In this document: positions 1 through 64,000 of the stretch, in pieces
Position numbering within the stretch: the first letter of the stretch is position 1
How the letters are laid out: each line of letters begins with the position of its first letter
Source of the DNA: Candidatus Harrisonbacteria bacterium
Lineage (GTDB): Bacteria > Patescibacteriota > Minisyncoccia > UBA6257 > WO2-44-18
Length of the DNA stretch: 64,000 nt
Direction: 5' to 3'
Assembly: GCA_016182295.1 (NCBI GenBank)
Contig: JACOXP010000007.1
Coordinates: forward strand, 11,457 to 75,456
Program-made: the position numbers and the translations under genes
Notes under the pieces: generated by a model
The model's input: only the letters and a program-made list of their open reading frames with translations
Told to the model about the DNA's origin: nothing
Databases searched by the model: none

Positions 1-1117
1 CTTGAGAAATCGGCAGGGTCTTTCTGACCAATCTTTCGATATCGCGCAATTCCCGTCGCTGATCCGGCGTTACCAATGAAATGGCGTGCCCGCCGGCTCC
101 CGCGCGGGCGGTGCGGCCGATGCGGTGCACGTAATCCTCGGTGTTGCTTGGCAAATCAAAATTTAATACTAACTCAATGCCGGTAACATCGATGCCTCTT
201 GAAGCGATATCCGTCGCTATCAATACCCGATATCTTCCGAATTTAAAACCATCCAAAGCGTCTCGGCGTTGTTTTAAAGAACGGTTGGAGTGCAACTCCG
301 CGGCGGTATGTCCCATTTCGCGAACTATTCTGCTCAATTTTTTCGCTCCGAATTTTGTTCTGGTGAAAATCAAGGTCGAGCCGGAGTATTGCTGAAGCAG
401 TTTCTCCACCAAGCGAATTTTTGATTCTTTGGAAATAATAAATATTTCCTGCGTTACTTTTTCCACAGTCGTGCCGGACGGAGCCACCTCCACCCGAATC
501 GGCAGTTTCATGTGGGCAGTCGCTATTTTCATAATTTCCGGAGGCAGAGTGGCGGAAAAAAGCATTGTTTGCCGGTCGCGCGGAAGCGCTTGGAAGATTT
601 GTCGCATCTGCGGCGCGAACCCCATGTCAAACATGCGATCTGCTTCGTCCAGCACGGCAATTTTTACGTCATCTAAACGCAAGGTCTTCTGATTCAAATG
701 ATCAATGAGTCTTCCGGGCGTGGCAATAATAATTTTGGGGTCTCGAGCGAGATCTTTTTTTTGCGGCCACATCGGGGCGCCGCCGATCAACACCGCCGTG
801 CGCATCCCCAAATCCGATCCAACTTTTCGCAATGCTTCGTCTACTTGAAGCGCCAACTCGCGGGTCGGCAAGACGATTAAACCCCGATCCTTAGTATTGC
901 GGAGAATCTGAATCATCGGAATACCAAAAGCGAGCGTCTTGCCGGTACCGGTTTGAGCCACTCCAACCACGTCTTTGCCCTGAACGGCTACGGGAATAGC
1001 TTGCTGTTGAATTGGCGTCGGATTTTTATAGCCCAGTTTTTCCAGTTTGCTCAAAAGCGCCGGAGCAATACCCAGCGACATGAAACCCGGTATCGGTGGT
1101 TGAGGAGTTTTGTTCAT
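1..1117 (-). CDS. DEAD-box ATP-dependent RNA helicase; the 3-prime end of the gene runs off the window start
   Basis: Reverse-complement translation from the ATG at 1117 gives MNKTPQPPIPGFMSLGIAPALLSKLEKLGYKNPTPIQQQAIP and then the helicase motifs AQTGTGKT, VLDEADRM, SAT and HRIGRTARAG. It is absent from the ORF track because it runs off the edge. Confidence 0.85.
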   Translation of the reverse strand, partial: MNKTPQPPIPGFMSLGIAPALLSKLEKLGYKNPTPIQQQAIPVAVQGKDVVGVAQTGTGKTLAFGIPMIQILRNTKDRGLIVLPTRELALQVDEALRKVGSDLGMRTAVLIGGAPMWPQKKDLARDPKIIIATPGRLIDHLNQKTLRLDDVKIAVLDEADRMFDMGFAPQMRQIFQALPRDRQTMLFSATLPPEIMKIATAHMKLPIRVEVAPSGTTVEKVTQEIFIISKESKIRLVEKLLQQYSGSTLIFTRTKFGAKKLSRIVREMGHTAAELHSNRSLKQRRDALDGFKFGRYRVLIATDIASRGIDVTGIELVLNFDLPSNTEDYVHRIGRTARAGAGGHAISLVTPDQRRELRDIERLVRKTLPISQ

Positions 1118-1125
1118 TTTTCTAA

Positions 1126-2076
1126 TTATATCCTATTAAGGATCTTTTTTACGTTTTCCATGCTTTCCCAATCGTGAGTGGAAATAACAATAGCGTTGGG
1201 GTCTATTTTTTTCAACGCCTTGAGCTTTTCTTTTATTTCTTCCGGCGGCAATAAATCGCTTTTGCTTAAAAATAAATATTCAGGTTTTTTCGTTAATTCT
1301 TGATTGAAATTTGAAAGCTCGGTTTTAATTATTTTGTAATCTTGCTCCAGGTTTTCGGATTCCGCGGAAATTAAATGGAAAAGGATTTTTGTCCGTTCAA
1401 TGTGCCGCAAGAATTTTATTCCCAATCCCTTGCCGGCTGACGCTCCTTCAATAAGTCCGGGAATGTCCGCCAAAATCAATTTGTAATAAGCGCCCAAATT
1501 CGGCTCCAGAGTGGTGAAGGGATAGTTCGCTACTCTGCTTTTAGCTTTGGTCAATTCGTTTAGTAAACTGGACTTCCCGGCATTGGGCAGACCGATAATT
1601 CCGACATCCGCGATTAATTTGAGCTCTAATCGAATAGTGAAGCTTTCCCCTTCCTTGCCGTATTGAAATTCCGTGGGGCTGGTTCGATGCGGCGCTCGGA
1701 ATTTGAAATTGCCTTTACCGCCATGTCCGCCTTGAGCCGCTAAAACTCTTTCCCCGCTTTTTACGATTTCCAGAACTTCTCCGGCTTCAATTTTATGAAT
1801 TACCGTGCCAACCGGAACTTTTAAAATTAAATCCGCGCCGTCTTTGCCATCGCGGTATTGGCTTCGGCCGTCCGATCCATCTTTGGCAATGGCTTCTTTT
1901 TTATTTCTAAACTGAATTAGCGCGATTAAGTCAGGAACGCCTTCAAAATAAATACTGCCGCCATTGCCGCCGTCGGCGCCAGTCGGCCCAAGAGCCAATT
2001 TATTCTTTTCAAAAGCCACCGCGCCTTTCCCGCCGTTTCCGGCGCGGACTTTGATAGTTACATCGTCGATTAACAT
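1126..2076 (-). CDS. obg: Obg family GTPase
   Basis: MLIDDVTIKVRAGNGGKGAVAFEKNK is the Obg N-terminal glycine-rich fold. It is followed by a G domain (GLPNAGKSSLLN, DIPGLIEGA). Confidence 0.85.
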   Translation of the reverse strand: MLIDDVTIKVRAGNGGKGAVAFEKNKLALGPTGADGGNGGSIYFEGVPDLIALIQFRNKKEAIAKDGSDGRSQYRDGKDGADLILKVPVGTVIHKIEAGEVLEIVKSGERVLAAQGGHGGKGNFKFRAPHRTSPTEFQYGKEGESFTIRLELKLIADVGIIGLPNAGKSSLLNELTKAKSRVANYPFTTLEPNLGAYYKLILADIPGLIEGASAGKGLGIKFLRHIERTKILFHLISAESENLEQDYKIIKTELSNFNQELTKKPEYLFLSKSDLLPPEEIKEKLKALKKIDPNAIVISTHDWESMENVKKILNRI

Positions 2077-2195
2077 GTCGGTGCGCAGTATAAGCTAAAA
2101 TGAAGCTAACTACAAGGCGGGCAGTGTCGGTCTGGGGATAACTATTGACTTTCAATAACTACTTGTTAGTATACTATTATCACCACGAAAAAGAC

Positions 2196-2230
2196 CCTTG
2201 CGCAGATACGTCTGCGCCGGGGGCTTTTTC
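2196..2230. terminator. Bidirectional Rho-independent terminator hairpin
   Basis: gcgcaga-tacg-tctgcgc stem-loop followed by cgggggcttttt. It sits immediately after the stop of the 2229..2732 gene. Confidence 0.5.
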
Positions 2231-2732
2231 ATTTTGGGCTTCTAAACAGTAATTTATGCTTCATATCTTCGAGATAAATAATCGGCGCCCCTGTCCGTTT
2301 TAACAGAATTGAACATTTGGCGATAGGCGCGGGAGAAACGATGACACAAGGTATTTTCTTCTCCTGCCAAAAACGAACAAGAGACGCGTAGTCCCCATCG
2401 CTTGCAACGAGAAGAACGGCTTCAGGACAAGCTTCATAGTAATCCTTCATAGCTTGGAGCACTAAATCCGCATCGCAGTTTCCCTTCGCTTTCCCAGATC
2501 CATCGTAAACAATTTCTTTAAATACTAATTTATACCCCGTGGACTGCAACGAGGTATATAAATCGGCATGTTTCGACATAAGCCCGATGAATAAATATGC
2601 CTCCGTAACACTAAATTTTTGACGTATCCATGACCTAAACCTCCGGTAATCAAGTTTCCACATAGATGACTCGACGCCTTTATGTAAATTGGCGCCGTCG
2701 ATATAGGCGTAATTTTTGAATTCTTTTTGCAT
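2229..2732 (-). CDS. NYN-domain (LabA-like, PIN-like) protein
   Basis: YIDGANL...NCDADLVLQAM...LVASDGDYASLVRFWQEKKIPCVIVS is typical of NYN/DUF88. The start was chosen at the internal MQKEF, which abuts the upstream gene. Confidence 0.65.
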   Translation of the reverse strand: MQKEFKNYAYIDGANLHKGVESSMWKLDYRRFRSWIRQKFSVTEAYLFIGLMSKHADLYTSLQSTGYKLVFKEIVYDGSGKAKGNCDADLVLQAMKDYYEACPEAVLLVASDGDYASLVRFWQEKKIPCVIVSPAPIAKCSILLKRTGAPIIYLEDMKHKLLFRSPK

Positions 2733-2733
2733 T

Positions 2734-3372
2734 TTAAAGTAATTCGTCAATGAGATTTTTAATACTCCTATCCTTCAGCCACAACTTTTTAATTTTACCC
2801 CTCATTTCCTGATGTTGCGGATATCCTTTGTCTATTTCCCCACCCATTAAATCCGAAAATTCAATATTTAATAATTCTGTGAGGGATTCTTTAATATCAT
2901 TATATAAATCTTTTGCTATGCCATCTTCTAATAACTTTTTACCAAACGCATAGTAAGTATAAAAATGAAAGATCTCGTGCATGATTATGTTATTTGAAAA
3001 TTGCGACCCGATTTTTACAAAAAAGTAATTTTCTTGAGTATTGTAAGTACAGCGCTCGTTGTTCGTTAAATAAACGGTAATTGTGCCCGCAGGGTACTTA
3101 ATCCCAAAAGTTTTCTCTGCTCTTTCAATAAAGACGTTTTCAATTTTGAGCCACTTATTACGAATAGAATTTATTTCTTTTTCTACATCAATTTTATTTG
3201 TTTTGATGTGTTCCTCAATAAAATGTTTTATTTTCTCTACATCAAAATTTTCCCCGTTAATTTTAGTGTACAGATTTTGAAATTCCGTATAATTTTTTCT
3301 ATTTACGGACTTAGTTGATTTTGTGAAATTCTCCACGTCCTTTGTTAAATCGTAATAGAAAACTAGCTGCAT
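2734..3372 (-). CDS. Hypothetical protein with an HExxH motif (HEIFH); possible metal-dependent hydrolase
   Basis: 212-aa ORF transcribed together with the NYN gene. It has a single HEIFH motif and no other recognisable family signature. Confidence 0.45.
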   Translation of the reverse strand: MQLVFYYDLTKDVENFTKSTKSVNRKNYTEFQNLYTKINGENFDVEKIKHFIEEHIKTNKIDVEKEINSIRNKWLKIENVFIERAEKTFGIKYPAGTITVYLTNNERCTYNTQENYFFVKIGSQFSNNIIMHEIFHFYTYYAFGKKLLEDGIAKDLYNDIKESLTELLNIEFSDLMGGEIDKGYPQHQEMRGKIKKLWLKDRSIKNLIDELL

Positions 3373-3524
3373 ATTTCTATAGTATCTTATTATCGCAAAA
3401 CAAAAAAAGCCTGTAGACGAAGCACCTCGGTCTCTCGATAAAAAATGTTGACTGCGGTGAAATTATATCCTTTGCGCGAATCTTTTTTGAGGAACATTAT
3501 AAAACGGCGCTACTCGCTCCCTTA

Positions 3525-4706
3525 CTAAAATCTATGTTTGAATGCTCTCCTAAAACCAGCGTCTTCGGCTTCCTTGACGGTAAACGCGTAAAACTCACCT
3601 TCTTTATCGCCAACTATCGTTCGGTCGTATTGTTGATCCATAGGCAGGTGATAAATTTTGGTCTTTCGACCAGTTTCATCAACATTGATGTTGCATTTTA
3701 TTCTCGGAAACTCGCCAAGTGGTTTGTTTTCAATCACTTCTACACTCAACGCTTGTGCCATCTCTTTTGCCTTTTGTGATAAACTCGTCGAGGTAAAGAA
3801 TATTGGTCTTAAATGTTGCTCGTTGAGCAACTTTGAAAATGCCTCAAAACTTTTCTGATTGCGAGCACCACCGAAATATCTAATCCAATATTCCATTGTC
3901 GTTCCGAACAACTGGAAAACGTGTTTTTCGTGTATCTCTTTGTATTGTGCCCAGTGCTTACATTGGACAATACAGACATCGCCTCCCTTTGTTGCGATAA
4001 TGTCTCGACCGAGGTCTTCGAATCCGTCAATAATGCCTTTGTAGTGGATGTTGTACCCTTTTTGCGAGAATAGGTATCCGACATACATTTCATAATCTCT
4101 CCCGATAGCCCATTTTGATTTATTACGGTTTTTCAAATATCTATCTAACGCTCTTTGATTGCGCTCAACAGAAGGCAGACTTCTGTATTCTTCTGGGGTT
4201 AGATAATCTTTTACCCTGTCTTCATTTTCACCTTCTTCCGCTTCTCCGTCTACGCGAACAGGAATTTCCTCGTTTTCGTTTTCTGCAATTAGTTCAGAAA
4301 TCCACGGGAAAAGTTTCTCTAAGTAATGGAGTTTATAAAGGATAACTTTATTTTGTTTTAATAATTCTCGTTTTTCTTTCTTGATTTCTCGAACGGCTTC
4401 TGCGGCTGTATAGGCGGGGTGTCTTTTGTGTGTTAAATAATCTGCAAGTTTTCCGTCTCGCAATGCAAAATAATCCGCATACGCCTCAGCAAGCCACGGA
4501 AAGCCCATTGAACGCTGGCGCGTGATTTTTTCAATATGTTCGTGGGTAGCTTTCTTTTCTTTGGCAAATTTTTCTTTTTCGATATTGAGCGCATCAAGTT
4601 CGGGTTTCAACTTTCGATATAACTTGGCATCGGCAAAAGCATCTCGTATCCATGAGATAATCCCAAAGAGGATAAACAAACCTACGATTGCGAGTATCAA
4701 TTCCAT
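3525..4706 (-). CDS. Membrane-anchored protein with a coiled coil and a C-terminal Mrr-like restriction-endonuclease-fold (PD-(D/E)xK) domain
   Basis: N-terminal TM helix (ILAIVGLFILFGIISWI), then a K/E-rich coiled coil. The C-terminal half carries GRDYEMYVGYLF...DIIATKGGDVCIVQCKHW, which resembles the Mrr catalytic core. Confidence 0.5.
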   Translation of the reverse strand: MELILAIVGLFILFGIISWIRDAFADAKLYRKLKPELDALNIEKEKFAKEKKATHEHIEKITRQRSMGFPWLAEAYADYFALRDGKLADYLTHKRHPAYTAAEAVREIKKEKRELLKQNKVILYKLHYLEKLFPWISELIAENENEEIPVRVDGEAEEGENEDRVKDYLTPEEYRSLPSVERNQRALDRYLKNRNKSKWAIGRDYEMYVGYLFSQKGYNIHYKGIIDGFEDLGRDIIATKGGDVCIVQCKHWAQYKEIHEKHVFQLFGTTMEYWIRYFGGARNQKSFEAFSKLLNEQHLRPIFFTSTSLSQKAKEMAQALSVEVIENKPLGEFPRIKCNINVDETGRKTKIYHLPMDQQYDRTIVGDKEGEFYAFTVKEAEDAGFRRAFKHRF

Positions 4707-4711
4707 AATTT

Positions 4712-4936
4712 TTATGTCCGCATATCAAATTTTTCGGAAAATGTTTGGTCCGACAAATCGGCGAGAAGCATCCTTTTTTCTTGTTCTATCAATTTCATCA
4801 TGGCATCCGGTGTCATTTTTAACGAAATCGTTCCATAGAGATTTGTCGGCGCAACATGAGAATATCTTTTCGCAGCAATTTGTACGAAGTTTTTGTATAG
4901 CTCGCTCTTTTCTAAGTTCGAGGCTTTATCGAACAA
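4712..4936 (-). CDS. Hypothetical small protein; possibly the 3-prime half of a frameshifted gene
   Basis: 74 aa. It overlaps the upstream ORF by 25 nt near a homopolymer A run. Confidence 0.3.
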   Translation of the reverse strand: MFDKASNLEKSELYKNFVQIAAKRYSHVAPTNLYGTISLKMTPDAMMKLIEQEKRMLLADLSDQTFSEKFDMRT

Positions 4937-5124
4937 AAAACTAAGTGCAATGGCGCGCTTCCATGCATGGCGGTATAAAGCCGCTTCCTGATTTTTTGAC
5001 GCTCTCGGCGTGAACGGCTTTGTTTCGAGTAAAAACTGTTCAAAGCGTTCTTCAAGACGCTTCCGAGCCTCGGCGCGTTCAAGTCGTTTTTTTTCCAGTT
5101 ATCAATAAAAGATCTAATACCCAT
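4912..5124 (-). CDS. Hypothetical small basic protein; possibly the 5-prime half of a frameshifted gene
   Basis: 70-aa ORF that runs directly into ORF 4712..4936. Confidence 0.3.
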   Translation of the reverse strand: MGIRSFIDNWKKNDLNAPRLGSVLKNALNSFYSKQSRSRRERQKIRKRLYTAMHGSAPLHLVFCSIKPRT

Positions 5125-5210
5125 ATGTAAACATTGTAAAGTTTTCTTGAGGTTTTTCCCAAAGTACGGTTTAATGGGAATCGGTCGGGCACAAAATAAG
5201 GGATTTTAAA

Positions 5211-5669
5211 CTAAGTGTCGCTTCGTGAAGAACCAGGAAGATTTTTCGAAATTTCTCTGTGTTCACTTATGCCTCTTGGCATATAATTGCCCATCCGGAG
5301 AACATGCCCGATAGCCGAAATGAAATTGTATTTCTTTGCATACTTTATGAATTTTTTATTCTCCTCGACCATATTTTGTGCCTCAACATATTTCATGAAG
5401 TTATCGGCACCATCACTAAGGGTTTGAGGGGTTATCGATTTCTCAACCAGTTGAGCCATTTTTTTAAGTAATTCTTCTTGAAGCGGCAATGAGCGTTCTA
5501 TTTCATCAGCGTATGCCGACAAACGCCTTTTCTCCTTTTTTGAAAATAGATATATAAGAATAGCGATTGGTGTTGCACCACCAACTACTGTAAAGAAGGA
5601 AGACACAAAAGGCACCATGATATTATTTGAAGCGAACTGCGTCAACAAATTCAAGAAATAAATTAGCAT
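5211..5669 (-). CDS. Hypothetical membrane protein
   Basis: Two N-terminal hydrophobic helices. No recognisable family. Confidence 0.45.
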   Translation of the reverse strand: MLIYFLNLLTQFASNNIMVPFVSSFFTVVGGATPIAILIYLFSKKEKRRLSAYADEIERSLPLQEELLKKMAQLVEKSITPQTLSDGADNFMKYVEAQNMVEENKKFIKYAKKYNFISAIGHVLRMGNYMPRGISEHREISKNLPGSSRSDT

Positions 5670-5960
5670 GTCTAAAAAGTTTGATTAATTGCCGAGCTTG
5701 CCCGGTCTCTCGAACGGGCGCTCAATCCTGCGGTGTGTCTCGGACTTGAACTTGGCTAATGCAAGCAGTATAAGGCTTTTTTGAGCGTCTGAAAAGAACT
5801 GAACTTGAGGCACTCGGGTTAGAAGATGCTTTTATTGTAGCTGAGTTTCGCATCAATTAAGTTGATGCGCCACCTATTTTAATCTTTCAATCTCCACCTT
5901 GTAAGGATATTCTAGCGAGTTTTTTCGGTGCTGGGTGAGGTCTCCGGGTCGGCATCTGTT

Positions 5961-6590
5961 TCAGTAAGACAAAAGGGGGCAAAAGAAGATAAGATACAAA
6001 AAGTCAAAAACAAAGAAAGAACTAAAAAGTACGAGCGTTCCTGTAATCATCAACACGTACACAGTCCGAGAATATATAGAAGGAATAGATCTATCTTTTT
6101 CGGTCTTAAAAAGATTTATGGATTCTTTATCAATCTCATTTAATTCTTTAAAAGCTGTTTTGCTGATGGTACGGGTAGAAATCCAACTATTGTAGAGAAC
6201 CATGAATTTCTCGTTTCTTTTTTCGTAAAACTCAATCAGTTTACGACGTTCGTCTTCAATTGATTTAAATTCTGCTTGGTATTTCTGCTGTGTCCAAAAG
6301 AGCCCGTAGAAAAGAGAGCCAAGCAAAAGAATTTCTCCGACAAAGAAAAGAGGAACGCTTTGGACATACCCAAAAGCTGTAAAACCAAAACCAGCTATTA
6401 AACCAACTGCACCGATAACTGTTGCAGCAAACCCGATGGACTTAAAGTAAATATCCAACTGTTTTGTTCCTAAATCCTCAAGAACTCGTCCTTGGAGCTG
6501 CAGGCTATTCGAGCCGAAATTGTCGTAAAATTCCTTAAACAACGTATCGTCCAAAAGAATTTGGTCTGGATTTTCGTGCGGTTTTTGCAT
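5961..6590 (-). CDS. Hypothetical membrane protein
   Basis: Several hydrophobic segments (AATVIGAVGLIAGFGFTAFGY; TGTLVLFSSFFVF). Confidence 0.45.
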   Translation of the reverse strand: MQKPHENPDQILLDDTLFKEFYDNFGSNSLQLQGRVLEDLGTKQLDIYFKSIGFAATVIGAVGLIAGFGFTAFGYVQSVPLFFVGEILLLGSLFYGLFWTQQKYQAEFKSIEDERRKLIEFYEKRNEKFMVLYNSWISTRTISKTAFKELNEIDKESINLFKTEKDRSIPSIYSRTVYVLMITGTLVLFSSFFVFDFLYLIFFCPLLSY

Positions 6591-6747
6591 GTTTGAATCC
6601 TATCTTAGATATCAATATTTAGTTAATCGGGTCTTCCGATACTTTTTGCTACGGGCGAGCTTCTCGCGGATGGAACTGTGGACGGTCAAGCCTGGTAAGG
6701 TCATTTTACATTTTTTCAGAATATAAATCGAAGGCTCTAACAGCGCC

Positions 6748-7344
6748 TTAGGTTTTAGATAAATTATCTGGGTATTTCTTATATATGTATTCCATTATGT
6801 CCTTACTAAGCTTTCTAGATATTTCTACAGCGTTAACTATATTTTCTTCATCTGATACAGATGGCCTGAGTTTTGTTGTCTCCTCATCTCTGAAATCATT
6901 TATATCGTATCTTATATTATTCAAATTATGGATAGTTACGAGTTTTTTATCTTCAAAATTTATTTCGTAAAATTTAAACACATCTTTATTTTTCAACTGA
7001 ATATTTTTAATACCAAACAAGTTCCTTGTGTCGGTGCTTTTTATTTTATTCCACAATACATCTAGTCGATGCCCTACCTTTACCTCTGATATCAAATCAT
7101 TCTCCGTGTTGTTTAATAATCCTATAAACATTAATGAGTTTAGAATCAGTTCGAAATTATAAGCAATTAAAATGTTGATCTGTCGTGAGTAAGGTGGTGA
7201 CACTGCCTCTGCTCGTAATGTACCGTGTGGATATTCATCTAGGCATCTGCGAACAAAACTGAAGCCGGTTTGTGCTCTAGAAACAGCGCCAACAGCCATA
7301 ACATCTTTAGTTTCCCAATCTTTGAAGAGTCCTTTTATCATATC
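6748..7344 (-). CDS. Hypothetical protein, AT-rich
   Basis: ORF 6748..7395 with the start trimmed to the internal MIKGLF. The family was not recognised. Confidence 0.4.
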   Translation of the reverse strand, partial: DMIKGLFKDWETKDVMAVGAVSRAQTGFSFVRRCLDEYPHGTLRAEAVSPPYSRQINILIAYNFELILNSLMFIGLLNNTENDLISEVKVGHRLDVLWNKIKSTDTRNLFGIKNIQLKNKDVFKFYEINFEDKKLVTIHNLNNIRYDINDFRDEETTKLRPSVSDEENIVNAVEISRKLSKDIMEYIYKKYPDNLSKT

Positions 7345-7709
7345 GTGACCACTAAGGTAATAGAAGAAATAATAATAGCGACAATTGATAGCCAAAAAGC
7401 GTTTTTTGCGTTTTTTCTTACTTCCTGTAATTCATCATGGTCAGTAATCTTAGAGACCAAATCTAGCGGGGGTATCCAAAGACCGCCTTCTTCTGTTTTA
7501 ACAAAACTCCTCGTGTGTTCTCTACCAACTGGTTTGTAAATTTCTTCATCATAAAATTGTTCAATATGCCTTTCATTTAGAGAATATGAAGGCCTTATAT
7601 ATTCCTCTAGCCCTTTCTTGGTAAATCCTCTTTCTGCATTATTTATACAATATCTAGCAGCTGCAATTTGCCAAGGCTCTTTTTGATAATTCTGATTGAG
7701 GAATTTCAT
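7338..7709 (-). CDS. Hypothetical protein with a C-terminal TM helix
   Basis: 123-aa ORF whose C-terminus is AFWLSIVAIIISSITLVVTI. Confidence 0.4.
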   Translation of the reverse strand: MKFLNQNYQKEPWQIAAARYCINNAERGFTKKGLEEYIRPSYSLNERHIEQFYDEEIYKPVGREHTRSFVKTEEGGLWIPPLDLVSKITDHDELQEVRKNAKNAFWLSIVAIIISSITLVVTI

Positions 7710-7749
7710 TCTTGAATATATTTAACTTAATCAGATTTACTCTATGACT

Positions 7750-8109
7750 TTATGTATTGTCCGAGGGGGTATCAATTTTCTCTCGATCCTTTTGCTTTAT
7801 TTCCCTATTTGCTCCAGACGAAATGCGTCCATCAAATTCAAGCCAATCTGCAACGTCCATTTTGCCAGAAGTTAACTTCTGAAAATCCATTTCTTTCTTC
7901 TTTTCGTATTCGGCAGAGTGTTCTCTGTATAACATTATGACTTTTGTGAGAAAGCCGAGAACCACAAAGCTTAGGTAGATCCATCCACCCATTGTTTTCA
8001 ACAAATATTCATAAAAAGGCACAATAATAACAGTGGCTATTCCCAACCCGAACATCCACAGTAAAGAATATTTTATTGTATCTACGATCCAATCACTCTT
8101 ATTTCTCAT
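7750..8109 (-). CDS. Hypothetical membrane protein
   Basis: 119 aa with two to three TM helices. Confidence 0.45.
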   Translation of the reverse strand: MRNKSDWIVDTIKYSLLWMFGLGIATVIIVPFYEYLLKTMGGWIYLSFVVLGFLTKVIMLYREHSAEYEKKKEMDFQKLTSGKMDVADWLEFDGRISSGANREIKQKDREKIDTPSDNT

Positions 8110-8174
8110 ATTTTTATTCTATCGTAAGCACAAAGATTCATACAGCAACCTCTTCAAATTTGCATTTTCCCAAC

Positions 8175-8264
8175 TGGCGGAAGGGGTGGGATTCGAACCC
8201 ACGAGGCCCGTATAAGGGGCCAAGGTTTAGCAAACCTTTGCCTTAACCGCTAGGCTACCCTTCC
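8175..8264 (-). tRNA. tRNA-Ser (anticodon GCT) with an encoded CCA
   Basis: Reverse complement is GGAAGGG...anticodon loop TTGCTAA...long variable arm...GGGTTCGAATCCCACCCCTTCCGCCA. The 7-bp acceptor stem pairs perfectly. Confidence 0.85.
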
Positions 8265-8300
8265 ATAACGGCTTTACTTTCGATATAATATCACCGAAAA

Positions 8301-9503
8301 ATGAAACCGGCAATTGTGAAAAGAATAAGGGACGCCCCAAAAGATCCGGGGGTTTATATTTTCTATGGGAAGCAATCCAAAAAATCCAAATCGCATCCGA
8401 ATGCCACCAATACTCCTTTATACGTCGGCAAGGCGGCGAATTTGCGCGCGAGATTAAAATCCTATTTGAAAATTACGGACGCGAAAACTGACGCGCTCGA
8501 TAAAGAGGCAACCAAGCTTTCATATATGCCACTCCGCTCGGAAATCGAAGCGCTCATCGAAGAATCCCGCCTCATCAAAGAATTGAAACCGAAATACAAT
8601 ATTCTTTGGCAAGACGATAAATCTTATTTGTATGTAGGTATGACGCGTCATACCTATCCAAAGATTTTTATAACCCACAAGAACCTAGACCCTAAACGCT
8701 ATACTCTAAACCCTTCGTTAATTGGCCCATTTACCGACGGCAACGCCTTGCGCCTGGTAATGAAACTTCTCCGCCGCCATTTTCCTTATTGCACGTGTTT
8801 TCGGCCGCATCTACGCGATTGCTTAAACGCTCAAATCGGATTATGCCTTGGTTTTTGTTGCAAGAAAGATAGCTCGGGCAATTCGGAACAATACAAGAAA
8901 AATATTCACGCTATTAAAATGATTCTGCGCGGGCGGGGAAAGAAATTCCTAAAAAATATTTCTAACGAAAAAGAAAAATACGCTCTCAACAAAATAATGG
9001 AACATCGCGAATATATTCATTCCGAGAAATCAATTTTTCCGGAAGGCGCGAAAATTGAGTGCTACGATAATTCTCACCTTTCCGGCAAAGAAGCAGTCGG
9101 GGCGCTGACTGCTCTCGTTAAAAGGGGTGGGTCTTGGATGCCGGATAAAAATTCGTATCGAATGTTCAAAATAAAATCCGCGCCAACTCAAGACGATCCG
9201 CGCATGATTGCCGAAGTTCTCGAACGCAGATTGAAACACGTTGAGTGGCCGTATCCCGATCTAATAATCATTGACGGCGGCATCACGCAATACAAAGCCG
9301 CTCTGCGCGCGCGGGCAAAATTCCCGGAGGCCAAAAAAATAAAAATAGTTTCCTTCGCCAAACCGAATAAGCAAATCATCGGCTGGGAAAACGCGCCGGA
9401 GGAATTGAAAAAACTTGCCGAACAAGCCATCTATCAAACCCATAATTTCGTCATTCGCTATCATCGCCGAGTTCGCCAGAAAGCGATGTTTAATATAGAA
9501 TAA
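8301..9503 (+). CDS. uvrC: UvrC-like excinuclease, short form: GIY-YIG N-domain plus UvrC RNase H-like endonuclease domain, no C-terminal (HhH)2
   Basis: GVYIFYG...LYVGKAANLRARLKSY is GIY-YIG. IECYDNSHLSGKEAVGALTALV is the UvrC 5-prime incision domain. Only 400 aa. Confidence 0.65.
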   Translation: MKPAIVKRIRDAPKDPGVYIFYGKQSKKSKSHPNATNTPLYVGKAANLRARLKSYLKITDAKTDALDKEATKLSYMPLRSEIEALIEESRLIKELKPKYNILWQDDKSYLYVGMTRHTYPKIFITHKNLDPKRYTLNPSLIGPFTDGNALRLVMKLLRRHFPYCTCFRPHLRDCLNAQIGLCLGFCCKKDSSGNSEQYKKNIHAIKMILRGRGKKFLKNISNEKEKYALNKIMEHREYIHSEKSIFPEGAKIECYDNSHLSGKEAVGALTALVKRGGSWMPDKNSYRMFKIKSAPTQDDPRMIAEVLERRLKHVEWPYPDLIIIDGGITQYKAALRARAKFPEAKKIKIVSFAKPNKQIIGWENAPEELKKLAEQAIYQTHNFVIRYHRRVRQKAMFNIE

Positions 9504-9508
9504 AAGTA

Positions 9509-9868
9509 ATGATTGGCAAGATAATTCTCGGCCTCATTTCCAATTCCATCGCCCTTTTTTTAGTGAAACGCTTCGTTGACGGCATCGCTTTAACCGACGG
9601 CTGGGTGGGCATTGCCATCGTGGTTGTTCTTTTTACAGCCGCGAATTCGATTATTTTGCCGGTCGCCCGTTTTGTCTTCGCCCCCCTCAAATGGCTTACC
9701 CTTGGTTTGCTCCCCCTGGCTCTTAACGGCATTCTTATCTACATCGTTGACTTTCTGTCAGACGATATTACAATAAGTGGGTTCGTTCCTCTTTTAATCG
9801 CCACCGTAATCTTCGGGGTGATTAACGGGACTTTCGCCTACGGAGCGAAGGTATTAAAACAATCATGA
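9509..9868 (+). CDS. Small 4-TM membrane protein of the phage holin 4_2 / DUF360 family
   Basis: The pattern GWVGIAIVVVLF...LKWLTLGLLPLALNGILIYIV resembles Phage_holin_4_2. Confidence 0.5.
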   Translation: MIGKIILGLISNSIALFLVKRFVDGIALTDGWVGIAIVVVLFTAANSIILPVARFVFAPLKWLTLGLLPLALNGILIYIVDFLSDDITISGFVPLLIATVIFGVINGTFAYGAKVLKQS

Positions 9869-10086
9869 ACATCATTGATTACATACAAATCGCCATATCA
9901 GTCGTCGTCATCACGTTAATCCTTCTGCAAGAACGCGGCGCGGGTGGTTTGGGCGGCGCTTTCGGCGGCAGCGACACCGGCGGATTTTATCAGGCCCGCC
10001 GAGGAATGGAAAAAATGTTTTTCTGGGCTACTTTGATTTTAGTAATCGGCTTTGCCGGCCTCGCCTTATTGAACCTTGTGGTATAA
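9865..10086 (+). CDS. secG: Preprotein translocase subunit SecG
   Basis: 73 aa. QERGAGGLGGAFGGSDTGGFYQARRGMEKMFFWATLILVIGF is the SecG signature. Confidence 0.75.
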   Translation: MNIIDYIQIAISVVVITLILLQERGAGGLGGAFGGSDTGGFYQARRGMEKMFFWATLILVIGFAGLALLNLVV

Positions 10087-11734
10087 GCTTCGCCAACTTA
10101 TTAAAAATCTCTCGAAGGAAGAACGCCGAGTTTTTTCCGGCGCTTTCGCCGTTTTCGCGGCCGCTTCGGCCTTGCTGATTTTTTCTCTTTTTTACCAAAA
10201 CACCGTTCCCGAGCCGGTGGAGGGCGGTTCGTATACCGAGGGCATCGTCGGCCAACCGATTTCTCTCAATCCGCTAATCACCGGCGACAACGATCCCGAC
10301 CGCGATTTGGTGGCTCTGCTGTTCGCCAGTTTATTTGATCTTCTGGAAAAATATGAAACCGACGCCGATCAGAAAACCTGGACGCTGATTTTAAAACCGA
10401 ACCTTAAATGGAGCGACGGAAAACCCCTGACCAGCGACGATGTGCTTTTTACCATCAGCGTCATTCAAGACCCCGATTCCCGATCGCCGTTTTTCCCCAC
10501 CTGGCAGGGAGTTTTTGCCGAGCGAATCAGTGAGCGCGAAATACGGCTCAATTTAAAAAACCCCTACGCTTTTTTCCTGGATAATATAAAAAATCTTAGG
10601 ATCGCGCCCAATCATATTTTCGGCAATATTCCGCCGCAAAACTTCCGCCTCTCCGATTTCAACCTTCGGCCAATCAGCAGCGGGCCGTATAAATTTGAAA
10701 GTTTTGAGAAACGCCGCGATGGTTTTATAGAAAAGTACACTTTTGCCACCAATGAATATTCGGTGGTTGGCGAGCCGTATATTCAAAATTTTCAAATCAG
10801 ATTTTTTGCTTCAAAAAACGAGGCCATTAAAGCTTTCAACCTAAAAGCGATTGACGGCATCGGTAATCTCGACCCCTCCGATCTGGAAAATGTTAAAATC
10901 AACCGCACGGTTTTCGCGATCGAACGCCCCAGATATTACGCGATATTTCTCAACCAAAGCACCGCTCCCCAGTTGAAAGAGAAGGCGGTTCGCTCCGCCC
11001 TGGCCGCCGCCACCGACAAAATGAAATTTGTAAACGATATTTTCCAAAATAAAGCCGGTGTTGTTAACGGCCCGCTGCCGCCGAATGTCGGAGGTTATAG
11101 CGAAGTTATTTTCGAGGAAGAAATATTTTCAATCGAAAAGGCAAATGAATTGCTTGATCAAGCCGGCTGGAAAATCAACGAAAGCGGCGTGAGAGAAAAA
11201 ATGATCTCCGGAGCTCCGGCTCAGCTATCCTTTGAAGTAATTGTGCCGGAAGCGCAATTTCTCATTGATACGGCGAATATCCTTAAAGAGGACTGGAAAA
11301 AAATCGGCGTTGAAATTAATCCAATAATCCTGCGCCCGTCGGAGGTGATCAGCAACGCCATCAAGCCAAGGAATTATCAAATGATGATTTTCGGCAACAC
11401 TCTAAACAACAATCCCGACATTTTCTCTTTCTGGCATTCTTCGCAAAGATTTGATCCCGGTTTGAATCTGGCTCTTTTCAACAACAAGGATGTTGATACT
11501 CTACTGGAAACACTGAGGCAAAACCTTGATCCTGATTCCAGAAACGAAGAATTATCCAAACTTCAGACGTTAATCCACAATCAGCGGCCGGTCGTTTTTC
11601 TCTATTCCCCTCATTATCTTTACATCAGCTCTAAAAACCTCGGCGGAATAAGCGCGAAGTCGGTGGCAATTCCGGCGGAACGTTTTATCAACGTTCAAGA
11701 TTGGTACTTGAAAACAGCTCGGGTGTTTAAATAG
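10076..11734 (+). CDS. ABC transporter substrate-binding protein, family 5 (Opp/Dpp-like)
   Basis: N-terminal TM anchor, then GGSYTEGIVGQPISLNPL...DLVALLFASLFDL as in SBP_bac_5. TTG start overlaps the secG stop. Confidence 0.7.
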   Translation: MWYKLRQLIKNLSKEERRVFSGAFAVFAAASALLIFSLFYQNTVPEPVEGGSYTEGIVGQPISLNPLITGDNDPDRDLVALLFASLFDLLEKYETDADQKTWTLILKPNLKWSDGKPLTSDDVLFTISVIQDPDSRSPFFPTWQGVFAERISEREIRLNLKNPYAFFLDNIKNLRIAPNHIFGNIPPQNFRLSDFNLRPISSGPYKFESFEKRRDGFIEKYTFATNEYSVVGEPYIQNFQIRFFASKNEAIKAFNLKAIDGIGNLDPSDLENVKINRTVFAIERPRYYAIFLNQSTAPQLKEKAVRSALAAATDKMKFVNDIFQNKAGVVNGPLPPNVGGYSEVIFEEEIFSIEKANELLDQAGWKINESGVREKMISGAPAQLSFEVIVPEAQFLIDTANILKEDWKKIGVEINPIILRPSEVISNAIKPRNYQMMIFGNTLNNNPDIFSFWHSSQRFDPGLNLALFNNKDVDTLLETLRQNLDPDSRNEELSKLQTLIHNQRPVVFLYSPHYLYISSKNLGGISAKSVAIPAERFINVQDWYLKTARVFK

Positions 11735-11744
11735 GATAAGGATA

Positions 11745-12920
11745 ATGAGGACGGCTATTTTGGGGCTTGGGCGCGAAGGAAAATCGCTTCTTAACTTTTT
11801 AAAAAAGCGCGGCGAAAAGCCCGCGATCCTAGATCAAAAATTGGACTCTGAATACCTTAATCGTCTTAACGATTTTGATATCATCTATCGTTCTCCGGGC
11901 GTTCCTTACAATCTCCCTCAAATTCAAAAAGCTCTTAAAAGCGGGGTAAGGTTTTCCAGCGCCACTAAACTTTTTTTCGATCTTTGCCCCGGGCAAATCG
12001 TCGGAGTTACCGGCACCAAAGGCAAGGGAACGGCCTCAACGCTTATTCATAAAATACTCGCCGCCAGCGGACAGAAAACGTTTCTTGCCGGAAACATCGG
12101 CAAGCCGATGCTCGACGTCCTTTCGAAGCTCGACAAAAAATCCACGGCGATTTTGGAATTATCGAGTTTTCAACTTCAAGATTTGGAAAAATCCCCGCCA
12201 GTCGCGGTTGTGCTTGATGTGTTTCCGGATCATTTGGACGTTCATAAAAACATGAAAGAATATGTCGAGGCGAAAAGTTCTGTGACTAAATACCAAAAAT
12301 TTTCCGACGCGGTATTTTTTTTCAAGGACAATCCCCTGTCGGCCAAAATCGCCCGCTTAAGCCACGGCGCCAAAATCGGAATTGACGGGAATCCTTTCGG
12401 CCTCAAAAAAAATTTGGCGATAGCGGCGGCCGTGGGCGCTTATTTCGATTGTCCGGCCGGAAAAATTTTCCAGACAATTCAATCTTTCAAAGGCAGAGAA
12501 CACCGGTTGGAACTTGTTTCCGAAAAAAACGGGCTGCGGTTTTATAATGATTCGGCCAGCACCAACCCCCAAACAGCGGCGGCGGCCATTACCGAATTGT
12601 CTAAAACTCTATACTCAAAATCTCATACCCTGACGCTAATAACCGGGGGCAAAGATAAAAATCTTAATTATCGGCCGCTTGCTCAGGCAATTAATCGGTC
12701 CGGCAAAGTAAAAGTTTTTCTCTTTGGCGAAAATAAAATGAAAATAAAAAGAGTTTTGCCCAAGGCAAAACTCTGTAAAAATCTTAAAGAAACGGTGGGG
12801 CTCGCGAAAAAATGCGGGCCTGGAGTGATTCTTTTCTCGCCTGCCTCAACCAGTTTCGATATGTTTAAAGACTACGAAGATCGCGGCCGGCAGTTTAAAA
12901 AACTGGTGAAGGCTATTTAG
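11745..12920 (+). CDS. murD: UDP-N-acetylmuramoylalanine--D-glutamate ligase MurD
   Basis: IVGVTGTKGKGTAS, VLDVFPDHLDVH, GREHRLE, YNDSASTNP and LITGGKDK match the Mur ligase / MurD pattern. Confidence 0.8.
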   Translation: MRTAILGLGREGKSLLNFLKKRGEKPAILDQKLDSEYLNRLNDFDIIYRSPGVPYNLPQIQKALKSGVRFSSATKLFFDLCPGQIVGVTGTKGKGTASTLIHKILAASGQKTFLAGNIGKPMLDVLSKLDKKSTAILELSSFQLQDLEKSPPVAVVLDVFPDHLDVHKNMKEYVEAKSSVTKYQKFSDAVFFFKDNPLSAKIARLSHGAKIGIDGNPFGLKKNLAIAAAVGAYFDCPAGKIFQTIQSFKGREHRLELVSEKNGLRFYNDSASTNPQTAAAAITELSKTLYSKSHTLTLITGGKDKNLNYRPLAQAINRSGKVKVFLFGENKMKIKRVLPKAKLCKNLKETVGLAKKCGPGVILFSPASTSFDMFKDYEDRGRQFKKLVKAI

Positions 12921-13653
12921 TGAACCAGAAAAGCGCCGCGTTGCGACCTTTATTGGGGCCGTCTCTGCAACGCGAATAGTAAGCTAGGGTTGCCGGAAAA
13001 TCAGTCATTTCGCACGAAGTGCACCTGTTATAGATGGAAATGTTGGCTTCTCTTAGTCCTACCTCCAAAAGCTGGGAACGGATAATGGTATAAAGGTCGA
13101 AAGATATTTGACCGCACCTCGAGCCCCTTGTTGCTCTTCCAACCGGAAACTTGAAGGTAAGGTCTTTCGCTTCTTCCCAATGAGCCGCCCCATAACAACA
13201 AGGACCGATGCCAAAACCTACAAACGCCTTGGAAGTATTCGGGGAGAACTTATGTCTGGTAAAAAGTTCGTGAATAATACTCGGTCCTCTCGGAGCTTTT
13301 GATCGCTTGGGGATCTCTCGAATTATGCACCGAAATCCGGCATGCAACGCCGCGAATCGCTCTGTTTGCTGATCTAAAACGGCAACCAACGGGCAGTCGG
13401 CGTTAAAAAGCACGATGCGCTGATCCGGCTTAGACACAATGCCGCCGTCCGCTTCATTGCGAGTGCCGATAATCCATTGAGATATTGGAAAATCCTCTTC
13501 GCCCATCTCGACAATTCTGTTTGTAAAATTCGCTCGCGGAGCGAAAACCGGTCCCATTTTCCCCTTAACAATCGGGAAAAGCTCATCAATGTATTCATCG
13601 ACTCCAAAATTGCCGTCCATTCTGCCAAAAAAACTGTAGCGGATTTTCAGCAT
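12913..13653 (-). CDS. pgeF: Peptidoglycan editing factor PgeF / YfiH (DUF152, laccase-domain) family protein
   Basis: FNADCPLVAVLD, LHAGFRC and GIGPCCYGA match the conserved YfiH motifs. Confidence 0.7.
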   Translation of the reverse strand: MLKIRYSFFGRMDGNFGVDEYIDELFPIVKGKMGPVFAPRANFTNRIVEMGEEDFPISQWIIGTRNEADGGIVSKPDQRIVLFNADCPLVAVLDQQTERFAALHAGFRCIIREIPKRSKAPRGPSIIHELFTRHKFSPNTSKAFVGFGIGPCCYGAAHWEEAKDLTFKFPVGRATRGSRCGQISFDLYTIIRSQLLEVGLREANISIYNRCTSCEMTDFPATLAYYSRCRDGPNKGRNAALFWFTK

Positions 13654-13729
13654 TTTCTAATCCTCCAGTTGAAATGGAAAATTTTCAAAGTCCTTCGTAT
13701 GTTAAACTATATACACCAAAATTAAACTT

Positions 13730-14398
13730 ATGCCAATACATCGAACAAAAAATGAAAATTTCTTTAAGAAGTGGTCGCCGAAAATGGCATACGTGTTGGG
13801 TTATACATGCGCGGATGGAGCTTTAACTGTTGGTAAGCGGGGAAACAAGTTTTTGGATTTCACTTCTGTGGACGAAAGTCTTATACAAACCGTTCGCGCG
13901 ACACTCGACTCTAATCATAAAATAAACCGTAAAACCAGAAAGGAAAATTGGCGCCCGGCTTACAGATTACAAATCGGCAGCAAGACTATGTTTGACGATT
14001 TGGGAAAATTGGGATTGACAACCAAAAAAGCAAAACGCTTAGTTTATCCGGATGTTCCCAAAAAGTACTTCGCGGACTTTGTTAGAGGATATTTCGACGG
14101 CGATGGACACGTTAGCCACGGCGCGTATAAAAGGAAGGGTGGAAATGGGGTAAAACAAGTTCTGCTTTCGGGTTTGACGTCGAGCACCAAAAGTTTTTTA
14201 GAAAAACTTAGAAATGATTTAACAAAATTGGGTATTGTGAGTGGTGGTACTCTGTATTACAAAAAGGGGCACCGACTTACATTCTCAATTAACGATAGTT
14301 TTGGTCTATACGAATTCCTTTACAAAAACGCGGGGTATGGCTTATACTTACAAAGGAAAAAGAGAGTTTTCGAGAAATTTTTTAGAATGCGGGCGTAG
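13730..14398 (+). CDS. LAGLIDADG homing endonuclease with two motifs, free-standing
   Basis: Two dodecapeptide motifs: YVLGYTCADGAL and FVRGYFDGDGHV. The stop codon lies inside the first 10 nt of the downstream tRNA-Asp. Confidence 0.8.
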   Translation: MPIHRTKNENFFKKWSPKMAYVLGYTCADGALTVGKRGNKFLDFTSVDESLIQTVRATLDSNHKINRKTRKENWRPAYRLQIGSKTMFDDLGKLGLTTKKAKRLVYPDVPKKYFADFVRGYFDGDGHVSHGAYKRKGGNGVKQVLLSGLTSSTKSFLEKLRNDLTKLGIVSGGTLYYKKGHRLTFSINDSFGLYEFLYKNAGYGLYLQRKKRVFEKFFRMRA

Positions 14399-14463
14399 CG
14401 TAGCCTGGTTATCGCGCCTCCTTGTCACGGAGGAGATCGCCGGTTCAAATCCGGTCGCCCGCG
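14389..14463 (+). tRNA. tRNA-Asp (anticodon GTC)
   Basis: GCGGGCG acceptor stem pairs with CGCCCGC. Anticodon loop TTGTCAC. T-arm GCCGGTTCAAATCCGGT. Discriminator G. No CCA encoded. Confidence 0.8.
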
Positions 14464-14467
14464 CAAG

Positions 14468-14494
14468 AAAAAAACCGCCCTAACGGCGGTTTCT
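14468..14494. terminator. Bidirectional terminator hairpin
   Basis: aaaaaaa-ccgccctaacggcgg-tttct. Confidence 0.5.
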
Positions 14495-14788
14495 GGATTT
14501 GCGGCGAGATTTACTTTTCAGAATTCCGAGTTCCCTGGCATATCTTCGGATTGCTCCATGATGATGGCCGTAACGACTAAACGCGTTACGGAATACTTCC
14601 TGCTCGCTTTGTCTGGTCTGATTGACAACGCTCCTCAAAATTCTATAAGTCCAGCGGGACAGCTCTTCGATATAATGGCGGTTGCTCGTTTTAATCCACA
14701 GCACCGGCACCACCGGACCCTTGCGGTTCGGGTTTGTGCTTTTGCGCCAACATTTGGCAAAAAGCGATCTCCTGCGTTTCATCGGCAA
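14480..14788 (-). CDS. Hypothetical basic protein; possible remnant
   Basis: 102-aa ORF whose stop lies within the terminator hairpin. No family recognised. Confidence 0.25.
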   Translation of the reverse strand: MPMKRRRSLFAKCWRKSTNPNRKGPVVPVLWIKTSNRHYIEELSRWTYRILRSVVNQTRQSEQEVFRNAFSRYGHHHGAIRRYARELGILKSKSRRKSRNRR

Positions 14789-14826
14789 TCTCCTAAAGAT
14801 CCGCCTATAAAATAACGAAAGATCGA

Positions 14827-15366
14827 TTAGTAGTCAACCAAACCGAGATCTTGGAAGGCTTTTTTATAAGTCCGTAAAATTTCCAGCGCTTGATCGTGAG
14901 TGATTACGAAATCAGGTTCTTGGGCAATGCGATTGCGAATCTTATGAACGTTTTGAATCACTTCAGCGTCGGATAAAAAGCTCGTAGTAATTTGCTTGAA
15001 ACGCTCGTCAGTGGTATCAGCTCGAAATCCGCTGGTTTTGATCGTGTCGTCCATAAGCTTATCGGCTTCCAGAATGGCAAGTTTCCAGTTTTGAATATCG
15101 TGACTCTGAACTCTTTTTTTAATTTGTTTCCAGGCCCGAAGCTGGCGCCAGCGGCCAACATCGCCCATACCCAAAAAATCCATATAGTACTCCCTTCGCG
15201 ATCTCAACCATTCACTTTTGGCAATAGAATAAACACTTCCCCAGATAAAAATTCCGGAAACAATTAAAGCTATCCATTCAAGCGTCGGTATCGCCGGCCG
15301 CAATATACTTCCGGCAATTTCCCTGAAAATAAGAATGTATTCTACCGCTTTATCAATCCACTGCAT
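14827..15366 (-). CDS. Hypothetical membrane-associated protein
   Basis: 179 aa with an N-terminal hydrophobic segment. Overlaps the gatA start by 14 nt. Confidence 0.5.
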   Translation of the reverse strand: MQWIDKAVEYILIFREIAGSILRPAIPTLEWIALIVSGIFIWGSVYSIAKSEWLRSRREYYMDFLGMGDVGRWRQLRAWKQIKKRVQSHDIQNWKLAILEADKLMDDTIKTSGFRADTTDERFKQITTSFLSDAEVIQNVHKIRNRIAQEPDFVITHDQALEILRTYKKAFQDLGLVDY

Positions 15367-16798
15367 TGTGAATTTTATCGTAATATTGACCTAATCCCAG
15401 TATATCAGCTTCACGCCAGGGCTTGCCGACCAATTGAAATCCGACGGGCAGTCCGTCAATGCCGCGAGTCGGAATTGAGACAGCCGGCAATCCGGCCAGA
15501 TTAACCGGAATGGTAAAAATGTCGGAAAGATACATGGCCATCGGATCATCGGCTTTTTCGCCTATTTTAAAAGCGGGGGTGGGCGCCACCGGAGTAAAAA
15601 TAACGTCGACTTCTTTAAAGGCCTTGTCAAAATCCTCTTTGATAAGCCGCCGCGCTTTCTGCGCTTGCGAGTAATAAGCGTCGTAATATCCGGAGGAGAG
15701 AACAAAAGTTCCCAAAATAATCCGACGCTTGGTTTCGGCGCCGAAACCACGGCTTTTGTTTTTCTTATACAATTCCGCCAAACTCGATTCTTTTTCCTGA
15801 ATTCTGCCATAACGGATTCCGTCGAATCTCGCCAAATTAGAACTTACTTCCGCCGGCATTATTATGTAGTAACAAGAAAGAGCGTATTGGGTGTGCGGCA
15901 AGCTAATTTCTTTAAATTCCAGTCCCAAACTTTTCAAATCGGCCATCGCTTTATCCGTCGCTTTTTTTACCTCCGGAGAAAGACCGTCTACAAAATATTC
16001 TTTTGGCACTCCCACTTTTAATTTCTTAATATCTTGAAGTTTCGGATTTAAAAGCTCGTCGCCGTATTTCGCCTCCATCGTTGTCGAGTCAAACTGATCT
16101 TTTCCGGAAATTGATTTAAATAAAATCGCCGCGTCTTCCACTGTTTTGGTCAGTGGTCCAATTTGGTCCAAACTCGAAGCCATCGCTATCAAACCATGAC
16201 GGGAAACCGCGCCGTAAGTCGGCTTCAAGCCAACGACTCCGCAGAAACCCGCTGGTTGGCGAATCGATCCTCCGGTATCGGAACCAAGGGCGCCAACAGC
16301 CATATGAGCGGCCACCGCGGCCGCCGAACCGCCGGAAGATCCTCCGGGAACGCGGGTGTGGTCATGCGGATTTTTAGTAACCTTAAAGGCCGAATTTTCG
16401 GTTGACGATCCCATCGCGAATTCATCCATATTAGTTTTACCGAGAAAAACCGCTCCTGATTTTTTCAATTTCGCGATCACGGTCGCGTCATAGGCGGCGT
16501 TATAATCTTCTAAAATTTTTGAGGCGGCGGTCGCCGGCTGGCCTTCGATTAAAATGTTGTCTTTGATCGCGAGAGGCGCGCCCGCCAGTAAATCAACCGG
16601 TTCGCCTTTGGCTATGACAAGGTCCGCTTTTTCCGCTTGAAGCGCCGCTTCATCTTTCGCCAAACTTAAAAAAGCTCCGATTTTTTTATCGTGTTCTTCG
16701 ACGTGTTTAAAAAATCCTTCGACGACTTCCAGCGCGGAAAATTCTTTTTTTAACAGACCTTCGTGAAATTTTTTAATTGTAAGATCGTGCAAGTGCAT
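15353..16798 (-). CDS. gatA: Glutamyl-tRNA(Gln) amidotransferase subunit A
   Basis: Amidase signature GGSSGGSAAAVAAHM and the full-length GatA pattern. Confidence 0.9.
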   Translation of the reverse strand: MHLHDLTIKKFHEGLLKKEFSALEVVEGFFKHVEEHDKKIGAFLSLAKDEAALQAEKADLVIAKGEPVDLLAGAPLAIKDNILIEGQPATAASKILEDYNAAYDATVIAKLKKSGAVFLGKTNMDEFAMGSSTENSAFKVTKNPHDHTRVPGGSSGGSAAAVAAHMAVGALGSDTGGSIRQPAGFCGVVGLKPTYGAVSRHGLIAMASSLDQIGPLTKTVEDAAILFKSISGKDQFDSTTMEAKYGDELLNPKLQDIKKLKVGVPKEYFVDGLSPEVKKATDKAMADLKSLGLEFKEISLPHTQYALSCYYIIMPAEVSSNLARFDGIRYGRIQEKESSLAELYKKNKSRGFGAETKRRIILGTFVLSSGYYDAYYSQAQKARRLIKEDFDKAFKEVDVIFTPVAPTPAFKIGEKADDPMAMYLSDIFTIPVNLAGLPAVSIPTRGIDGLPVGFQLVGKPWREADILGLGQYYDKIHNAVD

Positions 16799-17094
16799 TA
16801 TTCTTCAAACACGGGAGGTACCCTTAACCAATGTTTTTCTTTATCCGGAAATGCTTCGGCTACTTTATCGGGCCCCAAACTTTGTTTAGTCGCGCCGTCT
16901 TCCCGCAAAACATTATTAGACCAGGTCCCGCCAGCAAGCGGCTGGACGTTTTCGGTGTTCAAAGATTGCAATTCTTTGAAATGGCTTAAAATTTTTTCCA
17001 AATCTTTTAAAAATTTATCCTCCTCCTTTTTGCCAAGCTCAAGGCGAGCCAATTCGGCCAGATGTTCAAGCGATTTTTTATTGATTTCCGACAT
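16798..17094 (-). CDS. gatC: Asp/Glu-tRNA amidotransferase subunit C
   Basis: 98-aa GatC-like protein (LAELARLEL...ENVQPL). Stop overlaps the gatA start. Confidence 0.75.
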   Translation of the reverse strand: MSEINKKSLEHLAELARLELGKKEEDKFLKDLEKILSHFKELQSLNTENVQPLAGGTWSNNVLREDGATKQSLGPDKVAEAFPDKEKHWLRVPPVFEE

Positions 17095-17133
17095 AAGTCT
17101 ATAGACTTTATTTTATAACAAAAAGCTCGGTTT

Positions 17134-17721
17134 TTAAACCGAGCCCTGAATTCCAAATTCTTCCGCTTCTGCCCATGTCGGATGCGGGTAAAGAATCTGC
17201 CATTGCCTGCCTGAAGGCACAAGCTTTTTTTCGAAAATCTCTTTTATCAACAAATCTCCGTCTTCCGTCTTGGCCAAGGCCTCGAACTCGACGGCCACGC
17301 CCTCTTCATTCTCGCCTTCTCTTCTAATTGCTGTTTGTGTGGTTAATTTTTCCCGAATCGCCAGCACTCGCGTTGATTCGTAGAGAAAATGACGAAGATT
17401 CTCGGCCTTCTCTTCGGGAGCGCGGATGTTCAGCAAAACGAGATCGGTTCTCCGCAATGGCCTGATCTCGACAAACTTTCTGACGGTATCGATCTTCTTA
17501 ACCGCGTAACTTGATAAAAATGATTCTGAACCATCCGAAAATTTGACAACGATTGTCGATTGGACGCGGTTGACGTGACTGTCTGGAGGAAGCACTATGT
17601 AGCGCTCGCGGAAATTCACCTCGAGGTAGTAGCCCTTTCTAAAAACAACTCCTCTGTCCGTCGCGATCAATAGATCCTTGAACCACAATCTGATTAACTC
17701 CCGTTCCTCAAATTTTCCCAT
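17134..17721 (-). CDS. Hypothetical protein
   Basis: 195-aa ORF between ligA and gatC. No family recognised. Confidence 0.45.
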   Translation of the reverse strand: MGKFEERELIRLWFKDLLIATDRGVVFRKGYYLEVNFRERYIVLPPDSHVNRVQSTIVVKFSDGSESFLSSYAVKKIDTVRKFVEIRPLRRTDLVLLNIRAPEEKAENLRHFLYESTRVLAIREKLTTQTAIRREGENEEGVAVEFEALAKTEDGDLLIKEIFEKKLVPSGRQWQILYPHPTWAEAEEFGIQGSV

Positions 17722-17755
17722 TAGCTATCTCCTTAAGAACTGCGCTAATAGTAAT

Positions 17756-19777
17756 TTATTGTCCGATAATTTTCAAGAACTCTTTTTCGTCAACGGTTTT
17801 TACCCCCAATTTCTTAGCTTTGTCGTATTTCGATCCCGGTTCGGCGCCGACCACAACATACGAAGTTTTTTTGGATACCGATTCGCTTACTTCCCCGCCA
17901 AGCGCGCGGAGCTTCGCTTTGGCCTCACCGCGCTCCAAAGATTCAAGCGTGCCGGTCAAAACAAAAATCTGGCCTTTTAATTTCTGACTTTTCGGCTTGA
18001 CACCGCCTGCTTCCAAACTAACTCCAACTTTATCCAATTTCTTTATGAGCGCGATGTGCCGTTTGTCTTTGAAATAATCAACGATGCTCTCGGCCACCGC
18101 CGGCCCAACATCGGGAATTTCCTGCAAATCCTCAACGGAAAATTTTTCCAAAACGCTCAATAACTGATCCGGTTTAGAAATCGGGGTTTTGAATTTGGAA
18201 ATGGCCGTTTGCGCGAGCAAGCGTGATGTTTCCTCTCCCACGTGCAAGATGCCAAGCGCCTCCACGAACCGATCCATCGGCACTTTTTTTCGTTCTGCTA
18301 TTTCGCTAATTATATTTTCCGCCGATTTTTCGCCAAATCTTTCAAGAGCGGCCACATCGCCATTCTGCAAAGTAAACAAATCAGCCGCGTCGCCAATCAA
18401 ACCTTCGTCCAAAAAACGATCGATGATTTTGGGACCAAGGCCATCCATTCCGAAAGCCGCCGCGAAATGATACAAAAATTCTTTTTGCCGCGCTCCGCAA
18501 GTTTTATTACTACAGCGATAAATAACCCCGTCTTTGACGATTTTTGAACCGTCAACCGGGCAAACTTTAGGCATGTGAAATTCTTTTTCTTTGCCGGAAC
18601 GCATTTCCTTAAGCACTTTGGTAATTTGCGGAATAACATCTCCGGCGCGGCTGACGATGACAGTATCGCCTATTTTTACGCCAAGCCGCTGTATTTCATC
18701 ATAATTATGAAGAGTGGCGTGAGTAATCGTAACGCCACCAACCCGCACAGCCCGCAAAACCGCGACCGGAGTCAAAGCGCCGGTCCGGCCAACCTGCACT
18801 TGAATGTCTTCGACAACGGTGGTCGCTTCTTTCGGGGAAAATTTATAAGCTATCGCCGCTCTCGGCGCTTTGCCAATAACGCCGGCTGATTCAAAAGTTT
18901 TATTGTCATTTAAAATCACCACGATTCCATCAATTTCATAAGATAATTTTTCTCTCGCCTTGGCCGTTTCTTTATGAAAATCGTAAATGCCGGAAACCGA
19001 ACTGACCTGCTTATTGTGGGGGTTGGTTTTAAACCCCCATTTTTTTAATAAAGCATGCTCTTCGTCATGAGTTTTCTGGCCAACATCACTCACTATCGCG
19101 TATTCAAAAGAATCCAGTTTGCGGCTGGCGGTGATCGCGGGATCAAGCTGGCGAACCGTGCCGGCGGCCAAGTTGCGCGGATTGGCGTAAATTTTTCCAC
19201 CCTTTTTCGCTAATTCTTTATTAATTCGTTCAAAATCTTTTTTAGTCAGAAAAACTTCGCCGCGCGCCACCAAGTGCTTTGGGTAGTCTCCGCGCAATTT
19301 CAACGGAATCGCTTCAACCGTTTTGAGATTTTGAGTAATGTCTTCGCCAATCACGCCGTCTCCCCGGGTTGATCCTTGAATGAAAATTCCGTTTTCATAA
19401 ACAAGCTCTATGGCCAATCCGTCAATTTTATGTTCGCAAAAAAATTCCGGTTTTATTTTCCGGCCAAGATAATTTTCTAAACGCTTAATCCAGTCCTCGA
19501 CATCCTGTTCGGAAAAAGCGTCATTTAAAGAAATCATTGGTGCTTCGTGCCTCACTTTTTTAAATTCCTTCAGCGGCTTGCCGGCAACTCGCTGAGTCGG
19601 AGAGTCGGGTGTCACTAAATCCGGAAATTCTTGCTCCAAATCAAAAAGCTCTTTTTTCAGCGCGTCTAAGGCCTCGTCGGAAATCAACGATTTATTTTCA
19701 ATATGGTAAGCGTAACGATATTTATCAATCGTTTGCCTTAATTTTTCTATTCGCTCTTTTGCCGCTTTCTTCTCCAT
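17756..19777 (-). CDS. ligA: NAD-dependent DNA ligase LigA
   Basis: Adenylation motif KIDGLA, OB fold, Zn finger, HhH and a C-terminal BRCT domain; 673 aa. Confidence 0.9.
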   Translation of the reverse strand: MEKKAAKERIEKLRQTIDKYRYAYHIENKSLISDEALDALKKELFDLEQEFPDLVTPDSPTQRVAGKPLKEFKKVRHEAPMISLNDAFSEQDVEDWIKRLENYLGRKIKPEFFCEHKIDGLAIELVYENGIFIQGSTRGDGVIGEDITQNLKTVEAIPLKLRGDYPKHLVARGEVFLTKKDFERINKELAKKGGKIYANPRNLAAGTVRQLDPAITASRKLDSFEYAIVSDVGQKTHDEEHALLKKWGFKTNPHNKQVSSVSGIYDFHKETAKAREKLSYEIDGIVVILNDNKTFESAGVIGKAPRAAIAYKFSPKEATTVVEDIQVQVGRTGALTPVAVLRAVRVGGVTITHATLHNYDEIQRLGVKIGDTVIVSRAGDVIPQITKVLKEMRSGKEKEFHMPKVCPVDGSKIVKDGVIYRCSNKTCGARQKEFLYHFAAAFGMDGLGPKIIDRFLDEGLIGDAADLFTLQNGDVAALERFGEKSAENIISEIAERKKVPMDRFVEALGILHVGEETSRLLAQTAISKFKTPISKPDQLLSVLEKFSVEDLQEIPDVGPAVAESIVDYFKDKRHIALIKKLDKVGVSLEAGGVKPKSQKLKGQIFVLTGTLESLERGEAKAKLRALGGEVSESVSKKTSYVVVGAEPGSKYDKAKKLGVKTVDEKEFLKIIGQ

Positions 19778-19833
19778 TTATCTAAATTATAGGACAAATT
19801 TCCGTACTAAACGAGTATATAAAAACGGCCCCT

Positions 19834-20115
19834 TTATTGGTGGGGCCGTTGGTGAAAATGGGGAACTCGTTCGATGTAATCCTTTGTAGGAGGTTCGCTC
19901 CTTTTGGGTTCCGGCATGATAGGCTGCTCGTAGAGTTCCGATTTTTCAGTCGGATTTTTTGGAGTGAAAAATATCGGATGATCGAATTCCGGCTTCTGAA
20001 AATCGATCGGCTTCCGGTCTTGATCAAAACCGATGAGAGTTTGGCTCATATCCGAAGCCGCGACACAGCTGACCAGAAACATCGCCAGAAACAGCAAGGC
20101 AAAACCTGAACGCAT
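19834..20115 (-). CDS. Small putative lipoprotein
   Basis: Signal peptide with lipobox LVSC. Strong Shine-Dalgarno (AAGGAGGA) upstream. Confidence 0.5.
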   Translation of the reverse strand: MRSGFALLFLAMFLVSCVAASDMSQTLIGFDQDRKPIDFQKPEFDHPIFFTPKNPTEKSELYEQPIMPEPKRSEPPTKDYIERVPHFHQRPHQ

Positions 20116-20223
20116 AACGTCCTCCTTTTTTATGTTTTCACCTAAATTGAAGAGCTAAGCCGAATAATAACACTTTAATCTGATGACTGGCAAGAGTCTG
20201 GGTGTTAATAACTATTTTAGAGG

Positions 20224-20988
20224 TTATAAAAGACCGTAAAACCAGCGAATTGGGATTTGGCCAAAAAGTAAAACCAAAACGGCGGCTAGAGAGAGAAAAG
20301 GGCCGAAAGGAACCGCCATTTTCAAGGATTTCCTGTTGAAAACCACCATAAAAAAGCCGACTAGACCGCCCAAAACGAAAGCGGCCGAAATGATAAGCAA
20401 AACTTCCCTGACTCCGAAAAGCAGACCAAGCGCCGCCGCTAATTTAACATCGCCGATCCCCATTCCCCGCCCCCTGGTAATTACCACTATTAACCCCAGT
20501 AAAGCCGCTCCAAAAACAGCGCCGGCCGCGTTATTCCATAAAATATCCATCAGCGAAGCTCCGCTTGATATGATCAATGTTGCTCCCAGCACGCCGATCA
20601 GCAGGTTTAACTGATCGGGAATTACCATTAACCGCATATCAATCAAGGTTATTAAAACAAGCGTCAAAACTACGGGTACCCAAATCAGCGCCGGTTGAGC
20701 AAGCATCGGGATAAAAGCGAGCGCGAATCCGGAAATTAATTCGACTATGGGGTATTGCCAGGTCAGCGGGGCTCGGCAACTGCGGCAACGGCCAAATTGC
20801 AAAATGAAACTGGCCAGGGGAATTAACTCGTACCAGGCAAGTGTTTTTTTGCAACCTCGGCAAAACGACCGCCCGCGCAAAACATCCGGTCTGAAAAGGC
20901 GGCCGCCGGCTTCATAACGAAGCGAAAGGACGTTGAGAAAACTTCCAACAGAAAGACCGATTAGAAAACGGATGACTCCCAAAAACAT
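20224..20988 (-). CDS. pilD: Type IV prepilin peptidase (A24 family) with an N-terminal Zn-binding domain
   Basis: CRGC...CRSC tetracysteine followed by polytopic A24 peptidase helices. Confidence 0.8.
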   Translation of the reverse strand: MFLGVIRFLIGLSVGSFLNVLSLRYEAGGRLFRPDVLRGRSFCRGCKKTLAWYELIPLASFILQFGRCRSCRAPLTWQYPIVELISGFALAFIPMLAQPALIWVPVVLTLVLITLIDMRLMVIPDQLNLLIGVLGATLIISSGASLMDILWNNAAGAVFGAALLGLIVVITRGRGMGIGDVKLAAALGLLFGVREVLLIISAAFVLGGLVGFFMVVFNRKSLKMAVPFGPFLSLAAVLVLLFGQIPIRWFYGLL

Positions 20989-22055
20989 TAAACTTTGCCA
21001 ATTAACACTCTTAACTCGGCTGGATTAAGAGAATAAAGTTCCGCGTTTTCGCGGGTGATTTTCTTCGCCTTGACCAACTGCGCCAACGAACGATTTAAGC
21101 TAATCATGCCGGACGCCAAACTCGTTTCGATTACCAAATCCAGCTGATGAGTTTTGCGTTCCCGGATAAGATTTCGGACCGCCGTATTGACTATTAAAAT
21201 TTCCGCCGCGGCAACGCGGCCGCCGCCTATTTTAGGAATTAATCTTTTAGAAACAATTCCGGCAAGCGTTGCCGCAAGCTGAATAATCGCCTGATTTTGT
21301 TTCTCCGGCGGGAAGCTGTCAATAATGCGATCGATGGTTTGCGCGGCAGAATTGGTATGAAGAGTGGAAAAAACCAAATGACCCGTCTCGGCGGCCGTCA
21401 AAGCGGTTGAAACCGATTCTAAATCGCGCATTTCGCCGATCATTACCACGTCCGGATCTTGCCGGAGAACGGTTTTTAAAGCGGCGTGGAAGTCCTGGGT
21501 GTCGGAATAAACCTCTCTTTGGGAAATCAAAGAATTTTTTGGAACAAAAATATGCTCGATCGGATCCTCAATGGTAATTATATGCTCCCGACGACTCGCG
21601 TTTATCTCATCAAGCAAAGCGGCCAAGGTTGCTGATTTGCCATGGCCCGCCGGCCCTACCGCTAAAATAAATCCTTGGTTAAGTTTGGAAAAATTATGGA
21701 GCACCGGCGGCATTTCCATATCTTCAATCGTCATTATTTTCTCCGGAATATGACGAAAAGCCGCCGCCACAAACCCCCGTTCGTAATAAACGTTGACCCG
21801 AAAGCGGGTTTTGTCGTGCGTATAGCTAAAATCAATTTCCAGATTTTTTTGAAACCTCGCTTGTTGATCCGGAGTAAGCAAAGCGGCAACAAAATTCTCG
21901 GCGATTTCCGGCGTAACCACCGGCTCTTCGGGAATCGGCTGCAAAAAACCGTCCTCTCGAACGTGGGGTTTCAAACCGACGTTAAAATGAAAATCGGAAA
22001 CATTGGGCTGACTCGCTTTCACCATCAGCCGCGCGAGGTAATCTTTATAGTCCAT
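20988..22055 (-). CDS. pilT: Type IV pilus retraction ATPase PilT (twitching motility protein)
   Basis: Walker A GPAGHGKSAT, Asp box, His box TLHTNSAAQTIDRI; 355 aa. Confidence 0.85.
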   Translation of the reverse strand: MDYKDYLARLMVKASQPNVSDFHFNVGLKPHVREDGFLQPIPEEPVVTPEIAENFVAALLTPDQQARFQKNLEIDFSYTHDKTRFRVNVYYERGFVAAAFRHIPEKIMTIEDMEMPPVLHNFSKLNQGFILAVGPAGHGKSATLAALLDEINASRREHIITIEDPIEHIFVPKNSLISQREVYSDTQDFHAALKTVLRQDPDVVMIGEMRDLESVSTALTAAETGHLVFSTLHTNSAAQTIDRIIDSFPPEKQNQAIIQLAATLAGIVSKRLIPKIGGGRVAAAEILIVNTAVRNLIRERKTHQLDLVIETSLASGMISLNRSLAQLVKAKKITRENAELYSLNPAELRVLIGKV

Positions 22056-22710
22056 TTACAACAGCAAAGGGCGAAGACGCGGTTATAATTCTTTTAATTT
22101 TCTTTTTCTCCGCCAATAATCTTGCTTTTTCCATTATAACATCTTCGGCATTCGAAACCAAAGAAAAATCGCTCTGGGAAACAAAATGTGCCTTTCCCCC
22201 GCTGGCGATTGTAAAAGTAGTCGAGCGTTCACCCACATCGATGATTAAAGTTGGCTCTGCCGAACGGGCAAATTGGCGAGCCAGGGGAAAACTTTCAATT
22301 TCCAAACGCGCCAAACGCAAACCGGCGGCGGCAAAGATTCTCTTGTACTTCAATATCACCTCTCGCGGAACGGCAAGTAAAAAATAACGGCCGTCATTTA
22401 ACTTAATCGCGTCCATTTTATACAAAGACGGCGCGGCTGGAATATATTTGGGATCCGGCGTCGGCGCCACGGTTGTAAAAGCGTTAAAAGCCGGCAATGA
22501 AGCCGCCGCCCAATAGGACTGGGATTCCATTCTGGAAAGCAGAGTTTTTAAACAATTAGCGGCTTCGCGTTCATTAAGCGGCTGAATACTGGTGTGAAAA
22601 GGCCCGTCCAAACGCCGAAGCTCGGCCTTCTTTAAAATCCTGCCGGTCGAATCTTTTTCCGCCGCTTTTATTGAAGTTGTACCGATATCTATGCAAAGAT
22701 AAATAGCCAT
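22045..22710 (-). CDS. pilM: PilM-like actin-fold type IV pilus assembly protein
   Basis: Start trimmed to the internal MAIYLCIDIGTTSIKAAEK, which is the PilM/FtsA N-terminal phosphate-1 motif. Confidence 0.6.
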   Translation of the reverse strand: MAIYLCIDIGTTSIKAAEKDSTGRILKKAELRRLDGPFHTSIQPLNEREAANCLKTLLSRMESQSYWAAASLPAFNAFTTVAPTPDPKYIPAAPSLYKMDAIKLNDGRYFLLAVPREVILKYKRIFAAAGLRLARLEIESFPLARQFARSAEPTLIIDVGERSTTFTIASGGKAHFVSQSDFSLVSNAEDVIMEKARLLAEKKKIKRIITASSPFAVVNGL

Positions 22711-23383
22711 GGCTTTTCTCTGTATGCTAATAAAATTATTCAATAAAATCAAAACTTTTGTTCTGGACGCTGTTTTTCCAATACCGGAGATTCGGGAAAA
22801 TATCAGACTCAATCAGACGCTTTTCTGCCCGACTTGCCGCGCTCGGCAAGCGCGCAACGTAAAAATTTGCCATCGGGACACGCCGTATAAATTGGGCGCC
22901 GCCACCGCTTATCTTGATCCGGTTAAAAAATTAATTTGGAGAATGAAGTACCGGAATAAAGCCGGATACGCCCCGATCCTTGCTGATTTACTTTGCCAGT
23001 ACATTAGAAATTCTAAATTAGTAATTAGAAATTTTATTGTAGTGCCTCTGCCGCTTTCGGAGAAAAGGTTCCGAGATCGCGGTTACAATCAGGCTGCCTT
23101 GATTGGGAAAATTGTTTCTGCAAAATTTAACCTGGAGTATAACGATAAGACGCTGATAAGAATCAAACACGCCAAACCGCAAGCCGAATTAAAAGATTGG
23201 GACGAACGGAAAAAGAATATTATCGGCTGTTTTTCTGTCGCCCATCCACCGCTTATCAAAAATAGGAATATCATCGTTATTGACGATGTTTTCACTTCCG
23301 GAGCCACCATGAGCGAAGCCGTACAAACATTAAAATTGGCTGGCGCTCGAAGAATTATTGGTCTCGTCGTGGCGAAAGTTTAG
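22709..23383 (+). CDS. comF: ComF family competence protein (phosphoribosyltransferase-like)
   Basis: N-terminal CPTC Zn finger and a C-terminal PRTase motif IVIDDVFTSGATM. Divergent from pilM. Confidence 0.75.
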   Translation: MAFLCMLIKLFNKIKTFVLDAVFPIPEIRENIRLNQTLFCPTCRARQARNVKICHRDTPYKLGAATAYLDPVKKLIWRMKYRNKAGYAPILADLLCQYIRNSKLVIRNFIVVPLPLSEKRFRDRGYNQAALIGKIVSAKFNLEYNDKTLIRIKHAKPQAELKDWDERKKNIIGCFSVAHPPLIKNRNIIVIDDVFTSGATMSEAVQTLKLAGARRIIGLVVAKV

Positions 23384-23387
23384 AGAA

Positions 23388-26006
23388 TTAATCTTCGTCA
23401 AACTTCCACTTATGAGCAATCCATTTTCCTATTTCGATAGCTAGAATGTTAATGATGCCGATCGCTCCAACTCCGGCCAGCCATTCCAGCGGTAAAGCCA
23501 CCGTGCCAAGAAAATTCTGCAGAAACGGCAGATAAACCACCGCGCCTATCGTCGCCAAGCCAAGCAGAACCCCGATGATCAAAAGCGGATTGGAAAACGG
23601 ATTGTAAGCGAAAATCGGGCGCCGTAAACTGCGAACGGAGAAAATTACAAAAAGAGAGTAGCTGGCAAACGAAGCGAAAATAAAAGTTCTGACAAGATCG
23701 GGGTCCAGGCCCAAACCATTGAGGAAGTAATAAACGCCGAAAAGCAAAATACTGGTTGGAATTCCAATCGCCAACACCAAAAAAATCATCTCTTTGTCAA
23801 AAAGATTGATGGAGCGTTTTCTCTTTTTATGTAAAAGCATAAAATCCACCCGATCTTCAAAAGCGAGGGCGAGGGCCGGGAAAGTGTCGGCGATGAAATT
23901 AACGAATAAAATCTGAATGGCGCTGATTGGCAAACTCAAACCGAGTAAAATCGCTCCTCCAATCAAAAGCATTTCGTCAAAAAGCGAAGAGAAGAGATAG
24001 ACAATCACTTTGCGAATGTTTTCCAAAATTCTCCTGCCTTCTTCAACGGCGGAGACAATGGTCGAAAAATTATCATCGAGAAGAACCAGATCGGAAACAT
24101 CTTTGGCGACATCGGTTCCCGATCCCATCGCAATGCCGATATTCGCTTCTTTCAAGCTGGCGGCATCGTTGATTCCGTCGCCGGTCATTGCCACAATCTC
24201 CCCCATTTCTTTAAAAGCTTTAGCGACCCTGACTTTTCCTTCCGGGCTGATCCTGGCTATGATTTTCAAATTCAACAATTTTTCTTTCAATTCTGCGTCG
24301 TCCATCGAATCCAAAGCTACTCCGTCAATAACCTGCCCTCCTCCGATGGAAAAACCAAGTTCTTTGGCCACCGATTCGGCCGTGCCGCGGTGGTCGCCGG
24401 TAATAATCATTGTCCGGACACCGGCAAGATTTACTTTGGCGATCGCTTCTTTAGCGCTGGGACGAACCGGATCGCGGAAGGAAACCGTTGCCAGAAATTC
24501 CATTTCTTCAAGCGAGCTTTTTTCCCGCAAAGAAATCTTTTCCTTGCTTTTAATTCTTCTTATCGCTATTCCCAGAACCCGCTCGCCGCTGTAAGCCATT
24601 TTGTTCACCTCACGTAAAATATCTTCTTTTTTATCGTTTTCCAGAGTACAACACTGAATTAAAACATCCGGCGCGCCGAAAGCGACGACTCGATAGTTGA
24701 ATTCCGGTCCGTTTTCCACTATCGAAGCGGAGTATTTGTTTTTTGAAGTAAAAGGCAAAAAATCCAGCGATTCAAGCTCTTTTTTAACCTCCGGCAGAAA
24801 TACGCCGCCCCTGGCTGCCGCTTTCACCAGAGCCACTTCCAGCGGCCGCCCAATAATCCGCCAGAGATCCGGACTTTCTTTCGGATTTTCAATGACCACG
24901 TCGGTGTTCAGCAGGGCCATTTTTAAAACGTCTTGCCGAGAATACGCGTCGGAAAAAAGAGTGATTTTTGAAAGCTCCATTTTGGCCTGGGTGAGCGTGC
25001 CGGTTTTATCGGTTAAAATGACCGTCGTGTTACCCAGCGTTTCAGCGGCAAGCAGTTTGCGGACAACGCCGCTTTTTTTAGCGAGACGTTGGACGCCAAT
25101 CGCCAAAATAACCGTCAGCGCTACCGGCAGACCTTCCGGCACCGCGGAAACCGCGATCGCGACAGCAATTAAAAACATATCCAGCAAAGGTTTGCCGTAA
25201 AAAATTCCCAAAGTAAAAACGGCTGCCGTCAAAACTATTAAAATCCCGCTGGTCTTGATACTGAACCGGAAAATAGCGCTTTGAAGCGGTGTTTGCTCTT
25301 TTTTGGTGGCGGCCACCATACCGGCGATTTTCCCAAGCTCGGTTTCCTGACCGGTGGTCACAACCACGGCGTTTCCAAATCCTTGAACCACCAGCGTGCC
25401 GCTGAAAACCATTGACTTGCGATCGGCAAGAACCGTTTTGAAGCTTGCCGGTTCGAGCGTCTTGGCGACAGGCAATGATTCGCCGGTCAAAATCGCTTCG
25501 TCAACCATTAAATCATTGATGTAAATTAAACGGCAATCGGCCGGCACGCGATCCCCTTGGGCAAGATGGATTATGTCCCCCGGCACTAAATCGGCGGCGT
25601 CAACTTCTATTTCCTGACCATTTCGAAAAGCCCGGCTTTTTTCTTTGATATAGGTCCGGAGATGGGCCAAGGCCCGCTCGGCTTTGTTTTCCTGATAAAA
25701 ACCGAATATGACGTTGGCAAAAGCGGCGGCGAAAATTACCGCCGCGTCGGTAAAATGACCCAAAAACAAACTCAGTCCGCCGGCAATCAAAAGCAATCCC
25801 AAGAGCGGGCTTTTAAATTGACGTAGGAAAATCTTCAGCCAAGAAAAACCGATGGTTTGCGGAAGAACGTTTTTTTTGAAAGTGGCGCGCCGTGCCGCTA
25901 CCTGTTCGTCAGTTAAGCCGGTCCTGGTCGTTTCCAGAATATTTAAAGCTTCGCTAACAGGAAGCGCCCAAAATGATCGCTGTAAAACTTCTTTTCCGAT
26001 TGACAT
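23388..26006 (-). CDS. P-type cation-transporting ATPase (Ca2+/Mg2+ type, P-IIA-like)
   Basis: DKTGTLT phosphorylation motif, TGDGINDA and 10 TM segments; 872 aa. Confidence 0.9.
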   Translation of the reverse strand: MSIGKEVLQRSFWALPVSEALNILETTRTGLTDEQVAARRATFKKNVLPQTIGFSWLKIFLRQFKSPLLGLLLIAGGLSLFLGHFTDAAVIFAAAFANVIFGFYQENKAERALAHLRTYIKEKSRAFRNGQEIEVDAADLVPGDIIHLAQGDRVPADCRLIYINDLMVDEAILTGESLPVAKTLEPASFKTVLADRKSMVFSGTLVVQGFGNAVVVTTGQETELGKIAGMVAATKKEQTPLQSAIFRFSIKTSGILIVLTAAVFTLGIFYGKPLLDMFLIAVAIAVSAVPEGLPVALTVILAIGVQRLAKKSGVVRKLLAAETLGNTTVILTDKTGTLTQAKMELSKITLFSDAYSRQDVLKMALLNTDVVIENPKESPDLWRIIGRPLEVALVKAAARGGVFLPEVKKELESLDFLPFTSKNKYSASIVENGPEFNYRVVAFGAPDVLIQCCTLENDKKEDILREVNKMAYSGERVLGIAIRRIKSKEKISLREKSSLEEMEFLATVSFRDPVRPSAKEAIAKVNLAGVRTMIITGDHRGTAESVAKELGFSIGGGQVIDGVALDSMDDAELKEKLLNLKIIARISPEGKVRVAKAFKEMGEIVAMTGDGINDAASLKEANIGIAMGSGTDVAKDVSDLVLLDDNFSTIVSAVEEGRRILENIRKVIVYLFSSLFDEMLLIGGAILLGLSLPISAIQILFVNFIADTFPALALAFEDRVDFMLLHKKRKRSINLFDKEMIFLVLAIGIPTSILLFGVYYFLNGLGLDPDLVRTFIFASFASYSLFVIFSVRSLRRPIFAYNPFSNPLLIIGVLLGLATIGAVVYLPFLQNFLGTVALPLEWLAGVGAIGIINILAIEIGKWIAHKWKFDED

Positions 26007-26067
26007 TGACTCCTTTTAATTTTAACATACAAAAACGTTTGTTCTTTTATTTGAAAAGGGGGGCGCG

Positions 26068-26517
26068 ATGGGTGCCGAGCATTTAAACCGTTTCCGATTT
26101 TATACCTGGAAAGAGTTTGAAACCGATGTCAAAAAAATTTCAAAAATTATTGGAGCGCTGGACCAAAAATTTGTCTACATTTACGGATTGCCTAAGGGCG
26201 GGCTGCCGCTGGCAGTTTGCCTCGCGCATCGTCTTGAATTAAGACTAACGACCACTTTAAGGTTTAAGGAGGGCTTGTCCATTGTTTGGCATGATGAGGT
26301 TTTGGTGGTTGACGATATCGCGGATACGGGAAGAGCCTTGGAAAATTATAAAAAACTCGATTACTTGATCGCAACGCTCTTTTGGAATCCGAAATCGAGT
26401 TTTAGGCCAGATATTTGGATCCGAGAAAAAGATAATCGCTGGATCATTTTCCCCTGGGAAGATCGGGAAAAAGAAATGGCGCACGCCGAAAAAATCATGA
26501 ACCCCGACGCAAACTAG
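26068..26517 (+). CDS. Small phosphoribosyltransferase-domain protein
   Basis: Type I PRTase PRPP-binding loop VLVVDDIADTGRAL. Confidence 0.55.
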   Translation: MGAEHLNRFRFYTWKEFETDVKKISKIIGALDQKFVYIYGLPKGGLPLAVCLAHRLELRLTTTLRFKEGLSIVWHDEVLVVDDIADTGRALENYKKLDYLIATLFWNPKSSFRPDIWIREKDNRWIIFPWEDREKEMAHAEKIMNPDAN

Positions 26518-26535
26518 TCGGGGTTTTTATTTTTG
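26502..26535. terminator. Rho-independent terminator
   Basis: ccccgac-gcaaactagt-cggggttttt. Confidence 0.55.
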
Positions 26536-26551
26536 CGGAGGGTGTAGGAGT
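26525..26551. repeat. Direct repeat copy of the tRNA-Ser(TGA) 3-prime end (27 nt)
   Basis: ttttatttttgcggagggtgtaggagt is identical to 26746..26772. Confidence 0.8.
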
Positions 26552-26640
26552 TTCGCTTCGCTCCGTGGCTGCCGCCCGGAGCTCGCCGAACCATAACGCC
26601 GCACCCCGACCCCCACACTGGACACCTTTGGGTTTCCAGC

Positions 26641-26674
26641 GCCCAAGTGGTCTGACGCGTCAGACCACTTGGGC
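26641..26674. repeat. Perfect 34-nt palindrome
   Basis: gcccaagtggtctgacg|cgtcagaccacttgggc lies in the GC-rich insert. Confidence 0.8.
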
Positions 26675-26716
26675 TGCCTTCCAACACGGGGTGCAGCTCG
26701 GTCCGACTCCCCACCA

Positions 26717-26755
26717 GAAAAATAAAACATGCCACTTGCGGCATGTTTTATTTTT
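26717..26755. terminator. Bidirectional terminator-like hairpin abutting the tRNA 3-prime end
   Basis: aaaaataaaacatgcc-acttgc-ggcatgttttattttt. Confidence 0.5.
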
Positions 26756-26756
26756 G

Positions 26757-26838
26757 CGGAGGGTGTAGGAGTCGAACCTACTAGGGCTTGCGCCCATCCG
26801 CTTTCAAGGCGGACGCATTACCGTTCTGCCAACCCTCC
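26757..26838 (-). tRNA. tRNA-Ser (anticodon TGA)
   Basis: Reverse complement is GGAGGGT...anticodon loop CTTGAAA...long variable arm...GGTTCGACTCCTACACCCTCCG. Confidence 0.85.
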
Positions 26839-26851
26839 AAAAAAAGCAAGG

Positions 26852-27331
26852 TTACAAAACCTTGCGAAAAACGTTTTTTTTCACTTTGACGAACCCGAGC
26901 TTTTTATATAATTTCTGCGCCGCCTTGCGCTCCGGACGAGAAGTCAGCTCGACAAAACGCGCCGTTCTTGATCCGGCAACTACGAAAAGTTCCGATAGGA
27001 GCCGTTCGGCGATGCCTTTTCCGCGACACTGCTCATCCACTACTACGTCCTCGATTCGGCAAATCAAACCCGTATATTTCAATTGGAAAAAAATACTTGC
27101 CATTCCGACAGCCCGCATTCCCGCGCAAAGATCGTTGTCAATCGCGAAAGCGGTAAAAAAGTTTCCCTGATGCCAAATCCGGATAAGATCTTTCAAGGTA
27201 ACGGGTACGGCCACCGAAGAAAGCTGCGGAAGCAAACGGTTGATCGAAGGGACCAGTTTAGCTAATTCCTCAATCTCGTCCGCGTTGCGATCGCGCGCGC
27301 ACTCCAGTCGAATCTCAATCATCGGGCTCAT
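26852..27331 (-). CDS. GNAT family N-acetyltransferase
   Basis: QCRGKGIAERLL and KLYKKLGF are acetyl-CoA-binding motifs. Confidence 0.75.
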   Translation of the reverse strand: MSPMIEIRLECARDRNADEIEELAKLVPSINRLLPQLSSVAVPVTLKDLIRIWHQGNFFTAFAIDNDLCAGMRAVGMASIFFQLKYTGLICRIEDVVVDEQCRGKGIAERLLSELFVVAGSRTARFVELTSRPERKAAQKLYKKLGFVKVKKNVFRKVL

Positions 27332-27421
27332 TCCTCAACGAACTACCTATGTTATACCCCTATTTACTCTTACGGTCAACGAGAGATAGAATGAGAATGC
27401 TCATTTATAAAGGAAAAAAGC

Positions 27422-28078
27422 GTGGAAGAAGCACAACATCTTCTCTGCAGTCACGAAAGCGCTCGGCAGATAATGGGCAGTAATTTTATTGATGTAGCGG
27501 AAGTGCGAAAAATTTTTCCCTGCCTAAATGAAGACGTTCAGGATTTGGAAATTATACCCTACAGCCGCAAATCGCTTTATCTTTTAAGCGAACCTGAAAG
27601 TAATTTCATTCTTTTTCCGGGAATTCAGCGCTGCCGCAATCGGTCATTGACCATCGCTGAAATAAAAAGAATTTTTTGCCGCTTCCCTCGTCTTTTCGGA
27701 GAATCTTTGGCATTTTTTGCCTCAAAACATTTTTTTATTGATAATCAAAATTGCTTGCCTCGATGGTATCTAATGCCAAAAAAAACTCTTGATATGGAAA
27801 CGGCGATGGATTTTTTAAACGGTAACGGCATTCCCAATAAAAAATGGGGAAGAGAGCCGGCTATTGTTTATATTTACGCGCGGATGCTTTTTTATTTACT
27901 GAGAGAAGAGTCCATTTTTCAAAACAAAACATTCGCGACTTCCGACGCTTTAGTGAGAGGAACGAAAGACGCTCAAATTTGTCTCAATTTCAATGACAAG
28001 AGAATTTTGATCAGCAAATGGATTGACCAGGACAAAGATACGCCCAATGTCGTCCCCTCGCTCAAACAACATATATAA
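27422..28078 (+). CDS. Hypothetical protein
   Basis: 218-aa ORF. No family recognised. Confidence 0.45.
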   Translation: MEEAQHLLCSHESARQIMGSNFIDVAEVRKIFPCLNEDVQDLEIIPYSRKSLYLLSEPESNFILFPGIQRCRNRSLTIAEIKRIFCRFPRLFGESLAFFASKHFFIDNQNCLPRWYLMPKKTLDMETAMDFLNGNGIPNKKWGREPAIVYIYARMLFYLLREESIFQNKTFATSDALVRGTKDAQICLNFNDKRILISKWIDQDKDTPNVVPSLKQHI

Positions 28079-28125
28079 AACCCCTCCGATAACCATCGGA
28101 GGGGTAATTATTTAGTATTTACTCC

Positions 28126-29037
28126 CTATTTTACTAAGTTTAGATTTTTCAACTTTTCAACAAATTCCTCGGTTTCACGTTTGTTTTTGAATTGTTTCAG
28201 AATTTCACACGAAGCGGCAACGCTTTCCATCGGCCAGCTGTGGTCTTTAATAAACTCTATCTCCAAACGAGATAAATTCATCGCGTGAAGCTGATAATCT
28301 TCAAAGGCCTCAAAGGTAGTCGGGAGGGCATCTTTGATAATTCGGGCCATTGCTTCGCCGTAAACTCGGATTTCGTACTGCGCGTGTTTATCCAGTCGGA
28401 GCCGCAGAAAATGCAAAAGATTGTGAACATCGATTTTCCAATACCATTCCGTGTAGTTTGCAACAGAGAGACCAATGCGCGCCAGTTCGCGCGCCAGATC
28501 GAATTTAAGCAAATTTTCGTAAACTGCGTATTGCGAGATGTATTCCGCCTTGAGAAGTTCCAAAACCTTTTGCTGAACTTGCGGAGAAAGCGATTCTCCT
28601 CTGCCTTGTCGGTTGCCTTGAGACTGCTTGGCCAGCGCTGACGGTTCGGGAAGATAGAATTCATTACTCATTACTGAGTAACGCCCGGAGTATTCGTTAA
28701 CGTTGGCGGTCCGATGACGAATCCATTGCCGCGCCACAAAAATCGGCATTTTGCAGTGAAATTTAAATTCCACCATTTCCAACGGAGTTGTATGGACATG
28801 ACGTCGAAGATACCTAATCAAGCCGCGATCTTCGCTGACTTTTTTGGTGCCGCGCCCGTACGAAACCCGCGCGGCTTCCACAACAGAAGTATCATTACCC
28901 ATGTAATCAACTAAGTAGATGAATCCATGATTCAAACACTTTATGGGCCGATATAACCATTTTTCCGCGCCAGAACTTATTGGCCTCAATGTCGCTTCCG
29001 AACTTTCCGGAACGATTCTTTCCGGTAATTTCTCCAT
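28126..29037 (-). CDS. thyX: Flavin-dependent thymidylate synthase ThyX
   Basis: ThyX motif RHRTANVNEYSGRYS (RHR-x7-S). Confidence 0.85.
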   Translation of the reverse strand: MEKLPERIVPESSEATLRPISSGAEKWLYRPIKCLNHGFIYLVDYMGNDTSVVEAARVSYGRGTKKVSEDRGLIRYLRRHVHTTPLEMVEFKFHCKMPIFVARQWIRHRTANVNEYSGRYSVMSNEFYLPEPSALAKQSQGNRQGRGESLSPQVQQKVLELLKAEYISQYAVYENLLKFDLARELARIGLSVANYTEWYWKIDVHNLLHFLRLRLDKHAQYEIRVYGEAMARIIKDALPTTFEAFEDYQLHAMNLSRLEIEFIKDHSWPMESVAASCEILKQFKNKRETEEFVEKLKNLNLVK

Positions 29038-29081
29038 TCCTTCCTCCTTTTGAGAGCTCGTAAGTTTTTCAAAGAACCCTG

Positions 29082-29152
29082 TGGACCTAGCCAGAATCGA
29101 ACTGGCGCTTCCTCATTGCAAATGAGGTGTTCTACCACTGAACTATAGGCCC
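29082..29152 (-). tRNA. tRNA-Ala (anticodon TGC)
   Basis: Reverse complement is GGGCCTATAGTTCAGTGGTAGAAC...TTTGCAA loop...TTCGATTC...TAGGTCCA, with a G3:U70 pair. Confidence 0.8.
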
Positions 29153-29157
29153 TTGGC

Positions 29158-29174
29158 GGAGACGGGAGGATTCG
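29158..29174. repeat. Direct repeat of the tRNA-Ser(CGA) 3-prime end (ggagacgggaggattcg), about 150 nt downstream of the tRNA
   Basis: Identical 17-mer at 29307..29323. The copy continues as ...cgcc with a tRNA-like CCA end on the minus strand. Confidence 0.75.
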
Positions 29175-29305
29175 CCTACAAGTCGCTCGGCCTTCCGGCC
29201 TCGCGCTAGCAGGCCGCCCCTCGCGGCCGTGCTCGTCACCTCGCTCGCACGGCATCGCTGCGGTCTTCGAATCCTCAAACAAGCCAAGCAGTTGGCTTGT
29301 TTTTG

Positions 29306-29392
29306 CGGAGACGGGAGGATTCGAACCTCCGAAGCCCTTTCGGACTTACCGCATTTCGAGTGCGGCGCATTCGTCCACTCTGCCACGTCTCC
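29306..29392 (-). tRNA. tRNA-Ser (anticodon CGA)
   Basis: Reverse complement is GGAGACGTGGCAGAGTGGACGAATGCGCCGCACTCGAAATGCGG, followed by a long variable arm, then GGAGGTTCGAATCCTCCCGTCTCCG. Confidence 0.85.
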
Positions 29393-29453
29393 AATAAAAT
29401 ACCCCTTTAACAGGGGTATTTTACCGTATTTGCTTGGGCCCAAGCAAATAACC

Positions 29454-29615
29454 CTAGCCAAGGATACGGAACATCTTGGTTCCGCATTTCTCGCAAGTGC
29501 CGGTCGCCGCTTTGCGGGTTTTGCCGCCTTTTCCCTTCATTTCCACTTCTTTGGCGTCAACCATCTTACGGTCTTTGGCTTTGCATTTAACGCAATAACC
29601 TGTGTATTCAGCCAT
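29454..29615 (-). CDS. Small zinc-ribbon protein (CxxC...CxxC)
   Basis: MAEYTGYCVKCKAKDRKMVDAKEVEMKGKGGKTRKAATGTCEKCGTKMFRILG. Flanked by two terminator-like hairpins (29395..29421, 29426..29449). Confidence 0.5.
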   Translation of the reverse strand: MAEYTGYCVKCKAKDRKMVDAKEVEMKGKGGKTRKAATGTCEKCGTKMFRILG

Positions 29616-29709
29616 TTTTATGTATAAAATTTTATTTATCGACCTCAAATAACGCCGTATTTGATTATAGAGCTAGTATAGCATATTGTAAGAATAAATT
29701 AAAGAGAAA

Positions 29710-29781
29710 GCCCTCGTAGTTCAATGGATAGAACAACTCCGTCCTAAGGAGTGGATGACTGTTCGATTCAGTCCGAGGGCA
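29710..29781 (+). tRNA. tRNA-Arg (anticodon CCT)
   Basis: GCCCTCG acceptor, anticodon stem ACTCC/GGAGT, loop GTCCTAA. Confidence 0.8.
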
Positions 29782-29830
29782 CAAAATCCGGTTTACAGAC
29801 ACTAAAAACTGGCTTAAACTGCAAGCCTAA

Positions 29831-29901
29831 GGGCCTATAGTAAAGTGGCATTACGCCTCCATGGCATGGAGGAGGTCGGGGTTCGATTCCCCGTAGGTCC
29901 A
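29831..29901 (+). tRNA. tRNA-Ala (anticodon GGC)
   Basis: GGGCCTA acceptor with G3:U70, anticodon loop ATGGCAT, T-arm CGGGGTTCGATTCCCCG. Confidence 0.8.
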
Positions 29902-30105
29902 CCGATTTGGGAGAACTCCCACATTATCCAGTCTTGTTGACCTAGAATTCGGCTTGTTATTTGTTTTTAAACCCCAACAACTGGCGATAATCACGAATCG
30001 TTGCTTCATTTCGTACTGAAGTTCGTCAAACTTTTTATCAACATCACCAAAACCTCGCTGAACCATACCAGCCAATCCTTCTAAAGTCATTTCCCCTTTT
30101 GCCAT
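29851..30105 (-). pseudogene. Small ORF whose 3-prime end reads through tRNA-Ala(GGC); possibly a truncated gene
   Basis: The N-terminal 40 aa (MAKGEMTLEGLAGMVQRGFGDVDKKFDELQYEMKQRFVII) look protein-like. The remainder is antisense tRNA sequence. An inverted-repeat operator lies just upstream. Confidence 0.25.
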
Positions 30106-30114
30106 GTTTGCATT

Positions 30115-30141
30115 ATATCACAACTAGTAGAATGTGATATT
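30115..30141. promoter_or_regulatory. Inverted repeat atatcaca-N11-tgtgatat, candidate operator in the promoter of the 29851..30105 ORF
   Basis: Perfect 8-bp arms immediately upstream of the start codon at 30105. Confidence 0.35.
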
Positions 30142-30190
30142 AAAAGCCCCCGCTGAATAAGGTTTGCGGGGACTGCTGAGTTAAAACAAC

Positions 30191-30553
30191 TTAGATTTCC
30201 TTCTTTGATTTTTCGAAGAGCGGAGGAAAATGGAACGTTTCTTTTTCCGAGAGTACTCGCACAGTTTCTGCTTCGCTGCATATTAATGGTTTCAAATAAA
30301 CAGAGGATCCAACCTTCCCATTGACAGCTTCCCACGCTATTAAAGTCCCATCGTAAAACGTTTTGACTTTTTTTAAAAAGTCATTGAGTATTTCTTGAAA
30401 AGAACTATCACGTATCGACCCGCACAATGGGATACTAATTGGATATTTGCTGCAATAAGCGTAGAGCGACTCTTCTGACCGTCCATCATAGCCGTCCCGG
30501 TATCGTACGCGAAGATACCAGTAGTCCCTGCCATCGTCAAGACGAATACGCAT
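30191..30553 (-). CDS. Hypothetical protein
   Basis: Start trimmed to MRIRLDDGRDYWY, which is preceded by a perfect Shine-Dalgarno TAAGGAGGTG. A terminator hairpin lies downstream at 30143..30178. Confidence 0.5.
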   Translation of the reverse strand: MRIRLDDGRDYWYLRVRYRDGYDGRSEESLYAYCSKYPISIPLCGSIRDSSFQEILNDFLKKVKTFYDGTLIAWEAVNGKVGSSVYLKPLICSEAETVRVLSEKETFHFPPLFEKSKKEI

Positions 30554-30795
30554 AGGACACCTCCTTAAAATGTGCAAAAGTGCTTTCCGGGGCATTATAA
30601 TACCTAGGTTATGATATGTAAAGCGTGACACCTCCGTCATACTTGAGATGAGGACCACACCTTAAATTATCTTTTATTTCAACGACTAAAATTCGTCCTA
30701 CCGTAAGAGATTTAGAACTTTTTGAAACCGTTTGATTTCGGCGGTGTTTTGATGTATCATTGTGAAAACTAAAAGAATAAGAAGGGGTGAATGTC

Positions 30796-31794
30796 ATGCA
30801 AAAAATAGTTAGGCTAGGCTTTGTCGGATGTGGAAAGCATGCAACACGGGGGCACGCGTATAACGCGCTTGCGCTTCCGGATATTTTTTCCATCACCGCT
30901 GCTTACGATACGAATCGCGAAGCACTTTCAAAATTTTGTAGTATTTCTTCCACTATAAGAGCAATGGGATCCGCGGATGAAGTCATTAAAAGTTTTGATG
31001 TAGATGCCGTTGTCATAGCAACGCCGCACGAGTTTCATCTCGACTTAATGCACAAGGCGGTAAAGGCAAAAAAACATACACTCTGCGAAAAACCGCTTTG
31101 GGTTGGAGACCACACCAAAGAAGTGAGCGGTATTCTGGATTCTGCGCAACAAAAAGGCCTTGTTTTTACAAGTTGTCACCTGCGACGATTTGCGGCAGAG
31201 TTTATGCGTCTCCACGACCTTATTCCGGAACTTAAATTTCTTGACGCTCTCCTCGAATTTAATTTCCGTTTCTTCTATCACGAACCGTCTACAGTGTGGA
31301 AAAAGGCAGAAGCTGAAAGCCTGCTATTAGACCACCTGAACCACGAAGTTGACATTTTGCATTACCTTCTCGGTTATGCGCCTCTCAAACTTGAAAAGCG
31401 CGCGGACTCTTTCGATCACTACGAGGTTGTTGGAGAAAGAGCGGATGGAATTCATATATTTTTCCTTGGAACACGAAGGTTGAAGAGTCGGATATTCAGA
31501 AACGAGCTCGAACTTGTTTTTGAAAAGGGACGCGTTGTAACACTCGCAACCCTGGAAAATGGTATCGTACATTCCACAATTATCACGACGAATTTTGACC
31601 AGCGAGAAGAATCGGTTATTCAACTTCCACATTATAGCTACGAGGATGTACTTGTGGAAGTCATGCGAAACTTTGGAGAAACGATTCTGGGGCGTGCCAC
31701 TAATTATCTCGGCACCGAAGACCTGATTACAAATAACGAATCGTGCAACGAATTGCTGTCGAGGGGTGTTTACAGCTACACTCCTACCAGATAG
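30796..31794 (+). CDS. Gfo/Idh/MocA family NAD(P)-dependent oxidoreductase
   Basis: Rossmann motif VRLGFVGCGKHA, plus ATPHEFHLDLMHKAVKAKKHTLCEKPL. Confidence 0.75.
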   Translation: MQKIVRLGFVGCGKHATRGHAYNALALPDIFSITAAYDTNREALSKFCSISSTIRAMGSADEVIKSFDVDAVVIATPHEFHLDLMHKAVKAKKHTLCEKPLWVGDHTKEVSGILDSAQQKGLVFTSCHLRRFAAEFMRLHDLIPELKFLDALLEFNFRFFYHEPSTVWKKAEAESLLLDHLNHEVDILHYLLGYAPLKLEKRADSFDHYEVVGERADGIHIFFLGTRRLKSRIFRNELELVFEKGRVVTLATLENGIVHSTIITTNFDQREESVIQLPHYSYEDVLVEVMRNFGETILGRATNYLGTEDLITNNESCNELLSRGVYSYTPTR

Positions 31795-31936
31795 CTTTCG
31801 TTCGTATGTCAAAACTGGCTTTTTGTTTGAAGTGTGTTAGTTTACCAAAAATTTTAGATGTTGCTGATCAAAGCTGCGAATGACTTAACATTCGGCAGAA
31901 ATTCGGCTATGCTGGTTGATATAGGAGGAGATTGAA

Positions 31937-32056
31937 ATGAATAAATTGGTAGTAAAAAGAAAAGATTTGGTTTTAGTTGGAGCTGTGCTCCTACCGATGA
32001 TAGTAGCAACGATTATGTATATGCTGTTACCGGGGGAAGAAGCAAAGGAGTTCCTG
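31937..32056 (+). CDS. Candidate 39-aa membrane peptide
   Basis: GGAGGAG Shine-Dalgarno 6 nt before the ATG. MNKLVVKRKDLVLVGAVLLPMIVATIMYMLLPGEEQRSS. Below the ORF-track size cutoff. Confidence 0.25.
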
Positions 32057-32132
32057 AAGTTCATTACCATTCCATTCGGAAAGTAATAGATGTCGAAAAT
32101 CGACAGGACGAGATTTTTTTGAGCTTGAGTCA

Positions 32133-32165
32133 AACCCCGATCAATTGATCGGGGTTTTTATTTTT
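32133..32165. terminator. Rho-independent terminator
   Basis: aaccccgatc-aatt-gatcggggttttt. Confidence 0.6.
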
Positions 32166-32284
32166 GAGATCAGGGCAACAGCACATGACAACCTCGAATT
32201 ACGAATAAATAAATGTAAAAAAAACTGGCCACGCGGTTGGCCAGGTTTCCAGAAATTAAAATGGTGTTATAAAATCACGTAGGT

Positions 32285-32500
32285 TCAAGCTGGTTTTTCC
32301 GAATCATCAGGCAATTCAAGATCTATTTGATTCAATAGGGCGTTGATCTCGACTATCCTATTGTGTCTACGTTTCTTCTCTTCGCCTGAGTATTTCTCAA
32401 TATCAAGAGCGAGAAGCGCCATTTCTTCGGTCAATTTCGAGATGCGGTCTAGCACCGCCGCTTCCCTGATAAGTTCCAAGCGTTCCTCGTTGGTCAGCAT
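32285..32500 (-). CDS. Hypothetical small coiled-coil protein
   Basis: 71 aa with a GGAGGAA Shine-Dalgarno upstream. Terminator at 32226..32256. Confidence 0.5.
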   Translation of the reverse strand: MLTNEERLELIREAAVLDRISKLTEEMALLALDIEKYSGEEKKRRHNRIVEINALLNQIDLELPDDSEKPA

Positions 32501-32829
32501 GATTCTTTCATTCCTCCACGTAATTACTATTAAAGAACATTGCCATTCTATAATTAGTAAACGCAGGCGTCAATTCTCGAAGTGACGACCTTTGGAAGTC
32601 CTCGTCTCTGGATTGACTCATTGACCCGTCCATAAAATTCCAGAGGCGAGAACTGGAAATTCTCGATCAAGGTGTACCAGTGGGAGAAAACGATGTTGGG
32701 TTGGGCCATGCGTTAGTTCCCCATCATTTTTGCCACCCACCAGATGGTGTGGGATCCCAGAGACCGCTTAGAAACAAAAGCAATTAGGCCAGTGTTCTAT
32801 AAGATAGTGCATTTCAAGAAGGAGGTATT

Positions 32830-33024
32830 GTGATCGAATATTTGGGCTTACCATTAGAGATTGAGTACCTAGTACAGTTTGTGCTAATGTTTACGAGTTT
32901 CGGTTTCTTTCTTTTGTCTGTGTTCGTTTCTAATGAGCGCTTGAGGCTCCGATACGCCTTTACAACATTACTGTTGATAGTCATAACCGTCCTTCTCTTT
33001 GGCGCTCCGCCCTTCTTTAGCTAG
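32830..33024 (+). CDS. Small 2-TM membrane protein
   Basis: AAGGAGGT Shine-Dalgarno and a GTG start; hydrophobic 64 aa. Confidence 0.4.
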   Translation: MIEYLGLPLEIEYLVQFVLMFTSFGFFLLSVFVSNERLRLRYAFTTLLLIVITVLLFGAPPFFS

Positions 33025-33032
33025 GGCGGAGT

Positions 33033-33077
33033 TTTTCTTTCTCTCCTTTTTTTAACGCAAGACTAATTTGAGATGAA
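33033..33077. repeat. 45-nt direct repeat, copy 1 (ttttctttctctcctttttttaacgcaagactaatttgagatgaa)
   Basis: Identical to 34853..34897. Confidence 0.85.
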
Positions 33078-33254
33078 CTAGGGAAACGATTAAAACTAGA
33101 AATGTAAATAAAACGAGAAAGCATTTCATTAGACAATGATAGTGCCTTTCGTTAATAACTAAAACCGAGGGTTCATTTACCCTCGGTTAGGAAAGTCGCG
33201 TGGACAGCATCTGCCCACTTACAAGAATCTAACACAAGCGATTGGGCAAGTTAT

Positions 33255-33542
33255 TTGGGCTTAAGGAGTGGTGCATATGGATGTTGCCTTGGGGTATTGA
33301 GCGGTTTAGTATTACTTGTTATTCATTGGACTAGGAAATATGTCCCTAGCACAAGACCTGAACTTGGCAACAAGTATTTCAGCGTCGCGTACATCTATGT
33401 CGGTATTATGTTCTTACTGCTCGTAGGTTATTTCTTCCGCTGGGCATCCAATAGCACCTGGTACCGTATCGCTAAACGTGAGTGGGCTTATGCGTTGAGT
33501 AACGAACGTGGTGGCGAAGCCGAGAAGAAACCTAGGAAGTAA
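33255..33542 (+). CDS. Hypothetical small membrane protein; start uncertain
   Basis: 95-aa ORF with hydrophobic segments. No clean ATG with a Shine-Dalgarno. Confidence 0.3.
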   Translation: MGLRSGAYGCCLGVLSGLVLLVIHWTRKYVPSTRPELGNKYFSVAYIYVGIMFLLLVGYFFRWASNSTWYRIAKREWAYALSNERGGEAEKKPRK

Positions 33543-33612
33543 AAGACTTGCGTCACCGGTCATGGCACACATTATAAAAAAAGAGGCCTTAAGGCCTCTT
33601 CGTGTTGTATGA

Positions 33613-33900
33613 TTACCTAATTTCCAATACATAGAGCATCGAGAGTAGCGTGATAGATATTATCGTAAAACAGACGCCGTAAAATTCCCAAGCAGAGAGA
33701 TATCCATAGGAGGCGCTCTCTGGGTAATAGTTTGGAAAGGCGGGTAGAACCATTCCCGTGGCCATGCCCAGTAGTGCCTCCTGGGAGATAATAAATACTC
33801 CCACTGGTTGCAGATTAGGGAACTGTCGGGAGAAACCTCTGAAGACAAGATACGAAAGCACGAGAATCGAAGACGCAGTCAGGAACCACCATAATTCCAT
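33613..33900 (-). CDS. Hypothetical 3-TM membrane protein
   Basis: Start trimmed to MELWWFL, which is preceded by AAAGGAGGAA. Terminator at 33572..33600. Confidence 0.5.
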   Translation of the reverse strand: MELWWFLTASSILVLSYLVFRGFSRQFPNLQPVGVFIISQEALLGMATGMVLPAFPNYYPESASYGYLSAWEFYGVCFTIISITLLSMLYVLEIR

Positions 33901-34423
33901 ATTTCCTCCTTTCTTGAAAACGGTGGTCGGGCGGGAATGTAACAAACAATGATTATGAAATGCTCCCTCCGTGTTCTAGTTAAGTAACGACGTTCTCGGT
34001 GGCGGTACAGCTGTATCGCCAAATGGTGTGTTAAATCTGAGTCTCAAGCTCAGCGAAAGTGCTGATTCGTTTATACAACGAAGCCATGAAGTTTGTCAAG
34101 AGCCTGTCTGCTAGATTCAACTCTGAAGTGCAACACTCACTACTTCTAACGGGGAGAGATTTCAGGGGTTCACCCGCCGCGGCGTGCGGCTAGCGAACCC
34201 GACTGCCATTCGGCAGCTTGCCGACACCCTCGCCTCGGTCTGCGAACTGATCGAGGGGCAGGCTGGGATCGAGTCGGCGTAAGACAAGTCACCCATCACT
34301 TCGGTATCTCACTTCACCCATGGGAGGGACACCCTGCCTGCCTGGAGAGTGTCCCTCTCCACTTCCGTGGACGGACTAACCACAGATTTACGCTTTCCTT
34401 CTTCATGTGATACATTAATCACA

Positions 34424-34789
34424 ATGACTCGTAAGCCGTTGATAATATTTGGAATGATTCTTGTAATCCTTATTCTTATTGTAGTAGTACGTTTTTATAT
34501 TTATATTAACTCGCCCCTAACGACGATGACGGTAATGTTTAATCAAGATGTAAGTTATTTCCGTGCATGGACGGTAATACTCAGTCTGGGCCCAGCAATA
34601 AACCTTGCTAGCGTGATGTCGCCATTAGCTTCGTTCCCTCCATCGGGGGAGCACTTCGAAAAATACCGATATTTTATGCTTACTGTTCGGATCAAGGATG
34701 TCACAAACTTAGAAACGCAGTTGAGCAAGAATCCATTGGTGTCCAGCGTAAATACGTCACAGCTTCCTCTTTTACTACCAGTGTTCTAA
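34424..34789 (+). CDS. Hypothetical membrane-anchored protein
   Basis: ORF 34349..34789. A start at MTRKPLIIFGMILVILILIVVV is likely. Confidence 0.4.
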   Translation: MTRKPLIIFGMILVILILIVVVRFYIYINSPLTTMTVMFNQDVSYFRAWTVILSLGPAINLASVMSPLASFPPSGEHFEKYRYFMLTVRIKDVTNLETQLSKNPLVSSVNTSQLPLLLPVF

Positions 34790-34852
34790 TAATGCCTGAT
34801 GTTATGAACTGGACAGAACAGGACATTTAAAGATATGTCAATTAAGGCGGGC

Positions 34853-34897
34853 TTTTCTTTCTCTCCTTTTTTTAACGCAAGACTAATTTGAGATGAA
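34853..34897. repeat. 45-nt direct repeat, copy 2
   Basis: Identical to 33033..33077. Confidence 0.85.
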
Positions 34898-34914
34898 TTA
34901 TGATAAATGACCAA

Positions 34915-34975
34915 AAAAAAGGGCCGCGAGCTTTTCCCGTGTGCGTACACGGAGCTCGCGGGCCCTGTTGAGTGG
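34915..34975. terminator. Strong GC-rich hairpin terminator for the minus-strand two-gene membrane operon
   Basis: aaaaaaaa-gggccgcgagc...gctcgcgggccc. On the minus strand it is followed by a T8 run. Confidence 0.6.
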
Positions 34976-34998
34976 TGGAAATCACCACGCTGAATTTA

Positions 34999-35217
34999 TC
35001 AAAGGGATCTGACTTGCTTCCTCCTGCGAAAGAGACGAACCACAAAGAAGATGAGAATCATGATGAAGTAAAAGGCAATCGTTAGATAGACCCCAGTTAA
35101 TCCAACTGTGAACCATGATATCAATATAAATGCGGAGCAAAGGATGCTAACTATACCCAAATAAGAAAAGAATGAGTGGCCCGGCCTTAGAGAAGATGCC
35201 TGCTCCTTTTTTATCAT
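34999..35217 (-). CDS. Small 2-TM membrane protein
   Basis: 72 aa. Its ATGA overlaps the upstream gene. Confidence 0.45.
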   Translation of the reverse strand: MIKKEQASSLRPGHSFFSYLGIVSILCSAFILISWFTVGLTGVYLTIAFYFIMILIFFVVRLFRRRKQVRSL

Positions 35218-35651
35218 TTCTCGCTCCTGACCGTCAGCTCATTTCTCTGACGCATCTCCTCGTGACAGACAAGTAGTACTGCTAATGCCAGAAAAGCTAG
35301 CCAGATGGCCATTGAGAACGAAAACAGGCGTATTGAGCCGCTCTCAAAAAGGAGCAGTTCAAGTGTTTCCTTGGGACGGTCGATTGGCCAGAAGTAAGGT
35401 ATGCTGCTAAGGAAGACAAAGGTTCCAAGGAATGGAAGCAGAAGGGTGGCAGCTAGGGTTTCTGCGTCCGTGCGGCCGTTGCGCAGGTAAACGAACGCCA
35501 CGGTACAGGCGAATGTCAAGGTGGTCATGACAACCCCTAGATAGAACCAGAACATGGTATGCCCTCCAAAGAATAGAATCCAACAAAAAAGCCATTCCCC
35601 AAGGCCCCGTCGGGCGGCGAAGAATGACTTGATAAAGTTGTAAAAGTTCAA
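35214..35651 (-). CDS. Hypothetical polytopic membrane protein
   Basis: 145 aa with 4 TM segments. Confidence 0.45.
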   Translation of the reverse strand: MNFYNFIKSFFAARRGLGEWLFCWILFFGGHTMFWFYLGVVMTTLTFACTVAFVYLRNGRTDAETLAATLLLPFLGTFVFLSSIPYFWPIDRPKETLELLLFESGSIRLFSFSMAIWLAFLALAVLLVCHEEMRQRNELTVRSEK

Positions 35652-35853
35652 AGCAATGGTAACATGTCTTGCTTTTTCCTGCTAGTGTCAGCCGCCTGCC
35701 GGAATTCTGCCCATGGTAATACAAAAGCTTAGAATTTATTTTTAATCCTGATAACTGGCGACTGTGGGTTTGATTGAATAAGTGCCTTGTGCTATCATTG
35801 CTTCGAATCGGGTTGGTAAGTTGATATGAAACGCTCTTTGAAAGGAATAAGTG

Positions 35854-36360
35854 ATGAAAAAAACCGACTACCCCGTTCCGACGATTTTCAATGTCCGAGG
35901 AATCAGGGCTCGCGGCCCCTGGAAAACCAAGTCCAGCGGAAAGCTCAATGTGTTATTCGCAATGCCTCTGGCCGAAGTGCGAGACCGATTCTTGCACTAC
36001 CGAGATACCGAGATTTCCAAAATACCAAACGACATTTGCGGACTCCGGGCTTACACCGTTAACGATTTATCAAAGGGAAAAATTGGCGGCACCGAATGGC
36101 ATAGGATCCGCGAAGAAATAGTTTTTACCATTAATGGGTTGGTGCAATGGACTTGCGTGGATCTCTTTGGCGCTCGACGCGATTTTATTGTCAGTGTAGG
36201 CAATGGGATCTGGATACCGCCGTTTATTCTCCACACTTACGAAGTGTTGGAGAAAAATAGCAGGCTCCTGGTTATCGCGAACACCCTTTTTGATCCTGAT
36301 GATCACAGAACCCACGATACTTACTCACCAAAAAAGTTCCGTGAACTGATGGCGAAGTAA
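35854..36360 (+). CDS. Cupin-fold protein; possibly sugar ketoisomerase/epimerase-like
   Basis: GGTEWHRIREEIVFTINGLVQWTC...IPPFILHTYE is consistent with a cupin beta-barrel that has metal-binding His residues. Terminator at 36362..36398. Confidence 0.5.
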   Translation: MKKTDYPVPTIFNVRGIRARGPWKTKSSGKLNVLFAMPLAEVRDRFLHYRDTEISKIPNDICGLRAYTVNDLSKGKIGGTEWHRIREEIVFTINGLVQWTCVDLFGARRDFIVSVGNGIWIPPFILHTYEVLEKNSRLLVIANTLFDPDDHRTHDTYSPKKFRELMAK

Positions 36361-36446
36361 CGATAGCCGTCATCGCAAGATGACGGCTTTTTTTATAAAT
36401 CAAAAATCCCCGCCTCACAATCGGGGATTTTTGATTCAAGAGTATA

Positions 36447-36959
36447 TTACGTTTGCCTTGGTTCGGTTTCGTTTAAGATCGTGTCAGCCGCGACGTTGGG
36501 CTCGGCTTTCATCGCTCCTCGGAACAGCCAAATCATTCCGGCAACCACAGCCGCTGCTATCAACAATTGCGCTATCGGCAGTCGAACGGCGTTGCTTCCC
36601 CCCGTCGATTCCAAAAGATTTGCCGACTCCACTTCAAAATTCGGCGCGATTCCATCCGGATCCGCGACTACAAACTGGGGTTGCGTGGCTACTCCGTCCA
36701 ATTTCGCGAGTGTCAGATTAATCCCGGAAAGATTGGCGCTCATCGCCCCAAGAGCAGTGTTGACGGCTGTAGCCTGGGAAACGTCAAGGTTAGCAAGCGT
36801 TGTATCCAGTTGATTCAAAACCATCTGCAGCGCGTCCAAGGTCTGTTTCAAAATCACCAAGTTTTCGTCTAATTCCACGGCTTGCGCCGGTTTCGCTACC
36901 GCAAAAACAGCAAATCCCAAAAGAACACCAAACAAACAGGCAAAGATTTTTTTACCCAT
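36447..36959 (-). CDS. Secreted coiled-coil protein with a C-terminal TM anchor
   Basis: Signal peptide MGKKIFACLFGVLLGFAVFAVAKPAQA, Leu/Ala-rich heptads, and C-terminal IAQLLIAAAVVAGMIWLF. Confidence 0.5.
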   Translation of the reverse strand: MGKKIFACLFGVLLGFAVFAVAKPAQAVELDENLVILKQTLDALQMVLNQLDTTLANLDVSQATAVNTALGAMSANLSGINLTLAKLDGVATQPQFVVADPDGIAPNFEVESANLLESTGGSNAVRLPIAQLLIAAAVVAGMIWLFRGAMKAEPNVAADTILNETEPRQT

Positions 36960-37065
36960 AATTTTAAATGATCGACTTTATAAGCATCTTATAACAATCG
37001 CTTTTCTTAAAGCAATACCTCGGTCTTGAGACAAACCCCTCGGCAATGATAGTATAACTATTATA

Positions 37066-37920
37066 ATGGAAGAAATTTTATTTACAGCTTTGTCGGTATT
37101 TGTGGAATGGGTCTCTGGTAGCGGCCTGCGGGTGCTGGTTATTGTGGTCGCGGCGCTGGTGGTTTTAAGATTTGGCCGTATATTGATTGAAAAACTGATT
37201 CGCAAAATCGTTGTCGCTGACAGTTTTCTCGACAAGACGGCGGAAAAAAAACGCGAAAACACTTTAATTAAAGCTTTCGGCGGCGCCTTGCGAATTGGCG
37301 TTTTGTTAATCGCGTTCTTGATGGCGCTGTCCGAACTGGGACTGAACGTCGGGCCGATCCTGGCCGCCGCCGGAGTTGCCGGTCTTGCTATCGGTTTTGG
37401 CGGTCAATATCTCATACGAGATTTGATTTCCGGCCTTTTTATATTGATGGAAAACCAGTTTCGAGTCGGTGACGTAGTCTGCGTCAATGGCACCTGCGGC
37501 TTGGTTGAGGATATTAATCTGCGGCGGGTAATAATGAGAGACCTTGACGGCACCGTCCATAATATTCCCAATGGAGAAATTAAAATCGCTTCCAATTTAT
37601 CCAAGGAATTCGCCCGCGTCAATTTGGACATAGGCGTAAGCTACGATTCCGATCTCGCCAAAGTAATGAAAGTCGTGAACAAAGTTGGGAGTGATTTGGC
37701 GAATGATCCTGACTGGAAAATTTTTATTATTAAAGCGCCTCAATTCTTAAGAGTGGATAATTTTGCCGATTCCGCGATTATTATCAAAATCCTCGGCGAA
37801 ACCGAGCCGCTCAAGCAATGGGATGTTACCGGCGAGCTTCGCAAACGTTTGAAAATCGCTTTCGACAAAGAGGGCATAGAAATCCCCTTCCCTCAGAGAG
37901 TTGTCCGTCAGGTAAAATAA
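37066..37920 (+). CDS. mscS: Small-conductance mechanosensitive channel (MscS family)
   Basis: LIRDLISGLFILMENQFRVGDVVCVNGTCGLVEDINLRRVIMRDLDGTVHNIPNGEI is the MscS core. Confidence 0.85.
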   Translation: MEEILFTALSVFVEWVSGSGLRVLVIVVAALVVLRFGRILIEKLIRKIVVADSFLDKTAEKKRENTLIKAFGGALRIGVLLIAFLMALSELGLNVGPILAAAGVAGLAIGFGGQYLIRDLISGLFILMENQFRVGDVVCVNGTCGLVEDINLRRVIMRDLDGTVHNIPNGEIKIASNLSKEFARVNLDIGVSYDSDLAKVMKVVNKVGSDLANDPDWKIFIIKAPQFLRVDNFADSAIIIKILGETEPLKQWDVTGELRKRLKIAFDKEGIEIPFPQRVVRQVK

Positions 37921-37931
37921 GGATATTTTTG

Positions 37932-38004
37932 TCCCCTCGGAGGGAATCGAACCCCCATCAAGACCTTAGAAGAGTCCTGCTTTATCCATTAAGCTACGAG
38001 GGGC
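37932..38004 (-). tRNA. tRNA-Arg (anticodon TCT)
   Basis: Reverse complement is CCCCTCGTAGCTTAATGGATAAAGCAGGACTCTTCTAAGGTCT...GGGGGTTCGATTCCCTCCGAGGGGA. Confidence 0.75.
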
Positions 38005-38028
38005 CACGCCTACAAGCAGGCAGGCTGG

Positions 38029-38099
38029 TCGGACTGCTGGGAGTTGAACCCAGGCCACGTGCTCCCAAAGCACGTATACTACCGTTATACTACAGTCCG
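38029..38099 (-). tRNA. tRNA-Pro (anticodon TGG)
   Basis: Reverse complement is CGGACTGTAGTATAACGGTAGTATACGTGCTTTGGGAGCACG...CTGGGTTCAACTCCCAGCAGTCCGA. It has a C1:G72 pair and discriminator A73. Confidence 0.8.
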
Positions 38100-38705
38100 T
38101 TAGTTATTGAAGACGCGGTCGAACTCATCAAGGGCTCTTGTTGCCCGTTTATTGAGATCGTTGATAGCCTGCGCCTCATCATTAAGTTTATTAATTAAAT
38201 CATTAACTTGTCCATCCAAATAAGCTCTGCCAGGGTCATCAAACTTCGCCCGTAACGTCTCGAAAAGCCGGCTCATATAATCGCCGTAAAAAAGCAATCG
38301 GCTTACCAAAGCGACCTGGGCGGCCACCGCTTCGGTGGCAAATTCGCGGGCTCGCACCGGCCGGATTTGGCTAATATATTGAGCCATTTCCTCAAGTTGG
38401 GAAGAAAGGCGGATTGCTTCCACCTGGGTCTGGCGGTTTTCAATTACGGCGTTAGAGATGGAAATTAAAGCTTCGGAAACATTCCTTTGTCTGTCGAACC
38501 TGGAAACATCGCTCAATCGCGCCAAGTTATTGCGCGACAGCTCGACAATTTTTTCGGCAATAGCGGCGCCCTTGGCTCTTGCGGCGGAAAATTCCCACGG
38601 AATAAAATCCGGACGCAAAATTAAATAACGCGCTCCAAAGACAATAAGAGCGGCTATCACCGCCCCTAAAATATATTGCCATCTCACTATTTTATTAAGC
38701 TTCAT
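38100..38705 (-). CDS. Hypothetical membrane-anchored protein
   Basis: 201 aa with an N-terminal TM helix and a coiled-coil body. Confidence 0.45.
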   Translation of the reverse strand: MKLNKIVRWQYILGAVIAALIVFGARYLILRPDFIPWEFSAARAKGAAIAEKIVELSRNNLARLSDVSRFDRQRNVSEALISISNAVIENRQTQVEAIRLSSQLEEMAQYISQIRPVRAREFATEAVAAQVALVSRLLFYGDYMSRLFETLRAKFDDPGRAYLDGQVNDLINKLNDEAQAINDLNKRATRALDEFDRVFNN

Positions 38706-38778
38706 TTGGCTACTATTATCGTACTCATTTTTTTGATTTTTTCAAGTCCATTTTATTGAACCGGCTTTTATAGTATGG

Positions 38779-38784
38779 TATAAT
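38779..38784 (+). promoter_or_regulatory. Candidate -10 box TATAAT, 6 nt upstream of the GTG start of 38791..39462; possible leaderless transcript
   Basis: ggTATAATggtgctGTG. Confidence 0.3.
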
Positions 38785-38790
38785 GGTGCT

Positions 38791-39462
38791 GTGATTATTA
38801 ATTCTCTTTATAAAGATGCGCAAGCATTGAGAGATGCTGGCTATTCATATAATATGATCAGCGAAGAACTAGGAATAGCTAAAAGCACCCTTAGTAATTG
38901 GTTTAAAGATAGACCATTTAAGCCCAATAGTGCGGTAATAAAAAGAATTCAGCTTGGGCCAATGAAGAGCGCGGAGAAAAAACATAATAAGAAAGTGTCA
39001 GAAATAGAATATTTTAATCAACTCGGCATTCAAGAAGTCGGGTCTTTGACTCAAAGAGATCTTTGGTTGTTGGGACTTGGTTTATATATCGGAGAAGGAA
39101 CAAAATCGCACGAAATGATCAGAATTATCAATGCCAATCCCGCTGTTATTAAATTAGCTATAAAATGGTTTAAAGAAGTTTGTGGCTTATCTAACGAAAA
39201 TATTACTATTGCAATACATTTATATCCAGATAATAACGTAAAGCAGTGTCTTAATTTCTGGCATAACATAACCGGACTACCAAGAAACAACTTCAGGAAA
39301 ACCCAAATAGATCGCAGGACTAATAAATTAAGGATTAAAAATAAGAAACTTCCCTACGGTACAGCCAACCTTAGTATTATTAGTCGAGGTAATGTTGATA
39401 AAGGCGTTCGCCTTTGTCGACGTATACATGGATGGATGAATGGAGTATTATCACAAGCATGA
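38791..39462 (+). CDS. HTH-containing putative LAGLIDADG-like (single-motif) endonuclease
   Basis: N-terminal HTH ISEELGIAKSTLSNWFK, then LWLLGLGLYIGEGTK, which resembles a LAGLIDADG dodecapeptide. Stop lies 1 nt before tRNA-Gly. Confidence 0.45.
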   Translation: MIINSLYKDAQALRDAGYSYNMISEELGIAKSTLSNWFKDRPFKPNSAVIKRIQLGPMKSAEKKHNKKVSEIEYFNQLGIQEVGSLTQRDLWLLGLGLYIGEGTKSHEMIRIINANPAVIKLAIKWFKEVCGLSNENITIAIHLYPDNNVKQCLNFWHNITGLPRNNFRKTQIDRRTNKLRIKNKKLPYGTANLSIISRGNVDKGVRLCRRIHGWMNGVLSQA

Positions 39463-39463
39463 T

Positions 39464-39534
39464 GCGGGTATAGTATAGTGGCATTATGTCAGGTTTCCAA
39501 CCTGAAGACACGGGTTCGAGTCCCGTTACCCGCT
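39464..39534 (+). tRNA. tRNA-Gly (anticodon TCC)
   Basis: GCGGGTA acceptor, anticodon loop TTTCCAA, T-arm ACGGGTTCGAGTCCCGT, discriminator U73. Confidence 0.8.
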
Positions 39535-39614
39535 CACAAGTCTAATTCGCAAGGCAGACGATCGCCAAATCTGATTTGTATGGGACGTTATTTAGAAATA
39601 AAAAACTCCCGACG

Positions 39615-41063
39615 TTATGTCGAGAGTGTTTGATCGTCTAGATCTTTTTTGTAAAATTTAATCTGTTTCTCGCCGTTGACTTCTTCCAACTTAACCACGA
39701 CCGTATCGGCCAGTTTGATCTCATCAGACTCGACCATTCGAGCGATTTTGGTTCTGATAAATTTTTCCAAGCAATCTTCAAGAGCTTGAGCGCCAAACTC
39801 GCTCTTTTTTACGGAGAGATCAACGAGGTGGTTCATCGCCTCTTGATCTACTTTTAACCCAAAGGGTAATTTCGATTTGGCCAAATCATCATTTAAGTTA
39901 CGAATTAGAAGCTTAAAAATCCTGATAAGGTGCTGGGGTTCGAGTGGTTGAAAGATGACAATTTTATTTACCCGATTCGTAAGCTCAGACGGCAATTTTT
40001 CCCTAAATTTTTCGATAATGCTGTTACGGATCACGTCATCGCGTTTTCTGGAGTCGACTTCATGCGAACTGTCGGCCTGAAAACCCATATGTTTGCTCAT
40101 TTCAGCAATTTCTTCGGCGATAACTTTGCCGATGATTATAATAAAAGAATTTTTGAAACTAGTCGTCTGTTTTTCAGAAATTTGCAGTTGGCCCGTCTCC
40201 ATAATTTCCAACAAAATGTTGAGCAGCACCGGATGCGAGTTTTCGATTTTATCAAAGACAACAATTGAAGTTAAATTCTTGGGTGGATTGCTGGGCTCGT
40301 AAACCCAACCGAAACGGCACATTTCTTCTAGTCTCTTAAAAACACCATCGAGTTCAGAAAGTTCCTTGTTGAAACTTATCAACTCATCGGCCATTTTTTT
40401 TCTTTTCCCTTCCAAAAGGGCGGCTTCCGCTTGTAAATTAGTAATCTCGTCGTCAATCTTCTGGGCTTCGTCATCGAAATTTTCTTGACGTTCTAAAACT
40501 AATTCTTTCATCGCCGTTTCTTTATTTTTAATCTCATCACTTAGAGAACGGATTTCCTCGCCAATTTCCTTGGCTTTCTGCTTAACGTTAAGCAATTCTT
40601 GGCATCTTTTGATAGTCCTGCCGATTTCCTCTTTGTGTTCCCGAGCAAGGTATTTGTGATGATGCCTGTCAAGATTCCATTGGCTCAAGGCCGGATAAGA
40701 AGCAAGTTGTTCAATTTCTTGGGCTTGGGCCTCGTCATCAATATCAGAGTCAATCTCAGAGGAATCGGAAAGATTGGAGCAGGTAATCCTGGTAAATGCT
40801 TGCGGGTCTCCGAATAGCAACTTGGCCAGCATCTCCGGCACACGAATCTTTCCAACCCCAGTTGGTCCAAGAAATAGCACGGAAAAAACAGGGCGGCTAC
40901 GATTCCTCGCTGGAGAAGAATAATTCTCAAGCGCCTCAACCAAAGCTTCAACCGCCCCATCTTGACCGATAATCTCTTCCTGTAGAAATCCAATTACCTT
41001 TTTCATCCTCTTGCTAATCTTTTTGTCATCGAGGTGGATCAACTTCCTTTCTTTGCCTTCCAT
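39615..41063 (-). CDS. ClpB/ClpA D2-like AAA+ protein with a degenerate active site and a ~170-aa coiled-coil insertion
   Basis: VLFLGPTGVGKI (Walker A with GKT changed to GKI). SIVVFDKIENSHPVLLNILLEIMETGQL (Walker B DE changed to DK). The sensor-1 TSN is lost and the sensor-2 Arg is Gln in GAQALED. A C-terminal ClpB_D2-small-like domain is present. Confidence 0.75.
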   Translation of the reverse strand: MEGKERKLIHLDDKKISKRMKKVIGFLQEEIIGQDGAVEALVEALENYSSPARNRSRPVFSVLFLGPTGVGKIRVPEMLAKLLFGDPQAFTRITCSNLSDSSEIDSDIDDEAQAQEIEQLASYPALSQWNLDRHHHKYLAREHKEEIGRTIKRCQELLNVKQKAKEIGEEIRSLSDEIKNKETAMKELVLERQENFDDEAQKIDDEITNLQAEAALLEGKRKKMADELISFNKELSELDGVFKRLEEMCRFGWVYEPSNPPKNLTSIVVFDKIENSHPVLLNILLEIMETGQLQISEKQTTSFKNSFIIIIGKVIAEEIAEMSKHMGFQADSSHEVDSRKRDDVIRNSIIEKFREKLPSELTNRVNKIVIFQPLEPQHLIRIFKLLIRNLNDDLAKSKLPFGLKVDQEAMNHLVDLSVKKSEFGAQALEDCLEKFIRTKIARMVESDEIKLADTVVVKLEEVNGEKQIKFYKKDLDDQTLST

Positions 41064-41102
41064 ATTCTTCTCCTGTTAATGTCCTACTTTTCAGAGTATA
41101 CC

Positions 41103-41143
41103 AATAAAAAAACCCCGACAAGAGTCAACTCTTGTCGGGGGGT
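41103..41143. terminator. Rho-independent terminator between 41150..43117 and 39615..41063
   Basis: ccccgacaagagt-caa-ctcttgtcgggg, followed on the minus strand by a T7 run. Confidence 0.6.
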
Positions 41144-41149
41144 ATAACA

Positions 41150-43117
41150 TTACTGCATTTCCTTGAGATAAGCATCGAAGTCTTTTAAGACTTCGGCGTT
41201 TCCGGTTTCCAAATCTATCGTTGGCAGAGCGCGAAAGCTGGCTTCGCTTTCGATAATCCGCTGATTCGCGAATCTAACTTTGAGTAAGCCAACTCCGAAA
41301 TCAACGGTTTTCAATTTATCATCTTCAAAACCGCTGCGCTGTTTGATAGTACCGACCTGAAGACAAACTCTTTGCCCTGTTTCAAATCGCCACTCGTTAA
41401 CAGCTTCCGCGGTATGAAAATTAGCGCCGAAGACCACATGGCTATCCACCTTGGCCAACATTTCCTGCGGTCGTATGGACGGCGTCTTGGTCCGCGCCAT
41501 AGAAGGGTGAAGTAACGCAATTGAAAGCCCAGAGGGAAGTATGTGCTTTTCCCCTCGGCCGAGTCGGATAATTTTCCGGCTCGCAATGCCCAATAAATCG
41601 CCGTTATTGTAACTGATCTTGCGCTTCGCAAGCACCTTGCTAATGCCCTTCACCAAATAGAGTTTGAGGTCGCTCTGGAAAATTTCCAGAGAGTCAAACC
41701 CAGCCGGAAGGGTCCATTCACAATGGTTGCCTGGGATATAAACAAAGGTCAAAAGCGCTTTCTCGATCAACTTAACCAGTTGGTCGCTGTTTGGCTTTCC
41801 CTTAGCTTCTTCTAAGACTTCTGCCAATCTGGGCTCGAAAACTTTCAACATTGCCGTGCCAACGAGATAGGCAGCGAGTTTTTCCTGCTTTGTGTAATTG
41901 AAAACGTATTTAGCGCTTCCAAGCACTTCATTTCTGAGAAGCAAATCATGCTTCAGCCCCTCAACAAAGTCGCCGACGCCGACAAAATAATTAAGCTTGT
42001 TAGCCAGGATAATTTGGGGAACAACGTCTCGGAAAAATCTCATATCGGTATGGCGGCATCCGGCATGGAGACATCCAAAAGCGCAGAAAGAATCCTCCTG
42101 TAATTTTGTTTCCAAAGCCGGATAGCGAAGTTTTTTCTGAAACCAACCCAAATCAAAATAGTATCGTTTGGAGGCCTCATCTTCGCCAAGCTTGGGCCAA
42201 GAAAAGCTGACTTCTTTCCTGCAAAGATTATCTAATTCTCTTTTGAGTTCGTTGCGATTAATGTTGATTTCGTCCCGCAGCTGGCCGAGAGTAAGCGGAC
42301 CGCGTTTTTTTAATTCTTCAACGCAGATTTTTTGAATCTCCGTTGAATAAGGCGGCGCTTGTACCAAGGCCCACTCGCCCGAAACCAAATCTTTGAAATT
42401 GATAATCGTCCAGGACGCTTCTTTGGCGTTCAGAGTAGTTGATTCTAAAATGCAAATACCAATCTGGTTTTCCACAATCCGCGTTTCGTCAACTTTGGAA
42501 AGAGCGGGCAAGGTAAAATACGGCCTTTTGATTTCAGTGGCGTCTCCCGGGTTAAAAACCGAAACGCCGAGACCGCCGACAACGTTGATGTTGCCAAGAC
42601 CTCTTGTGCCTCGCTTCAATTCATCTTTCAAAACCCGCAAAGCTGGCGTGTCATAATAATCACCCCTCATCCACACGCCTCTCTTGGGAGCATAAGCTCC
42701 AAGAATTTCACCCAATTGTTTGATTTCCAAACGGTCGCCGCCGGCTCGGTAAAGACGTATATCTCGTCGCGTTTCAACCAAACGGCGCGCCACAGCTTCG
42801 CCAATCCAACCATCATAGGCGGGACTTGTAATAATATGCAATTTAATTTCTGGAATTACCGGGATCGCTTTTTTAAGCTTGTCAACGATGTCTTGAATAA
42901 AAGTTTCTTCCACTTCCTTTCGCGCATCACCTTTTTTCCCGCGGCGATCAATTTCCAATTTACTGTAAAGTGACTTGAAATCCACCAGACCGCCTATCAA
43001 GACATTGTAGTGCGTCTTTCTCTTAATGAAATAGTTTGTGGCTAACTCCCAAAGACCCTCTCGGTATCCCGGGCCACCGTAATCCAGGCGCGACACCAGG
43101 CCGATTCTTACTGACAT
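41150..43117 (-). CDS. Large hypothetical protein with a C-terminal calcineurin-like metallophosphoesterase-type motif set (atypical)
   Basis: 655 aa with a GAAGGAGGAG Shine-Dalgarno. C-half carries AFGCLHAG, VGVGDFVEG, YIPGNHCEW and HVVFGANFH, resembling MPP motifs I, II, III and VI with substitutions. N-half is uncharacterised and possibly a degenerate second MPP-like domain. Confidence 0.55.
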   Translation of the reverse strand: MSVRIGLVSRLDYGGPGYREGLWELATNYFIKRKTHYNVLIGGLVDFKSLYSKLEIDRRGKKGDARKEVEETFIQDIVDKLKKAIPVIPEIKLHIITSPAYDGWIGEAVARRLVETRRDIRLYRAGGDRLEIKQLGEILGAYAPKRGVWMRGDYYDTPALRVLKDELKRGTRGLGNINVVGGLGVSVFNPGDATEIKRPYFTLPALSKVDETRIVENQIGICILESTTLNAKEASWTIINFKDLVSGEWALVQAPPYSTEIQKICVEELKKRGPLTLGQLRDEININRNELKRELDNLCRKEVSFSWPKLGEDEASKRYYFDLGWFQKKLRYPALETKLQEDSFCAFGCLHAGCRHTDMRFFRDVVPQIILANKLNYFVGVGDFVEGLKHDLLLRNEVLGSAKYVFNYTKQEKLAAYLVGTAMLKVFEPRLAEVLEEAKGKPNSDQLVKLIEKALLTFVYIPGNHCEWTLPAGFDSLEIFQSDLKLYLVKGISKVLAKRKISYNNGDLLGIASRKIIRLGRGEKHILPSGLSIALLHPSMARTKTPSIRPQEMLAKVDSHVVFGANFHTAEAVNEWRFETGQRVCLQVGTIKQRSGFEDDKLKTVDFGVGLLKVRFANQRIIESEASFRALPTIDLETGNAEVLKDFDAYLKEMQ

Positions 43118-43206
43118 AGAACTCCTCCTTCTTTCTTGTTTTAAACGAACAACGACTGTTTATAGTATTAAGCAAAATAAAAAAAGGGTCAACAAACGTT
43201 GACCCT

Positions 43207-43728
43207 TTATGGATGCCAAATGGAAACTTGTCGTTCGTCATTAAAATCTTTCTGGTTACCCACCGGCCACTCGAATCCAAATCGTTTCGCCGCCTTGTAA
43301 ATGGTATTAATGTTTATTTCGGGAAACTTTGACTCCAACCATTTGTGGGGATTGCTGTGATTTTTTGCTTTTTTCAACGCTTTTCTTAATCGTTCTTTTT
43401 CTTCATCCGGCCACCAACGATGATCCGTTCTTTTAAGACCCTGGACGGCGGCATGACCCACAAGACTGCCTTTATTTCTTCCAGGAAAAGATTTCAAGAG
43501 TTCCGGCCAGGAAGCGGTTGTGTATTGCTTTTTGAAATCGGCGTTTTCTTTATCAGACCAAAATACATACTCGCGTTTTCTTTTTAAATGCAAATGGTTG
43601 CGGGCGCGAAGATTAATAGCCGTCCAGCTTCTTCCGGGAAGCCGCGCTTCTATGACGTTTCGCGGTGCTTTTTCAAAAACAGCAATCAAAATAACGTCCT
43701 CTTTTTTCACCCATGGCTTTTTAATCAT
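43207..43728 (-). CDS. Hypothetical Trp-rich protein
   Basis: ORF 43207..43791 trimmed to MIKKPWVKKEDV. Terminator at 43172..43205. Confidence 0.45.
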   Translation of the reverse strand: MIKKPWVKKEDVILIAVFEKAPRNVIEARLPGRSWTAINLRARNHLHLKRKREYVFWSDKENADFKKQYTTASWPELLKSFPGRNKGSLVGHAAVQGLKRTDHRWWPDEEKERLRKALKKAKNHSNPHKWLESKFPEININTIYKAAKRFGFEWPVGNQKDFNDERQVSIWHP

Positions 43729-43798
43729 TATTTCTCTCCCAAAGTTCTGCGGAAATCTTATCAAAGAAAAAATCTTGGCGCAAGCCCTCATTTGTCTA

Positions 43799-44917
43799 TC
43801 AGTAAAGAGAGTTTAATAATTCTAAAGTTTTCGGTCCCACGAAACCAGTCGGGGAAATTCCATATTTCTTTTGCAGAGCGATAACCCCCCTGTGGGTGCA
43901 GTTGAAGAAATTGCCCGTCGGGCCGCAGCCGTAAACTTCCTCGGCCATTAAGGCGAGTTGGAGCGCGAAAATATCAGGATCGGCGCGCAGGCCGATGCCG
44001 ACCCCGTTTCTCCAGATATACGGCAAGATTGAGCTCTCTACCGAATCATCATTGGGATCGAGATATTTTTTAATTCCAAGAAAAGTTTGGTAGGCAAGCT
44101 CCTGAACCGCCATCGGACGGACGTCGACGTCGATAAACTGCGTTTCGTAAATATAGCCGTATTCTATCAAAAGCGCCGGATTATAAAGCGAACCGCTGGC
44201 GCCAAGCGCGATCAGATCGGGATCTTCAATGATGCCGGTGGATTCTTTGGGAAAATCACTAACCGTAAAATATTTTTTCAGCCGTTCGAAAATTGATTTG
44301 GCCAACTCGCCGCTCGCTCTTCCGTTGGGCAGCTGGCGATCGGGCGTGTAGATGGCAAAACCGGTGTATTTTCCGGGAAAAGCGCGAAGTCGGCCCGGAT
44401 AATCATTGAAATGAACATGCAAAACCAGATCCACTGAATTTCGTCCAACCCAATAATTAATGCCATAAAGCTTTATCGAGTCCTCGGACGAGACGCTGAC
44501 ATGAGCGACCGGCGCCTCAGTGTCTTTCAGCAATCCCCCGCCGACAAGCTCGCGATGGACTTTTTTAACTCGATCTCGAAATTCGGTGACTTCGCTTCTG
44601 CCTTCCTGAAATAGATCGACTAAGTATGGTTGGTAGCCGTTTTCATCGCGGGTAAGGATTACTTGAAAACGCGGATCGGTTTCCAAAAATCTTTTTAATT
44701 CCTGCGCCAGCTTTACATTGAGGTCGGCCTCTAGAAGACCGCGGTAAACGGCGCCGTTTTTCGTTTCGTCATCGTGACCCGGGACAATCAAAACCCGAAA
44801 CGAATATTTTTCGTACTTGTTTTTCAGAGTTTCCGATGTGTAAATCTCCGGATAAATAACCAACGCTCCGGCAGTCAGCGGCAAAAGAATCAAAAATAGC
44901 AAAAGGGGCTTCATCAT
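43799..44917 (-). CDS. N-acetylmuramoyl-L-alanine amidase (Amidase_3) with a C-terminal peptidoglycan-binding domain
   Basis: Signal peptide, then VLIVPGHDDETKNGAVYRGLLEADLNVKLAQEL (Amidase_3). C-terminal ...GVIALQKKYGISPTGFVGPKTLELL is a PG_binding_1-like domain. Confidence 0.75.
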   Translation of the reverse strand: MMKPLLLFLILLPLTAGALVIYPEIYTSETLKNKYEKYSFRVLIVPGHDDETKNGAVYRGLLEADLNVKLAQELKRFLETDPRFQVILTRDENGYQPYLVDLFQEGRSEVTEFRDRVKKVHRELVGGGLLKDTEAPVAHVSVSSEDSIKLYGINYWVGRNSVDLVLHVHFNDYPGRLRAFPGKYTGFAIYTPDRQLPNGRASGELAKSIFERLKKYFTVSDFPKESTGIIEDPDLIALGASGSLYNPALLIEYGYIYETQFIDVDVRPMAVQELAYQTFLGIKKYLDPNDDSVESSILPYIWRNGVGIGLRADPDIFALQLALMAEEVYGCGPTGNFFNCTHRGVIALQKKYGISPTGFVGPKTLELLNSLY

Positions 44918-45016
44918 TTCATTTTAACATTTATTTCATAAGCGGAAATACAAATACTTGATTTATCAACTGGTAATTTGGTAGTCTGTGGTCAACGAAT
45001 TAAAAGGAGGCGAAAG

Positions 45017-45214
45017 ATGTTGCCCAAGCGGAAAAAGAAGAAGAGCCGAGAGATTCGATTCACGGTGTGTAAGGGCTGTGATTCACAAATTGATGACATG
45101 GGTTGCGGTATGAGCTGTCAATATGATACCAACAGCTTTGGAGATCGTGACCCGGCAACAATGCAAGTTGAGGTGTATGTGCTCGACAGAATTGAGCCCT
45201 ACAAGGACCCGTAA
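45017..45214 (+). CDS. Small Cys-rich protein
   Basis: AAAGGAGG Shine-Dalgarno. MLPKRKKKKSREIRFTVCKGCDSQIDDMGCGMSCQ... Terminator hairpin downstream. Confidence 0.45.
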   Translation: MLPKRKKKKSREIRFTVCKGCDSQIDDMGCGMSCQYDTNSFGDRDPATMQVEVYVLDRIEPYKDP

Positions 45215-45379
45215 TGTAACGGGTCTTTTTATTTCTTTGTCCTTCCGAAGCCTTGGCGGAGGAGGAATACTCCGCCAGTCCGTTTTAAAATATCGAAAAA
45301 ATGGCCAAAGACCACAACGCACATTGTAATAGTTTTCATTTTAGATTACTATTCAAATAGTTCTTTTACGGAGCTGCTA

Positions 45380-45712
45380 ATGATAGAAATAGATTGGTAC
45401 GCGAATGTTGGCCGTTGTTTTCCCGAACCGGGAACGATTAAGAAAGTTAATTGCGGCGTGTGCGGCGCGCAAATGAAAGTGAGACGGAATGTTTTGGGAC
45501 CTACCAGTTGGGCAATGACAGTGGTCGGCATGAAACGCAGGCACGATTCATTCACTTGCCCTCGTATCAGTGAAGATTGGCACGAAAGAATTGTCCACCT
45601 AAAAATGTACGTATATTCGGCGGGGATGGGCTGGAAAATCGATTATGATAAGAAAAAGAAAGCTGCGGCAAAAGAGATCAAGAAACTACTAAAGAAATAT
45701 GCGGCGCGATAG
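45380..45712 (+). CDS. Hypothetical zinc-ribbon protein
   Basis: CGVCG...CPR. Terminator gcggc...gccgcttttt downstream. Confidence 0.5.
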   Translation: MIEIDWYANVGRCFPEPGTIKKVNCGVCGAQMKVRRNVLGPTSWAMTVVGMKRRHDSFTCPRISEDWHERIVHLKMYVYSAGMGWKIDYDKKKKAAAKEIKKLLKKYAAR

Positions 45713-45752
45713 CATCAAGCCGCTTTTTATTTTTGCCCCACCATCCAGCAGG

Positions 45753-46016
45753 CTATTTATAGACTTCTTTTCTGTGTTTTACCCGCAAAAGAAAAATCTT
45801 TTTATTATCCAAAAACTTAAAGACTGCTCTGTAATCCCTCCCTATTCTGAAAGAATAAAAGCCAGCTAATTTTCCATGTAACGGTTTCGTATGAAGTCTA
45901 GGATGAAATGGGTTGTTTTTCAAAACTTGGAGCAGTGCGTCAACTTGCAGCTTGGTTCCATGGTCAAGCTTTTTTACAGAGAATACAAAGCTGTTGCCAA
46001 AAACAAGCGAATGCAT
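45753..46016 (-). CDS. relE: RelE/ParE family toxin
   Basis: LAGFYSFRIGRDYRAVFKFLDNKKIFLLRVKHRKEVYK is the RelE-fold C-terminal signature. Confidence 0.7.
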   Translation of the reverse strand: MHSLVFGNSFVFSVKKLDHGTKLQVDALLQVLKNNPFHPRLHTKPLHGKLAGFYSFRIGRDYRAVFKFLDNKKIFLLRVKHRKEVYK

Positions 46017-46217
46017 TTAGGCAGCAAGTTTGAGAAAATTTTTAGAGCTGTATTTATAACGAGGTTTTTCTTTTGCGGCTTTCAAAATCTCTTTAACAAA
46101 TTCTTCGCGATATTCACCCTCTAAGTCTTTTGCTTGTTCTAAAATAGGCAAAATAAACTCTTCTAGAAGTTCTTTCTTAATCTCTTTTTTAAGTTTTTGA
46201 ATTGTTGCGGTACTCAT
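46017..46217 (-). CDS. Antitoxin of the RelE-type pair (RelB/DinJ- or Phd-like)
   Basis: 66 aa. Its stop abuts the toxin start. Acidic helical protein. Confidence 0.55.
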   Translation of the reverse strand: MSTATIQKLKKEIKKELLEEFILPILEQAKDLEGEYREEFVKEILKAAKEKPRYKYSSKNFLKLAA

Positions 46218-46260
46218 ACATTTATCGTATCAAAATGCAAAATCATAAGCAAATCATGGC

Positions 46261-46286
46261 GGGCATCGTGGACGATGTTAGAACTG
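46261..46286. promoter_or_regulatory. Shared 26-nt motif with an internal inverted repeat (gggcatcgtggacgatgttagaactg) upstream of the RelE-type TA operon
   Basis: Same 26-mer at 47562..47587 upstream of the Phd/Doc operon. catcgt-gg-acgatg is an inverted repeat. Confidence 0.6.
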
Positions 46287-46416
46287 TGTTTCAACGGCAA
46301 ACAAAGTTTGTTTATATACCTTTGGCTACCCTAATGCGTGAACACCATACTTCTTTGGCTTGCGTTAGTTTTGGAAGCCTGATAATATGGGGGCGGCAAA
46401 TTGAAAGGAGGTCGTG

Positions 46417-46806
46417 ATGCTAAGGTGGGGTACGCTGGTGGTGGCTATGTTGGTAACTGCCGGGTGTTGCTCGCTAGAGGCAACAACGCACTCAAAGCAG
46501 TGGTTCAGGGTTTTGGTGATTAATGAAAGTAAACAAACGCTTTTCTTATACCACATCGACTACAGTTTAGAAATTAATCCTGGCGAAAAACATATCACCA
46601 AATGGATACACAATGGTAACCACGATTATTCGGCCGTTCTACGTTATCGACTTATCGATAAGGATGGCGGACAGATGGCCGAGGACGGAACTGTTATCTA
46701 CTACGTATCGGCTTTTAGATACGCTGACGATAAAGATTACTATTTAAAAATATATGACGACAATCATTGGGTAACATGGGCACTGGACAACCCCCTACAA
46801 GAATAG
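46417..46806 (+). CDS. Putative lipoprotein
   Basis: AAAGGAGGT Shine-Dalgarno. Signal peptide with lipobox LVTAGC. Terminator downstream. Confidence 0.55.
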   Translation: MLRWGTLVVAMLVTAGCCSLEATTHSKQWFRVLVINESKQTLFLYHIDYSLEINPGEKHITKWIHNGNHDYSAVLRYRLIDKDGGQMAEDGTVIYYVSAFRYADDKDYYLKIYDDNHWVTWALDNPLQE

Positions 46807-46884
46807 GGGGTTTTTATACGCCAAATTTCCGAACGAAAACCACGGCCGTAAGGCCGGGGAGTTTTATTTTTACCGAAGGGCTAC

Positions 46885-47271
46885 TTACTGTATTTTGCGT
46901 GAATGTTTTTTAAACCAAGAGGCGATAGTTTCCAGATCAAATTTTTTATCCACTACTTCCAATACAAAATTTTCTACTTCCTTGTTGGTAGCGGTTAATT
47001 CTAGTCCGTTTAAGAATAAAAACCTTGCGCTGGCGCCAATGCCAATCCTTTTATTTCCGTCAATAAAAATATGGTAACGCGCTAACGACTCTAAATAAGC
47101 GGCGGCTTTGTTAAATACGCCTTGGTACAATTCCTTTCCGCCAAATGACATTTTTGCTTTTTCCACAATTGAAACTAAAAGACCGGCATCGCGTATTCCA
47201 TGCGAGCCGCCGGTCCTGTCGATAATTTCAGAGTGAATAACCAAAATTTCCTCACCGGATAAATACTTCAT
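46885..47271 (-). CDS. doc: Doc (death-on-curing) / Fic family toxin
   Basis: Fic motif HIFIDGNKRIGIG, plus GGSHGIRDAGLL. Start trimmed to MKYLSGEE, 9 nt after the antitoxin stop. Confidence 0.75.
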   Translation of the reverse strand: MKYLSGEEILVIHSEIIDRTGGSHGIRDAGLLVSIVEKAKMSFGGKELYQGVFNKAAAYLESLARYHIFIDGNKRIGIGASARFLFLNGLELTATNKEVENFVLEVVDKKFDLETIASWFKKHSRKIQ

Positions 47272-47279
47272 CGGTGAGA

Positions 47280-47510
47280 TTATTTTTTGGCAAGCGCTTC
47301 CAACGCCGGACGATAACGCTCGATGAATTTTCCAGTCCAATCAAGCAATTTTTTATCAACCCTGGAGGTCGGTCTTATGAGGACGGTTTTGCGTCTTTTG
47401 TCAACCTCAATAGTAATTCGATCCCCAATTTTAAGACCAAGCTCCTCAAGAGATTTTTTAGGAATTGTAACGGCGGCTGAACTGCCAACTTTTAAGACCT
47501 TTTGAGTCAT
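47280..47510 (-). CDS. phd: AbrB/MazE/SpoVT-family (Phd-like) antitoxin
   Basis: VLKVGSSAAVTIPKKSLEELGLKIGDRITIEV is a swapped-hairpin barrel. Confidence 0.7.
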   Translation of the reverse strand: MTQKVLKVGSSAAVTIPKKSLEELGLKIGDRITIEVDKRRKTVLIRPTSRVDKKLLDWTGKFIERYRPALEALAKK

Positions 47511-47561
47511 ATGATTATAATTTTATTATAATCTCTAATAAGTACAAGTCAAGCTTTTGCG

Positions 47562-47587
47562 GGGCATCGTGGACGATGTTAGAACTG
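47562..47587. promoter_or_regulatory. Second copy of the 26-nt TA-promoter motif
   Basis: Identical to 46261..46286. Lies about 50 nt upstream of the phd start. Confidence 0.6.
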
Positions 47588-47670
47588 CAATTCAAAATAG
47601 AAATGCTCTTATTTATATTCCCGAACTCATTATCGTGCGCCCATAAAGCCATAAAAAATCTCGCTTGTTA

Positions 47671-48198
47671 TTAGCGAGATTGATTTAGGGCGAAGCGTCG
47701 CATTTTCATTTTTCGTTCTAAGCACGGTACATAAAAAGCGAGTATTTCCAACGGAGTTGCTATGCAATATTGCCTTATTTTTTCTTTAGTGGGTCTGTCA
47801 AAATTATACCCTGAAACAGTTATTCTATTGCTAAAAATCCTTTTAGCTAAGAATCTTACTTTAAATTTTCTGATACTATCGCAAAAAATTTTTAACGGAA
47901 AACTGTTCTGGCTAAGTTTCTGCAAAAGCTCGGCGGTAAAACGTAAATTGTCATGGGTGGTAACTGCTTCGTCTTCGCAGATAATCGGCTGCTGCACGCC
48001 AAGCCGATGAAGATAATTTTTCATTAACATCGCCTCACAAACCCCGGGGGCAGTTTTTTGATTAGTATAGCCGCCGCTGGTTATTACGAGACCAACAGAA
48101 GAACCGGCAGAGGCGAGATGTTGAACAACAAATTGCAGAAAATTCTTTAAATCTTTTGTTAAATGACAGCCATACCCGCAAATTAGGACATTTTCCAC
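47671..48198 (-). CDS. DUF218 / YdcF-like protein
   Basis: VITSGGYTNQKTAPGVCEAMLMKNYL resembles the DUF218 core. Weak assignment. Confidence 0.4.
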   Translation of the reverse strand: MENVLICGYGCHLTKDLKNFLQFVVQHLASAGSSVGLVITSGGYTNQKTAPGVCEAMLMKNYLHRLGVQQPIICEDEAVTTHDNLRFTAELLQKLSQNSFPLKIFCDSIRKFKVRFLAKRIFSNRITVSGYNFDRPTKEKIRQYCIATPLEILAFYVPCLERKMKMRRFALNQSR

Positions 48199-48259
48199 CG
48201 CATCCTCCTTTGAAATAGCTGTGGGAAATTATACACCATCCAATTTGTAATTTGCAAGT

Positions 48260-48925
48260 TTAATCCTGAAGAGCCTCTTGGATAATTTCCCGTACCTCTA
48301 TAGCTGCTATCCAAGAACTATCAAATCTATTAATTAATAGGTTACTAACATTAGCGTAACTCTTTCTTAGAAATCTTAACGCCGCAATGAGACCCTCTTG
48401 GTCTTTATTTGTTCCTCTTTGATAAGACCGCAGGAGGTCGTAAACAACATGCGGTTCGCATTTTGGAGCGGGGACTCCACTTGCTATTGCCACAAATGCC
48501 ACGACTGTAATTCTGTCATCACGAATGGCGGCAATGACTCTTTTCATGCCATCTAAAACTTTATACTTTTCCTCATCAAGCCTCACAAGAATTGGAACTT
48601 CATCAAATTTTAATTCCGAAAAGAGCCCGGCCACAGTTTTATCTGTCTTTATCAATTCGTGTAATTTACTCGGGGACCGTGCGCCCTTTTTAATGATAAC
48701 CTCGTTCCATTCAGGGTTTGTTCCCGTAAGCCACAAACTATCTACTGTCAGCTCTTCTTTCGTCCACTCAACGTTCTCGTCAGTTATGTAATCTGCAATC
48801 CAGTTCATTGCCGCACTGCAGTTGGTTAGTAGTTGCTCTACTGGGTCTTGATAATTCTGAACTTTTTCGCGCATTTGCTTTGCCAAGCCATTCAAAAATC
48901 CTTTGTCGGGGAAGTTAGTGTTCAT
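48260..48925 (-). CDS. Hypothetical protein
   Basis: 221-aa ORF. No family recognised. Confidence 0.45.
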   Translation of the reverse strand: MNTNFPDKGFLNGLAKQMREKVQNYQDPVEQLLTNCSAAMNWIADYITDENVEWTKEELTVDSLWLTGTNPEWNEVIIKKGARSPSKLHELIKTDKTVAGLFSELKFDEVPILVRLDEEKYKVLDGMKRVIAAIRDDRITVVAFVAIASGVPAPKCEPHVVYDLLRSYQRGTNKDQEGLIAALRFLRKSYANVSNLLINRFDSSWIAAIEVREIIQEALQD

Positions 48926-48987
48926 ATCTCAAGTATACCAAATACCGAACTTGGCTACTCCAACAGAGCTGACCGAAGGGCTGCTCA

Positions 48988-49335
48988 TTATTTTTGACTA
49001 TTTATTAAACCCAATAACATTTTTGAAAGCGTTTCGTATTTTTTGTAAAATTCATTGAATTGCGTTTGGGTAATTTGTTTTTCTTCCAAAATAAGTTCCA
49101 GCAAGGAAACGCACTCATAAGTAGAGCCTCTGGCGGTAGTATAAAAACTTCTTTTATCCGCTTTGGAGAATTTTCCACTCCCCTCGGCAATATTGATTAC
49201 AATGCTTATTGATGCTCGCCGCAGTTGGTCGCGGATATAAGAATTAATTTGTTTGTTAACTTGGAGAAAGGATAAAACTTCTTTATTTAACTCTTTCGCC
49301 TTTTTATAAACTTCAAGGTTTTCAAAATCAAACAT
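48988..49335 (-). CDS. Four-helix-bundle protein (23S rRNA intervening-sequence protein family)
   Basis: RASISIVINIAEGSGKFSKADKRSFYTTARGSTYEC matches the family signature. Confidence 0.75.
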   Translation of the reverse strand: MFDFENLEVYKKAKELNKEVLSFLQVNKQINSYIRDQLRRASISIVINIAEGSGKFSKADKRSFYTTARGSTYECVSLLELILEEKQITQTQFNEFYKKYETLSKMLLGLINSQK

Positions 49336-49469
49336 TTTTTCTTGTAATTAGTGTGTGTAATTAGTAGTTAGGGAAAATTTTTCGTTCTTTAAAATAAAAA
49401 TCTTCCTTGCTCCAAATACTAACTACAAAATACAAATTACTCAAATTTTGAGCGTAGCGAAAAATTTTG

Positions 49470-49540
49470 CGGGGGTAGTAGGACTTGAACCTACAGTCAC
49501 GGTTTTGGAGACCGTTGGTTTGCCATTAACCGATACCCCC
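49470..49540 (-). tRNA. tRNA-Trp (anticodon CCA)
   Basis: Reverse complement is GGGGGTATCGGTTAATGGCAAACCAACGGTCTCCAAAACCGT...GTAGGTTCAAGTCCTACTACCCCCG. Confidence 0.85.
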
Positions 49541-49625
49541 TATTGCGTATATTTTAACAGATTTTTCCAAAAAGTCCACGATAAAAATTGTAAAATCAAG
49601 CAAAATCTGACATAATGCAACTATT

Positions 49626-50270
49626 ATGAAACGTGTTGCCATCTGGTCCTTTGCCATCGCCATCGTTGGCCTGGCTCTGTTCGGTTTGATTAAACTCGGC
49701 ATTAATAGCGCGCCAAATCAATCAGCGTCGCTTATTGACGCTGTCTCTCCGAAGGACTGGGGCAAGGGCGCCGAGGAAGCAAAAGTTGTTTTGGTTGAAT
49801 ACAGCGACTTTCAATGCCCGGCTTGCGGGGCGTATTATCCATTATTGAAACGGCTCAGTCAGGAATTCACCGGTCAGATTAAATTCGTTTATCGCCACTT
49901 TCCCTTAAGCCAAATTCACGCCAACGCCGAACCTGCCGCCCGCGCCGCGGAAGCCTCCGGCAAGCAGGGAAAATTTTGGGAAATGCACGATCTGATTTTC
50001 GAAAATCAGACTAATTGGTCTAATCAAAAAAACGCGGAGGTTGCTTTTATTTCCTACGCTCAATCCCTACAACTCGATATTGAGCGGTTTAAAACCGATT
50101 TGAATTCCCAAGAAGTCAAAGAGTCGGTGGCTAATGATTATCAGAGCGGCATCCGATCAAAAGTTAACGGCACCCCCACCTTCTTCCTAAACGGCCAGAA
50201 AATCCAAAACCCAAGAAGTTATGATGAATTTAAAAACATCATCGAACAAGCCATCAACGCCAATCTCTAA
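49626..50270 (+). CDS. DsbA-like thiol:disulfide oxidoreductase (thioredoxin fold, CPAC)
   Basis: N-terminal TM anchor. VEYSDFQCPACGAYYP is the active site. Confidence 0.8.
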   Translation: MKRVAIWSFAIAIVGLALFGLIKLGINSAPNQSASLIDAVSPKDWGKGAEEAKVVLVEYSDFQCPACGAYYPLLKRLSQEFTGQIKFVYRHFPLSQIHANAEPAARAAEASGKQGKFWEMHDLIFENQTNWSNQKNAEVAFISYAQSLQLDIERFKTDLNSQEVKESVANDYQSGIRSKVNGTPTFFLNGQKIQNPRSYDEFKNIIEQAINANL

Positions 50271-50697
50271 ATGGCTGATCGGGGCCCTGACCCTGGTCAG
50301 CTTTGCCGGTTTTCTAGACGCCGTTTATCTCACGACCAAGCATTACCTTGGATCACCGGTCGTCTGCTCAATACTCGAGGGCTGTGAAGTTGTAACTACG
50401 AGCCAATACGCCACTTGGTTCGGAATTCCGGTAGCCTTACCCGGAGCAATTTATTATTTATTGATTTTTCTTTTGACTGTCGCCTATCTTGACGCGAAAA
50501 AAGAACGTTTTTTGCGTTTAGCCGCCTACCTTTCTCCCATAGGATTTCTCGCGTCTCTTTGGTTTTTATATCTTCAACTTTTTGTTATTAAAGCGCTCTG
50601 TCTTTATTGTTTGATATCCGCCCTTACGTCAACCTTGGTGTTTGTTATAGGCGTCATTTTATTAGTAAGATTGAAAAAAAATTTACCAATCTCTTAA
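50221..50697 (+). CDS. Vitamin K epoxide reductase (VKOR) family membrane protein, the DsbA re-oxidant
   Basis: Loop cysteines CSILEGC and TM-helix CLYC. Overlaps the DsbA gene end by 50 nt. Confidence 0.7.
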   Translation: MMNLKTSSNKPSTPISKWLIGALTLVSFAGFLDAVYLTTKHYLGSPVVCSILEGCEVVTTSQYATWFGIPVALPGAIYYLLIFLLTVAYLDAKKERFLRLAAYLSPIGFLASLWFLYLQLFVIKALCLYCLISALTSTLVFVIGVILLVRLKKNLPIS

Positions 50698-51072
50698 AAA
50701 CTCATGGCAAAAGTTAAGCTAGACAAAGATTTATCACCGGAGCTTTATAAAATTCAGTGAAACCATTCCCGAGATGTCTAAAATCCACTCCAGAAAAGCC
50801 ATTGGGCGATCATTCATTCGTTACCTCCTTCTCAATGTGCCACCGTCATCCTACTGTAAATACTCCGAAAAACAAATCGGTTGCTCTTTGTTCGGAAATT
50901 TTGTAGTGTATATTTAGCTTATTGAGAAGGAGGCGGCAGATGGCCAAACGCGTAACTGTTTCCCGCCAAGAGGTTGGGCTTACCGACGAAGGCAAGGTAT
51001 ACGTATAGACTATGATTATATGGACAGCCCAATGGGCGGTCCGGGCTCTATCATAGTCATCAGGAGGATCGC

Positions 51073-51246
51073 ATGAGTAAGAAAAGTGGGAAGAAGAATA
51101 GAGGTGGTGTTAAAAGAGTGAAAGTAGAAGTCATTTGTCCAGAATGCGATGGATTTGGAGGGCACGATATCGCGCAAATATGTCCAACTTGTAACGATGA
51201 AGGAAAGATTTGGATTAGCCGACGAATTAGCCGAAATTCAAAGTAG
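51073..51246 (+). CDS. Small zinc-ribbon protein (57 aa), missed by the ORF track
   Basis: AGGAGGA Shine-Dalgarno 6 nt before the ATG. MSKKSGKKNRGGVKRVKVEVICPECDGFGGHDIAQICPTCNDEGKIWISRRISRNSK. The track ORF 51060..51368 on the opposite strand is antisense. Confidence 0.45.
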   Translation: MSKKSGKKNRGGVKRVKVEVICPECDGFGGHDIAQICPTCNDEGKIWISRRISRNSK

Positions 51247-51670
51247 AAACACCCGCTCCCTAAAGAGCGCAAAAAGCTCCGACACGATGTCGGAGTTTTA
51301 AATTTTCTAGCGAGCTCACGCGAAAATTTATTTTCGTGATGAACGAGTGACGAAAATTCAAGAATCAAATTGCTAAGTTTTAGACTATCACGAACGAAGA
51401 ACGCGTGTCTACAAAAATAAAAAAGCCCCGAGACCGAAGTCTCGGGGGGCCTTTATTACTCCACCGATGTGGCCAGCATCGATGAGCCAAGCTGTTCAGC
51501 TCTTTCCACATCCGCTCGGCGATGTCGGAAAGACTCAGCTGTTATTCCTCCCCAAATCCGCTGAGCGATTTTGCGGGGAGACCTAGCTGTTGTTCAACCG
51601 CCGCCAGCAAGCCCGCTAGGCGACTTGCTGACGTACTGCTTGTGCCGCAACATAAGCCGTACGCAAAGAG

Positions 51671-51850
51671 CTACTCGCGATAGCGATACTGACATTCCTG
51701 CGTTAGGTATGACGACTTACATTCTCCGCACCACACCAATTTGTCGCCGTCGCTGTCGATGTACGCTACAGCCAGATGGTCGCTCGGGCAAATGAAATCG
51801 TATGTTGCGTAGATGTCAGCCTTCTTGACTTCCCGTCCTTCAATACGCAT
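51671..51850 (-). CDS. Small Cys-containing protein (59 aa), below the ORF-track cutoff
   Basis: AAAGGAGGAG Shine-Dalgarno. MRIEGREVKKADIYATYDFICPSDHLAVAYIDSDGDKLVWCGECKSSYLTQECQYRYRE. Confidence 0.35.
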   Translation of the reverse strand: MRIEGREVKKADIYATYDFICPSDHLAVAYIDSDGDKLVWCGECKSSYLTQECQYRYRE

Positions 51851-51922
51851 ATCTCTTCTCCTCCTTTTGAAAAAGAACCTTCTGTCAATTATACACCACG
51901 ATCACCCATTTTGTCAAGAAAA

Positions 51923-53734
51923 TTAATCAGATTCCTTTTTGATTTTCTTGCGATTGTTTTCCGATAAAAGGGTTTTTCGGATTCGGATATTCTTAGGTGT
52001 AATTTCGACTAACTCGTCTTCACCAATGTAATCAATGGCGTCTTCCAAGCTCATTGACTTGGGCACGTCCAATTTTTCTTGCACCCCGAAGTTTTTGGTG
52101 CGGAAGTTGGTCAACTCTTTGGCCTTGCAGGTATTAACCAAAATGTCGTGATCCTTGGCATTTTCGCCAACAACCATGCCTTCGTAAACATCAACTCCGG
52201 GAGCGATAAAAAGCTGACCGCGGCTCTGGGCGTTAATAAGCCCGTAGCTGTTGGAAATTCCGGTCTCGGAAGAGATGAGCGACCCATGGGGATTGCCGCT
52301 GAATTCGCCCTTATATTCCTCATATCCTAAAAAAATGCTATTCATTATTCCCCGCCCGCGAGTGCTGGTTAAAAATTCGTTTCGAAAACCAATCAGCGCC
52401 CGAGTCGGAACCGCGAAATCGGCGAATAAGTGGCCGTGATCTATTTTCATATCCTTCATTAAGCCGAGCCGTTTCCCCATCATTTCTATTACAACACCAG
52501 AAAATTCCTCCGGCGCTTCAATGGACACAAGTTCCATCGGTTCCATATTTTTCCTATCAACTGTTTTAAAAATAACCTGCGGCTTGGATACCTCCAGTTC
52601 GTAACCCTCACGACGCATTCTCTCTATGAGAATAGAGAGGTGTAATTCTCCCCGACCCGCGACAGTCCAACGATCCGGTGAAGCGGTTGGGGTTACCCGC
52701 AAAGCCACGTCCGCGTCAATGGCTTTTTCCAAACGTTCACGCAAATTTCTCGAGGTGGTGTATTCGCCCTCGCGTCCGGAAAACGGAGAGGTGTTTACCC
52801 CGAAAGTCATTTTAATGGTCGGCTCTTCAATCTCTAACACCGGAAGAGCTTCTGGTCTTTCCGCGTCGGCTATGGTTTCCCCGATAGTAATGTCGTCAAT
52901 TCCGGCAATCGCGACTATGTCGCCGGGCATCGCTTCATCGACGTCAATCCTGTTCAAGCCGTCAAACAGCATTATCGAAGTAAGCTGCGATTTTTTAATT
53001 TCTCCGGAACGGTTAATATGGGCTATCTGCATACCCTTTTTCAAAATACCGGAATAAAGCCGACCAATCGCGATTTTTCCTTTGTAATTATCATAAATCA
53101 AATTAACCGCCAGCATTTGCAATGGTTTGCCATCGTTAATTTTCGGCGCCGGTATATGCTTTAGAATCGCGTCAAAGAGCGGTTGAATATCCGTCATTTT
53201 ACCCAAATCAAAATCGAGACCGGCCTTTCCTTGCATGGCCGAAGCGTAAATGACCGGGAAGTTTGTCTGATCATCATTCGCGCCCAGCTCCACAAAAAGA
53301 TCAAAAGTCTGATTCAAAGTCCAATCCGGCCGCGCTCCCGATTTATCAATTTTGTTTATAACTACAATCACCTTGTGGCCGGCCTGAATCGCTTTCCGCA
53401 AAACAAATTTTGTCTGCGGCATGGGCCCTTCTTTCGCGTCAACCAGAAGTAAAACCCCGTCAACCATGCTCATAATTCGCTCTACCTCGCCGCCAAAATC
53501 GGCATGGCCCGGCGTGTCCACGATATTTATTTTCGTGTTTTTATACCGAACCGCGGCATTTTTTGAAAAAATAGTAATACCCCGCTCTCTTTCGAGTTCG
53601 TTGGAATCCATTATTAAATCTTTCGGACCGTCGGTTTTTAACTTAAAACTCTCCGATTGTTTTAAAAGGGAGTCCACCAAGGTGGTCTTGCCGTGGTCAA
53701 CGTGAGCGATAATAGCAATGTTGCGAATATCCAT
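51923..53734 (-). CDS. typA: Translational GTPase TypA/BipA
   Basis: AIIAHVDHGKTTL, DTPGHADFGGEVER and NKIDK motifs; 603 aa. Confidence 0.9.
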   Translation of the reverse strand: MDIRNIAIIAHVDHGKTTLVDSLLKQSESFKLKTDGPKDLIMDSNELERERGITIFSKNAAVRYKNTKINIVDTPGHADFGGEVERIMSMVDGVLLLVDAKEGPMPQTKFVLRKAIQAGHKVIVVINKIDKSGARPDWTLNQTFDLFVELGANDDQTNFPVIYASAMQGKAGLDFDLGKMTDIQPLFDAILKHIPAPKINDGKPLQMLAVNLIYDNYKGKIAIGRLYSGILKKGMQIAHINRSGEIKKSQLTSIMLFDGLNRIDVDEAMPGDIVAIAGIDDITIGETIADAERPEALPVLEIEEPTIKMTFGVNTSPFSGREGEYTTSRNLRERLEKAIDADVALRVTPTASPDRWTVAGRGELHLSILIERMRREGYELEVSKPQVIFKTVDRKNMEPMELVSIEAPEEFSGVVIEMMGKRLGLMKDMKIDHGHLFADFAVPTRALIGFRNEFLTSTRGRGIMNSIFLGYEEYKGEFSGNPHGSLISSETGISNSYGLINAQSRGQLFIAPGVDVYEGMVVGENAKDHDILVNTCKAKELTNFRTKNFGVQEKLDVPKSMSLEDAIDYIGEDELVEITPKNIRIRKTLLSENNRKKIKKESD

Positions 53735-53798
53735 AGAAACGTACTAAAAATTAACACAAAAATTATCTAAAGTCAAATAATCCCATCTTTAGACGAGA

Positions 53799-53966
53799 TT
53801 ATCGTTTAGCTTCTTTGTGAATCGTATGTTTACGACACCAGGGGCAGTGCTTTTTAAACTCCAGTTTGCGGTCAACGGTTTTTTTATTCTTGTGCGAGTA
53901 AAAATTAATACGGTTGCAAACCGAACATTTTAACTTAATAAGATTGGCGCCAAACTTTGACGGCAT
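53799..53966 (-). CDS. rpmG: 50S ribosomal protein L33
   Basis: MPSKFGANLIKLKCSVCNRINFYSHKNKKTVDRKLEFKKHCPWCRKHTIHKEAKR has the L33 Cys4 pattern (C-x2-C...C-x2-C). Absent from the ORF track. Confidence 0.75.
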   Translation of the reverse strand: MPSKFGANLIKLKCSVCNRINFYSHKNKKTVDRKLEFKKHCPWCRKHTIHKEAKR

Positions 53967-53990
53967 GACAAATAGGATAACCTATTGCCG

Positions 53991-55763
53991 TTAATTTTGC
54001 AAATTACTGATATTGTTTTTAACTTTTCCGCGAACGCGGAAAAAGAAATAAGTAAGAAACAGAAGTGACAATAGAATAATCGCCGAAAGGAAAATTGATG
54101 CCTGCGCGTAACTGACTCCCATCACGCCGAGTAAAGAGCTTGTCAAAACGGCGTTGAATGTTTTTGGATCGGACCATAAATAGCTGTTGCCTTGAGCAAC
54201 GCCGGCTTTCACCTGCCACTTGCCCGGAGGCAATCCCAGATCTTTCGCGATTGACCATTCCCCCGCTTTATCGCTTTTAACCTCAACGCTTAGCGTTTCT
54301 TCGCCGTTTTCGTTAATGAAAACCAAACTGACCGCGCTATCGGCTTCGGCGGTGCCCGACAAGTAAAAAATTTCTTCTTCCGGATAATAAACGGGCGGGG
54401 CTATTGAGATAGACGGCGGAGATGCCGCGTTGACAATGCCGGGCAATAAAAACCCTGAAAACAAAGCAATGGCCAGAAACACAGCCGTTGGCGGTTTGCG
54501 GAAAGAGTTAATTAATTTCTTCCAATCATCCCGCAGGGCGTAATAAATACGACCGCGATGCAAACGCATCAAACCCAATGAAATCGCGCCGATTAATAAA
54601 GCCAAGGATCCCAAAAAGGCCGCGACCCATTTCCAGGGAACAAGAAATCTTCCCAAATCCACTCCATCCGGGCCCACAAAACGATAAATTGGTCTTACTA
54701 TGCTTAAAGTCACGAATTCTTCTCGAAAATTACCGACTTTGTCCACTGCTTTTATAATAATATGGTATCGGCCAACGTCAAGATTGCTTAAAGCGTAAGG
54801 CGAGAATGCCTCAAAAAATAGCGATCCCTCATCCTGATCATCCTGCGTCAGATTGACGATCTTTAATTCAAAATGGTCCAACCCGGATAATTTATCAAAC
54901 GCCGCGAATTGCAGAATAATATCCTTTTGAGAAGTTCTCGCGTCGGGAACAACTTCAATGTCGAAAGATTCCGGAGGACTGACGTCTATTTTTGCGGCGA
55001 AGTGCGAAACGCCGCTCCACACGCCTTGCGCTTTTTGCCTTAAGTGCAGATACCAAATGCCGCTTTCCAAATCGGAAAATGAAACCGAATTTGCTTTCGT
55101 ATCACTAACCGCGTCGGGGAAACCCGATGAATCCTGATCAAAGGAATAACTAAAATCCTCAACCAGCGGATTTCTGTCCCAGCTTAAAATTATCGTCGAG
55201 TCGCGATTCCATTCGTTCGGATCCGGATGAGTTGATGAGAAGATTTGGGGACCCAGCGGAGCAGCCACGTTAAAATTGAAAAAGGCGGGCGCGGTCTGCC
55301 CTAAAGCATCAGTGGATGGTGATTGGCTGGTAAATACCCGCGTATTTTGCCCGAACCGGATTTCTCCGCTTCCGGGAGCAATTATCCTGAAGGTGAAAGT
55401 CAGGACGACTCCTTTCGAAACAGTCGTTCCCGGACTGGGCATATTGCCGGAGAAATAGATTCTGCCTTCACGATTGGAAAATGACGGTGGGACAATCCAG
55501 TCCTGAATTAAGGACTGGCCGATGGATGGTCCGGAAAGCTGAATTTTATCTTGGGGGAAAAAGAGTTCCACTTCCAACCCGCTAACTACCTGTTCTTTGG
55601 TGTCCAATAAAATTGAGAGGTCAAAAGTACTGCCGACAATAAACGACCCGCTGGGTGGGCTTAATAATAAAGTTGGGGAAGCCGCTCGCGCGGGATTAAT
55701 CGAGAGAAATAGAAATAGAACTGCAAATAAGAGAGAGAGAGAGAGAGGAAAAGTTTTTTTCAT
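53991..55763 (-). CDS. Cohesin-domain surface protein, paralog 1 (with an extra C-terminal module after the first TM)
   Basis: Signal peptide. LLLSPPSGSFIVGSTFDLSILLDTKEQVVSGLEVELFFPQDKIQL...FSNREGRIYFSG is a cohesin-like N-domain. Middle domain carries THPDPNEW...WYLHLRQ. Two further hydrophobic segments flank a second signal-peptide-like stretch (LPGIVNA-ASPP) and an extra ~100-aa domain. Confidence 0.65.
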   Translation of the reverse strand: MKKTFPLSLSLLFAVLFLFLSINPARAASPTLLLSPPSGSFIVGSTFDLSILLDTKEQVVSGLEVELFFPQDKIQLSGPSIGQSLIQDWIVPPSFSNREGRIYFSGNMPSPGTTVSKGVVLTFTFRIIAPGSGEIRFGQNTRVFTSQSPSTDALGQTAPAFFNFNVAAPLGPQIFSSTHPDPNEWNRDSTIILSWDRNPLVEDFSYSFDQDSSGFPDAVSDTKANSVSFSDLESGIWYLHLRQKAQGVWSGVSHFAAKIDVSPPESFDIEVVPDARTSQKDIILQFAAFDKLSGLDHFELKIVNLTQDDQDEGSLFFEAFSPYALSNLDVGRYHIIIKAVDKVGNFREEFVTLSIVRPIYRFVGPDGVDLGRFLVPWKWVAAFLGSLALLIGAISLGLMRLHRGRIYYALRDDWKKLINSFRKPPTAVFLAIALFSGFLLPGIVNAASPPSISIAPPVYYPEEEIFYLSGTAEADSAVSLVFINENGEETLSVEVKSDKAGEWSIAKDLGLPPGKWQVKAGVAQGNSYLWSDPKTFNAVLTSSLLGVMGVSYAQASIFLSAIILLSLLFLTYFFFRVRGKVKNNISNLQN

Positions 55764-55771
55764 TGTTGTGT

Positions 55772-57016
55772 TCAGCCATGATTTTTTTTCTTTTTGCCGT
55801 GAAAAGGCCTGGCTGATTTAATAATATCATTCTTAATATGATGTTTTATATGAGCGCGGTGATTTTTGTAAATCCACAAAACCATTACAAGCAAAATTAA
55901 AGCCAAACCGCCCAAAACCAGCAAAATCATTAGCTCTAAGCCGTCAGCGCCAACCAATTCATAAGCGGGATCAACGATAGTAATGGTTACTAACTGGTCC
56001 GCTCGATTCCCCGCCCGGTCAAAAGCCCTGACAATAACGTGGTATCGGCCAATGTCTAAATTCGAAAGAAAATAGGGGGAATCAACGTTAAAAAACAAAG
56101 GATCTTCAATGCTTCCCAAATTTAACGGCACTAGTTTAAACTCGTAATGATCTAGGCCGGATAAAGAATCCGCCGCGGAAAATTCTACGATTAAATTACG
56201 TTCAGCGGTACGTTTGTCCGGCGAAACCGCTACTTTAAAATCGGAAGGCGGATTTTTGTCTATTCGAATCGTGAAGTGGGAAACGCCGCCCCACACTTCT
56301 TTCACTTTTTGACGAAGATGAAAATACCAAACGCCGCTTTCCAGATCGGAAAAAGAAGCGAAAGTTTCGCTGGTTTCGCTGATAGAGTCCGGAAAACCGG
56401 AAGGGTCGTGATCCAGAGAATAACTGAACCCATCGGCTAAGGAATCTTTAACCCAAGTAAAATTCACCGTCGAATCGCGATACCAGTTTTCCAAATTGGG
56501 ATGGGTGGGGGAAACTATTTCAGGGCCGATTGACGGCGTGGGGTTTAGCGTCAGAAAAGCCGGAACGGTCTGGCCAAGAATATCGGCTGGCAAGCCATCG
56601 CCGGCGAATACCCGCGATTTTTTGCCAAATTCAATTTGAGCGCTGCCGGGCGCGATCACCCGAAAATTCAAGGTTAAAACAACGCCGTTGGAAGTCCGAA
56701 TTCCTGGGTTTTGCGTATCGCCGGACAAATAAATCCTGCCTTCGCGGTTGGAAAAAGACGGCTGGGTCGTCCAGGATTGAATTAAAGACCGACCAACCGA
56801 CGGGTTGGCAAGTTGCAGTTTATCGGGGGGGAAAAAGAGTTCCACTTCCAATCCGCTAACCACCCGTCCTTTGGTGTCCAATAAAATTGAAAGATCGAAA
56901 GTACTGCCGACAATAAACGACCCGCTGGTCGGGCTAAGCAATAAAGCCGGGGACGCCGCCCACGTCGTATTGAGAGAAAAAAAAAAGAAAAATCCTAGAA
57001 ATAAAGCATGAGCCAT
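55772..57016 (-). CDS. Cohesin-domain surface protein, paralog 2
   Basis: Same architecture: signal peptide, cohesin-like domain (LLLSPTSGSFIVGSTFDLSILLDTKGRVVSGLEVELFFPPDKLQL), conserved middle domain, C-terminal TM and basic tail. Confidence 0.65.
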   Translation of the reverse strand: MAHALFLGFFFFFSLNTTWAASPALLLSPTSGSFIVGSTFDLSILLDTKGRVVSGLEVELFFPPDKLQLANPSVGRSLIQSWTTQPSFSNREGRIYLSGDTQNPGIRTSNGVVLTLNFRVIAPGSAQIEFGKKSRVFAGDGLPADILGQTVPAFLTLNPTPSIGPEIVSPTHPNLENWYRDSTVNFTWVKDSLADGFSYSLDHDPSGFPDSISETSETFASFSDLESGVWYFHLRQKVKEVWGGVSHFTIRIDKNPPSDFKVAVSPDKRTAERNLIVEFSAADSLSGLDHYEFKLVPLNLGSIEDPLFFNVDSPYFLSNLDIGRYHVIVRAFDRAGNRADQLVTITIVDPAYELVGADGLELMILLVLGGLALILLVMVLWIYKNHRAHIKHHIKNDIIKSARPFHGKKKKNHG

Positions 57017-57022
57017 AATTCA

Positions 57023-58294
57023 TCATGACTTGTCTTCCGGTTTTTCAAAAGCGCGTTTAACTTTCCAAATATCATCGTAAATGGAGCGCTTAACATGAGT
57101 GCCGTGCTTTCCCAAAATCCGGAAAATAATTATTAACAAAATCAACGCCGGCAAACCGACGACCAGCAAGACCGCCAACCAAGGTATGAAAAATTTTCCT
57201 AAATCTACGCCGTCCGGTCCGATAAATTTATAAATAGGGGCGACTATGTTAACAGTGACTAACTTGTCTCGATAATTCCCCGCTTTGTCGAAAGCCCTGA
57301 TAATAATATGGTATCTTCCAGTATCCAGATTGGAAAGAAGATAAGGGGAGGTGATTTCAAAAAATAACGGGGTGTCAACGCTTCCTCGGCTTAGCGCAAC
57401 TAGTTTAAGCTCATAATGGTCAAGACCGGATAGCGTGTCCGTGGTAAAAAACTGCAGGAATAAATTTCGCTCGGCGGTGCGCTCGTCTGGCAAAACGGTA
57501 ATGTTGAAATCCGAAGGCGGGCCACTGTCTATTCTGAATGGAAAGTGCGAGACGCCGCCCCATACGGCTCTGACCCTCTGGCGAAGATGGAAATACCACA
57601 AACCGTCGTCAAGACTGCTGAAAGTGTTTGACGTCCTAATACCCTCGGATTCTATATCCGGAACTCCGGATGGATTCTGGTCTATGGAATAACTGAAACC
57701 GTCCGCGCCGCTGATATTTTGCCAGATAAAAGTCGGGTTGGGATCGCGATACCATTTTTCCGGATCTGGATGGCTGGGCGAAGCGATCTCTGGGCCGGCG
57801 GCGGGCGACACTGAAATGCTGTAAAAGGCCGGGGAAGCGTTTGCCAGGATATTAGTACCGAGGCCGTCGTTGGCTAAAATCCGCGTCCGGTTCCCAAAAG
57901 AAATCGTCGCCTCTCCGGGAGCAATCGCCCTAAAAGTTAAGGTTAAAACTACACCGTCGGAGGTATTGATTCCCGGCGACGGAATACCACCGACAAAACG
58001 CGCCCGTCCTTCGCTGTTGGAAAAGGTGGGGGCGGACGGCCAAACTTGAATTAATGAACGACCAATAGACGGGTTGGTAATTTGCAGTTTATCAGCCGGG
58101 AATATCAACTCTACTTCAACTAAATTGGCTGATAGCCCCTTCGTATCCAAAACAACCGAAACATTAAACGTCCCGCCTGTTAGAAAAGAACCCGAAGACG
58201 GACTAAGAGCCAAAGTCGCCGGACCGGCCGCTGGCGCCGGAATCGGCAAAATCAACACTAATAAAAATAAAGTTAAGAATAGTTTTTTAATCAT
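57023..58294 (-). CDS. Cohesin-domain surface protein, paralog 3
   Basis: LALSPSSGSFLTGGTFNVSVVLDTKGLSANLVEVELIFPADKLQI...FSNSEGRARFVGG, then a middle domain, then TM and basic tail. Confidence 0.65.
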   Translation of the reverse strand: MIKKLFLTLFLLVLILPIPAPAAGPATLALSPSSGSFLTGGTFNVSVVLDTKGLSANLVEVELIFPADKLQITNPSIGRSLIQVWPSAPTFSNSEGRARFVGGIPSPGINTSDGVVLTLTFRAIAPGEATISFGNRTRILANDGLGTNILANASPAFYSISVSPAAGPEIASPSHPDPEKWYRDPNPTFIWQNISGADGFSYSIDQNPSGVPDIESEGIRTSNTFSSLDDGLWYFHLRQRVRAVWGGVSHFPFRIDSGPPSDFNITVLPDERTAERNLFLQFFTTDTLSGLDHYELKLVALSRGSVDTPLFFEITSPYLLSNLDTGRYHIIIRAFDKAGNYRDKLVTVNIVAPIYKFIGPDGVDLGKFFIPWLAVLLVVGLPALILLIIIFRILGKHGTHVKRSIYDDIWKVKRAFEKPEDKS

Positions 58295-59070
58295 CCTCCA
58301 AAAATTCCAATAATAAATTTAACGATGAATTTTATGATGCCAAAAATAAAATTTAAAATACCCGTTCCGCCGCTAGTTGCTTCTTCGCCGGTTGTCGCGG
58401 AAACTGAAGGAGTTTTTTCAACTGGCGAGCCGGCTACCAGGCCACTGCCGCCAATTAGGGAAGCTTGTCCAAAACCTACGATTTCATCGCTCTCAACCGC
58501 GCTGGTCTCCGAAAGATCATTAATTACGTCAACAATATCCGGCGCCCATTGAAAAAACAAAATACTTAAATCGGCTAAATCAATAACTAGGTCCTTGTTA
58601 AAATCGGCCGGATTTTCTTTCGGCGGCAATTCTGCCAAATAAAGAAAGACGCTCAAATCAATCAAATTTATATAACCGTCATTGTTTAAATCGTAATCGC
58701 TCGGAACGACAAACCCGGGGATTTCTCTTTCGATAAATTCCCTAATATAATTTCTGATTAAACTTCCCCCGCCGGGATTGGCGGCGGTAATTTCTTCAAC
58801 CGCTTCTTCAACCGACTCTACGACCGCGGCTGGCAAAACCAGGATACCGGATCCGAGCCTAAAACTATCCGATGTCAAATCGCCACTGACAACCGGCTGG
58901 CCTAAATTTCCCTCTATAACAAAACCGCTGGAAGTTACCCGATGACCGGATGAAAGCAACTCCTGCCGGTCAATTTTAAAATTGGTAGAGGTAATTATCT
59001 GAGCGGAAGCAAAACCGCCGCTAATCAAAAAGATGGCAATAATTAAAGAAAAAACCGCTCTTGACATCAC
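58291..59070 (-). CDS. Secreted protein with a dockerin-type (type I-like) duplicated Ca-binding repeat and a C-terminal hydrophobic anchor
   Basis: Signal peptide. The two repeats are DYDLNNDGYINLIDLSVFL and DFNKDLVIDLADLSILF (D-x-N-x-D-G-x-I-N-x-x-D pattern). Ser/Thr/Gly linker. C-terminal GILNFIFGIIKFIVKFIIGIFGG. Confidence 0.6.
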   Translation of the reverse strand: MMSRAVFSLIIAIFLISGGFASAQIITSTNFKIDRQELLSSGHRVTSSGFVIEGNLGQPVVSGDLTSDSFRLGSGILVLPAAVVESVEEAVEEITAANPGGGSLIRNYIREFIEREIPGFVVPSDYDLNNDGYINLIDLSVFLYLAELPPKENPADFNKDLVIDLADLSILFFQWAPDIVDVINDLSETSAVESDEIVGFGQASLIGGSGLVAGSPVEKTPSVSATTGEEATSGGTGILNFIFGIIKFIVKFIIGIFGG

Positions 59071-59096
59071 GATTATATTATATCAGATAAACCGCG

Positions 59097-59669
59097 CTAT
59101 TCTTCGAACGTCCAAGTGTGCATTATCCCCGCTAAAAGCTCGTCTATCTGTGGATAACCGGTTATTTCATAAAGATAACCATTGTGAACCAGCCAAACTT
59201 CTCGCGTGCGGCCGATAGTCGGATCGTCGCTCCAGAAAAGCAACGCTCTTTGGTCCCTGTTGGGCCCTATTAAGATCTCCAGCGAATCATCAATAACCGC
59301 TGACGGCAAATCCCGCAGAATTCTTTCTTCAGTCAATAAATCGTCCAGTCGCTGAAATTTGGGAATTTCGTCCGCGTCTCCATAAAAAGGCGCGATAAAA
59401 ACTTGAAATCCCGACTGATCCCCTCCGGAAAAAACAATGGTTTCGGCGCCGTCTTGTTCGTCAAAATTTTCGACAGACCAGCCGCGGGGATATTCCAAAG
59501 AAAATCCGTATTTTCTATTTACGTATTTTTGAAAATCATCGCCCAGAATCAATTGTTTTCCAAAAAGGGCGGTTTGATTCCAAGAATCAACTGGGAACCA
59601 TAACAGAAATGCCACAACCGCAATAATCATCAAAAATCCAATAATTATTATTTTCTTGTTATGCAACAT
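59097..59669 (-). CDS. Hypothetical N-terminally anchored membrane protein
   Basis: IIIIGFLMIIAVVAFLLWF TM, then a 160-aa extracytoplasmic domain. Confidence 0.5.
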   Translation of the reverse strand: MLHNKKIIIIGFLMIIAVVAFLLWFPVDSWNQTALFGKQLILGDDFQKYVNRKYGFSLEYPRGWSVENFDEQDGAETIVFSGGDQSGFQVFIAPFYGDADEIPKFQRLDDLLTEERILRDLPSAVIDDSLEILIGPNRDQRALLFWSDDPTIGRTREVWLVHNGYLYEITGYPQIDELLAGIMHTWTFEE

Positions 59670-59689
59670 CGGAAATTATTCTAACATGT

Positions 59690-62600
59690 CTAACGCAATC
59701 TGACATTTCTTAACCTGACGTGGCCTCGCAGGCGCAGGATTTCCGGTTTCTCTATGGATATTTCCGGATAAGTCGTGTAACCGCCTCCGCCTTCCTGCGC
59801 GAAAGAACCGCCGCCGGATTGAACGGCTTGTAAACAAAAGGTTTTTCCGCCCTTCGCCACGGTATCCAGCGAAGTCGTGGAAACCGACAAAGCGAAATCA
59901 AAAAGCATGCTGGCGCCGGCGTCAACGGTTCCCTGGGAGCTGGTAAAATTATTGGATTCGTTATAGGTCTGATTGACTACCGCGTGGCTGGTGCTGGTAG
60001 CCGCGTATCGCGGATCCTGATAATTGGCCGTCAAGGCCGCCCCATCGGAAGGGGTGAAGTTATCCGCCCAAGTCATAGCGGTCGTGCCGCCCACATCGCT
60101 GAAAGAAGCCGAAGAACAGCCGCCTCCCGGTTTTTCGCCAACCTGAAGACGGCTGGTGGTGGAAGTAAGATCGTTATCGCCGCCAACATCAAAGAGTAAT
60201 CTTAAACGAATCGGGGTCCCCGATTCCGGAGCGATAATCGGCGTGTTGTAACCGCCGGCGCCGCCAACGTCGGTTGAATCGTCATTAGCAAACCAGCGGT
60301 AAGCAATTTGAGTTAAATTAGTCGCTGTCGTTGGGGCCTCGACCGCTTCAGTGGTAAACGTGCTACACCCCGAATCGGTGTAGGCATTAGTGTCATCCGG
60401 ATCCCTCGCTGATGCTTTCCACCAGTATTGCGTGCTGTTGGATAACGCGTCATCCGAATTTAGGGTATAACTTCCCTGCGTGCCGGAAGTGAAACATTGG
60501 GCGGGCTCGTTGGTGCAAACGGCGTTCGTTCCCGACCAGGTATTTTCGTAAGTGTAAAGCGCTCCGCCATTGACCCCGGCTATCAGATTAGTGCCGTCCG
60601 AATCCGTGGCAACACCCCACCAGCTCAAGTTCGTATCTCCGGCCGGTCGGCGTTCGTACCAATTTTCTCCGGAATCCCACGAAGTCCAAAGCCGGGTAGT
60701 TTCCCCGGCGATTAAAAAAGATCCGTCGCTGTCGGCGTCGACTCCCTGCCAGGATTTACTAAGCAAGCCGTTTTTACCAGTAGATTGGGCATACGACCAA
60801 GTGGAGCCCGTACTGGAAGACATCCAAAGCGCGCCGCCATTGATCGAGCCGACCATAAAAGTGCCGTCGTCATCAAGAGCGGCGCCCCAAAAATTGCCAG
60901 ACAATTCACTGACCCAATTCTGACCGGAATCTATCGAAGACCAAAGACCAACGCCTTCCGCTCCAAGAAGGACAGAACCGTCGGAGTCAGCCGCTGAATG
61001 TCGCCAGTCATTAGGCGAACCGACGCCCGCGGCCGCGCCCCAATTAGCTCCGGAGTCGGTTGAAAACCAAAGCTCGCCGGTGGTGGCGGCATCAAACACT
61101 CCGGCAATCAGCACGGAACCATCGGCGTCAGAACCGGCGCCTCGCCAATAACGGGTATTGTTCCCATCCGGCTGACGTTCATCCCAATTAGCTCCGCCAT
61201 CACTGGAGGTGTAAAGACGGTCCGCGGTACTGGCGCCAGCGATCAGATTGGAACCATCGCTGTCGGAGTCAATGGCTCGCCATTCTTTATTTAAAGCTCC
61301 GGCCGGCTGACGTTCGTCCCAGGTGGCGCCATAATCATCGGAAGTGTAAAGTCGGCCGGCATTTTGCCCCGCGATTAGATTGGAACCGTCAGAATCGGAG
61401 CCGACGCCGAACCAGGAATTAGTTCCGGACAGACGCAACTCCCAAGCATCGGCTTCATCATGCGTCTGAAGAACGGTGGTGCAACTACTTTCCGAATAGA
61501 TAGTAATTTTATAATTGATATTGCTGGAATTCGGATCGGTCGCGGTTACAAGAAAAGTCGGAGTGACGGAAACGCCAGTAGCGGCATCCGCTGGTGAATC
61601 TTGGGTAGGGGCGTTCGGCGGCGAAATCGTGCCGCTTTCATGAGTGAGAGTGTTGGCAGCCGACATAAAAATCATATCCCATTGAGAGCCGGCGTCGTCT
61701 ACTTTGGCGTTCGGCCAGCTGTTGCCGGTGCCGGAATTGATCGTCGCGCCTGAATCCCAATCCGTGCTTGCGACCCAATCAGTAGCGGTTGAACCAGGCG
61801 CTTCGATAAATTGCCGGACTATATTTCCCGAAGAATTTTTCGTAAAAAGCGCGTAATAATCGGGAGTTGATCCGGCGTAGAAAGTCAGCGTCGGCTGGGC
61901 GTTAACGTTGCCTTCGGTAGTGCTGTCGCTGGATCTTTTTGTAGAAGCGGAAGTGCCGCCGTCTTTGTCTATAAACCAAGTATTCAAACAATAGGCGCTG
62001 GCGCCTGAACAGAAAGTAGAGCCGTTAGAAAACCAAGTAACCAGAACGCGGCTGTTGGTGGAATCGGCCAGAGAATTGACGTAAAGATAGCTGGTCGCGG
62101 AAACGGTTTCCCCGTCTTTGGAAGTTACGCTTTGCCAGGTCCAGGTCGGCGGAGTGTCGCCACAGCTGTTAACGCAATTTGCCACGACGTATTTCAACGG
62201 ATCATCGACTTCTGAGAAAAAAAGATACAAACGTTTGGCGGCCGTGCCGGCGCCAGGCATTTGCTCAACGGAGGCTATAAAATTCTTGCTTTTTGCTTGG
62301 GAATCATAAATTGTGTCTATAGTTCCATCGCCGCTTGTGGCTGAAACGCCGCCCCAGTTGGAGCTCGCGGCGCCAGTGCATGTGCCAATGCAACGGATGT
62401 AGTAAACACCGGAAGCGGAGGTTGGTCCGGCGGTGGTTTTTGTGAAAACAACTCCGGGCTTGTTGTTGTGGGTCAGCACTATGCCCGGCCGGTAATTTTC
62501 ATTGTTGGAGGCGCCGGCGGCCAAAGTATTATCACCGGCGAAAGTTATGTCGGAAATATCATTTCCGGAATATACTATCGTCGCTTCCGCGTAGACAATT

Positions 62601-62989
62601 GACTGCCTGTTGGAAACGGTCGCCTGATAAGCAAGAAGGAGTTTGTTGTTGGTTGTGTCATGAACGGCCTGCACATTGCTGACGGCGGTGCCGATAGTTC
62701 CGCTGTCGGTCGTCCAGCTGGAACAGCCGGAATTGCAATAGGCAACCTGAATGACGCTGCTGGTATTGATAAAGACGGCCAGCCGGTTGTCGTTTGAATC
62801 GCGAAACAATTTTCGGCCGTTGGAATACTGGGTGGAATTGGCCAAAGCGGCCGTTGACACCGTCGTCGCCGCTTTGGCTTGCTTAATTTCCGGAGGGAAA
62901 TTTAAAACCCGCGGAAAAGGCGAAAATGTCCATCCCGCGATGATAAAAAAGACGATAAAAAATCTGATTATTTTCCTAGTTTTTGCCAT
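59690..62989 (-). CDS. Giant (1099 aa) secreted/anchored protein with a BNR/Asp-box beta-propeller
   Basis: N-terminal hydrophobic anchor. At least six S-x-D-x-G-x-[TN]-W repeats: LYTSDDYGATWDE, LYTSSDGGANWDE, WFSTDSGANWG, WSSIDSGQNWV, WMSSSTGSTWS, WTSWDSGENWYE. Ser/Thr/Gly-rich throughout. Confidence 0.75.
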   Translation of the reverse strand: MAKTRKIIRFFIVFFIIAGWTFSPFPRVLNFPPEIKQAKAATTVSTAALANSTQYSNGRKLFRDSNDNRLAVFINTSSVIQVAYCNSGCSSWTTDSGTIGTAVSNVQAVHDTTNNKLLLAYQATVSNRQSIVYAEATIVYSGNDISDITFAGDNTLAAGASNNENYRPGIVLTHNNKPGVVFTKTTAGPTSASGVYYIRCIGTCTGAASSNWGGVSATSGDGTIDTIYDSQAKSKNFIASVEQMPGAGTAAKRLYLFFSEVDDPLKYVVANCVNSCGDTPPTWTWQSVTSKDGETVSATSYLYVNSLADSTNSRVLVTWFSNGSTFCSGASAYCLNTWFIDKDGGTSASTKRSSDSTTEGNVNAQPTLTFYAGSTPDYYALFTKNSSGNIVRQFIEAPGSTATDWVASTDWDSGATINSGTGNSWPNAKVDDAGSQWDMIFMSAANTLTHESGTISPPNAPTQDSPADAATGVSVTPTFLVTATDPNSSNINYKITIYSESSCTTVLQTHDEADAWELRLSGTNSWFGVGSDSDGSNLIAGQNAGRLYTSDDYGATWDERQPAGALNKEWRAIDSDSDGSNLIAGASTADRLYTSSDGGANWDERQPDGNNTRYWRGAGSDADGSVLIAGVFDAATTGELWFSTDSGANWGAAAGVGSPNDWRHSAADSDGSVLLGAEGVGLWSSIDSGQNWVSELSGNFWGAALDDDGTFMVGSINGGALWMSSSTGSTWSYAQSTGKNGLLSKSWQGVDADSDGSFLIAGETTRLWTSWDSGENWYERRPAGDTNLSWWGVATDSDGTNLIAGVNGGALYTYENTWSGTNAVCTNEPAQCFTSGTQGSYTLNSDDALSNSTQYWWKASARDPDDTNAYTDSGCSTFTTEAVEAPTTATNLTQIAYRWFANDDSTDVGGAGGYNTPIIAPESGTPIRLRLLFDVGGDNDLTSTTSRLQVGEKPGGGCSSASFSDVGGTTAMTWADNFTPSDGAALTANYQDPRYAATSTSHAVVNQTYNESNNFTSSQGTVDAGASMLFDFALSVSTTSLDTVAKGGKTFCLQAVQSGGGSFAQEGGGGYTTYPEISIEKPEILRLRGHVRLRNVRLR

Positions 62990-63010
62990 TGTCAGTCACC
63001 CCTATACTAA

Positions 63011-64000
63011 TTATAGGGATTGACTGGTACTGCCGCAAATAATCTTATTAACCAGGTCCGAAGAGGTGCTTATTTGGATCCAACTGCCGCCTTCAAAATG
63101 CTGGAGTTGAAGCTGGCTTTCGTTGTATCCAACAGCCGTGTCCCATTTTAAGCAGATCGAGGTGGCGCCACTGCGGGTGGCGGTAGTTGTTATATTCCAA
63201 CCCTCTTCTTTTGCTCCCTGCCTTGTCCTGAAGGTTGCTCCGGTAGAGGTCTGGCCCAAATAGGAATAACCCACATTGCCCGCTCCGGTCACGGAAGAAA
63301 ACACCAGTTTGAAACTTATATCGCCTAAAACGGGATAAACTTCTATATTGGAACCGGTCTGAACGTGAGTATGATCGGATATTACCACTCTTGCCCGGCC
63401 GCGCTCATCAGCGCCTACCTTTGCTCCAGGAGCGCCGAAAATAAAATCGGGCCTCCCATCTTTGTTAATATCTATACCTCTTCCATCGGCATCAGCGCCG
63501 CCACTTTCCCCGGCGCCCGCGGCTATCTGATCCCAGAAAAGCTGGAGCTTGCTATTAACGACGTTCGCTCTTCCTTGGCCATTCTCCATTACTGAAAGCG
63601 AAGCGATATCATTGTAGCCATCGTTATTAATATCGCCTAAAACAGTAATGCTGTTCCCGAATAGTTGATATCTGCTTGTGCCGCTGTATTGGGTTAAAAG
63701 GGTGTTAGTCGCTCCGGAAAAAACTCTAATTGATCCGGCTCTCGGTTGCCCAGCGACGGTCTCCCTGGAAGACGCCGCGAAGTCAACGGTGCTGTCGTTA
63801 TTAACATCATCAACAAATCCAACCGAGACGCCAAAAGCGCCAAATCTTTCCGGCGTAGTCGTGTCCTGGGTGTAAATTGTCGAAAAATCGCTTCCAGAAA
63901 GAACAATTACCCTGCCTTGAGCAAATTGAATATTGGTGTAGAAAGAGTCGCCTATAACAAAATCCTCCACCGTATCACCGTTGATATCAAAACCGGTGCT
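63011..64000 (-). CDS. FG-GAP repeat (integrin-alpha-like beta-propeller) protein; the 5-prime end runs off the window end
   Basis: FGVSVGFVDDVNNDSTVDFAA, QLFGNSITVLGDINNDGYNDIA and DINKDGRPDFIFGAP are FG-GAP Ca-binding repeats. The ORF continues beyond 63970 with no stop. Confidence 0.7.
   Translation of the reverse strand, partial: STGFDINGDTVEDFVIGDSFYTNIQFAQGRVIVLSGSDFSTIYTQDTTTPERFGAFGVSVGFVDDVNNDSTVDFAASSRETVAGQPRAGSIRVFSGATNTLLTQYSGTSRYQLFGNSITVLGDINNDGYNDIASLSVMENGQGRANVVNSKLQLFWDQIAAGAGESGGADADGRGIDINKDGRPDFIFGAPGAKVGADERGRARVVISDHTHVQTGSNIEVYPVLGDISFKLVFSSVTGAGNVGYSYLGQTSTGATFRTRQGAKEEGWNITTTATRSGATSICLKWDTAVGYNESQLQLQHFEGGSWIQISTSSDLVNKIICGSTSQSL

Follow-up and report, generated by a model that had tools for sequence, protein, structure and literature searches.

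The segment described here lies in a 64-kb stretch of DNA (the window) from Candidatus Harrisonbacteria (Patescibacteria), whose source genome is an NCBI assembly from groundwater metagenomes. Two copies of a 45-nt sequence, TTTTCTTTCTCTCCTTTTTTTAACGCAAGACTAATTTGAGATGAA, are located on the + strand at 33033-33077 (copy 1) and 34853-34897 (copy 2), with about 1.8 kb between them. They are identical at 45/45 nucleotides, exactly where a first-pass annotation of this DNA had reported perfect repeats, and the pair is beyond chance: with up to 3 mismatches allowed, the 45-mer has only these two matches in the window, against an expectation of 0.00 (100 shuffles). It is the longest exact repeat of the window (the next longest being 31, 27 and 26 nt) and grows to 48 nt if one mismatch is permitted. 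Each of its halves, searched with up to 3 mismatches, finds the same two sites only. The first-pass annotation had allowed for a common intergenic motif present at many loci; we found no third copy in the 64 kb and no match to the 24-nt half in genome, metagenome and viral collections, and two copies in 64 kb are not the many expected of a dispersed intergenic repeat class (REP-like elements, shared promoters or terminators). In the 45-mer we saw neither dyad symmetry nor anything else that could be recognised as a recombinase site, and its folds are unremarkable on the + strand (-2.3 kcal/mol, z = +0.6) and the - strand (-2.8 kcal/mol, z = +0.5).

Weak homology continues past the perfect core, at 8/12 positions on the left (anchored P ~0.03) and 12/20 on the right (P ~0.015), and its significance is only modest. 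A target-site duplication is expected to have sharp edges, unlike this arrangement; diverged homology around a perfect core is the pattern that would be left by two related sites recombined in their common core. Independent Logan contigs, drawn from 3-4 sequencing runs, contain all four repeat junctions at 100% identity. Of the eight contigs, seven end after exactly 30 nt of repeat, and L005, the remaining one, continues across copy 1 as far as its outer edge (33033); a genuine repeat in two copies should behave this way at k=31. Since the contigs break at the repeat, they carry no information on which flank joins which.

The left neighbour is a 64-aa two-helix membrane ORF (o64, 32830-33024, + strand), whose GTG start lies 7 nt after AAGGAGG. 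It carries no NCBI annotation, is absent from the protein collection and has a host codon-usage score of -0.09. A terminator hairpin with a predicted 10-pair stem (CTCCGCCC...GGGCGGAG) occupies 33008-33032 on the + strand, and its T-run is the first part of copy 1, which starts 8 nt after o64; the first 21 nt of the 45-mer form a T-rich tract that is the terminator tail at this copy. The 150-nt window 32900-33049 folds with z = -5.0 on the + strand. Copy 2 starts 63 nt after an interior ORF (o121) and is preceded, by alignment, by a degenerate copy (TAAGGCGGGC, 34843-34852, + strand) of the 3' arm of the copy-1 hairpin (TAGGGCGGAG). The 5' arm is missing there and the hairpin therefore cannot form; the fold upstream of copy 2 has z = +0.8. 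To the right, copy 2 lies within 19 nt of the terminator of two - strand genes, a strong hairpin with T8 at 34916-34969 on the - strand (z = -2.4; down to -4.2). These genes encode small membrane proteins of non-host codon usage, o72 (34999-35217) and o113 (35214-35555; NCBI MBI2024802.1, HYT03_01790). NCBI annotates no gene over the 2.7 kb from 32501 to 35213. When 33078-34897 was removed in silico, a compact spacer of ~75 nt between the convergent terminators of o64 and o113/o72 was obtained.

The interior (33078-34852; 1,775 nt) contains three non-overlapping ORFs on both strands, at 33255-33542 (+), 33613-33900 (-) and 34349/34424-34789 (+); three ORFs of at least 95 aa are more than in random sequence (P ~0.006). 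At its left end, the - strand has a tandem terminator-like structure (33112-33188, z = -4.0) made of two neighbouring hairpins, each with a T-run after it. Reading of the sequence and the ORF list then reveals a frameshifted small membrane-protein gene on the + strand (33263-33542). Its AAGGAG (33263-33268) is followed by an ATG at 33277 and a stop after 7 codons, and one more G in the G4 run at 33291-33294 would fuse this start to the 95-aa ORF at 33255-33542, giving an 88-aa product. A large-scale homologue search with the frame-corrected 88-aa protein found none. A bidirectional terminator hairpin, detected on both strands (33580-33601), separates this ORF from the convergent o95m (33613-33900, - strand), a 95-aa three-helix membrane ORF whose ATG has a strong ribosome-binding site, AAGGAGG, 5 nt ahead of it. 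o95m has no family match and is an orphan whose sole database match is itself, from Logan contigs. The third ORF, o121 (34424-34789, + strand), encodes 121 aa with an N-terminal membrane helix, has no ribosome-binding site and is likewise an orphan: when 1.84 billion representatives were searched exhaustively with HMMER, only the protein itself and two marginal matches came back, and its AlphaFold single-sequence model has a pLDDT of 63.5. Neither the interior ORFs nor the adjoining ones match anything in Pfam, PHROGs or NCBIfam. The interior ORFs are all orphans, and all have negative host codon scores. Judged from these sequences, what the segment carries resembles accessory DNA or DNA in decay. 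Reassignment of TGA, TAG or TAA under alternative genetic codes opened no convincing long ORF.

Small hydrophobic ORFs on both strands and an ORF-poor stretch of ~400 bp, both described in the first-pass annotation, are thus present, the latter at 33901-34423. This stretch includes a block of 60-65% GC at ~34100-34390 with consecutive hairpins, the strongest at 34324-34362, and the GC-rich part folds with z = -3.2 on the - strand and z = -1.6 on the + strand. No similarity to it was found elsewhere in the window. Rfam searches returned no family at E <= 5 over 32700-35300, only terminator look-alikes; over the window, at gathering thresholds, they returned nothing but tRNAs. Conceptual translations of the high-GC piece gave no significant Pfam match; its earlier description as coding-like is unsupported, and a series of hairpins describes it better than coding sequence does.

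The composition of the interior sets it apart from its surroundings. Its chi2 values for di-, tri- and tetranucleotides (3.3/39.6/251.8) are to be compared with 9.4+-4.7, 53.3+-11.4 and 245.9+-27.4 in a random-sequence simulation, with 42.5/131.9/396.5 and 65.3/180.1/462.1 in the two flanking 1,775-nt stretches, and with other 1,775-nt windows tested in the contig, none of which fell below 32/129/378. The interior is statistically indistinguishable from random independent bases, whereas the flanks and the other tested windows are clearly non-random. In Karlin delta* the interior scores 0.171, whereas the windows average 0.077; only 0.2% of windows reach the value of the interior, all of them overlapping the segment region. 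Such random-like statistics raise the idea of a synthetic or planted sequence; this was rejected because real groundwater runs yielded eight independent Logan contigs that match the region at 100% identity, and it is also disfavoured by the excess of long ORFs in the interior over random sequence. Non-host composition spans 32517-35565, past both repeats. Host DNA and foreign DNA are therefore not divided at the repeats, and the full 3 kb may have been acquired in one piece that already included the repeat. On a larger scale, the segment is situated in a ~6-kb region of non-host composition that starts near tRNA-Arg and tRNA-Ala; a duplicate of the tRNA-Ala 3' end bounding this region was looked for and not found.

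Searches for an enzyme and for relatives gave the following. No ORF from 30191 to 36959 has a recombinase match in Pfam, PHROGs or NCBIfam, and the larger ORFs of the window, surveyed partly with Pfam and partly by eye, included no recognisable integrase, transposase or other recombinase; the earlier remark that neither transposase nor integrase is present holds in and beside the segment. A blastn search of 32800-35000 against plasmids and phages returned no match. In the searchable collections, neither an empty site nor a circular junction or a second insertion came to light, and they contain no close relative. ThyX has its best match among species-representative genomes at 76%, and those loci match no other protein of the window; FdtA-like homologues reach 65%, the longest contig carrying one (L096) having no common gene order; and relatives of the GFO-family oxidoreductase in JGI metagenomes were found at 23-27% only.

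We tentatively favour, with a probability of about 0.45, the reading that the segment is an inserted islet, non-autonomous and itself nested in a larger foreign-like region, and that its repeats represent the insertion site in duplicate (attL/attR-like). About 1.8 kb of foreign or decayed DNA would have entered the short spacer between the convergent terminators (o64 on the left; o113/o72 on the right) by recombination across a 45-nt sequence common to the incoming DNA and the target, which would thereafter have stood at both ends, like attL and attR, with copy 1 as the proposed attL-like and copy 2 as the proposed attR-like junction. The recombinase, which the segment does not encode, would have acted in trans or since been lost; an alternative route would be a RecA-type single crossover with a circular molecule. 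What the sequence shows is a repeat with terminators beside it, a break in composition, genes that are orphans and in part broken, and no recombinase; the insertion event, its direction and any present-day mobility are inferred. The first-pass annotation had suggested a recent insertion, duplication or cassette-like unit. Its insertion or cassette-like option stands in part: the interior without oligonucleotide bias, the spacer restored by deletion and the weak flanking homology agree with it, but the foreign composition passes the repeats. Its duplication option is unsupported, as nothing inside is repeated: the window holds no internal or flanking copy of the interior that a tandem or segmental duplication would have left.

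General homologous recombination, or an error of repair or replication, might have produced the same arrangement, the repeat being a by-product of a unit that was never mobile, for example through a single crossover with an environmental circular fragment or through template switching at the terminator hairpins. An identity of 45 nt is sufficient for low-frequency RecA recombination. The absence of a recombinase fits it, as does an interior that is random-like, part non-coding and part broken, and diverged homology around a perfect core suits a crossover between related sequences. However, the incoming DNA must already have held the 45-mer, which is itself unexplained, and from sequence alone this route is not separable from a site-specific one. 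We consider it unlikely.

Rather unlikely, too, is that the 45-mer is a functional intergenic element (a shared 3' UTR, terminator tail or regulatory site) kept identical by selection or gene conversion, with ordinary fast-evolving accessory DNA in between. Each copy lies just downstream of a + strand small membrane ORF (o64, o121), the T-rich 21 nt act as a terminator tail at copy 1, and shared regulatory repeats do occur in this DNA: a 26-nt repeat (46261, 47562) is found at a fixed distance upstream of two toxin-antitoxin operons. The copies cannot, however, share the same terminator role, copy 2 having no hairpin. The 45-mer contains no convincing promoter on either strand, and the regional count of promoter-like sequences equals the shuffled expectation. 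A motif under selection would not usually show 45/45 identity that then falls off abruptly, searches of the 64 kb and of public collections gave no further copy, and the compositional break is left unexplained.

An assembly or population artefact, in which an interior belonging to a separate molecule or strain with the same 45-mer was threaded into the chromosome by the assembler, is made conceivable by the metagenome-assembled source, by Logan contigs that leave the pairing of flanks free and by an interior composition unlike that of the remaining contig, but it is very improbable, given that 45 nt is presumably shorter than reads and larger assembler k-mers (so that the join should need spanning reads), that several runs reproduce each of the four junctions at 100% identity and that the flanks are compositionally atypical too.

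The proposed inserted islet can be set against known mobile systems. Among the closest are cis-mobilizable elements (CIMEs) and other att-flanked, integrase-less islets such as CIME19258 and CIME302 of Streptococcus thermophilus. Like them, the segment is short, has direct repeats of tens of bases, lacks genes for recombination and transfer and carries accessory or decayed genes; it has att-type repeats without a recombination or transfer module, as a CIME does. Unlike theirs, its 45-mer has no known cognate integrative element or integrase, and no conserved housekeeping gene or tRNA has its 3' end at this site. Tyrosine-recombinase islands integrate at the 3' ends of genes, those for tRNAs among them, and duplicate a core of ~15-60 bp. 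The segment shares with them a perfect repeat of typical core length that starts right after the terminator of the target gene, partial homology past the core, foreign-like composition and nearby tRNA genes. It differs in its size of 1.8 kb, in the lack of an integrase inside or adjacent to it and in the non-host composition past both repeats. Its "target gene" is an unannotated 64-aa orphan ORF, and copy 1 is not a tRNA.

MITEs and other non-autonomous DDE transposons are also small, without transposase and flanked by direct repeats, but no terminal inverted repeats pair the segment ends, a duplication of 45 nt contrasts with the typical roughly 2-14 bp, and the segment is in one copy, its interior having no matches elsewhere in the window. 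Class C (IIC) group II introns insert directly after intrinsic terminator hairpins and are of similar size; unlike them, the segment has no Rfam group II match at E <= 5 and no reverse-transcriptase domain, and group II introns create no direct repeats. Integron cassettes, too, are small, carry no integrase of their own and have recombination sites at their borders. The 45-mer, by contrast, has no attC-like imperfect palindrome, and the larger ORFs of the window gave no recognisable integron integrase.

Taken alone, the repeat-bounded segment is most likely an ordinary kind of genomic scar, of modest interest rather than new biology. Very little is known of how DNA is gained and lost in the small genomes of candidate-phyla-radiation (CPR) bacteria, and a repeat-bounded, recombinase-less insert at a terminator would offer a concrete, testable example. 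The putative insert marks a tRNA-proximal variable region, and its orphan small membrane proteins, if real, could matter for an episymbiotic lifestyle.

A second att-type duplication, of 27 nt including the 3' end of tRNA-Ser, is located 6 kb upstream; together with the non-host region that starts near tRNA genes, it speaks for the proposed islet. One might speculate that CPR bacteria carry a family of tiny recombinase-less cassettes, moved in trans by some enzyme, of which 33033-34897 and the tRNA-Ser unit are two members. Such cassettes would insert beside tRNA 3' ends or intrinsic terminators, with 25-45 nt of the target being duplicated, and would carry GC-rich, highly structured RNA modules and orphan membrane-protein genes; we regard this as quite improbable. 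The GC-rich blocks at 26552-26745 and 34100-34400 have no sequence similarity. The unit at the tRNA-Ser 3' end is 221 nt long and is found at 26525-26772.

The 45-mer TTTTCTTTCTCTCCTTTTTTTAACGCAAGACTAATTTGAGATGAA is present in exact copies at 33033-33077 (copy 1) and 34853-34897 (copy 2), both on the + strand, as the first-pass annotation had recorded. It is the longest exact repeat within the 64 kb, and the pair reaches 48 nt when one mismatch is allowed. A 45-mer search at ≤3 mismatches found these two sites alone in the window (0 expected in shuffled sequence), and searching the repeat halves separately across the whole window at the same tolerance gave no additional copy. The 24-nt non-repetitive half was not matched exactly anywhere in species-representative genomes (596 Gb), JGI metagenomes or IMG/VR. 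These results speak against a common intergenic motif, which the earlier annotation had named as the finding that would overturn its proposal. Beyond the perfect core, similarity between the two sites is weaker but non-random, extending ~12 nt leftward and 20 nt rightward (anchored P ~0.03 and ~0.015, respectively). Such similarity fits two related sites that underwent recombination within a shared core, and would not be shown by a target-site duplication.

Copy 1 follows a two-helix ORF of 64 aa (32830-33024, + strand; GTG start after AAGGAGG) that ends in a 10-pair hairpin (33008-33032, + strand), whose T-run forms the start of the repeat. Copy 2 is preceded by TAAGGCGGGC, a degenerate version of the 3' arm of this hairpin; because the 5' arm is missing, no hairpin forms there. 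A strong − strand terminator of the 113-aa and 72-aa ORFs (34916-34969) begins within 19 nt after copy 2. Taking out 33078-34897 would leave a ~75-nt spacer between two convergent terminators, which is a normal intergenic arrangement. The repeat might alternatively be a functional 3'-end element kept identical downstream of two small ORFs. This explanation is weakened by the lack of a hairpin at copy 2 and by the absence of further copies from the window and the public collections.

The main new result concerns the composition of the interior (33078-34852), which is random-like. Chi2 values of di-, tri- and tetranucleotides were compared over 1,775-nt regions, with simulated independent bases as the baseline. 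The interior gave 3.3, 39.6 and 251.8, against 9.4 ± 4.7, 53.3 ± 11.4 and 245.9 ± 27.4 for the simulated bases, whereas the 1,775 nt directly left of copy 1 gave 42.5, 131.9 and 396.5 and those directly right of copy 2 gave 65.3, 180.1 and 462.1. The minima among windows tested elsewhere in the contig were 32, 129 and 378. All 16 dinucleotide odds ratios of the interior lie within 0.96-1.07, while the contig is strongly biased (AA/TT 1.41, CG 1.34, TA 0.70, AC/GT 0.73); the resulting delta* of 0.171 is in the top 0.2% of windows. Host codon-usage scores are negative for every ORF in 32554-35555, compared with +0.16 to +0.45 for host genes. Maximum-scoring-segment analysis placed the non-host region at 32517-35565 by an order-3 model and at 29667-35565 by an order-2 model, the latter beginning near tRNA-Arg(cct) and tRNA-Ala(ggc). 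As this region exceeds both repeats, the repeat-bounded unit does not stand as a discrete island against a native background; it forms the extreme of a broader atypical region close to tRNA genes. The ~6 kb of 29667-35565 hold a GFO/IDH/MocA oxidoreductase and several orphans, without the host oligonucleotide signature and codon usage, and are likely a tRNA-proximal variable island; a tRNA 3'-end duplicate bounding them was looked for and not found.

The interior opens with two tandem-terminator-like hairpins (33112-33188, − strand). A short + strand frame follows, in which AAGGAG precedes an ATG at 33277 and a stop comes after seven codons; as the sequence reads, lengthening the G4 run (33291-33294) by one G would fuse it to a 95-aa ORF (33255-33542). 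Beyond a bidirectional terminator (33580-33601) lie a three-helix ORF of 95 aa with a strong ribosome-binding site (33613-33900, − strand) and a third ORF of 121 aa (34424-34789, + strand), which has a membrane helix at its N-terminus and lacks a ribosome-binding site. A 520-nt stretch holds few ORFs, and its core (34100-34390) consists of consecutive hairpins at 60-65% GC, with folding z-scores for the GC-rich stretch of −3.2 (− strand) and −1.6 (+ strand). The interior has more ORFs of 95 aa or longer than random sequence of its 1,775 nt would give (three; P ~0.006), and its longest, at 146 aa, also exceeds the random expectation (P ~0.02); the interior ORFs are separated by terminators without mutual overlap. 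Homologue searches returned self-matches alone for the 95-aa and 121-aa proteins and zero matches for the frameshift-corrected 88-aa protein, leaving all interior ORFs orphans; none matched a family in Pfam, PHROGs or NCBIfam. Stop-codon reassignment was of no help, and AlphaFold, run on the 121-aa ORF as a single sequence, gave a weak model (pLDDT 63.5). Possibly, these ORFs are small membrane-protein genes, partly decayed. The NCBI pipeline called none of them: MBI2024801.1 (HYT03_01785, 32285-32500) and MBI2024802.1 (HYT03_01790, 35214-35555) carry consecutive locus tags, so that 32501-35213 is void of any annotated gene, pseudogene or RNA. Such an unannotated 2.7 kb is unusual in a compact Patescibacteria genome. 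Just inside this void, on the − strand, two overlapping short ORFs of 51 and 41 aa in different frames (32508-32709) look like one small gene split by a frameshift, directly upstream of an annotated 71-aa gene.

The window is cellular bacterial DNA, encoding LigA, BipA, a GatA-type amidase, a P-type ATPase and ThyX along with 11 scattered tRNA genes, and its FdtA-like protein (35854-36360) is identical to MBI2024803.1 of a 'Candidatus Harrisonbacteria bacterium' metagenome-assembled genome, encoded there on a contig of 78,940 nt. No close relative was found in the collections searched (ThyX 76% and FdtA-like 65% at best, gene order not conserved). The Logan assemblies of public runs SRR12113383, -384, -420 and -430 contain identical short contigs; a neighbouring run of the series is described as groundwater from Modesto, California (He et al. 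2021, cited in bioRxiv 10.1101/2024.02.19.580942). All four repeat junctions are represented among eight Logan contigs, drawn from three to four runs and matching the window at 100%. Contigs entering from the left flank end at 33062, those entering from the right flank at 34868, and one that runs from the interior toward copy 2 (L004) at 34882, each exactly 30 nt (k−1) inside the repeat; another (L005) traverses copy 1 as far as 33033. A genuine two-copy repeat behaves in this way when the graph is built with k=31, a pattern that is silent on how the flanks are paired. An assembly or population artefact is weakened as an explanation since the repeat is shorter than reads and all junctions recur across runs; the structure is real and well-defined.

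The evidence best supports an insertion by recombination across a 45-nt sequence common to both partners, which would now occupy each end in the manner of attL and attR, the end sites of an integrated element. This reading draws on the perfect core, the flanking similarity, the tidy reconstructed empty site, an interior that contrasts in composition with its flanks, and the orphan, partly broken content. Incoming DNA and target would each have carried the sequence, and recombination there, through a site-specific recombinase supplied in trans or through one RecA-type crossover with a circular fragment, would leave one copy per end; sequence alone would not separate these routes. No recombinase was found encoded in or near the segment (33033-34897), and the absence of Pfam, PHROGs and NCBIfam matches agrees with the first-pass statement that transposase and integrase are lacking. 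Blastn of the segment against plasmid and phage collections gave zero matches. Among known systems it most resembles an islet with att flanks but no integrase, of the kind that an integrative element leaves behind, similar to a cis-mobilizable element (CIME); membership is not claimed, as that class is defined by a cognate integrase or element and an empty site, and the segment is likened on other features of its sequence only. Its post-terminator position recalls a group IIC intron, a class it does not fit for lack of a ribozyme and reverse transcriptase. Nor does it fit a MITE or DDE transposon (no terminal inverted repeats, and a far too long repeat), an integron cassette (a 45-mer without an attC-like fold) or a tandem duplication, since repeat comparisons showed no second copy of the interior; duplication had been one of the first-pass suggestions. 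Most probably, the structure is the scar of a small insertion, known in its general kind and unusual in its random-like unannotated interior and GC-rich structured block.

Other repeats are found in the window. Positions 26525-26551 and 26746-26772 carry a perfect 27-nt direct repeat, TTTTATTTTTGCGGAGGGTGTAGGAGT. Its second copy takes in the 3'-terminal 17 nt of tRNA-Ser(tga), making the pair an att-type duplication, and its first, like copy 1 of the 45-mer, starts at the T-run of the upstream gene's terminator. The 194-nt spacer is ~68% GC, contains a perfect 32-nt palindrome (26642-26673), shows very strong folding (z = −8.1 and −8.8 on the + and − strands) and has no Rfam match. A 34-nt direct repeat (46261-46294 and 47562-47595; first 26 nt perfect, inner palindrome CATCGT..ACGATG) precedes, by ~45-50 nt, the start codons of two distinct − strand toxin-antitoxin operons, ParE/RelE-like (46217-45753) and MazE-Doc (47510-46885), and looks like a shared operator or module boundary. 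A segment of non-host composition encoding a 130-aa lipoprotein-like orphan (46263-46810) starts exactly at its first copy. A LAGLIDADG-type homing-endonuclease-like ORF (13730-14398; Pfam LAGLIDADG_3, E = 3e-16) overlaps the start of tRNA-Asp, and a free-standing ORF with a LAGLIDADG-like motif (38791-39462), for which Pfam gave a weak helix-turn-helix match alone, ends 1 nt before tRNA-Gly. Three tandem paralogous genes (53991-58294) encode secreted or membrane-anchored proteins of 590, 414 and 423 aa, with a period of ~1,270 nt and DNA identity of ~75% over 300 nt.

Follow-up and report, generated by a model that had tools for sequence, protein, structure and literature searches.

A catalytically degenerate, probably maintained Hsp100/Clp D2-type AAA+ protein with a coiled-coil hairpin in Candidatus Harrisonbacteria

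The open reading frame under study is located at positions 39615 to 41063 on the minus strand of a 64-kb stretch of DNA (hereafter the window) from Candidatus Harrisonbacteria, a tiny groundwater bacterium. It starts with ATG and encodes a protein of 482 amino acids (P0001, 'AAA family ATPase' of NCBI in a Candidatus Harrisonbacteria MAG; referred to below as the query), a single, catalytically degenerate AAA+ module of the ClpC/ClpB-D2 type. The identical protein was found on three contigs from independent sources, indicating that it is not an assembly error. All the features described below are on the same minus strand. Upstream from the AAA+ gene lies a conserved gene (41150..43117) for a 655-aa protein with a metallophosphoesterase (MPE) fold and a central winged helix, of which motif I reads C-x-H, with Cys349 as a putative metal ligand, in place of the usual D-x-H. 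Upstream from this MPE-like gene is a gene (43207..43791) for a 194-aa protein with Trp-spaced repeats, SANT/Myb-like by eye, for which neither a Pfam nor an NCBIfam family was matched. The intergenic segment between the MPE-like and AAA+ genes (41095..41149) contains a GC-rich, intrinsic-terminator-like hairpin (RNA fold −26.5 kcal/mol, z −6.6), then a U-run and then, ahead of the AAA+ gene, TGGTATACT, an extended −10-like box.

The earlier note on this DNA suggested a check of the co-occurrence of the AAA+ gene with the MPE-like gene. An MPE-family gene is located directly upstream of the AAA+ gene in four other loci (L028, L029, L030 and L034), a related protein of 923-aa type is encoded at this position in L031, and a 715-aa ORF without Pfam match, of which the MPE profile match falls short of E 1e-20, in L035. 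Counted from the MPE side, however, there are about 23 distinct MPE-anchored loci, and the AAA+ gene adjoins the MPE-like gene in only about 7 of them. The 923-aa protein (upstream of P0250) and an 893-aa protein (upstream of P0002) are homologous to each other (33% identity), and their link to the 655-aa family is weak, consisting of shared GC[TL]H and GNHC motifs, a BLAST E of 0.013 and an hhalign E of 0.066. In L002, L029 and L035 a homologue of the 194-aa protein is encoded ahead of the MPE-like gene, and in L031 such a homologue forms a fusion with the 923-aa protein, at its N-terminus; the Trp-repeat gene is thus probably the third gene of the module. A hairpin with a T-run was detected between the upstream gene (MPE-family or 893/923-aa type) and the AAA+ gene in 10 of the 11 related loci checked, and in five of these aligned with the window both the T-run and the leader are conserved. 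Since the intergenic segment carries a strong terminator-like hairpin as well as a promoter-like box, the link between AAA+ and MPE rests on conserved gene order and not on demonstrated co-transcription. As to the wider surroundings, tRNAs and bipA are found in the window, rpsB, tsf and rpmG in L002 and L004, and obg in L030 and L031. A known anti-phage defence system was rejected on account of this core-genome context, the partial nature of the PADLOC matches (PDC-M37B or DolB models, 1e-8 to 1e-11, with the Walker A region, residues 4-106, only) and the neighbours being without matches.

The class of the query was determined by profile and structure comparison. Pfam AAA_2 matched in two stretches (E 1.8e-20; 74 bits against a cut-off of 27), and ClpB_D2-small (PF10431) matched residues 374-457 (39693..39944; E 3.7e-7, 30.5 bits), corresponding to the small alpha-helical subdomain. 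The phmmer search of PDB with the query gave the D2 of ClpC (8e-29) and NBD2 of ClpB (1e-27), each in two stretches (residues 23-98 and 265-461), while the family profile scored 324 bits against ClpC, 316 bits against ClpB and 232 bits against ClpA. Both profiles and the matching fold, by which an Hsp100/Clp D2-type module is recognized, are therefore present, in agreement with the initial description of a ClpA/ClpB-D2-type module retaining a ClpB_D2-small-like domain. By profile score the module is marginally closer to ClpC D2 than to ClpB. Membership in the ClpB disaggregases, which have two AAA+ modules, an N-domain and an M-domain in NBD1, was rejected, because the query consists of one 482-aa module and scored only 122 bits against the cut-off of 1232 for the ClpB equivalog (NCBIfam TIGR03346), with matched positions 668-847 of 853 only. 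The AF2 model shows a confident, complete fold (pLDDT 88), and the 482 codons are uninterrupted, with both the N- and C-termini aligned end to end with relatives.

The states of the functional motifs were read residue by residue from an alignment with ClpC and from a family alignment of 113 sequences. The motif assignment was not shifted in either alignment, and the four substitutions described from the sequence at first sight were all correct. In Walker A (GPTGVGKI, residues 66-73, 40845..40868), Gly and Lys are kept while the Mg-ligand Thr is replaced by Ile (T73I); in Walker B (IVVFDKIE, residues 267-274, 40242..40265), Asp is kept (D271) while the catalytic Glu is replaced by Lys (E272K). 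The sensor-1 position carries I-G-K (residues 311-313, 40125..40133) in place of T-S-N (N313K), and sensor-2, inside ClpB_D2-small, carries G-A-Q (residues 424-426, 39786..39794) in place of G-A-R (R426Q). None of the forms expected for a functional ATPase, Walker A GxxxxGK[ST], Walker B hhhhDE, sensor-1 Asn and sensor-2 Arg, is thus found in the query. Among 97 family representatives, Walker A has Lys in all 97 and Thr or Ser in 92, and Walker B has Asp in all 97 and Glu in 90. As read from these alignments, all the cis-acting residues for hydrolysis are lost. The description of every catalytic signature as substituted holds for these cis-acting residues, but not for the trans-acting Arg finger, R364 in LTNRVNK (39972..39974), which aligns with F-[IL]-N-R-[IL]-D of ClpC and ClpB and is retained. 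This Arg is present in 96 of the 97 representatives and invariant in the 41-sequence alignment A3, being lost only in L028 (His).

The segment between Walker A and Walker B differs from the earlier description, in which a coiled coil of about 170 aa took the place of the pore loop. At the position of the former pore-1 loop the query carries the acidic segment SDSSEIDSDIDDEAQAQEIEQLAS (residues 99-122, 40698..40769, located by the family alignment), with 9 D/E and no K/R, which is predicted to be disordered (AF2 pLDDT below 50 at residues 102-122); the pore-1 motif of threading motors, G-[YF]-[VI]-G, is absent, this acidic segment standing instead of G-Y-V-G. There follows a family-specific anchor motif at the base of the insertion, YPALSQWNLDRHHHKYLAREH (residues 123-143, 40635..40697; consensus in relatives P-x-L-S-Q-W-N-[IL]-D-[KR]-x-H), then the coiled coil itself, an antiparallel, I-domain-like hairpin of about 108 aa situated between the strand of the pore loop and that of Walker B (residues 144-251, 40311..40634), and finally a return linker, GWVYEPSNPPKNL (residues 252-264, 40272..40310), conserved as G-W-x-Y-x3-N/H-P-P-x2-L, a consensus common to the query, L002, P0223, P0244, P0248, P0250 and P0236. 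Helices were modelled by AF2 at residues 144-194, 197-235 and 238-251 with pLDDT above 90, the two-helix hairpin being 144-235, and 44% of the residues of the coiled-coil hairpin are charged. The distance from the pore-loop position to the Walker B Asp is about 154 residues in the query versus 21 in ClpC. The insertion measures 46-191 aa (median 109) in the 97 representatives, starts about 15-25 residues past the G-Y-[VI]-G position and ends ahead of Walker B. Since relatives carry both pore loop and coiled coil, the insertion lying after the pore-loop position, the coiled coil has not replaced the loop; by its place in the alignment it is a family-wide insertion at the site of the HslU I-domain. 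Comparison with the M-domain of ClpB, as once proposed, gave unrelated positions, and equivalence of the two was rejected because the insertion site differs.

Beside the P-loop residues G66, G71 and K72, D271 and R364, the query still carries an M-G-F loop (residues 326-328, 40080..40088), which is aligned to the VGF loop of ClpC ('kyVGFn') and followed by a flexible segment (residues 329-334, pLDDT below 50). The GF loop is present in 94 of the 97 representatives; G327 is invariant in alignments A2, A3 and A4, and F328 is invariant in A4 and conserved to at least 90% in A2 and A3. The positions substituted in the query are 92-100% conserved among 105 intact relatives, indicating that the substitutions are not due to chance. 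Of the 53 columns conserved to 80% or more in these relatives, 34 are kept in the query, 3 are changed conservatively and 16 non-conservatively. All 16 non-conservative changes fall on the Walker A Thr, the pore-loop segment (8), the Walker B Glu and K275, the sensor-1 segment (4) and the sensor-2 Arg, with no such loss at the remaining 37 conserved positions. Loss of catalysis with retention of the fold and of non-catalytic conserved positions, as found here, is the pattern of a functional pseudoenzyme.

On sequence grounds, the query belongs to a family, as yet unnamed, of single-ring Hsp100/Clp D2-type AAA+ proteins of Patescibacteria that carry a coiled-coil hairpin. The members were collected through neighbour-anchored loci and an exhaustive phmmer scan; word-indexed homology searches were dominated by ClpC and ClpB, yielded only one true member (P0002), and, when seeded from the dead clade, missed its own members. 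Our search of the literature on CPR/Patescibacteria found nothing relevant to this AAA+ family. In passing, the label 'Lon-N' was rejected for the N-terminal extension (300 aa) that the L016 homologue carries, as no Pfam match was obtained there. About 90% of the 97 representatives have intact motifs, including the syntenic copy in L002. Eight members including the query are without the pore loop, and most of the eight are also without the catalytic residues. The dead or pore-less homologues P0244, P0248, P0250, P0325, P0305 (L028) and P0236 are full-length ORFs, and the syntenic homologues P0248, P0250, P0325 and P0244 are dead as well, the replacement residues differing from one to the next. 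Dead members have a hydrophobic residue in place of the Mg-ligand Thr and usually K, R, H or Q in place of the catalytic Glu, while G33, Q34, G66, G71, K72, D271, G327, F328, I382 and G424, belonging to the nucleotide pocket and the interface, are invariant. The dead copies were grouped together in an NJ tree with bootstrap values of only 13-22% and scattered in the tree of the neighbouring MPE-like gene, and a single origin is therefore not claimed; these trees favour multiple origins of the dead state, which are unproven as the trees are simple NJ trees that may be subject to long-branch effects.

Comparison with known systems sets the query apart from each of them. With the D2 of ClpC and ClpA it shares the best sequence matches, the same large and small subdomain fold, the site of the [LIVM]-G-F loop and the Arg finger; it differs from them as a single module without N-domain, D1 and M-domain, lacking the Walker A Thr, Walker B Glu, both sensors and the pore-1 loop, and with a coiled-coil hairpin added. 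The likeness to NBD2 of ClpB/Hsp104 lies in the AAA_2 and ClpB_D2-small domains. The coiled-coil M-domain of ClpB sits in NBD1, whereas the coiled coil of the query is inside the D2-type large subdomain; ClpB is not known to have a GF loop of the ClpP-docking type, such as the query carries. Having neither catalytic residues nor a pore loop, the query cannot thread, and, judged from these residues, it cannot be a conventional disaggregase or unfoldase, in line with the earlier note, which did not take it for a disaggregase. Engineered Walker-B traps of ClpB, ClpC and ClpX (E to Q or A), which form ATP-locked stable hexamers, resemble the query in combining a substituted catalytic Glu with an unchanged P-loop Lys and Arg finger, and the DWB structure of ClpC (PDB 7abr) was among the matches. 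The query is a natural protein, and, lacking in addition the pore loop together with both sensors and the Mg-ligand Thr, it cannot hold a substrate in the channel as the trap mutants do.

HslU (ClpY) is likewise a single-ring protein of AAA_2 type and carries a largely helical domain as an insertion that separates the pore-1 loop from Walker B. This I-domain of HslU comprises residues 110-243 (PMC4703411), and the pore Tyr is residue 91 (PMC10743992). The equivalence is topological only: HslU was absent from the 60 best PDB profile matches of the family, membership by sequence was rejected because the query is much closer to ClpC and ClpB, and the insertion of the query is a simple two-helix hairpin on a catalytically dead module. 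HslU docks HslV via its C-terminal tail, whereas the query has a GF loop. To Rad50-Mre11/SbcCD the query bears no relationship in sequence or fold, the likeness being one of analogy, even though its coiled coil gave a marginal match with an NCBIfam SMC-related protein (E 0.004). Rad50 is an ABC/SMC-type ATPase, not AAA+, with a zinc hook and a coiled coil that is several-fold longer.

Taken together, the query is probably a maintained pseudo-ATPase, dead and without pore loop, that would serve as a nucleotide-binding, non-threading ring or scaffold, a role that we infer, as we do its binding of nucleotide, its assembly into a ring and its contacts with the proteins encoded next to it. Maintenance rather than decay is suggested by the dead syntenic homologues elsewhere, the confinement of losses to catalytic and pore motifs, and pN below pS. 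Binding of ATP is plausible, since dead members show no variation at the P-loop and adenine-pocket residues, and the putative retained binding may proceed without Mg2+, because these members have the replacements of the Mg-ligand Thr and the catalytic Glu given above. The bound nucleotide and the Arg finger would then build a stable ring, incapable of ATP hydrolysis and of substrate threading, with its six coiled-coil arms and its six GF loops exposed on opposite faces. Such a ring may act not as an unfoldase but as a static platform or adaptor for the MPE-winged-helix and Trp-repeat proteins, and possibly for a ClpP-type partner.

LAP1 and LULL1 donate an Arg finger to Torsin, and inactive subunits act likewise in Pex1/Pex6 or FtsHi rings. 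By analogy, the dead subunit could co-assemble with an active paralogue encoded elsewhere, an intact family member, ClpC or ClpX, and donate its Arg finger in trans to a mixed ring. LAP1 provides the precedent, since it has an AAA+-like fold without nucleotide motifs and activates Torsin by a conserved Arg (PMC4358337); TorsinA, LULL1 and the inactive FtsHi are among the structural neighbours of the query fold, and, as in LAP1/LULL1, Pex1/6 D1 and chloroplast FtsHi, hydrolysis motifs are lost while the Arg finger is kept, in this family by all dead members except L028, together with interface and fold residues. The query is, however, bacterial and Hsp100-derived, with no active partner known. 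No second AAA_2-type gene was found in the window, beside the dead copies in L028-L030, or among the called genes of L031, L034 and L035, and the orthologous positions in L002, L010 and L012 hold one intact copy each. Unlike LAP1, moreover, the dead members keep the P-loop GxxGxGK and the pocket invariant, which a pure donor of the Arg finger would not need. We regard the mixed ring as rather unlikely.

A wider proposal extends the preferred reading of a maintained, non-threading ring to the whole gene neighbourhood. The Trp-repeat protein, the Cys-containing MPE-winged-helix protein and the coiled-coil D2-type AAA+ protein would constitute a three-gene core machine of Patescibacteria, in which the motor was lost independently in at least three lineages and the role of the ring is independent of the motor. 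The ring might serve either as a platform, locked by nucleotide, for a nuclease or phosphoesterase of Mre11 type on DNA, in which a Rad50-like architecture is rebuilt on the AAA+ fold, or as a gate-keeper of ClpP that works without ATP. We give this proposal a low probability.

The query could also be an ATP-independent cap or regulator of ClpP, a static ring that docks by its six GF loops and, like ADEP, opens the gate to unstructured substrates or else denies access to active unfoldases, with the coiled coils recruiting cargo. The ClpP-partner unfoldases ClpA, ClpC and ClpX have a flexible docking loop of the form [LIV]-G-[FL]. IGF-type loops dock into hydrophobic sites of ClpP, and occupancy of this H-site by IGF-loop or ADEP activates ClpP (PMC9035409). 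The alignment of M326-G327-F328 with VGF of ClpC, the near-universal presence of the GF loop in the family and the flexible segment behind it agree with putative docking of this kind, and in a Kaiserbacteria locus a divergent ClpP-like gene lies directly after the MPE-like gene, the place that the AAA+ gene has elsewhere. The GF tripeptide is short, however, and its docking role in the family is putative; moreover, no ClpP was found in the window, in the AAA-containing loci examined or in the Pfam lists of later loci. We regard the ClpP cap as improbable.

The possibility of a recently inactivated gene heading for loss, a unitary pseudogene with the frame still open, was raised by the earlier note, which would take intact orthologues as a sign of simple decay. 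Most relatives, including the syntenic L002 copy, are indeed intact, and the query is a singleton: an exhaustive phmmer scan and a metagenome scan found no relative above 35% identity, the latter giving only ClpC-like D2 modules of 23-37% identity. The AAA+ gene also diverges faster than its neighbour in pairs with dead copies (between L002 and L030, 32% identity for AAA+ versus 67% for MPE), as is expected under relaxed constraint too. Simple decay does not follow, however. The reading frame is open to both aligned ends, the predicted fold is complete, the targeted losses spare every other conserved position, and the identity of the query to L002 (34%) is the same as that among intact members (32-37%). 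Dead syntenic copies are kept in several other lineages, and pN was below pS in all pairs tested (0.37 vs 0.74 for P0248/P0250); only this can be stated, since dS between lineages is saturated in all comparisons, and the P0250 gene, identical on its three contigs, offers no polymorphism for dN/dS. A decaying gene is accordingly very improbable. An active ATPase with non-canonical residues, for instance with another acidic residue as catalytic base, is scarcely credible: although the P-loop Lys, Walker B Asp and Arg finger remain and E274 (FDKIE) lies two residues past the lost Glu, the Mg-ligand Thr, catalytic Glu, both sensors and the pore loop are all gone together, and E274 does not count as a new compensation, being 94% conserved in intact members as well.

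Hsp100/Clp rings are the textbook example of threading motors driven by ATP. A natural bacterial descendant without pore loop and hydrolysis residues, keeping the P-loop Lys, the Arg finger, a loop of partner-docking type and the coiled coil, implies a job independent of the motor, and the family, whose members in this gene neighbourhood range from intact through partly eroded to fully dead, offers a comparative series for an AAA+ ring without ATP turnover. The results also flag an uncharacterised and widely conserved gene pair or triad in Patescibacteria, one member of which is an MPE with an unusual Cys at metal-binding motif I; as the genomes of Patescibacteria are minimal, most of the genes retained are presumed to be important. 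If the motor has indeed been lost repeatedly and independently, this family would be a natural experiment showing that the essential role of the ring is independent of its motor.

The AAA+ open reading frame, on the minus strand at 39615..41063, has an ATG start and codes for a protein of 482 aa, which is no assembly artefact because the identical protein is present on three contigs (recorded as 'AAA family ATPase' from a MAG of Candidatus Harrisonbacteria). Pfam detected AAA_2 in two stretches (E 1.8e-20) and ClpB_D2-small at residues 374-457, while the PDB matches by phmmer, ClpC D2 (8e-29) and ClpB NBD2 (1e-27), were likewise split into two alignments, residues 23-98 and 265-461. The affinity to the ClpB D2 module, as proposed in the earlier note, is thus present, but that to ClpC is equally strong. 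The motifs were assigned per residue using the ClpC alignment and a 113-sequence family alignment. Walker A reads GPTGVGKI, Walker B reads FDKIE, sensor-1 is changed from TSN to IGK and sensor-2 from GAR to GAQ. All four catalytic substitutions listed from the sequence alone were correct in both alignments, and the register of the motifs was not shifted. The statement that every catalytic signature is substituted went too far, since the trans-acting Arg finger R364 is kept. Also kept are P-loop residues G66, G71 and K72, the Walker B Asp, D271, and the GF loop (M-G-F at 326-328, aligned with the VGF loop of ClpC). The pore loop G-Y-V-G is replaced by SDSSEIDSDIDDEAQAQEIEQLAS, an acidic stretch that overwrote this segment separately from the coiled-coil insertion. 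The canonical route of ATP hydrolysis is closed to the protein, which also has no pore loop for gripping polypeptide. The core idea of a pseudo-ATPase was right, and the finding is real.

The AF2 model shows a complete fold (pLDDT 88.1), consisting of a D2-type large subdomain, a small subdomain and, at the C-terminus, a beta-hairpin. The insertion, placed between the pore-1 loop and the Walker B strand, forms an antiparallel hairpin of helices 128-142, 144-194, 197-235 and 238-251. The model is disordered at residues 102-122, where the pore loop used to be, and at 329-334, immediately after MGF. Equivalence of the insertion to the M-domain of ClpB was rejected, because the M-domain is located in NBD1 and the site differs. 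The same site is occupied in HslU by its I-domain, residues 110-243 (PMC4703411), the pore Tyr of HslU being residue 91 (PMC10743992).

By word-indexed search, only one full-length relative, P0002 (28% identity, every motif intact), was found among thousands of ClpC/ClpB matches, and therefore the search was anchored on the neighbouring gene and supplemented with an exhaustive scan by phmmer, covering 1.84 billion representatives. These searches revealed a large, unnamed family whose single-module members are 400-520 aa long and score far under the cut-offs of known equivalogs. The family profile gave 324 bits with ClpC D2, 316 with ClpB NBD2, 232 with ClpA, about 195 with Skd3 and 73 with ClpX. 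In the relatives, the pore loop (GSPPGYVGF) is followed by the anchor P-x-L-S-Q-W-N-[IL]-D-[KR]-x-H, the coiled coil, G-W-x-Y-x3-N-P-P-x2-L and Walker B in this order. The coiled coil therefore does not replace the pore loop, as had been supposed; the relatives carry both, and the insertion is family-wide. In the 97 representatives whose insertion measures 45 aa or more (46-191 aa, median 109), the Walker A Lys and the Walker B Asp are retained in all 97, the Arg finger in 96, the GF loop in 94, the sensor-1 Asn in 93, the Walker A Thr/Ser in 92, the Walker B Glu and the sensor-2 Arg in 90 each, and the aromatic pore residue in 88. Judging from this high retention, a typical family member is apparently a competent ATPase.

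The pore loop is missing in eight sequences, most of which have also lost catalytic residues. It is substituted in the Harrisonbacteria protein (Walker A KI, Walker B DK, sensor-1 IGK, sensor-2 GAQ) and deleted in the other seven, which read, in the same order of motifs, KL, DK, TTN and GAR in P0244; KL, DQ, SLT and GAW in P0248; KM, DR, SLG and GAW in P0250; KM, DH, SLT and GAW in P0325; KT, DH, TCN and GIR in P0305; KT, DH, TSN and GIR in the member at locus L028; and KT, DE, TSN and GAR in P0236, where the pore loop is the sole loss. Three otherwise intact members (at locus L002, P0225 and P0230) carry GAG at sensor-2. The GF loop is kept in all eight pore-less members and the Arg finger in seven, the exception being L028. 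Members without the Mg-ligand Thr have a hydrophobic residue (I, L or M) instead, and of the seven that lack the catalytic Glu, six have K, R or H in its place and P0248 has Q. This replacement pattern gives a hint of Mg-independent nucleotide binding, as far as can be read from sequence.

Upstream of the AAA+ gene lies a gene for a metallophosphoesterase (MPE)-like protein of 655 aa (41150-43117, minus strand), with about 100 full-length homologues or clusters across Patescibacteria. None of the Pfam and NCBIfam models detects this protein, while its AF2 model (pLDDT 90.4) shows a confident metallophosphoesterase fold with a central winged helix; motif I is C-x-H, usually D-x-H, and motif V is N-F-H, usually G-H-x-H. 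The family AAA+ gene is directly downstream of the MPE-like gene in the window and in L002, L010, L012, L016 and L028, and a 148-aa ORF lies between the two in L018. Starting from the AAA+ side, P0244 (L029), P0248 (L030) and P0236 (L034) were found just downstream of a member of the 655-aa family, and P0250 (L031) and P0002 (L001) downstream of a related 893-923-aa protein, whose only motifs in common with that family are GC[TL]H and GNHC. P0325 (L035) follows a 715-aa ORF without Pfam match, whose family is unconfirmed because its match to the MPE profile was weaker than E 1e-20. Since P0122, the closest homologue of the 655-aa neighbour (56% identity), is on contig L030, P0248 is the positional counterpart of the Harrisonbacteria protein, and it has lost its catalytic residues too. 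L016:3608-5758 encodes an intact family member with a 300-aa N-terminal extension without Pfam match, and a homologous fragment at L022:8214-8969 starts at the same position.

Further upstream, a gene at 43207-43791 (minus strand) encodes a 194-aa protein with Trp-spaced repeats, SANT/Myb-like by eye. Its homologues precede the MPE-like gene in L002, L029 and L035, and in L031:7038-9809 the 923-aa MPE-like protein carries it as an N-terminal fusion, providing a Rosetta-stone link between the two genes. The surroundings are core-genome, with tRNAs and bipA in the window, rpsB, tsf and rpmG in L002/L004 and obg in L030/L031; PADLOC gave partial matches only. Genes for tRNA-Arg, tRNA-Pro and tRNA-Gly flank the module, and a 223-aa ORF between them, ending 2 nt before tRNA-Gly, has weak HTH and homing-endonuclease matches (PADLOC HEase, E 4e-4); these tRNA genes and the ORF occupy 37931-38099 (minus), 38791-39462 (plus) and 39464-39535 (plus). 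At 53991-62989 (minus strand) there is a run of large ORFs (590, 414, 423 and 1099 aa) in which Pfam detects nothing at an E-value of 1e-5 or lower. The inactivated P0250 has, some 8 kb upstream at L031:1-2084, CBASS-like SAVED and SMODS genes and a HicA toxin, and downstream an AAA_13 ATPase and a serine recombinase; in contrast to the copy of the window, it thus lies at the edge of a mobile or defence region. Some loci have another gene instead of the AAA+ gene downstream of the MPE-like one; at L003:8089-8880 (Kaiserbacteria) it is ClpP-like but divergent (PF00574, 51.6 bits). In L006, L007, L008 and L023 this slot holds an ORF resembling, by eye only, protein-isoaspartate methyltransferase; both are protein quality-control functions.

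Each of the three module genes is followed on its 3' side by a terminator-like hairpin on the minus strand: at 43183-43208, at 39605-39627 and, between the MPE-like and AAA+ genes, at 41095-41149 (strong, -26.5 kcal/mol, z -6.6), the last with an extended -10-like box, so that the AAA+ gene may be a separate transcription unit. In 10 of 11 related loci, a hairpin with a T-run separates the AAA+ gene from the gene before it; the intergenic regions considered here are those of the window and of L001, L002, L010, L012, L016, L028-L031 and L035. Alignment of five of the related loci with the window showed that the T-run and the leader after the hairpin are conserved, the leader containing TTTTTATTTTTAGTTAGTGTGATAGTAGACCGTTGATAA in both inactivated and intact loci, and in L030 an 8-nt inverted repeat, TTTAGTTA/TAACTAAA. 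This leader could be a promoter or operator, a candidate site for the winged helix of the neighbour being a possibility.

Conservation among the inactivated members extends to the P-loop, the residues of the adenine pocket (G33-Q34, I382 and G424), the Arg finger and the Walker B Asp, and for this reason nucleotide binding and ring formation are proposed: we infer that the protein would still bind nucleotide and form a stable, non-cycling ring, the natural counterpart of Walker-B trap mutants. Alternatively, it might be a regulator of ClpP, whose H-sites are the docking place of IGF-type loops (PMC9035409). It might also be a non-catalytic subunit donating its Arg finger to an active paralogue, by analogy with LAP1/Torsin (PMC4358337), but the window contains no further AAA_2 gene, and none was seen adjoining the inactivated copies in related loci. 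A cryptically active ATPase is a further alternative.

At the 53 columns conserved in at least 80% of 105 intact relatives, the protein keeps 34 residues, with 3 conservative and 16 non-conservative changes. Simple decay of the gene, the alternative named in the earlier note, is highly improbable from several lines together: all 16 non-conservative changes fall in the catalytic and pore motifs (Walker A Thr, eight in the pore-loop segment, Walker B Glu and K275, four in the sensor-1 segment and sensor-2 Arg) and none at conserved columns elsewhere, the identity to L002 (34%) is within the range among intact members (32-37%), the predicted fold is complete and confident, and pN is lower than pS in all pairs (for instance 0.37 versus 0.74 for P0248/P0250), dS being saturated so that no ratio is trustworthy. 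The inactivated copies are grouped in the NJ tree with bootstrap of 13-22%, but scattered in the tree of the neighbouring gene (window; L030; L029 and L034; L028), in which the intact L002 is inside the clade of the window. Repeated, independent inactivation is therefore favoured over a single event, though not proven. Pairs including inactivated copies show excess divergence of the AAA+ gene (L002 and L030 are 67% identical in the neighbouring gene but 32% in the AAA+ gene), which fits changed or relaxed constraint after loss of the motor.

Inactive AAA+ subunits are well known. As far as our searches of the literature show, a pore-less, motor-dead Hsp100-D2 derivative recurring in an uncharacterised Patescibacteria family beside an unusual metallophosphoesterase has not been described. 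Its function, as we infer it from sequence, would be that of a stable nucleotide-bound ring presenting six coiled-coil arms and six GF loops. Such a ring may be a platform for the products of the neighbouring genes, the MPE-winged-helix protein and the Trp-repeat protein, or may form a static cap over a ClpP-type partner.

Follow-up and report, generated by a model that had tools for sequence, protein, structure and literature searches.

Closest described systems

Cohesins bind dockerins in a calcium-dependent manner through the 8-3-6-5 sheet. In cellulosomes, the dockerins are on glycoside hydrolases and a scaffoldin carries a carbohydrate-binding module (CBM) and multiple cohesins. Archaeoglobus fulgidus has a non-cellulosomal cohesin (PDB 2xdh), and non-cellulosomal cohesin and dockerin modules were surveyed by Peer et al. 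in 2009 (PMC3035643). To our knowledge, neither the A. fulgidus work nor that survey contains a conserved operon with the architecture described here.

We analyzed a 64,000-nucleotide stretch of DNA (the window) from a MAG of Candidatus Harrisonbacteria (CPR/Patescibacteria); a CPR-like host had already been proposed by the first-pass annotation. At 53991-59070, the core of the finding, lies a copy of a cassette that recurs across Patescibacteria. It is best read as a non-cellulosomal cohesin-dockerin system that is widely conserved in this group, and no paper describing it was found in the literature searched. Unlike the anchoring scaffoldins of Clostridium thermocellum (OlpA, OlpC, and SdbA; PDB 3ul4, 4dh2, and 5k39), it has no SLH or sortase anchor, CBM, glycoside hydrolase, or multi-cohesin scaffoldin, and its host is a small-genome CPR bacterium. 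Each cohesin protein carries a single cohesin. Domain searches found no glycoside hydrolase or CBM in any of the seven proteins of the window cluster, which agrees with the non-cellulolytic setting that had been suggested for it.

Entries from Clostridium perfringens are among the best matches of the cassette modules, by structure and by profile. As in the cassette, the cohesin of GH84C (PDB 2w1n/2o4e) is directly followed by an FnIII/Ig-like domain, and NagH (PDB 2jnk/2ozn) belongs to a non-cellulolytic system with a two-repeat calcium-binding dockerin on a separate secreted protein. However, the C. perfringens modules are on secreted enzymes, whereas those of the cassette are on non-enzymatic proteins. 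Moreover, the CPR cohesins are anchored in the membrane by a C-terminal helix, occur as one to five tandem paralogs, and share a fixed operon with the gene for the dockerin and with an Ig+TM partner.

Two other surface systems are comparable. The Pam pilus of CPR bacteria consists of PamA/B/E pilins, PamC/D chaperones, the PamR anchor, and PamT, the proposed tip protein (10.64898/2026.03.03.709456); neither cohesin nor dockerin is mentioned in that paper. Like the cassette, it is a CPR-specific surface system of Sec-secreted beta-sandwich proteins, several of them with C-terminal TM anchors, and the first third of the PamT model is matched by the N-terminal module of the dockerin protein. Unlike the Pam pilus, the cassette proteins searched have no match to other Pam families, and different CPR classes predominate. 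The WxL/Csc operons of Firmicutes (DUF916/WxLIP) also encode secreted and C-terminally TM-anchored sandwich proteins, which are thought to form non-covalent surface complexes, and WxLIP_PGBD domains are found in upstream genes of related CPR clusters. In contrast, the window cluster has no WxLIP domain, and the joint in WxL/Csc systems is not cohesin-dockerin.

Gene organization

The seven co-directional minus-strand genes of the first-pass annotation are all present at the coordinates given there, with intergenic distances of 21, 20, 26, -4, 6, and 8 nt in transcription order. The gaps had been given as 4 to 27 nt, which is correct in general, but the value of 4 is an overlap: the stop codon of the dockerin gene and the start codon of cohesin paralog A share an ATGA. 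The dockerin gene is translationally coupled to paralog A through this overlap. A consensus scan gave a weak terminator-like hairpin on the minus strand at 53911-53923, 68 nt 3' of the last gene, which might be the operon end.

The dockerin protein

The 259-aa protein (58291-59070, minus strand) is a Sec-secreted adaptor with a two-repeat calcium-binding dockerin. It has a signal peptide, a PamT-like beta-module, a Pro/Ala/Gly linker, the dockerin, and a C-terminal hydrophobic helix. Dockerins consist of two tandem F-hand repeats of about 22 residues, with D/N ligands at positions 1, 3, 5, 9, and 12 and a helix after each, and this arrangement was found at aa 125-178 (58537-58698, minus strand). 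The module is made of the loop-helix units DLNNDGYINLIDLSVFLYL and DFNKDLVIDLADLSILFFQW, and the repeats span aa 127-146 and 156-175. Among 41 diverse relatives, the calcium-ligand positions D127, D131, D138, D156, N158, D160, and D167 were invariant or at least 90% conserved, and both loop-helix pairs were modelled by AF2 with a pLDDT of 91-94. The top PDB matches of the family profiles were dockerins only (2y3n_B, 4fl4_A, 2jnk_A, and 1daq_A), with E values from 5.5e-7 (2y3n_B) to 7e-5 and both repeats aligned. The window protein scored 17.9 bits against Pfam Dockerin_1 (PF00404), below the cutoff of 22.9, while two cluster-associated relatives passed it, an ortholog (L005, 24.9 bits) and an Ig+dockerin protein (L006, 26.7 bits). 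Judged from sequence and model, the two calcium-binding repeats that had been claimed for this protein form a genuine dockerin, which is type I-like.

The N-terminal module (aa 25-80; 58831-58998, minus strand) was missed in the earlier parts list. It has three S-x-x-F strand motifs and matches positions ~5-86 of the NCBIfam model CPR_pilus_PamT, with 18 bits for the window protein and up to 32 bits (E 7e-8) for orthologs. The PamT equivalog assignment requires at least 240 bits across the whole 241-position model, and the dockerin protein falls below this. The family HMM gave 66.6 bits for the window module. In the AF2 model it appears as an incomplete sheet, although it is poorly modelled (pLDDT 45-60 only). 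Assuming that release 20 holds the PamA/B/E and PamC/D models, the seven window proteins matched no other NCBIfam Pam family at E<=1, and neither did 40 members of the cohesin family at E<=0.01.

The cohesin paralogs

Three tandem paralogs follow the dockerin gene on the minus strand, as the first-pass annotation had stated. Paralog A (423 aa, 57023-58294) has a signal peptide, a cohesin (aa 24-165; 57800-58225), two Ig-like domains (aa 166-360; 57215-57799), a TM helix (aa ~371-396; 57107-57184), and a basic cytoplasmic tail. Paralog B (414 aa, 55772-57016; family HMMs E 1e-62 and 1e-87) has the same architecture and is 54% identical to A in the cohesin and 61% in the Ig pair. Paralog C (590 aa, 53991-55763) has this architecture with a second module fused to it. 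Full-length identity among the three is 49-55%, and the family HMMs match every one of them with E values from 1e-61 to 1e-89, so the resemblance is not due to chance.

The N-terminal domain is a nine-stranded jelly-roll beta-sandwich that can be superposed on solved cohesins, and all three paralog domains were modelled as complete sandwiches with high confidence. The cohesin-like character claimed for these domains thus holds at the level of the fold, although the window paralogs are below the Pfam Cohesin (PF00963) cutoff (best 14 bits, in one paralog only, against 24.1). In the wider family, 20 of 40 members matched Pfam Cohesin, with a best E value of 1.6e-9. The conserved middle region of about 200 aa is real, but it is two Ig/FnIII-like sandwiches and not a single domain. 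Each paralog is a type-I membrane protein in which the cohesin is held off the membrane on a two-Ig stalk and a single C-terminal helix serves as the anchor. Several homologs have been named 'cohesin domain-containing protein' by NCBI.

In paralog C, the extra 170 residues are a fused Big_13-like Ig+TM module (aa 426-590; 53994-54488, minus strand; Pfam Big_13 E 8e-4), which other genomes encode as a gene of its own and which was also missing from the earlier parts list. A TM-loop-TM hairpin precedes the module, and the second helix of this hairpin resembles a former signal peptide (...IVNA/ASPP). Homologs that stand alone, as ~240-aa Ig+TM+coiled-coil genes 3' of the cassette, are present at about 25 loci besides L005 and L008.

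Conservation of the cassette in CPR genomes

More than 1000 proteins belong to the cohesin-paralog family. The GTDB species representatives gave 488 loci, and the best 80 were examined. Most of these 80 are labelled as CPR, about a dozen only as 'bacterium', and two as Gammaproteobacteria. Co-occurrence across related genomes had been proposed as a check on the first-pass annotation, and adjacency of cohesin and dockerin genes was found in many CPR lineages. At 67 of the 68 evaluable loci in other CPR genomes the dockerin gene is the immediate upstream neighbour of the cohesin paralogs and is co-directional with them; the median gap is tens of nt, and overlaps are frequent. This adjacency argues strongly that the genes form a functional unit. 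Nearly all related loci keep the order of dockerin protein, one to five cohesin paralogs, and Big_13-like Ig+TM module, and the last module, which usually follows or is fused to the cohesin paralogs, is present in 70 of 77 loci. Two loci (L053 and L088) each have a second cohesin+dockerin pair.

The leader ahead of the dockerin is variable and may have two Ig domains, a PamT-like beta-module, or the two together, while the dockerin is constant; about half of the cassettes have a leader without the PamT-like module. Sequences are well conserved across CPR lineages (40-55% identity), and a housekeeping envelope role would explain this better than host-specific adhesion.

Possible function of the cassette

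The cassette probably gives rise to a protein complex that is held together non-covalently at the outer side of the cytoplasmic membrane. The window dockerin is predicted to bind the window cohesins: it would plug in a calcium-dependent manner into one or more of them, as in cellulosomes and the toxin complexes of C. perfringens, and this joint would tether the N-terminal module of the adaptor at the cell surface. More speculatively, the PamT-like module might be the functional or attachment end, perhaps acting by beta-strand complementation like PamT. The complex is likely to be part of the envelope or host-contact architecture of an episymbiotic cell, and the recurrent pairing of dockerin and cohesin points to an undescribed built-in surface protein assembly in CPR bacteria. 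The large co-transcribed FG-GAP and Asp-box proteins may be lineage-specific adhesin-like cargo or neighbours and not core components.

It is unlikely, but conceivable, that the cohesin-like and dockerin-like modules bind other targets (host glycans or proteins, peptidoglycan, or the S-layer) and are neighbours through a shared envelope process. In the mirror-tree analysis, dockerins and cohesins showed no co-evolution signal overall (partial Mantel r -0.07, p 0.77), and only the Ig-type subset gave a partial r of 0.31 (p 0.004). Their gene numbers are unequal, with one dockerin per three cohesins in the window and per up to five elsewhere. The dockerin-domain proteins of Saccharibacteria and Omnitrophota have been interpreted as glycan or adhesion modules (PMC10633639, PMC10066038), and SEML1_0315, an essential Saccharibacterial dockerin protein, has no adjacent cohesin gene.

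The non-covalent complex might also be the membrane anchor of an unrecognised CPR surface fibre or adhesin system that combines two principles of assembly, which is a more doubtful reading. The stalked, TM-anchored cohesins would hold the dockerin adaptor, and its PamT-like half-sandwich would accept a donor strand contributed by pilins or by co-transcribed giant adhesins (FG-GAP, Asp-box, LamG). If so, variable host-contact proteins would plug into a conserved calcium-dependent socket, and having more than one cohesin paralog would make room for several cargoes or for multivalent anchoring.

Less probable again is a housekeeping wall or S-layer scaffold, a CPR counterpart of the Gram-positive WxL/Csc-type operons that tethers an envelope layer to the membrane without host contact; cohesin-dockerin could still be its joint. 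The high conservation over distant CPR lineages is consistent with such a scaffold, and two upstream genes in clusters with Ig-type leaders carry the WxLIP peptidoglycan-binding domain PF06030 (37.9 bits against 27.3). The Big_13-like Ig+TM+coiled-coil partners gave weak SlaB-like matches, but these were insignificant, and the window cluster has no WxLIP, SLH, or other wall-binding domain.

A divergent Pam-type donor-strand fibre is improbable. In this reading, a filament would start from or be capped by the PamT-like module, the paralogs would act like the PamC/PamD/PamR chaperones or anchor, and the dockerin and cohesin likeness would be secondary. All tested PamT-like leaders (window, P0122, L005, and L008) match the N-terminal ~80 PamT positions, the module was modelled as an incomplete sheet, and Pam operons encode C-terminal-TM beta-sandwich proteins as well as pilins whose N-terminal sandwich has nine strands (10.64898/2026.03.03.709456). 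Against this reading, the matches reach 18-32 bits against 240 over a third of the model, other Pam families are absent from the proteins searched, the paralog domains are modelled as complete sandwiches, about half of the cassettes have leaders that lack the module, and Pam pilins are mainly from Saccharimonadia and Microgenomatia and not Paceibacteria according to the same preprint.

Genes upstream of the cassette

The first-pass annotation had included three upstream proteins in the system. The FG-GAP repeat gene (63011-64000, minus strand, 3' part) runs beyond the window, and its full-length product on a longer contig (L001) is 567 aa. The repeats claimed for it are confirmed, as Pfam FG-GAP (PF01839; cutoff 22.1) gave 44.1 bits for the window fragment and 84.3 bits with five repeats for the full-length protein. 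The 1099-aa secreted protein (59690-62989, minus strand) has a seven-Asp-box propeller at aa ~530-810. Its Asp-boxes lie at residues 550-777 with a blade spacing of ~45 residues, six of the seven are S-x-D-x-G-x-x-W, and each is preceded by D-x-D-G-S/T. The proposed BNR/Asp-box propeller is therefore supported by the boxes, but not by the Pfam BNR models (E 0.76). Only two to three close homologs and no sequence relative in PDB were found for this protein. The 190-aa N-terminally TM-anchored protein (59097-59669, minus strand) has weak PsbP-like matches only, and its homologs are in L030, L055, and L089 only.

Hidden dockerins, which the first-pass annotation had proposed to look for, were absent from these three proteins in a family HMM search. 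Thus, the idea that the large propeller proteins are displayed through cohesin-dockerin binding is without support. Among the best 80 of the 488 loci, the 1099-aa protein had a partial match in one, the 190-aa protein had matches in two, and the FG-GAP protein had none. Since they are lineage-specific and have no dockerin, the BNR and FG-GAP proteins are not core parts of the system, and the 190-aa protein is likewise a lineage-specific gene outside the conserved cassette. The full seven-gene arrangement, including the FG-GAP gene, recurs only in L089, a close relative that was found by a separate look-up.

The dockerin and cohesin modules

Seven ORFs, all on the minus strand, fill positions 53991-64000 of the window, with intergenic spacings of 21, 20, 26, -4, 6, and 8 nt. 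The first-pass annotation had read seven minus-strand genes in one close row and a CPR-like host, and both points hold. The 423-aa protein (57023..58294) matches HYT03_01935, from a Candidatus Harrisonbacteria MAG, with 100% identity, and thus the host is a CPR/Patescibacteria bacterium. The first gene of the row encodes an FG-GAP repeat protein and extends past the window edge. Logan contig L001 from the same genome gives its full length (567 aa) and places a 128-aa secreted protein before it.

Protein 4 of the row (259 aa, 58291..59070) had been proposed to contain two dockerin-type Ca-binding repeats. Its residues 126-171 scored 17.9 bits with Pfam Dockerin_1, below the cutoff of 22.9. Across 41 aligned sequences, the Ca-ligand positions (D127, D131, D138 and D156, N158, D160, D167) and the D-L-S motif that opens each dockerin helix are invariant or at least 90% conserved, and AlphaFold2 modelled residues ~125-178 as two loop-helix units with pLDDT 91-94. 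Against the PDB, profiles of the module or the whole family found 2y3n_B first (E 5.5e-7), followed by 4fl4_A, 6kg9_A, C. perfringens NagH 2jnk_A, and CelS 1daq_A; both repeats were aligned, and solved dockerins outranked generic EF-hands. Two cluster-associated relatives passed the Pfam threshold, the ortholog of locus L005 (24.9 bits) and an Ig+dockerin protein of locus L006 (26.7 bits). Foldseek returned no match at E<=0.001 for the protein-4 model, of which the dockerin is a small part and most is of low confidence. Because the Ca ligands are conserved, the loop-helix units are modelled, solved dockerins are matched, and relatives exceed the Pfam threshold, we accept that the 259-aa protein carries a dockerin with the two repeats proposed.

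A word-based (k-mer) homolog search with this protein found two proteins in all, one relative, while an exhaustive HMMER search gave 600 clusters at E<=1e-3, among them dozens of proteins of 170-300 aa aligned over both the N-terminal module and the dockerin. Orthologs lie upstream of cohesin-family genes in the L004, L005, and L008 contigs. A Cys pair (C…DLNCDG) that is conserved in most dockerins of the family has been lost from the window dockerin. The C-terminal tail of protein 4 (aa 236-258, window 58297-58365) is a Gly run plus an amphipathic/hydrophobic helix of ~22 residues, with no basic tail. The same tail type ends dockerin proteins and several giant upstream proteins elsewhere (L005 5657-8914; L009, L065), and CPR bacteria may use it in common as a C-terminal signal for sorting or anchoring.

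The three cohesin paralogs, A (423 aa), B (414 aa, 55772..57016), and C (590 aa, 53991..55763), are 49-55% identical overall. Between A and B, identity is 54% for the cohesin and 61% for the Ig pair; between B and C, it is 66% for the cohesin. An AlphaFold2 model of paralog A, built from a 40-sequence alignment (mean pLDDT 87.3), has a signal-peptide helix at the N-terminus, then three beta-sandwich domains (about 26-161, 188-255, and 265-350), and finally a long helix at the C-terminus (372-416). In Foldseek the model matched CaCohA2 with a TM-score of 0.75-0.78, and the cohesin+FnIII double module 2w1n ranked second. The window paralogs missed Pfam Cohesin (best score 14 bits); 20 of 40 family members matched it, with E down to 1.6e-9. 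The cohesin-like N-domains claimed earlier are thus supported by the fold. The paralog family has more than 1000 members, some of which NCBI already names 'cohesin domain-containing protein'.

The conserved region of ~200 aa after the cohesin had been taken for a single middle domain. The conservation stands and the single domain does not: the modelled sandwiches, together with Big_13, Y_Y_Y, or fn3 matches to the two domains in many of the 40 family members, indicate that it is two Ig-like domains, which form a stalk between cohesin and TM anchor. Paralog C has 165 extra C-terminal residues, a Big_13-like Ig domain and a TM helix. Their link to the rest of the paralog is a TM-loop-TM hairpin, the second helix of which resembles a former signal peptide. 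Other genomes have this Big_13 module as one to four separate genes of ~240 aa directly downstream (Ig, TM, and cytoplasmic coiled coil).

Conservation of the cassette

GTDB species representatives were scanned with the paralog alignment, and 488 loci were found. Most of the best 80 carry CPR/Patescibacteria labels (Harrison-, Giovannoni-, Brenner-, Sung-, Nealson-, Ryan-, Colwell-, Portnoy-, Magasanik-, Uhr-, and Moranii-bacteria, Paceibacterota), roughly a dozen read just 'bacterium', and Gammaproteobacteria is the label of two automated records. For synteny, all ORFs of 88 loci were scanned with one HMM per component. A dockerin-bearing gene (the leader) lies immediately upstream of the first cohesin paralog on the same strand in 67 of 68 evaluable loci, so the co-occurrence check on related genomes came out in favor of the pair. 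The gap between the two genes is <65 nt in most loci, and in many they overlap. Tandem paralogs number one, two, three, four, and five in 29, 25, 12, 12, and 6 loci, respectively. The Big_13-like Ig+TM module is present in 70 of 77 loci, fused to a paralog in 46 and stand-alone in 25.

The N-terminal module of the leader resembles the CPR pilus protein PamT in 35 of 67 cases; in the remaining leaders, two Ig domains precede a C-terminal dockerin, and one leader in L089, a close relative of the window locus (75% identity), has both cargo types. The dockerin is thus constant and the 'cargo' end variable, as expected of an anchoring module. Second, separate cohesin+dockerin pairs occur a few kb from the main cassette (L088 13590-17837, L053 14156-16257), which suggests more than one cohesin-dockerin pair per genome. 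Selfish-looking small genes sit between dockerin and cohesin genes in L006 (6029-6406, 23S_rRNA_IVP/bAvd-like) and L090 (9550-9906, DUF559 endonuclease-like), leaving the order undisturbed.

Proposed docking

The analysis demonstrates the modules, topology, and conserved gene order of the cassette. From established cohesin-dockerin biology, that of the C. thermocellum and C. perfringens complexes, and from the PDB matches, we infer that the secreted dockerin adaptor would dock Ca-dependently onto at least one stalked, membrane-anchored cohesin. Docking would hold the N-terminal module of the adaptor at the cell surface. It is unlikely that the cohesin-like and dockerin-like modules are instead independent binders. 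A mirror-tree analysis with partial Mantel test found no overall excess of co-variation between the dockerin and the adjacent cohesin (partial r -0.07, p 0.77); for Ig-type leaders only, partial r was 0.31 (p 0.004).

Upstream proteins

The accessory genes of the row are distributed differently from the dockerin/cohesin core. Among the best 80 of the 488 loci, the FG-GAP protein was found in none, the 1099-aa Asp-box (BNR) propeller protein matched partially in L024 alone, and the 190-aa TM-anchored protein (p190) matched in two (L030 and L055). In L089, FG-GAP, BNR, p190, a small TM protein, the dockerin, and three cohesins stand in one row, and therefore the linkage is real but lineage-restricted. 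Of the seven-gene unit described earlier, then, only the core is widespread. The 1099-aa protein has just 2-3 close homologs among 5.8 billion proteins and no sequence relative in the PDB, and jackhmmer found no relatives of it among large upstream proteins of other loci. Hidden dockerins had been suspected in the BNR and FG-GAP proteins; no further dockerin or cohesin was found in the window, including these two and p190, and nothing gave a signal apart from FG-GAP, with weak matches to Ca loops.

Large, variable secreted upstream proteins are a recurring theme. A protein of at least 700 aa lies in the co-directional run in 24 of 44 loci, some with DUF2341/Laminin_G_3 domains. In 18 loci (L065 3780-4193, L089 5255-5653, and 16 others) the gene immediately before a PamT-like dockerin gene encodes a member of a ~140-aa family, N-terminally TM-anchored and with the motif YQAVFLTNGQVYFGKL…LVKLGGELHGP. 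Pfam gave no match for this family, and the window lacks it. Ig-leader clusters have a regular upstream set (~1100-1600, ~365, ~210, and ~315 aa), and thus the conserved operon is larger in those lineages. Two members of this set contain the WxL-interacting-protein peptidoglycan-binding domain PF06030 (37.9 bits against 27.3), at 4861-5976 and 6786-7742 in L048 and likewise in L039, L079, and others at the same positions. It is unlikely that the cassette is a housekeeping wall or S-layer scaffold.

The PamT-like module

Residues ~25-80 of the dockerin protein contain three S-x-x-F strand motifs, and in every PamT-like leader tested this region aligned with the opening ~80 positions of the NCBIfam model NF058579 ('CPR-type pilus protein PamT'). 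Scores were 18 bits for the window protein and up to 32 bits (E 7e-8) for orthologs, far below the equivalog cutoff of 240 bits. In Ca. Mycosynbacter amalyticus, PamT has been proposed as the subunit at the tip of the Pam pilus, for which the preprint (10.64898/2026.03.03.709456) proposes assembly by donor-strand exchange with chaperones anchored in the membrane. No other Pam family of NCBIfam matched any window protein or any of 40 cohesin-family members. This is therefore a shared module, and a true Pam operon was rejected, the match being limited to the N-terminal third of PamT. That the cassette is a divergent Pam-like fibre system is very unlikely. The resemblance to the N-terminus of PamT suggests a possible link to the CPR pili reported recently. 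The module itself was modelled as loose short strands with pLDDT of only 45-60. The same triple S-x-x-F module is fused to an NCBIfam 'GC-type dockerin' (28.3 bits) in P0222, a 143-aa protein of high GC that looks non-CPR, and thus the architecture is apparently older or wider than CPR.

Relation to known systems

A cellulosome was rejected, since the cassette has no GH or CBM. In its predicted mode of action, the cassette comes closest to the non-cellulosomal cohesin-dockerin complexes of C. perfringens and the anchoring scaffoldins of cellulosomes. Unlike these, it is anchored by a C-terminal TM helix, lacks enzymes and CBMs, has its cohesins as tandem single-cohesin paralogs, keeps a fixed three-part operon, and bears a PamT-like module on its leader. 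Cohesins and dockerins outside cellulosomes are already familiar, as Peer et al. reportedly described in 2009; with the names given by NCBI, this kind of system is therefore already known. In the literature searched on cohesin and dockerin in CPR, Patescibacteria, Parcubacteria, and related groups, we found no paper that describes the cassette or its conservation in CPR. SEML1_0315, essential in Tn-seq of Southlakia epibionticum, was rejected as this cassette because it is a stand-alone 927-aa multi-Ig dockerin-domain protein; the supplements searched for this lead have no 'cohesin' entry.

CPR/Patescibacteria are a large share of bacterial diversity and, to our knowledge, how they build their surface and attach to hosts is largely unknown. 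The cassette is common among them with tightly conserved gene order, and its type of joint has well-understood biochemistry, giving a directly testable handle. With it, cohesin-dockerin biology would reach beyond cellulosomes to episymbionts, in a system that is membrane-anchored and non-enzymatic, and it offers protein engineering a natural orthogonal set of predicted cohesin-dockerin pairs.

Genomic surroundings

The cassette is flanked by housekeeping genes (typA/BipA, DsbA+VKOR, ligA, a P-type ATPase, and 11 tRNAs). A 4-kb stretch (31812-35851) has short ORFs on both strands, none of at least 150 aa, and no Rfam match at the gathering threshold. The DsbA-like thioredoxin gene (49626-50270, plus strand; Pfam DSBA 70 bits) overlaps that of VKOR (50221-50697, plus strand; 88 bits), and the pair, at a distance of 3.3 kb from the cassette, makes up a system for forming disulfides outside the cytoplasm. 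The P-type cation ATPase (23388-26006, minus strand) has Cation_ATPase_N and C domains in a Ca2+-pump-like architecture, and that it shares the window with a Ca-dependent module is probably a coincidence.
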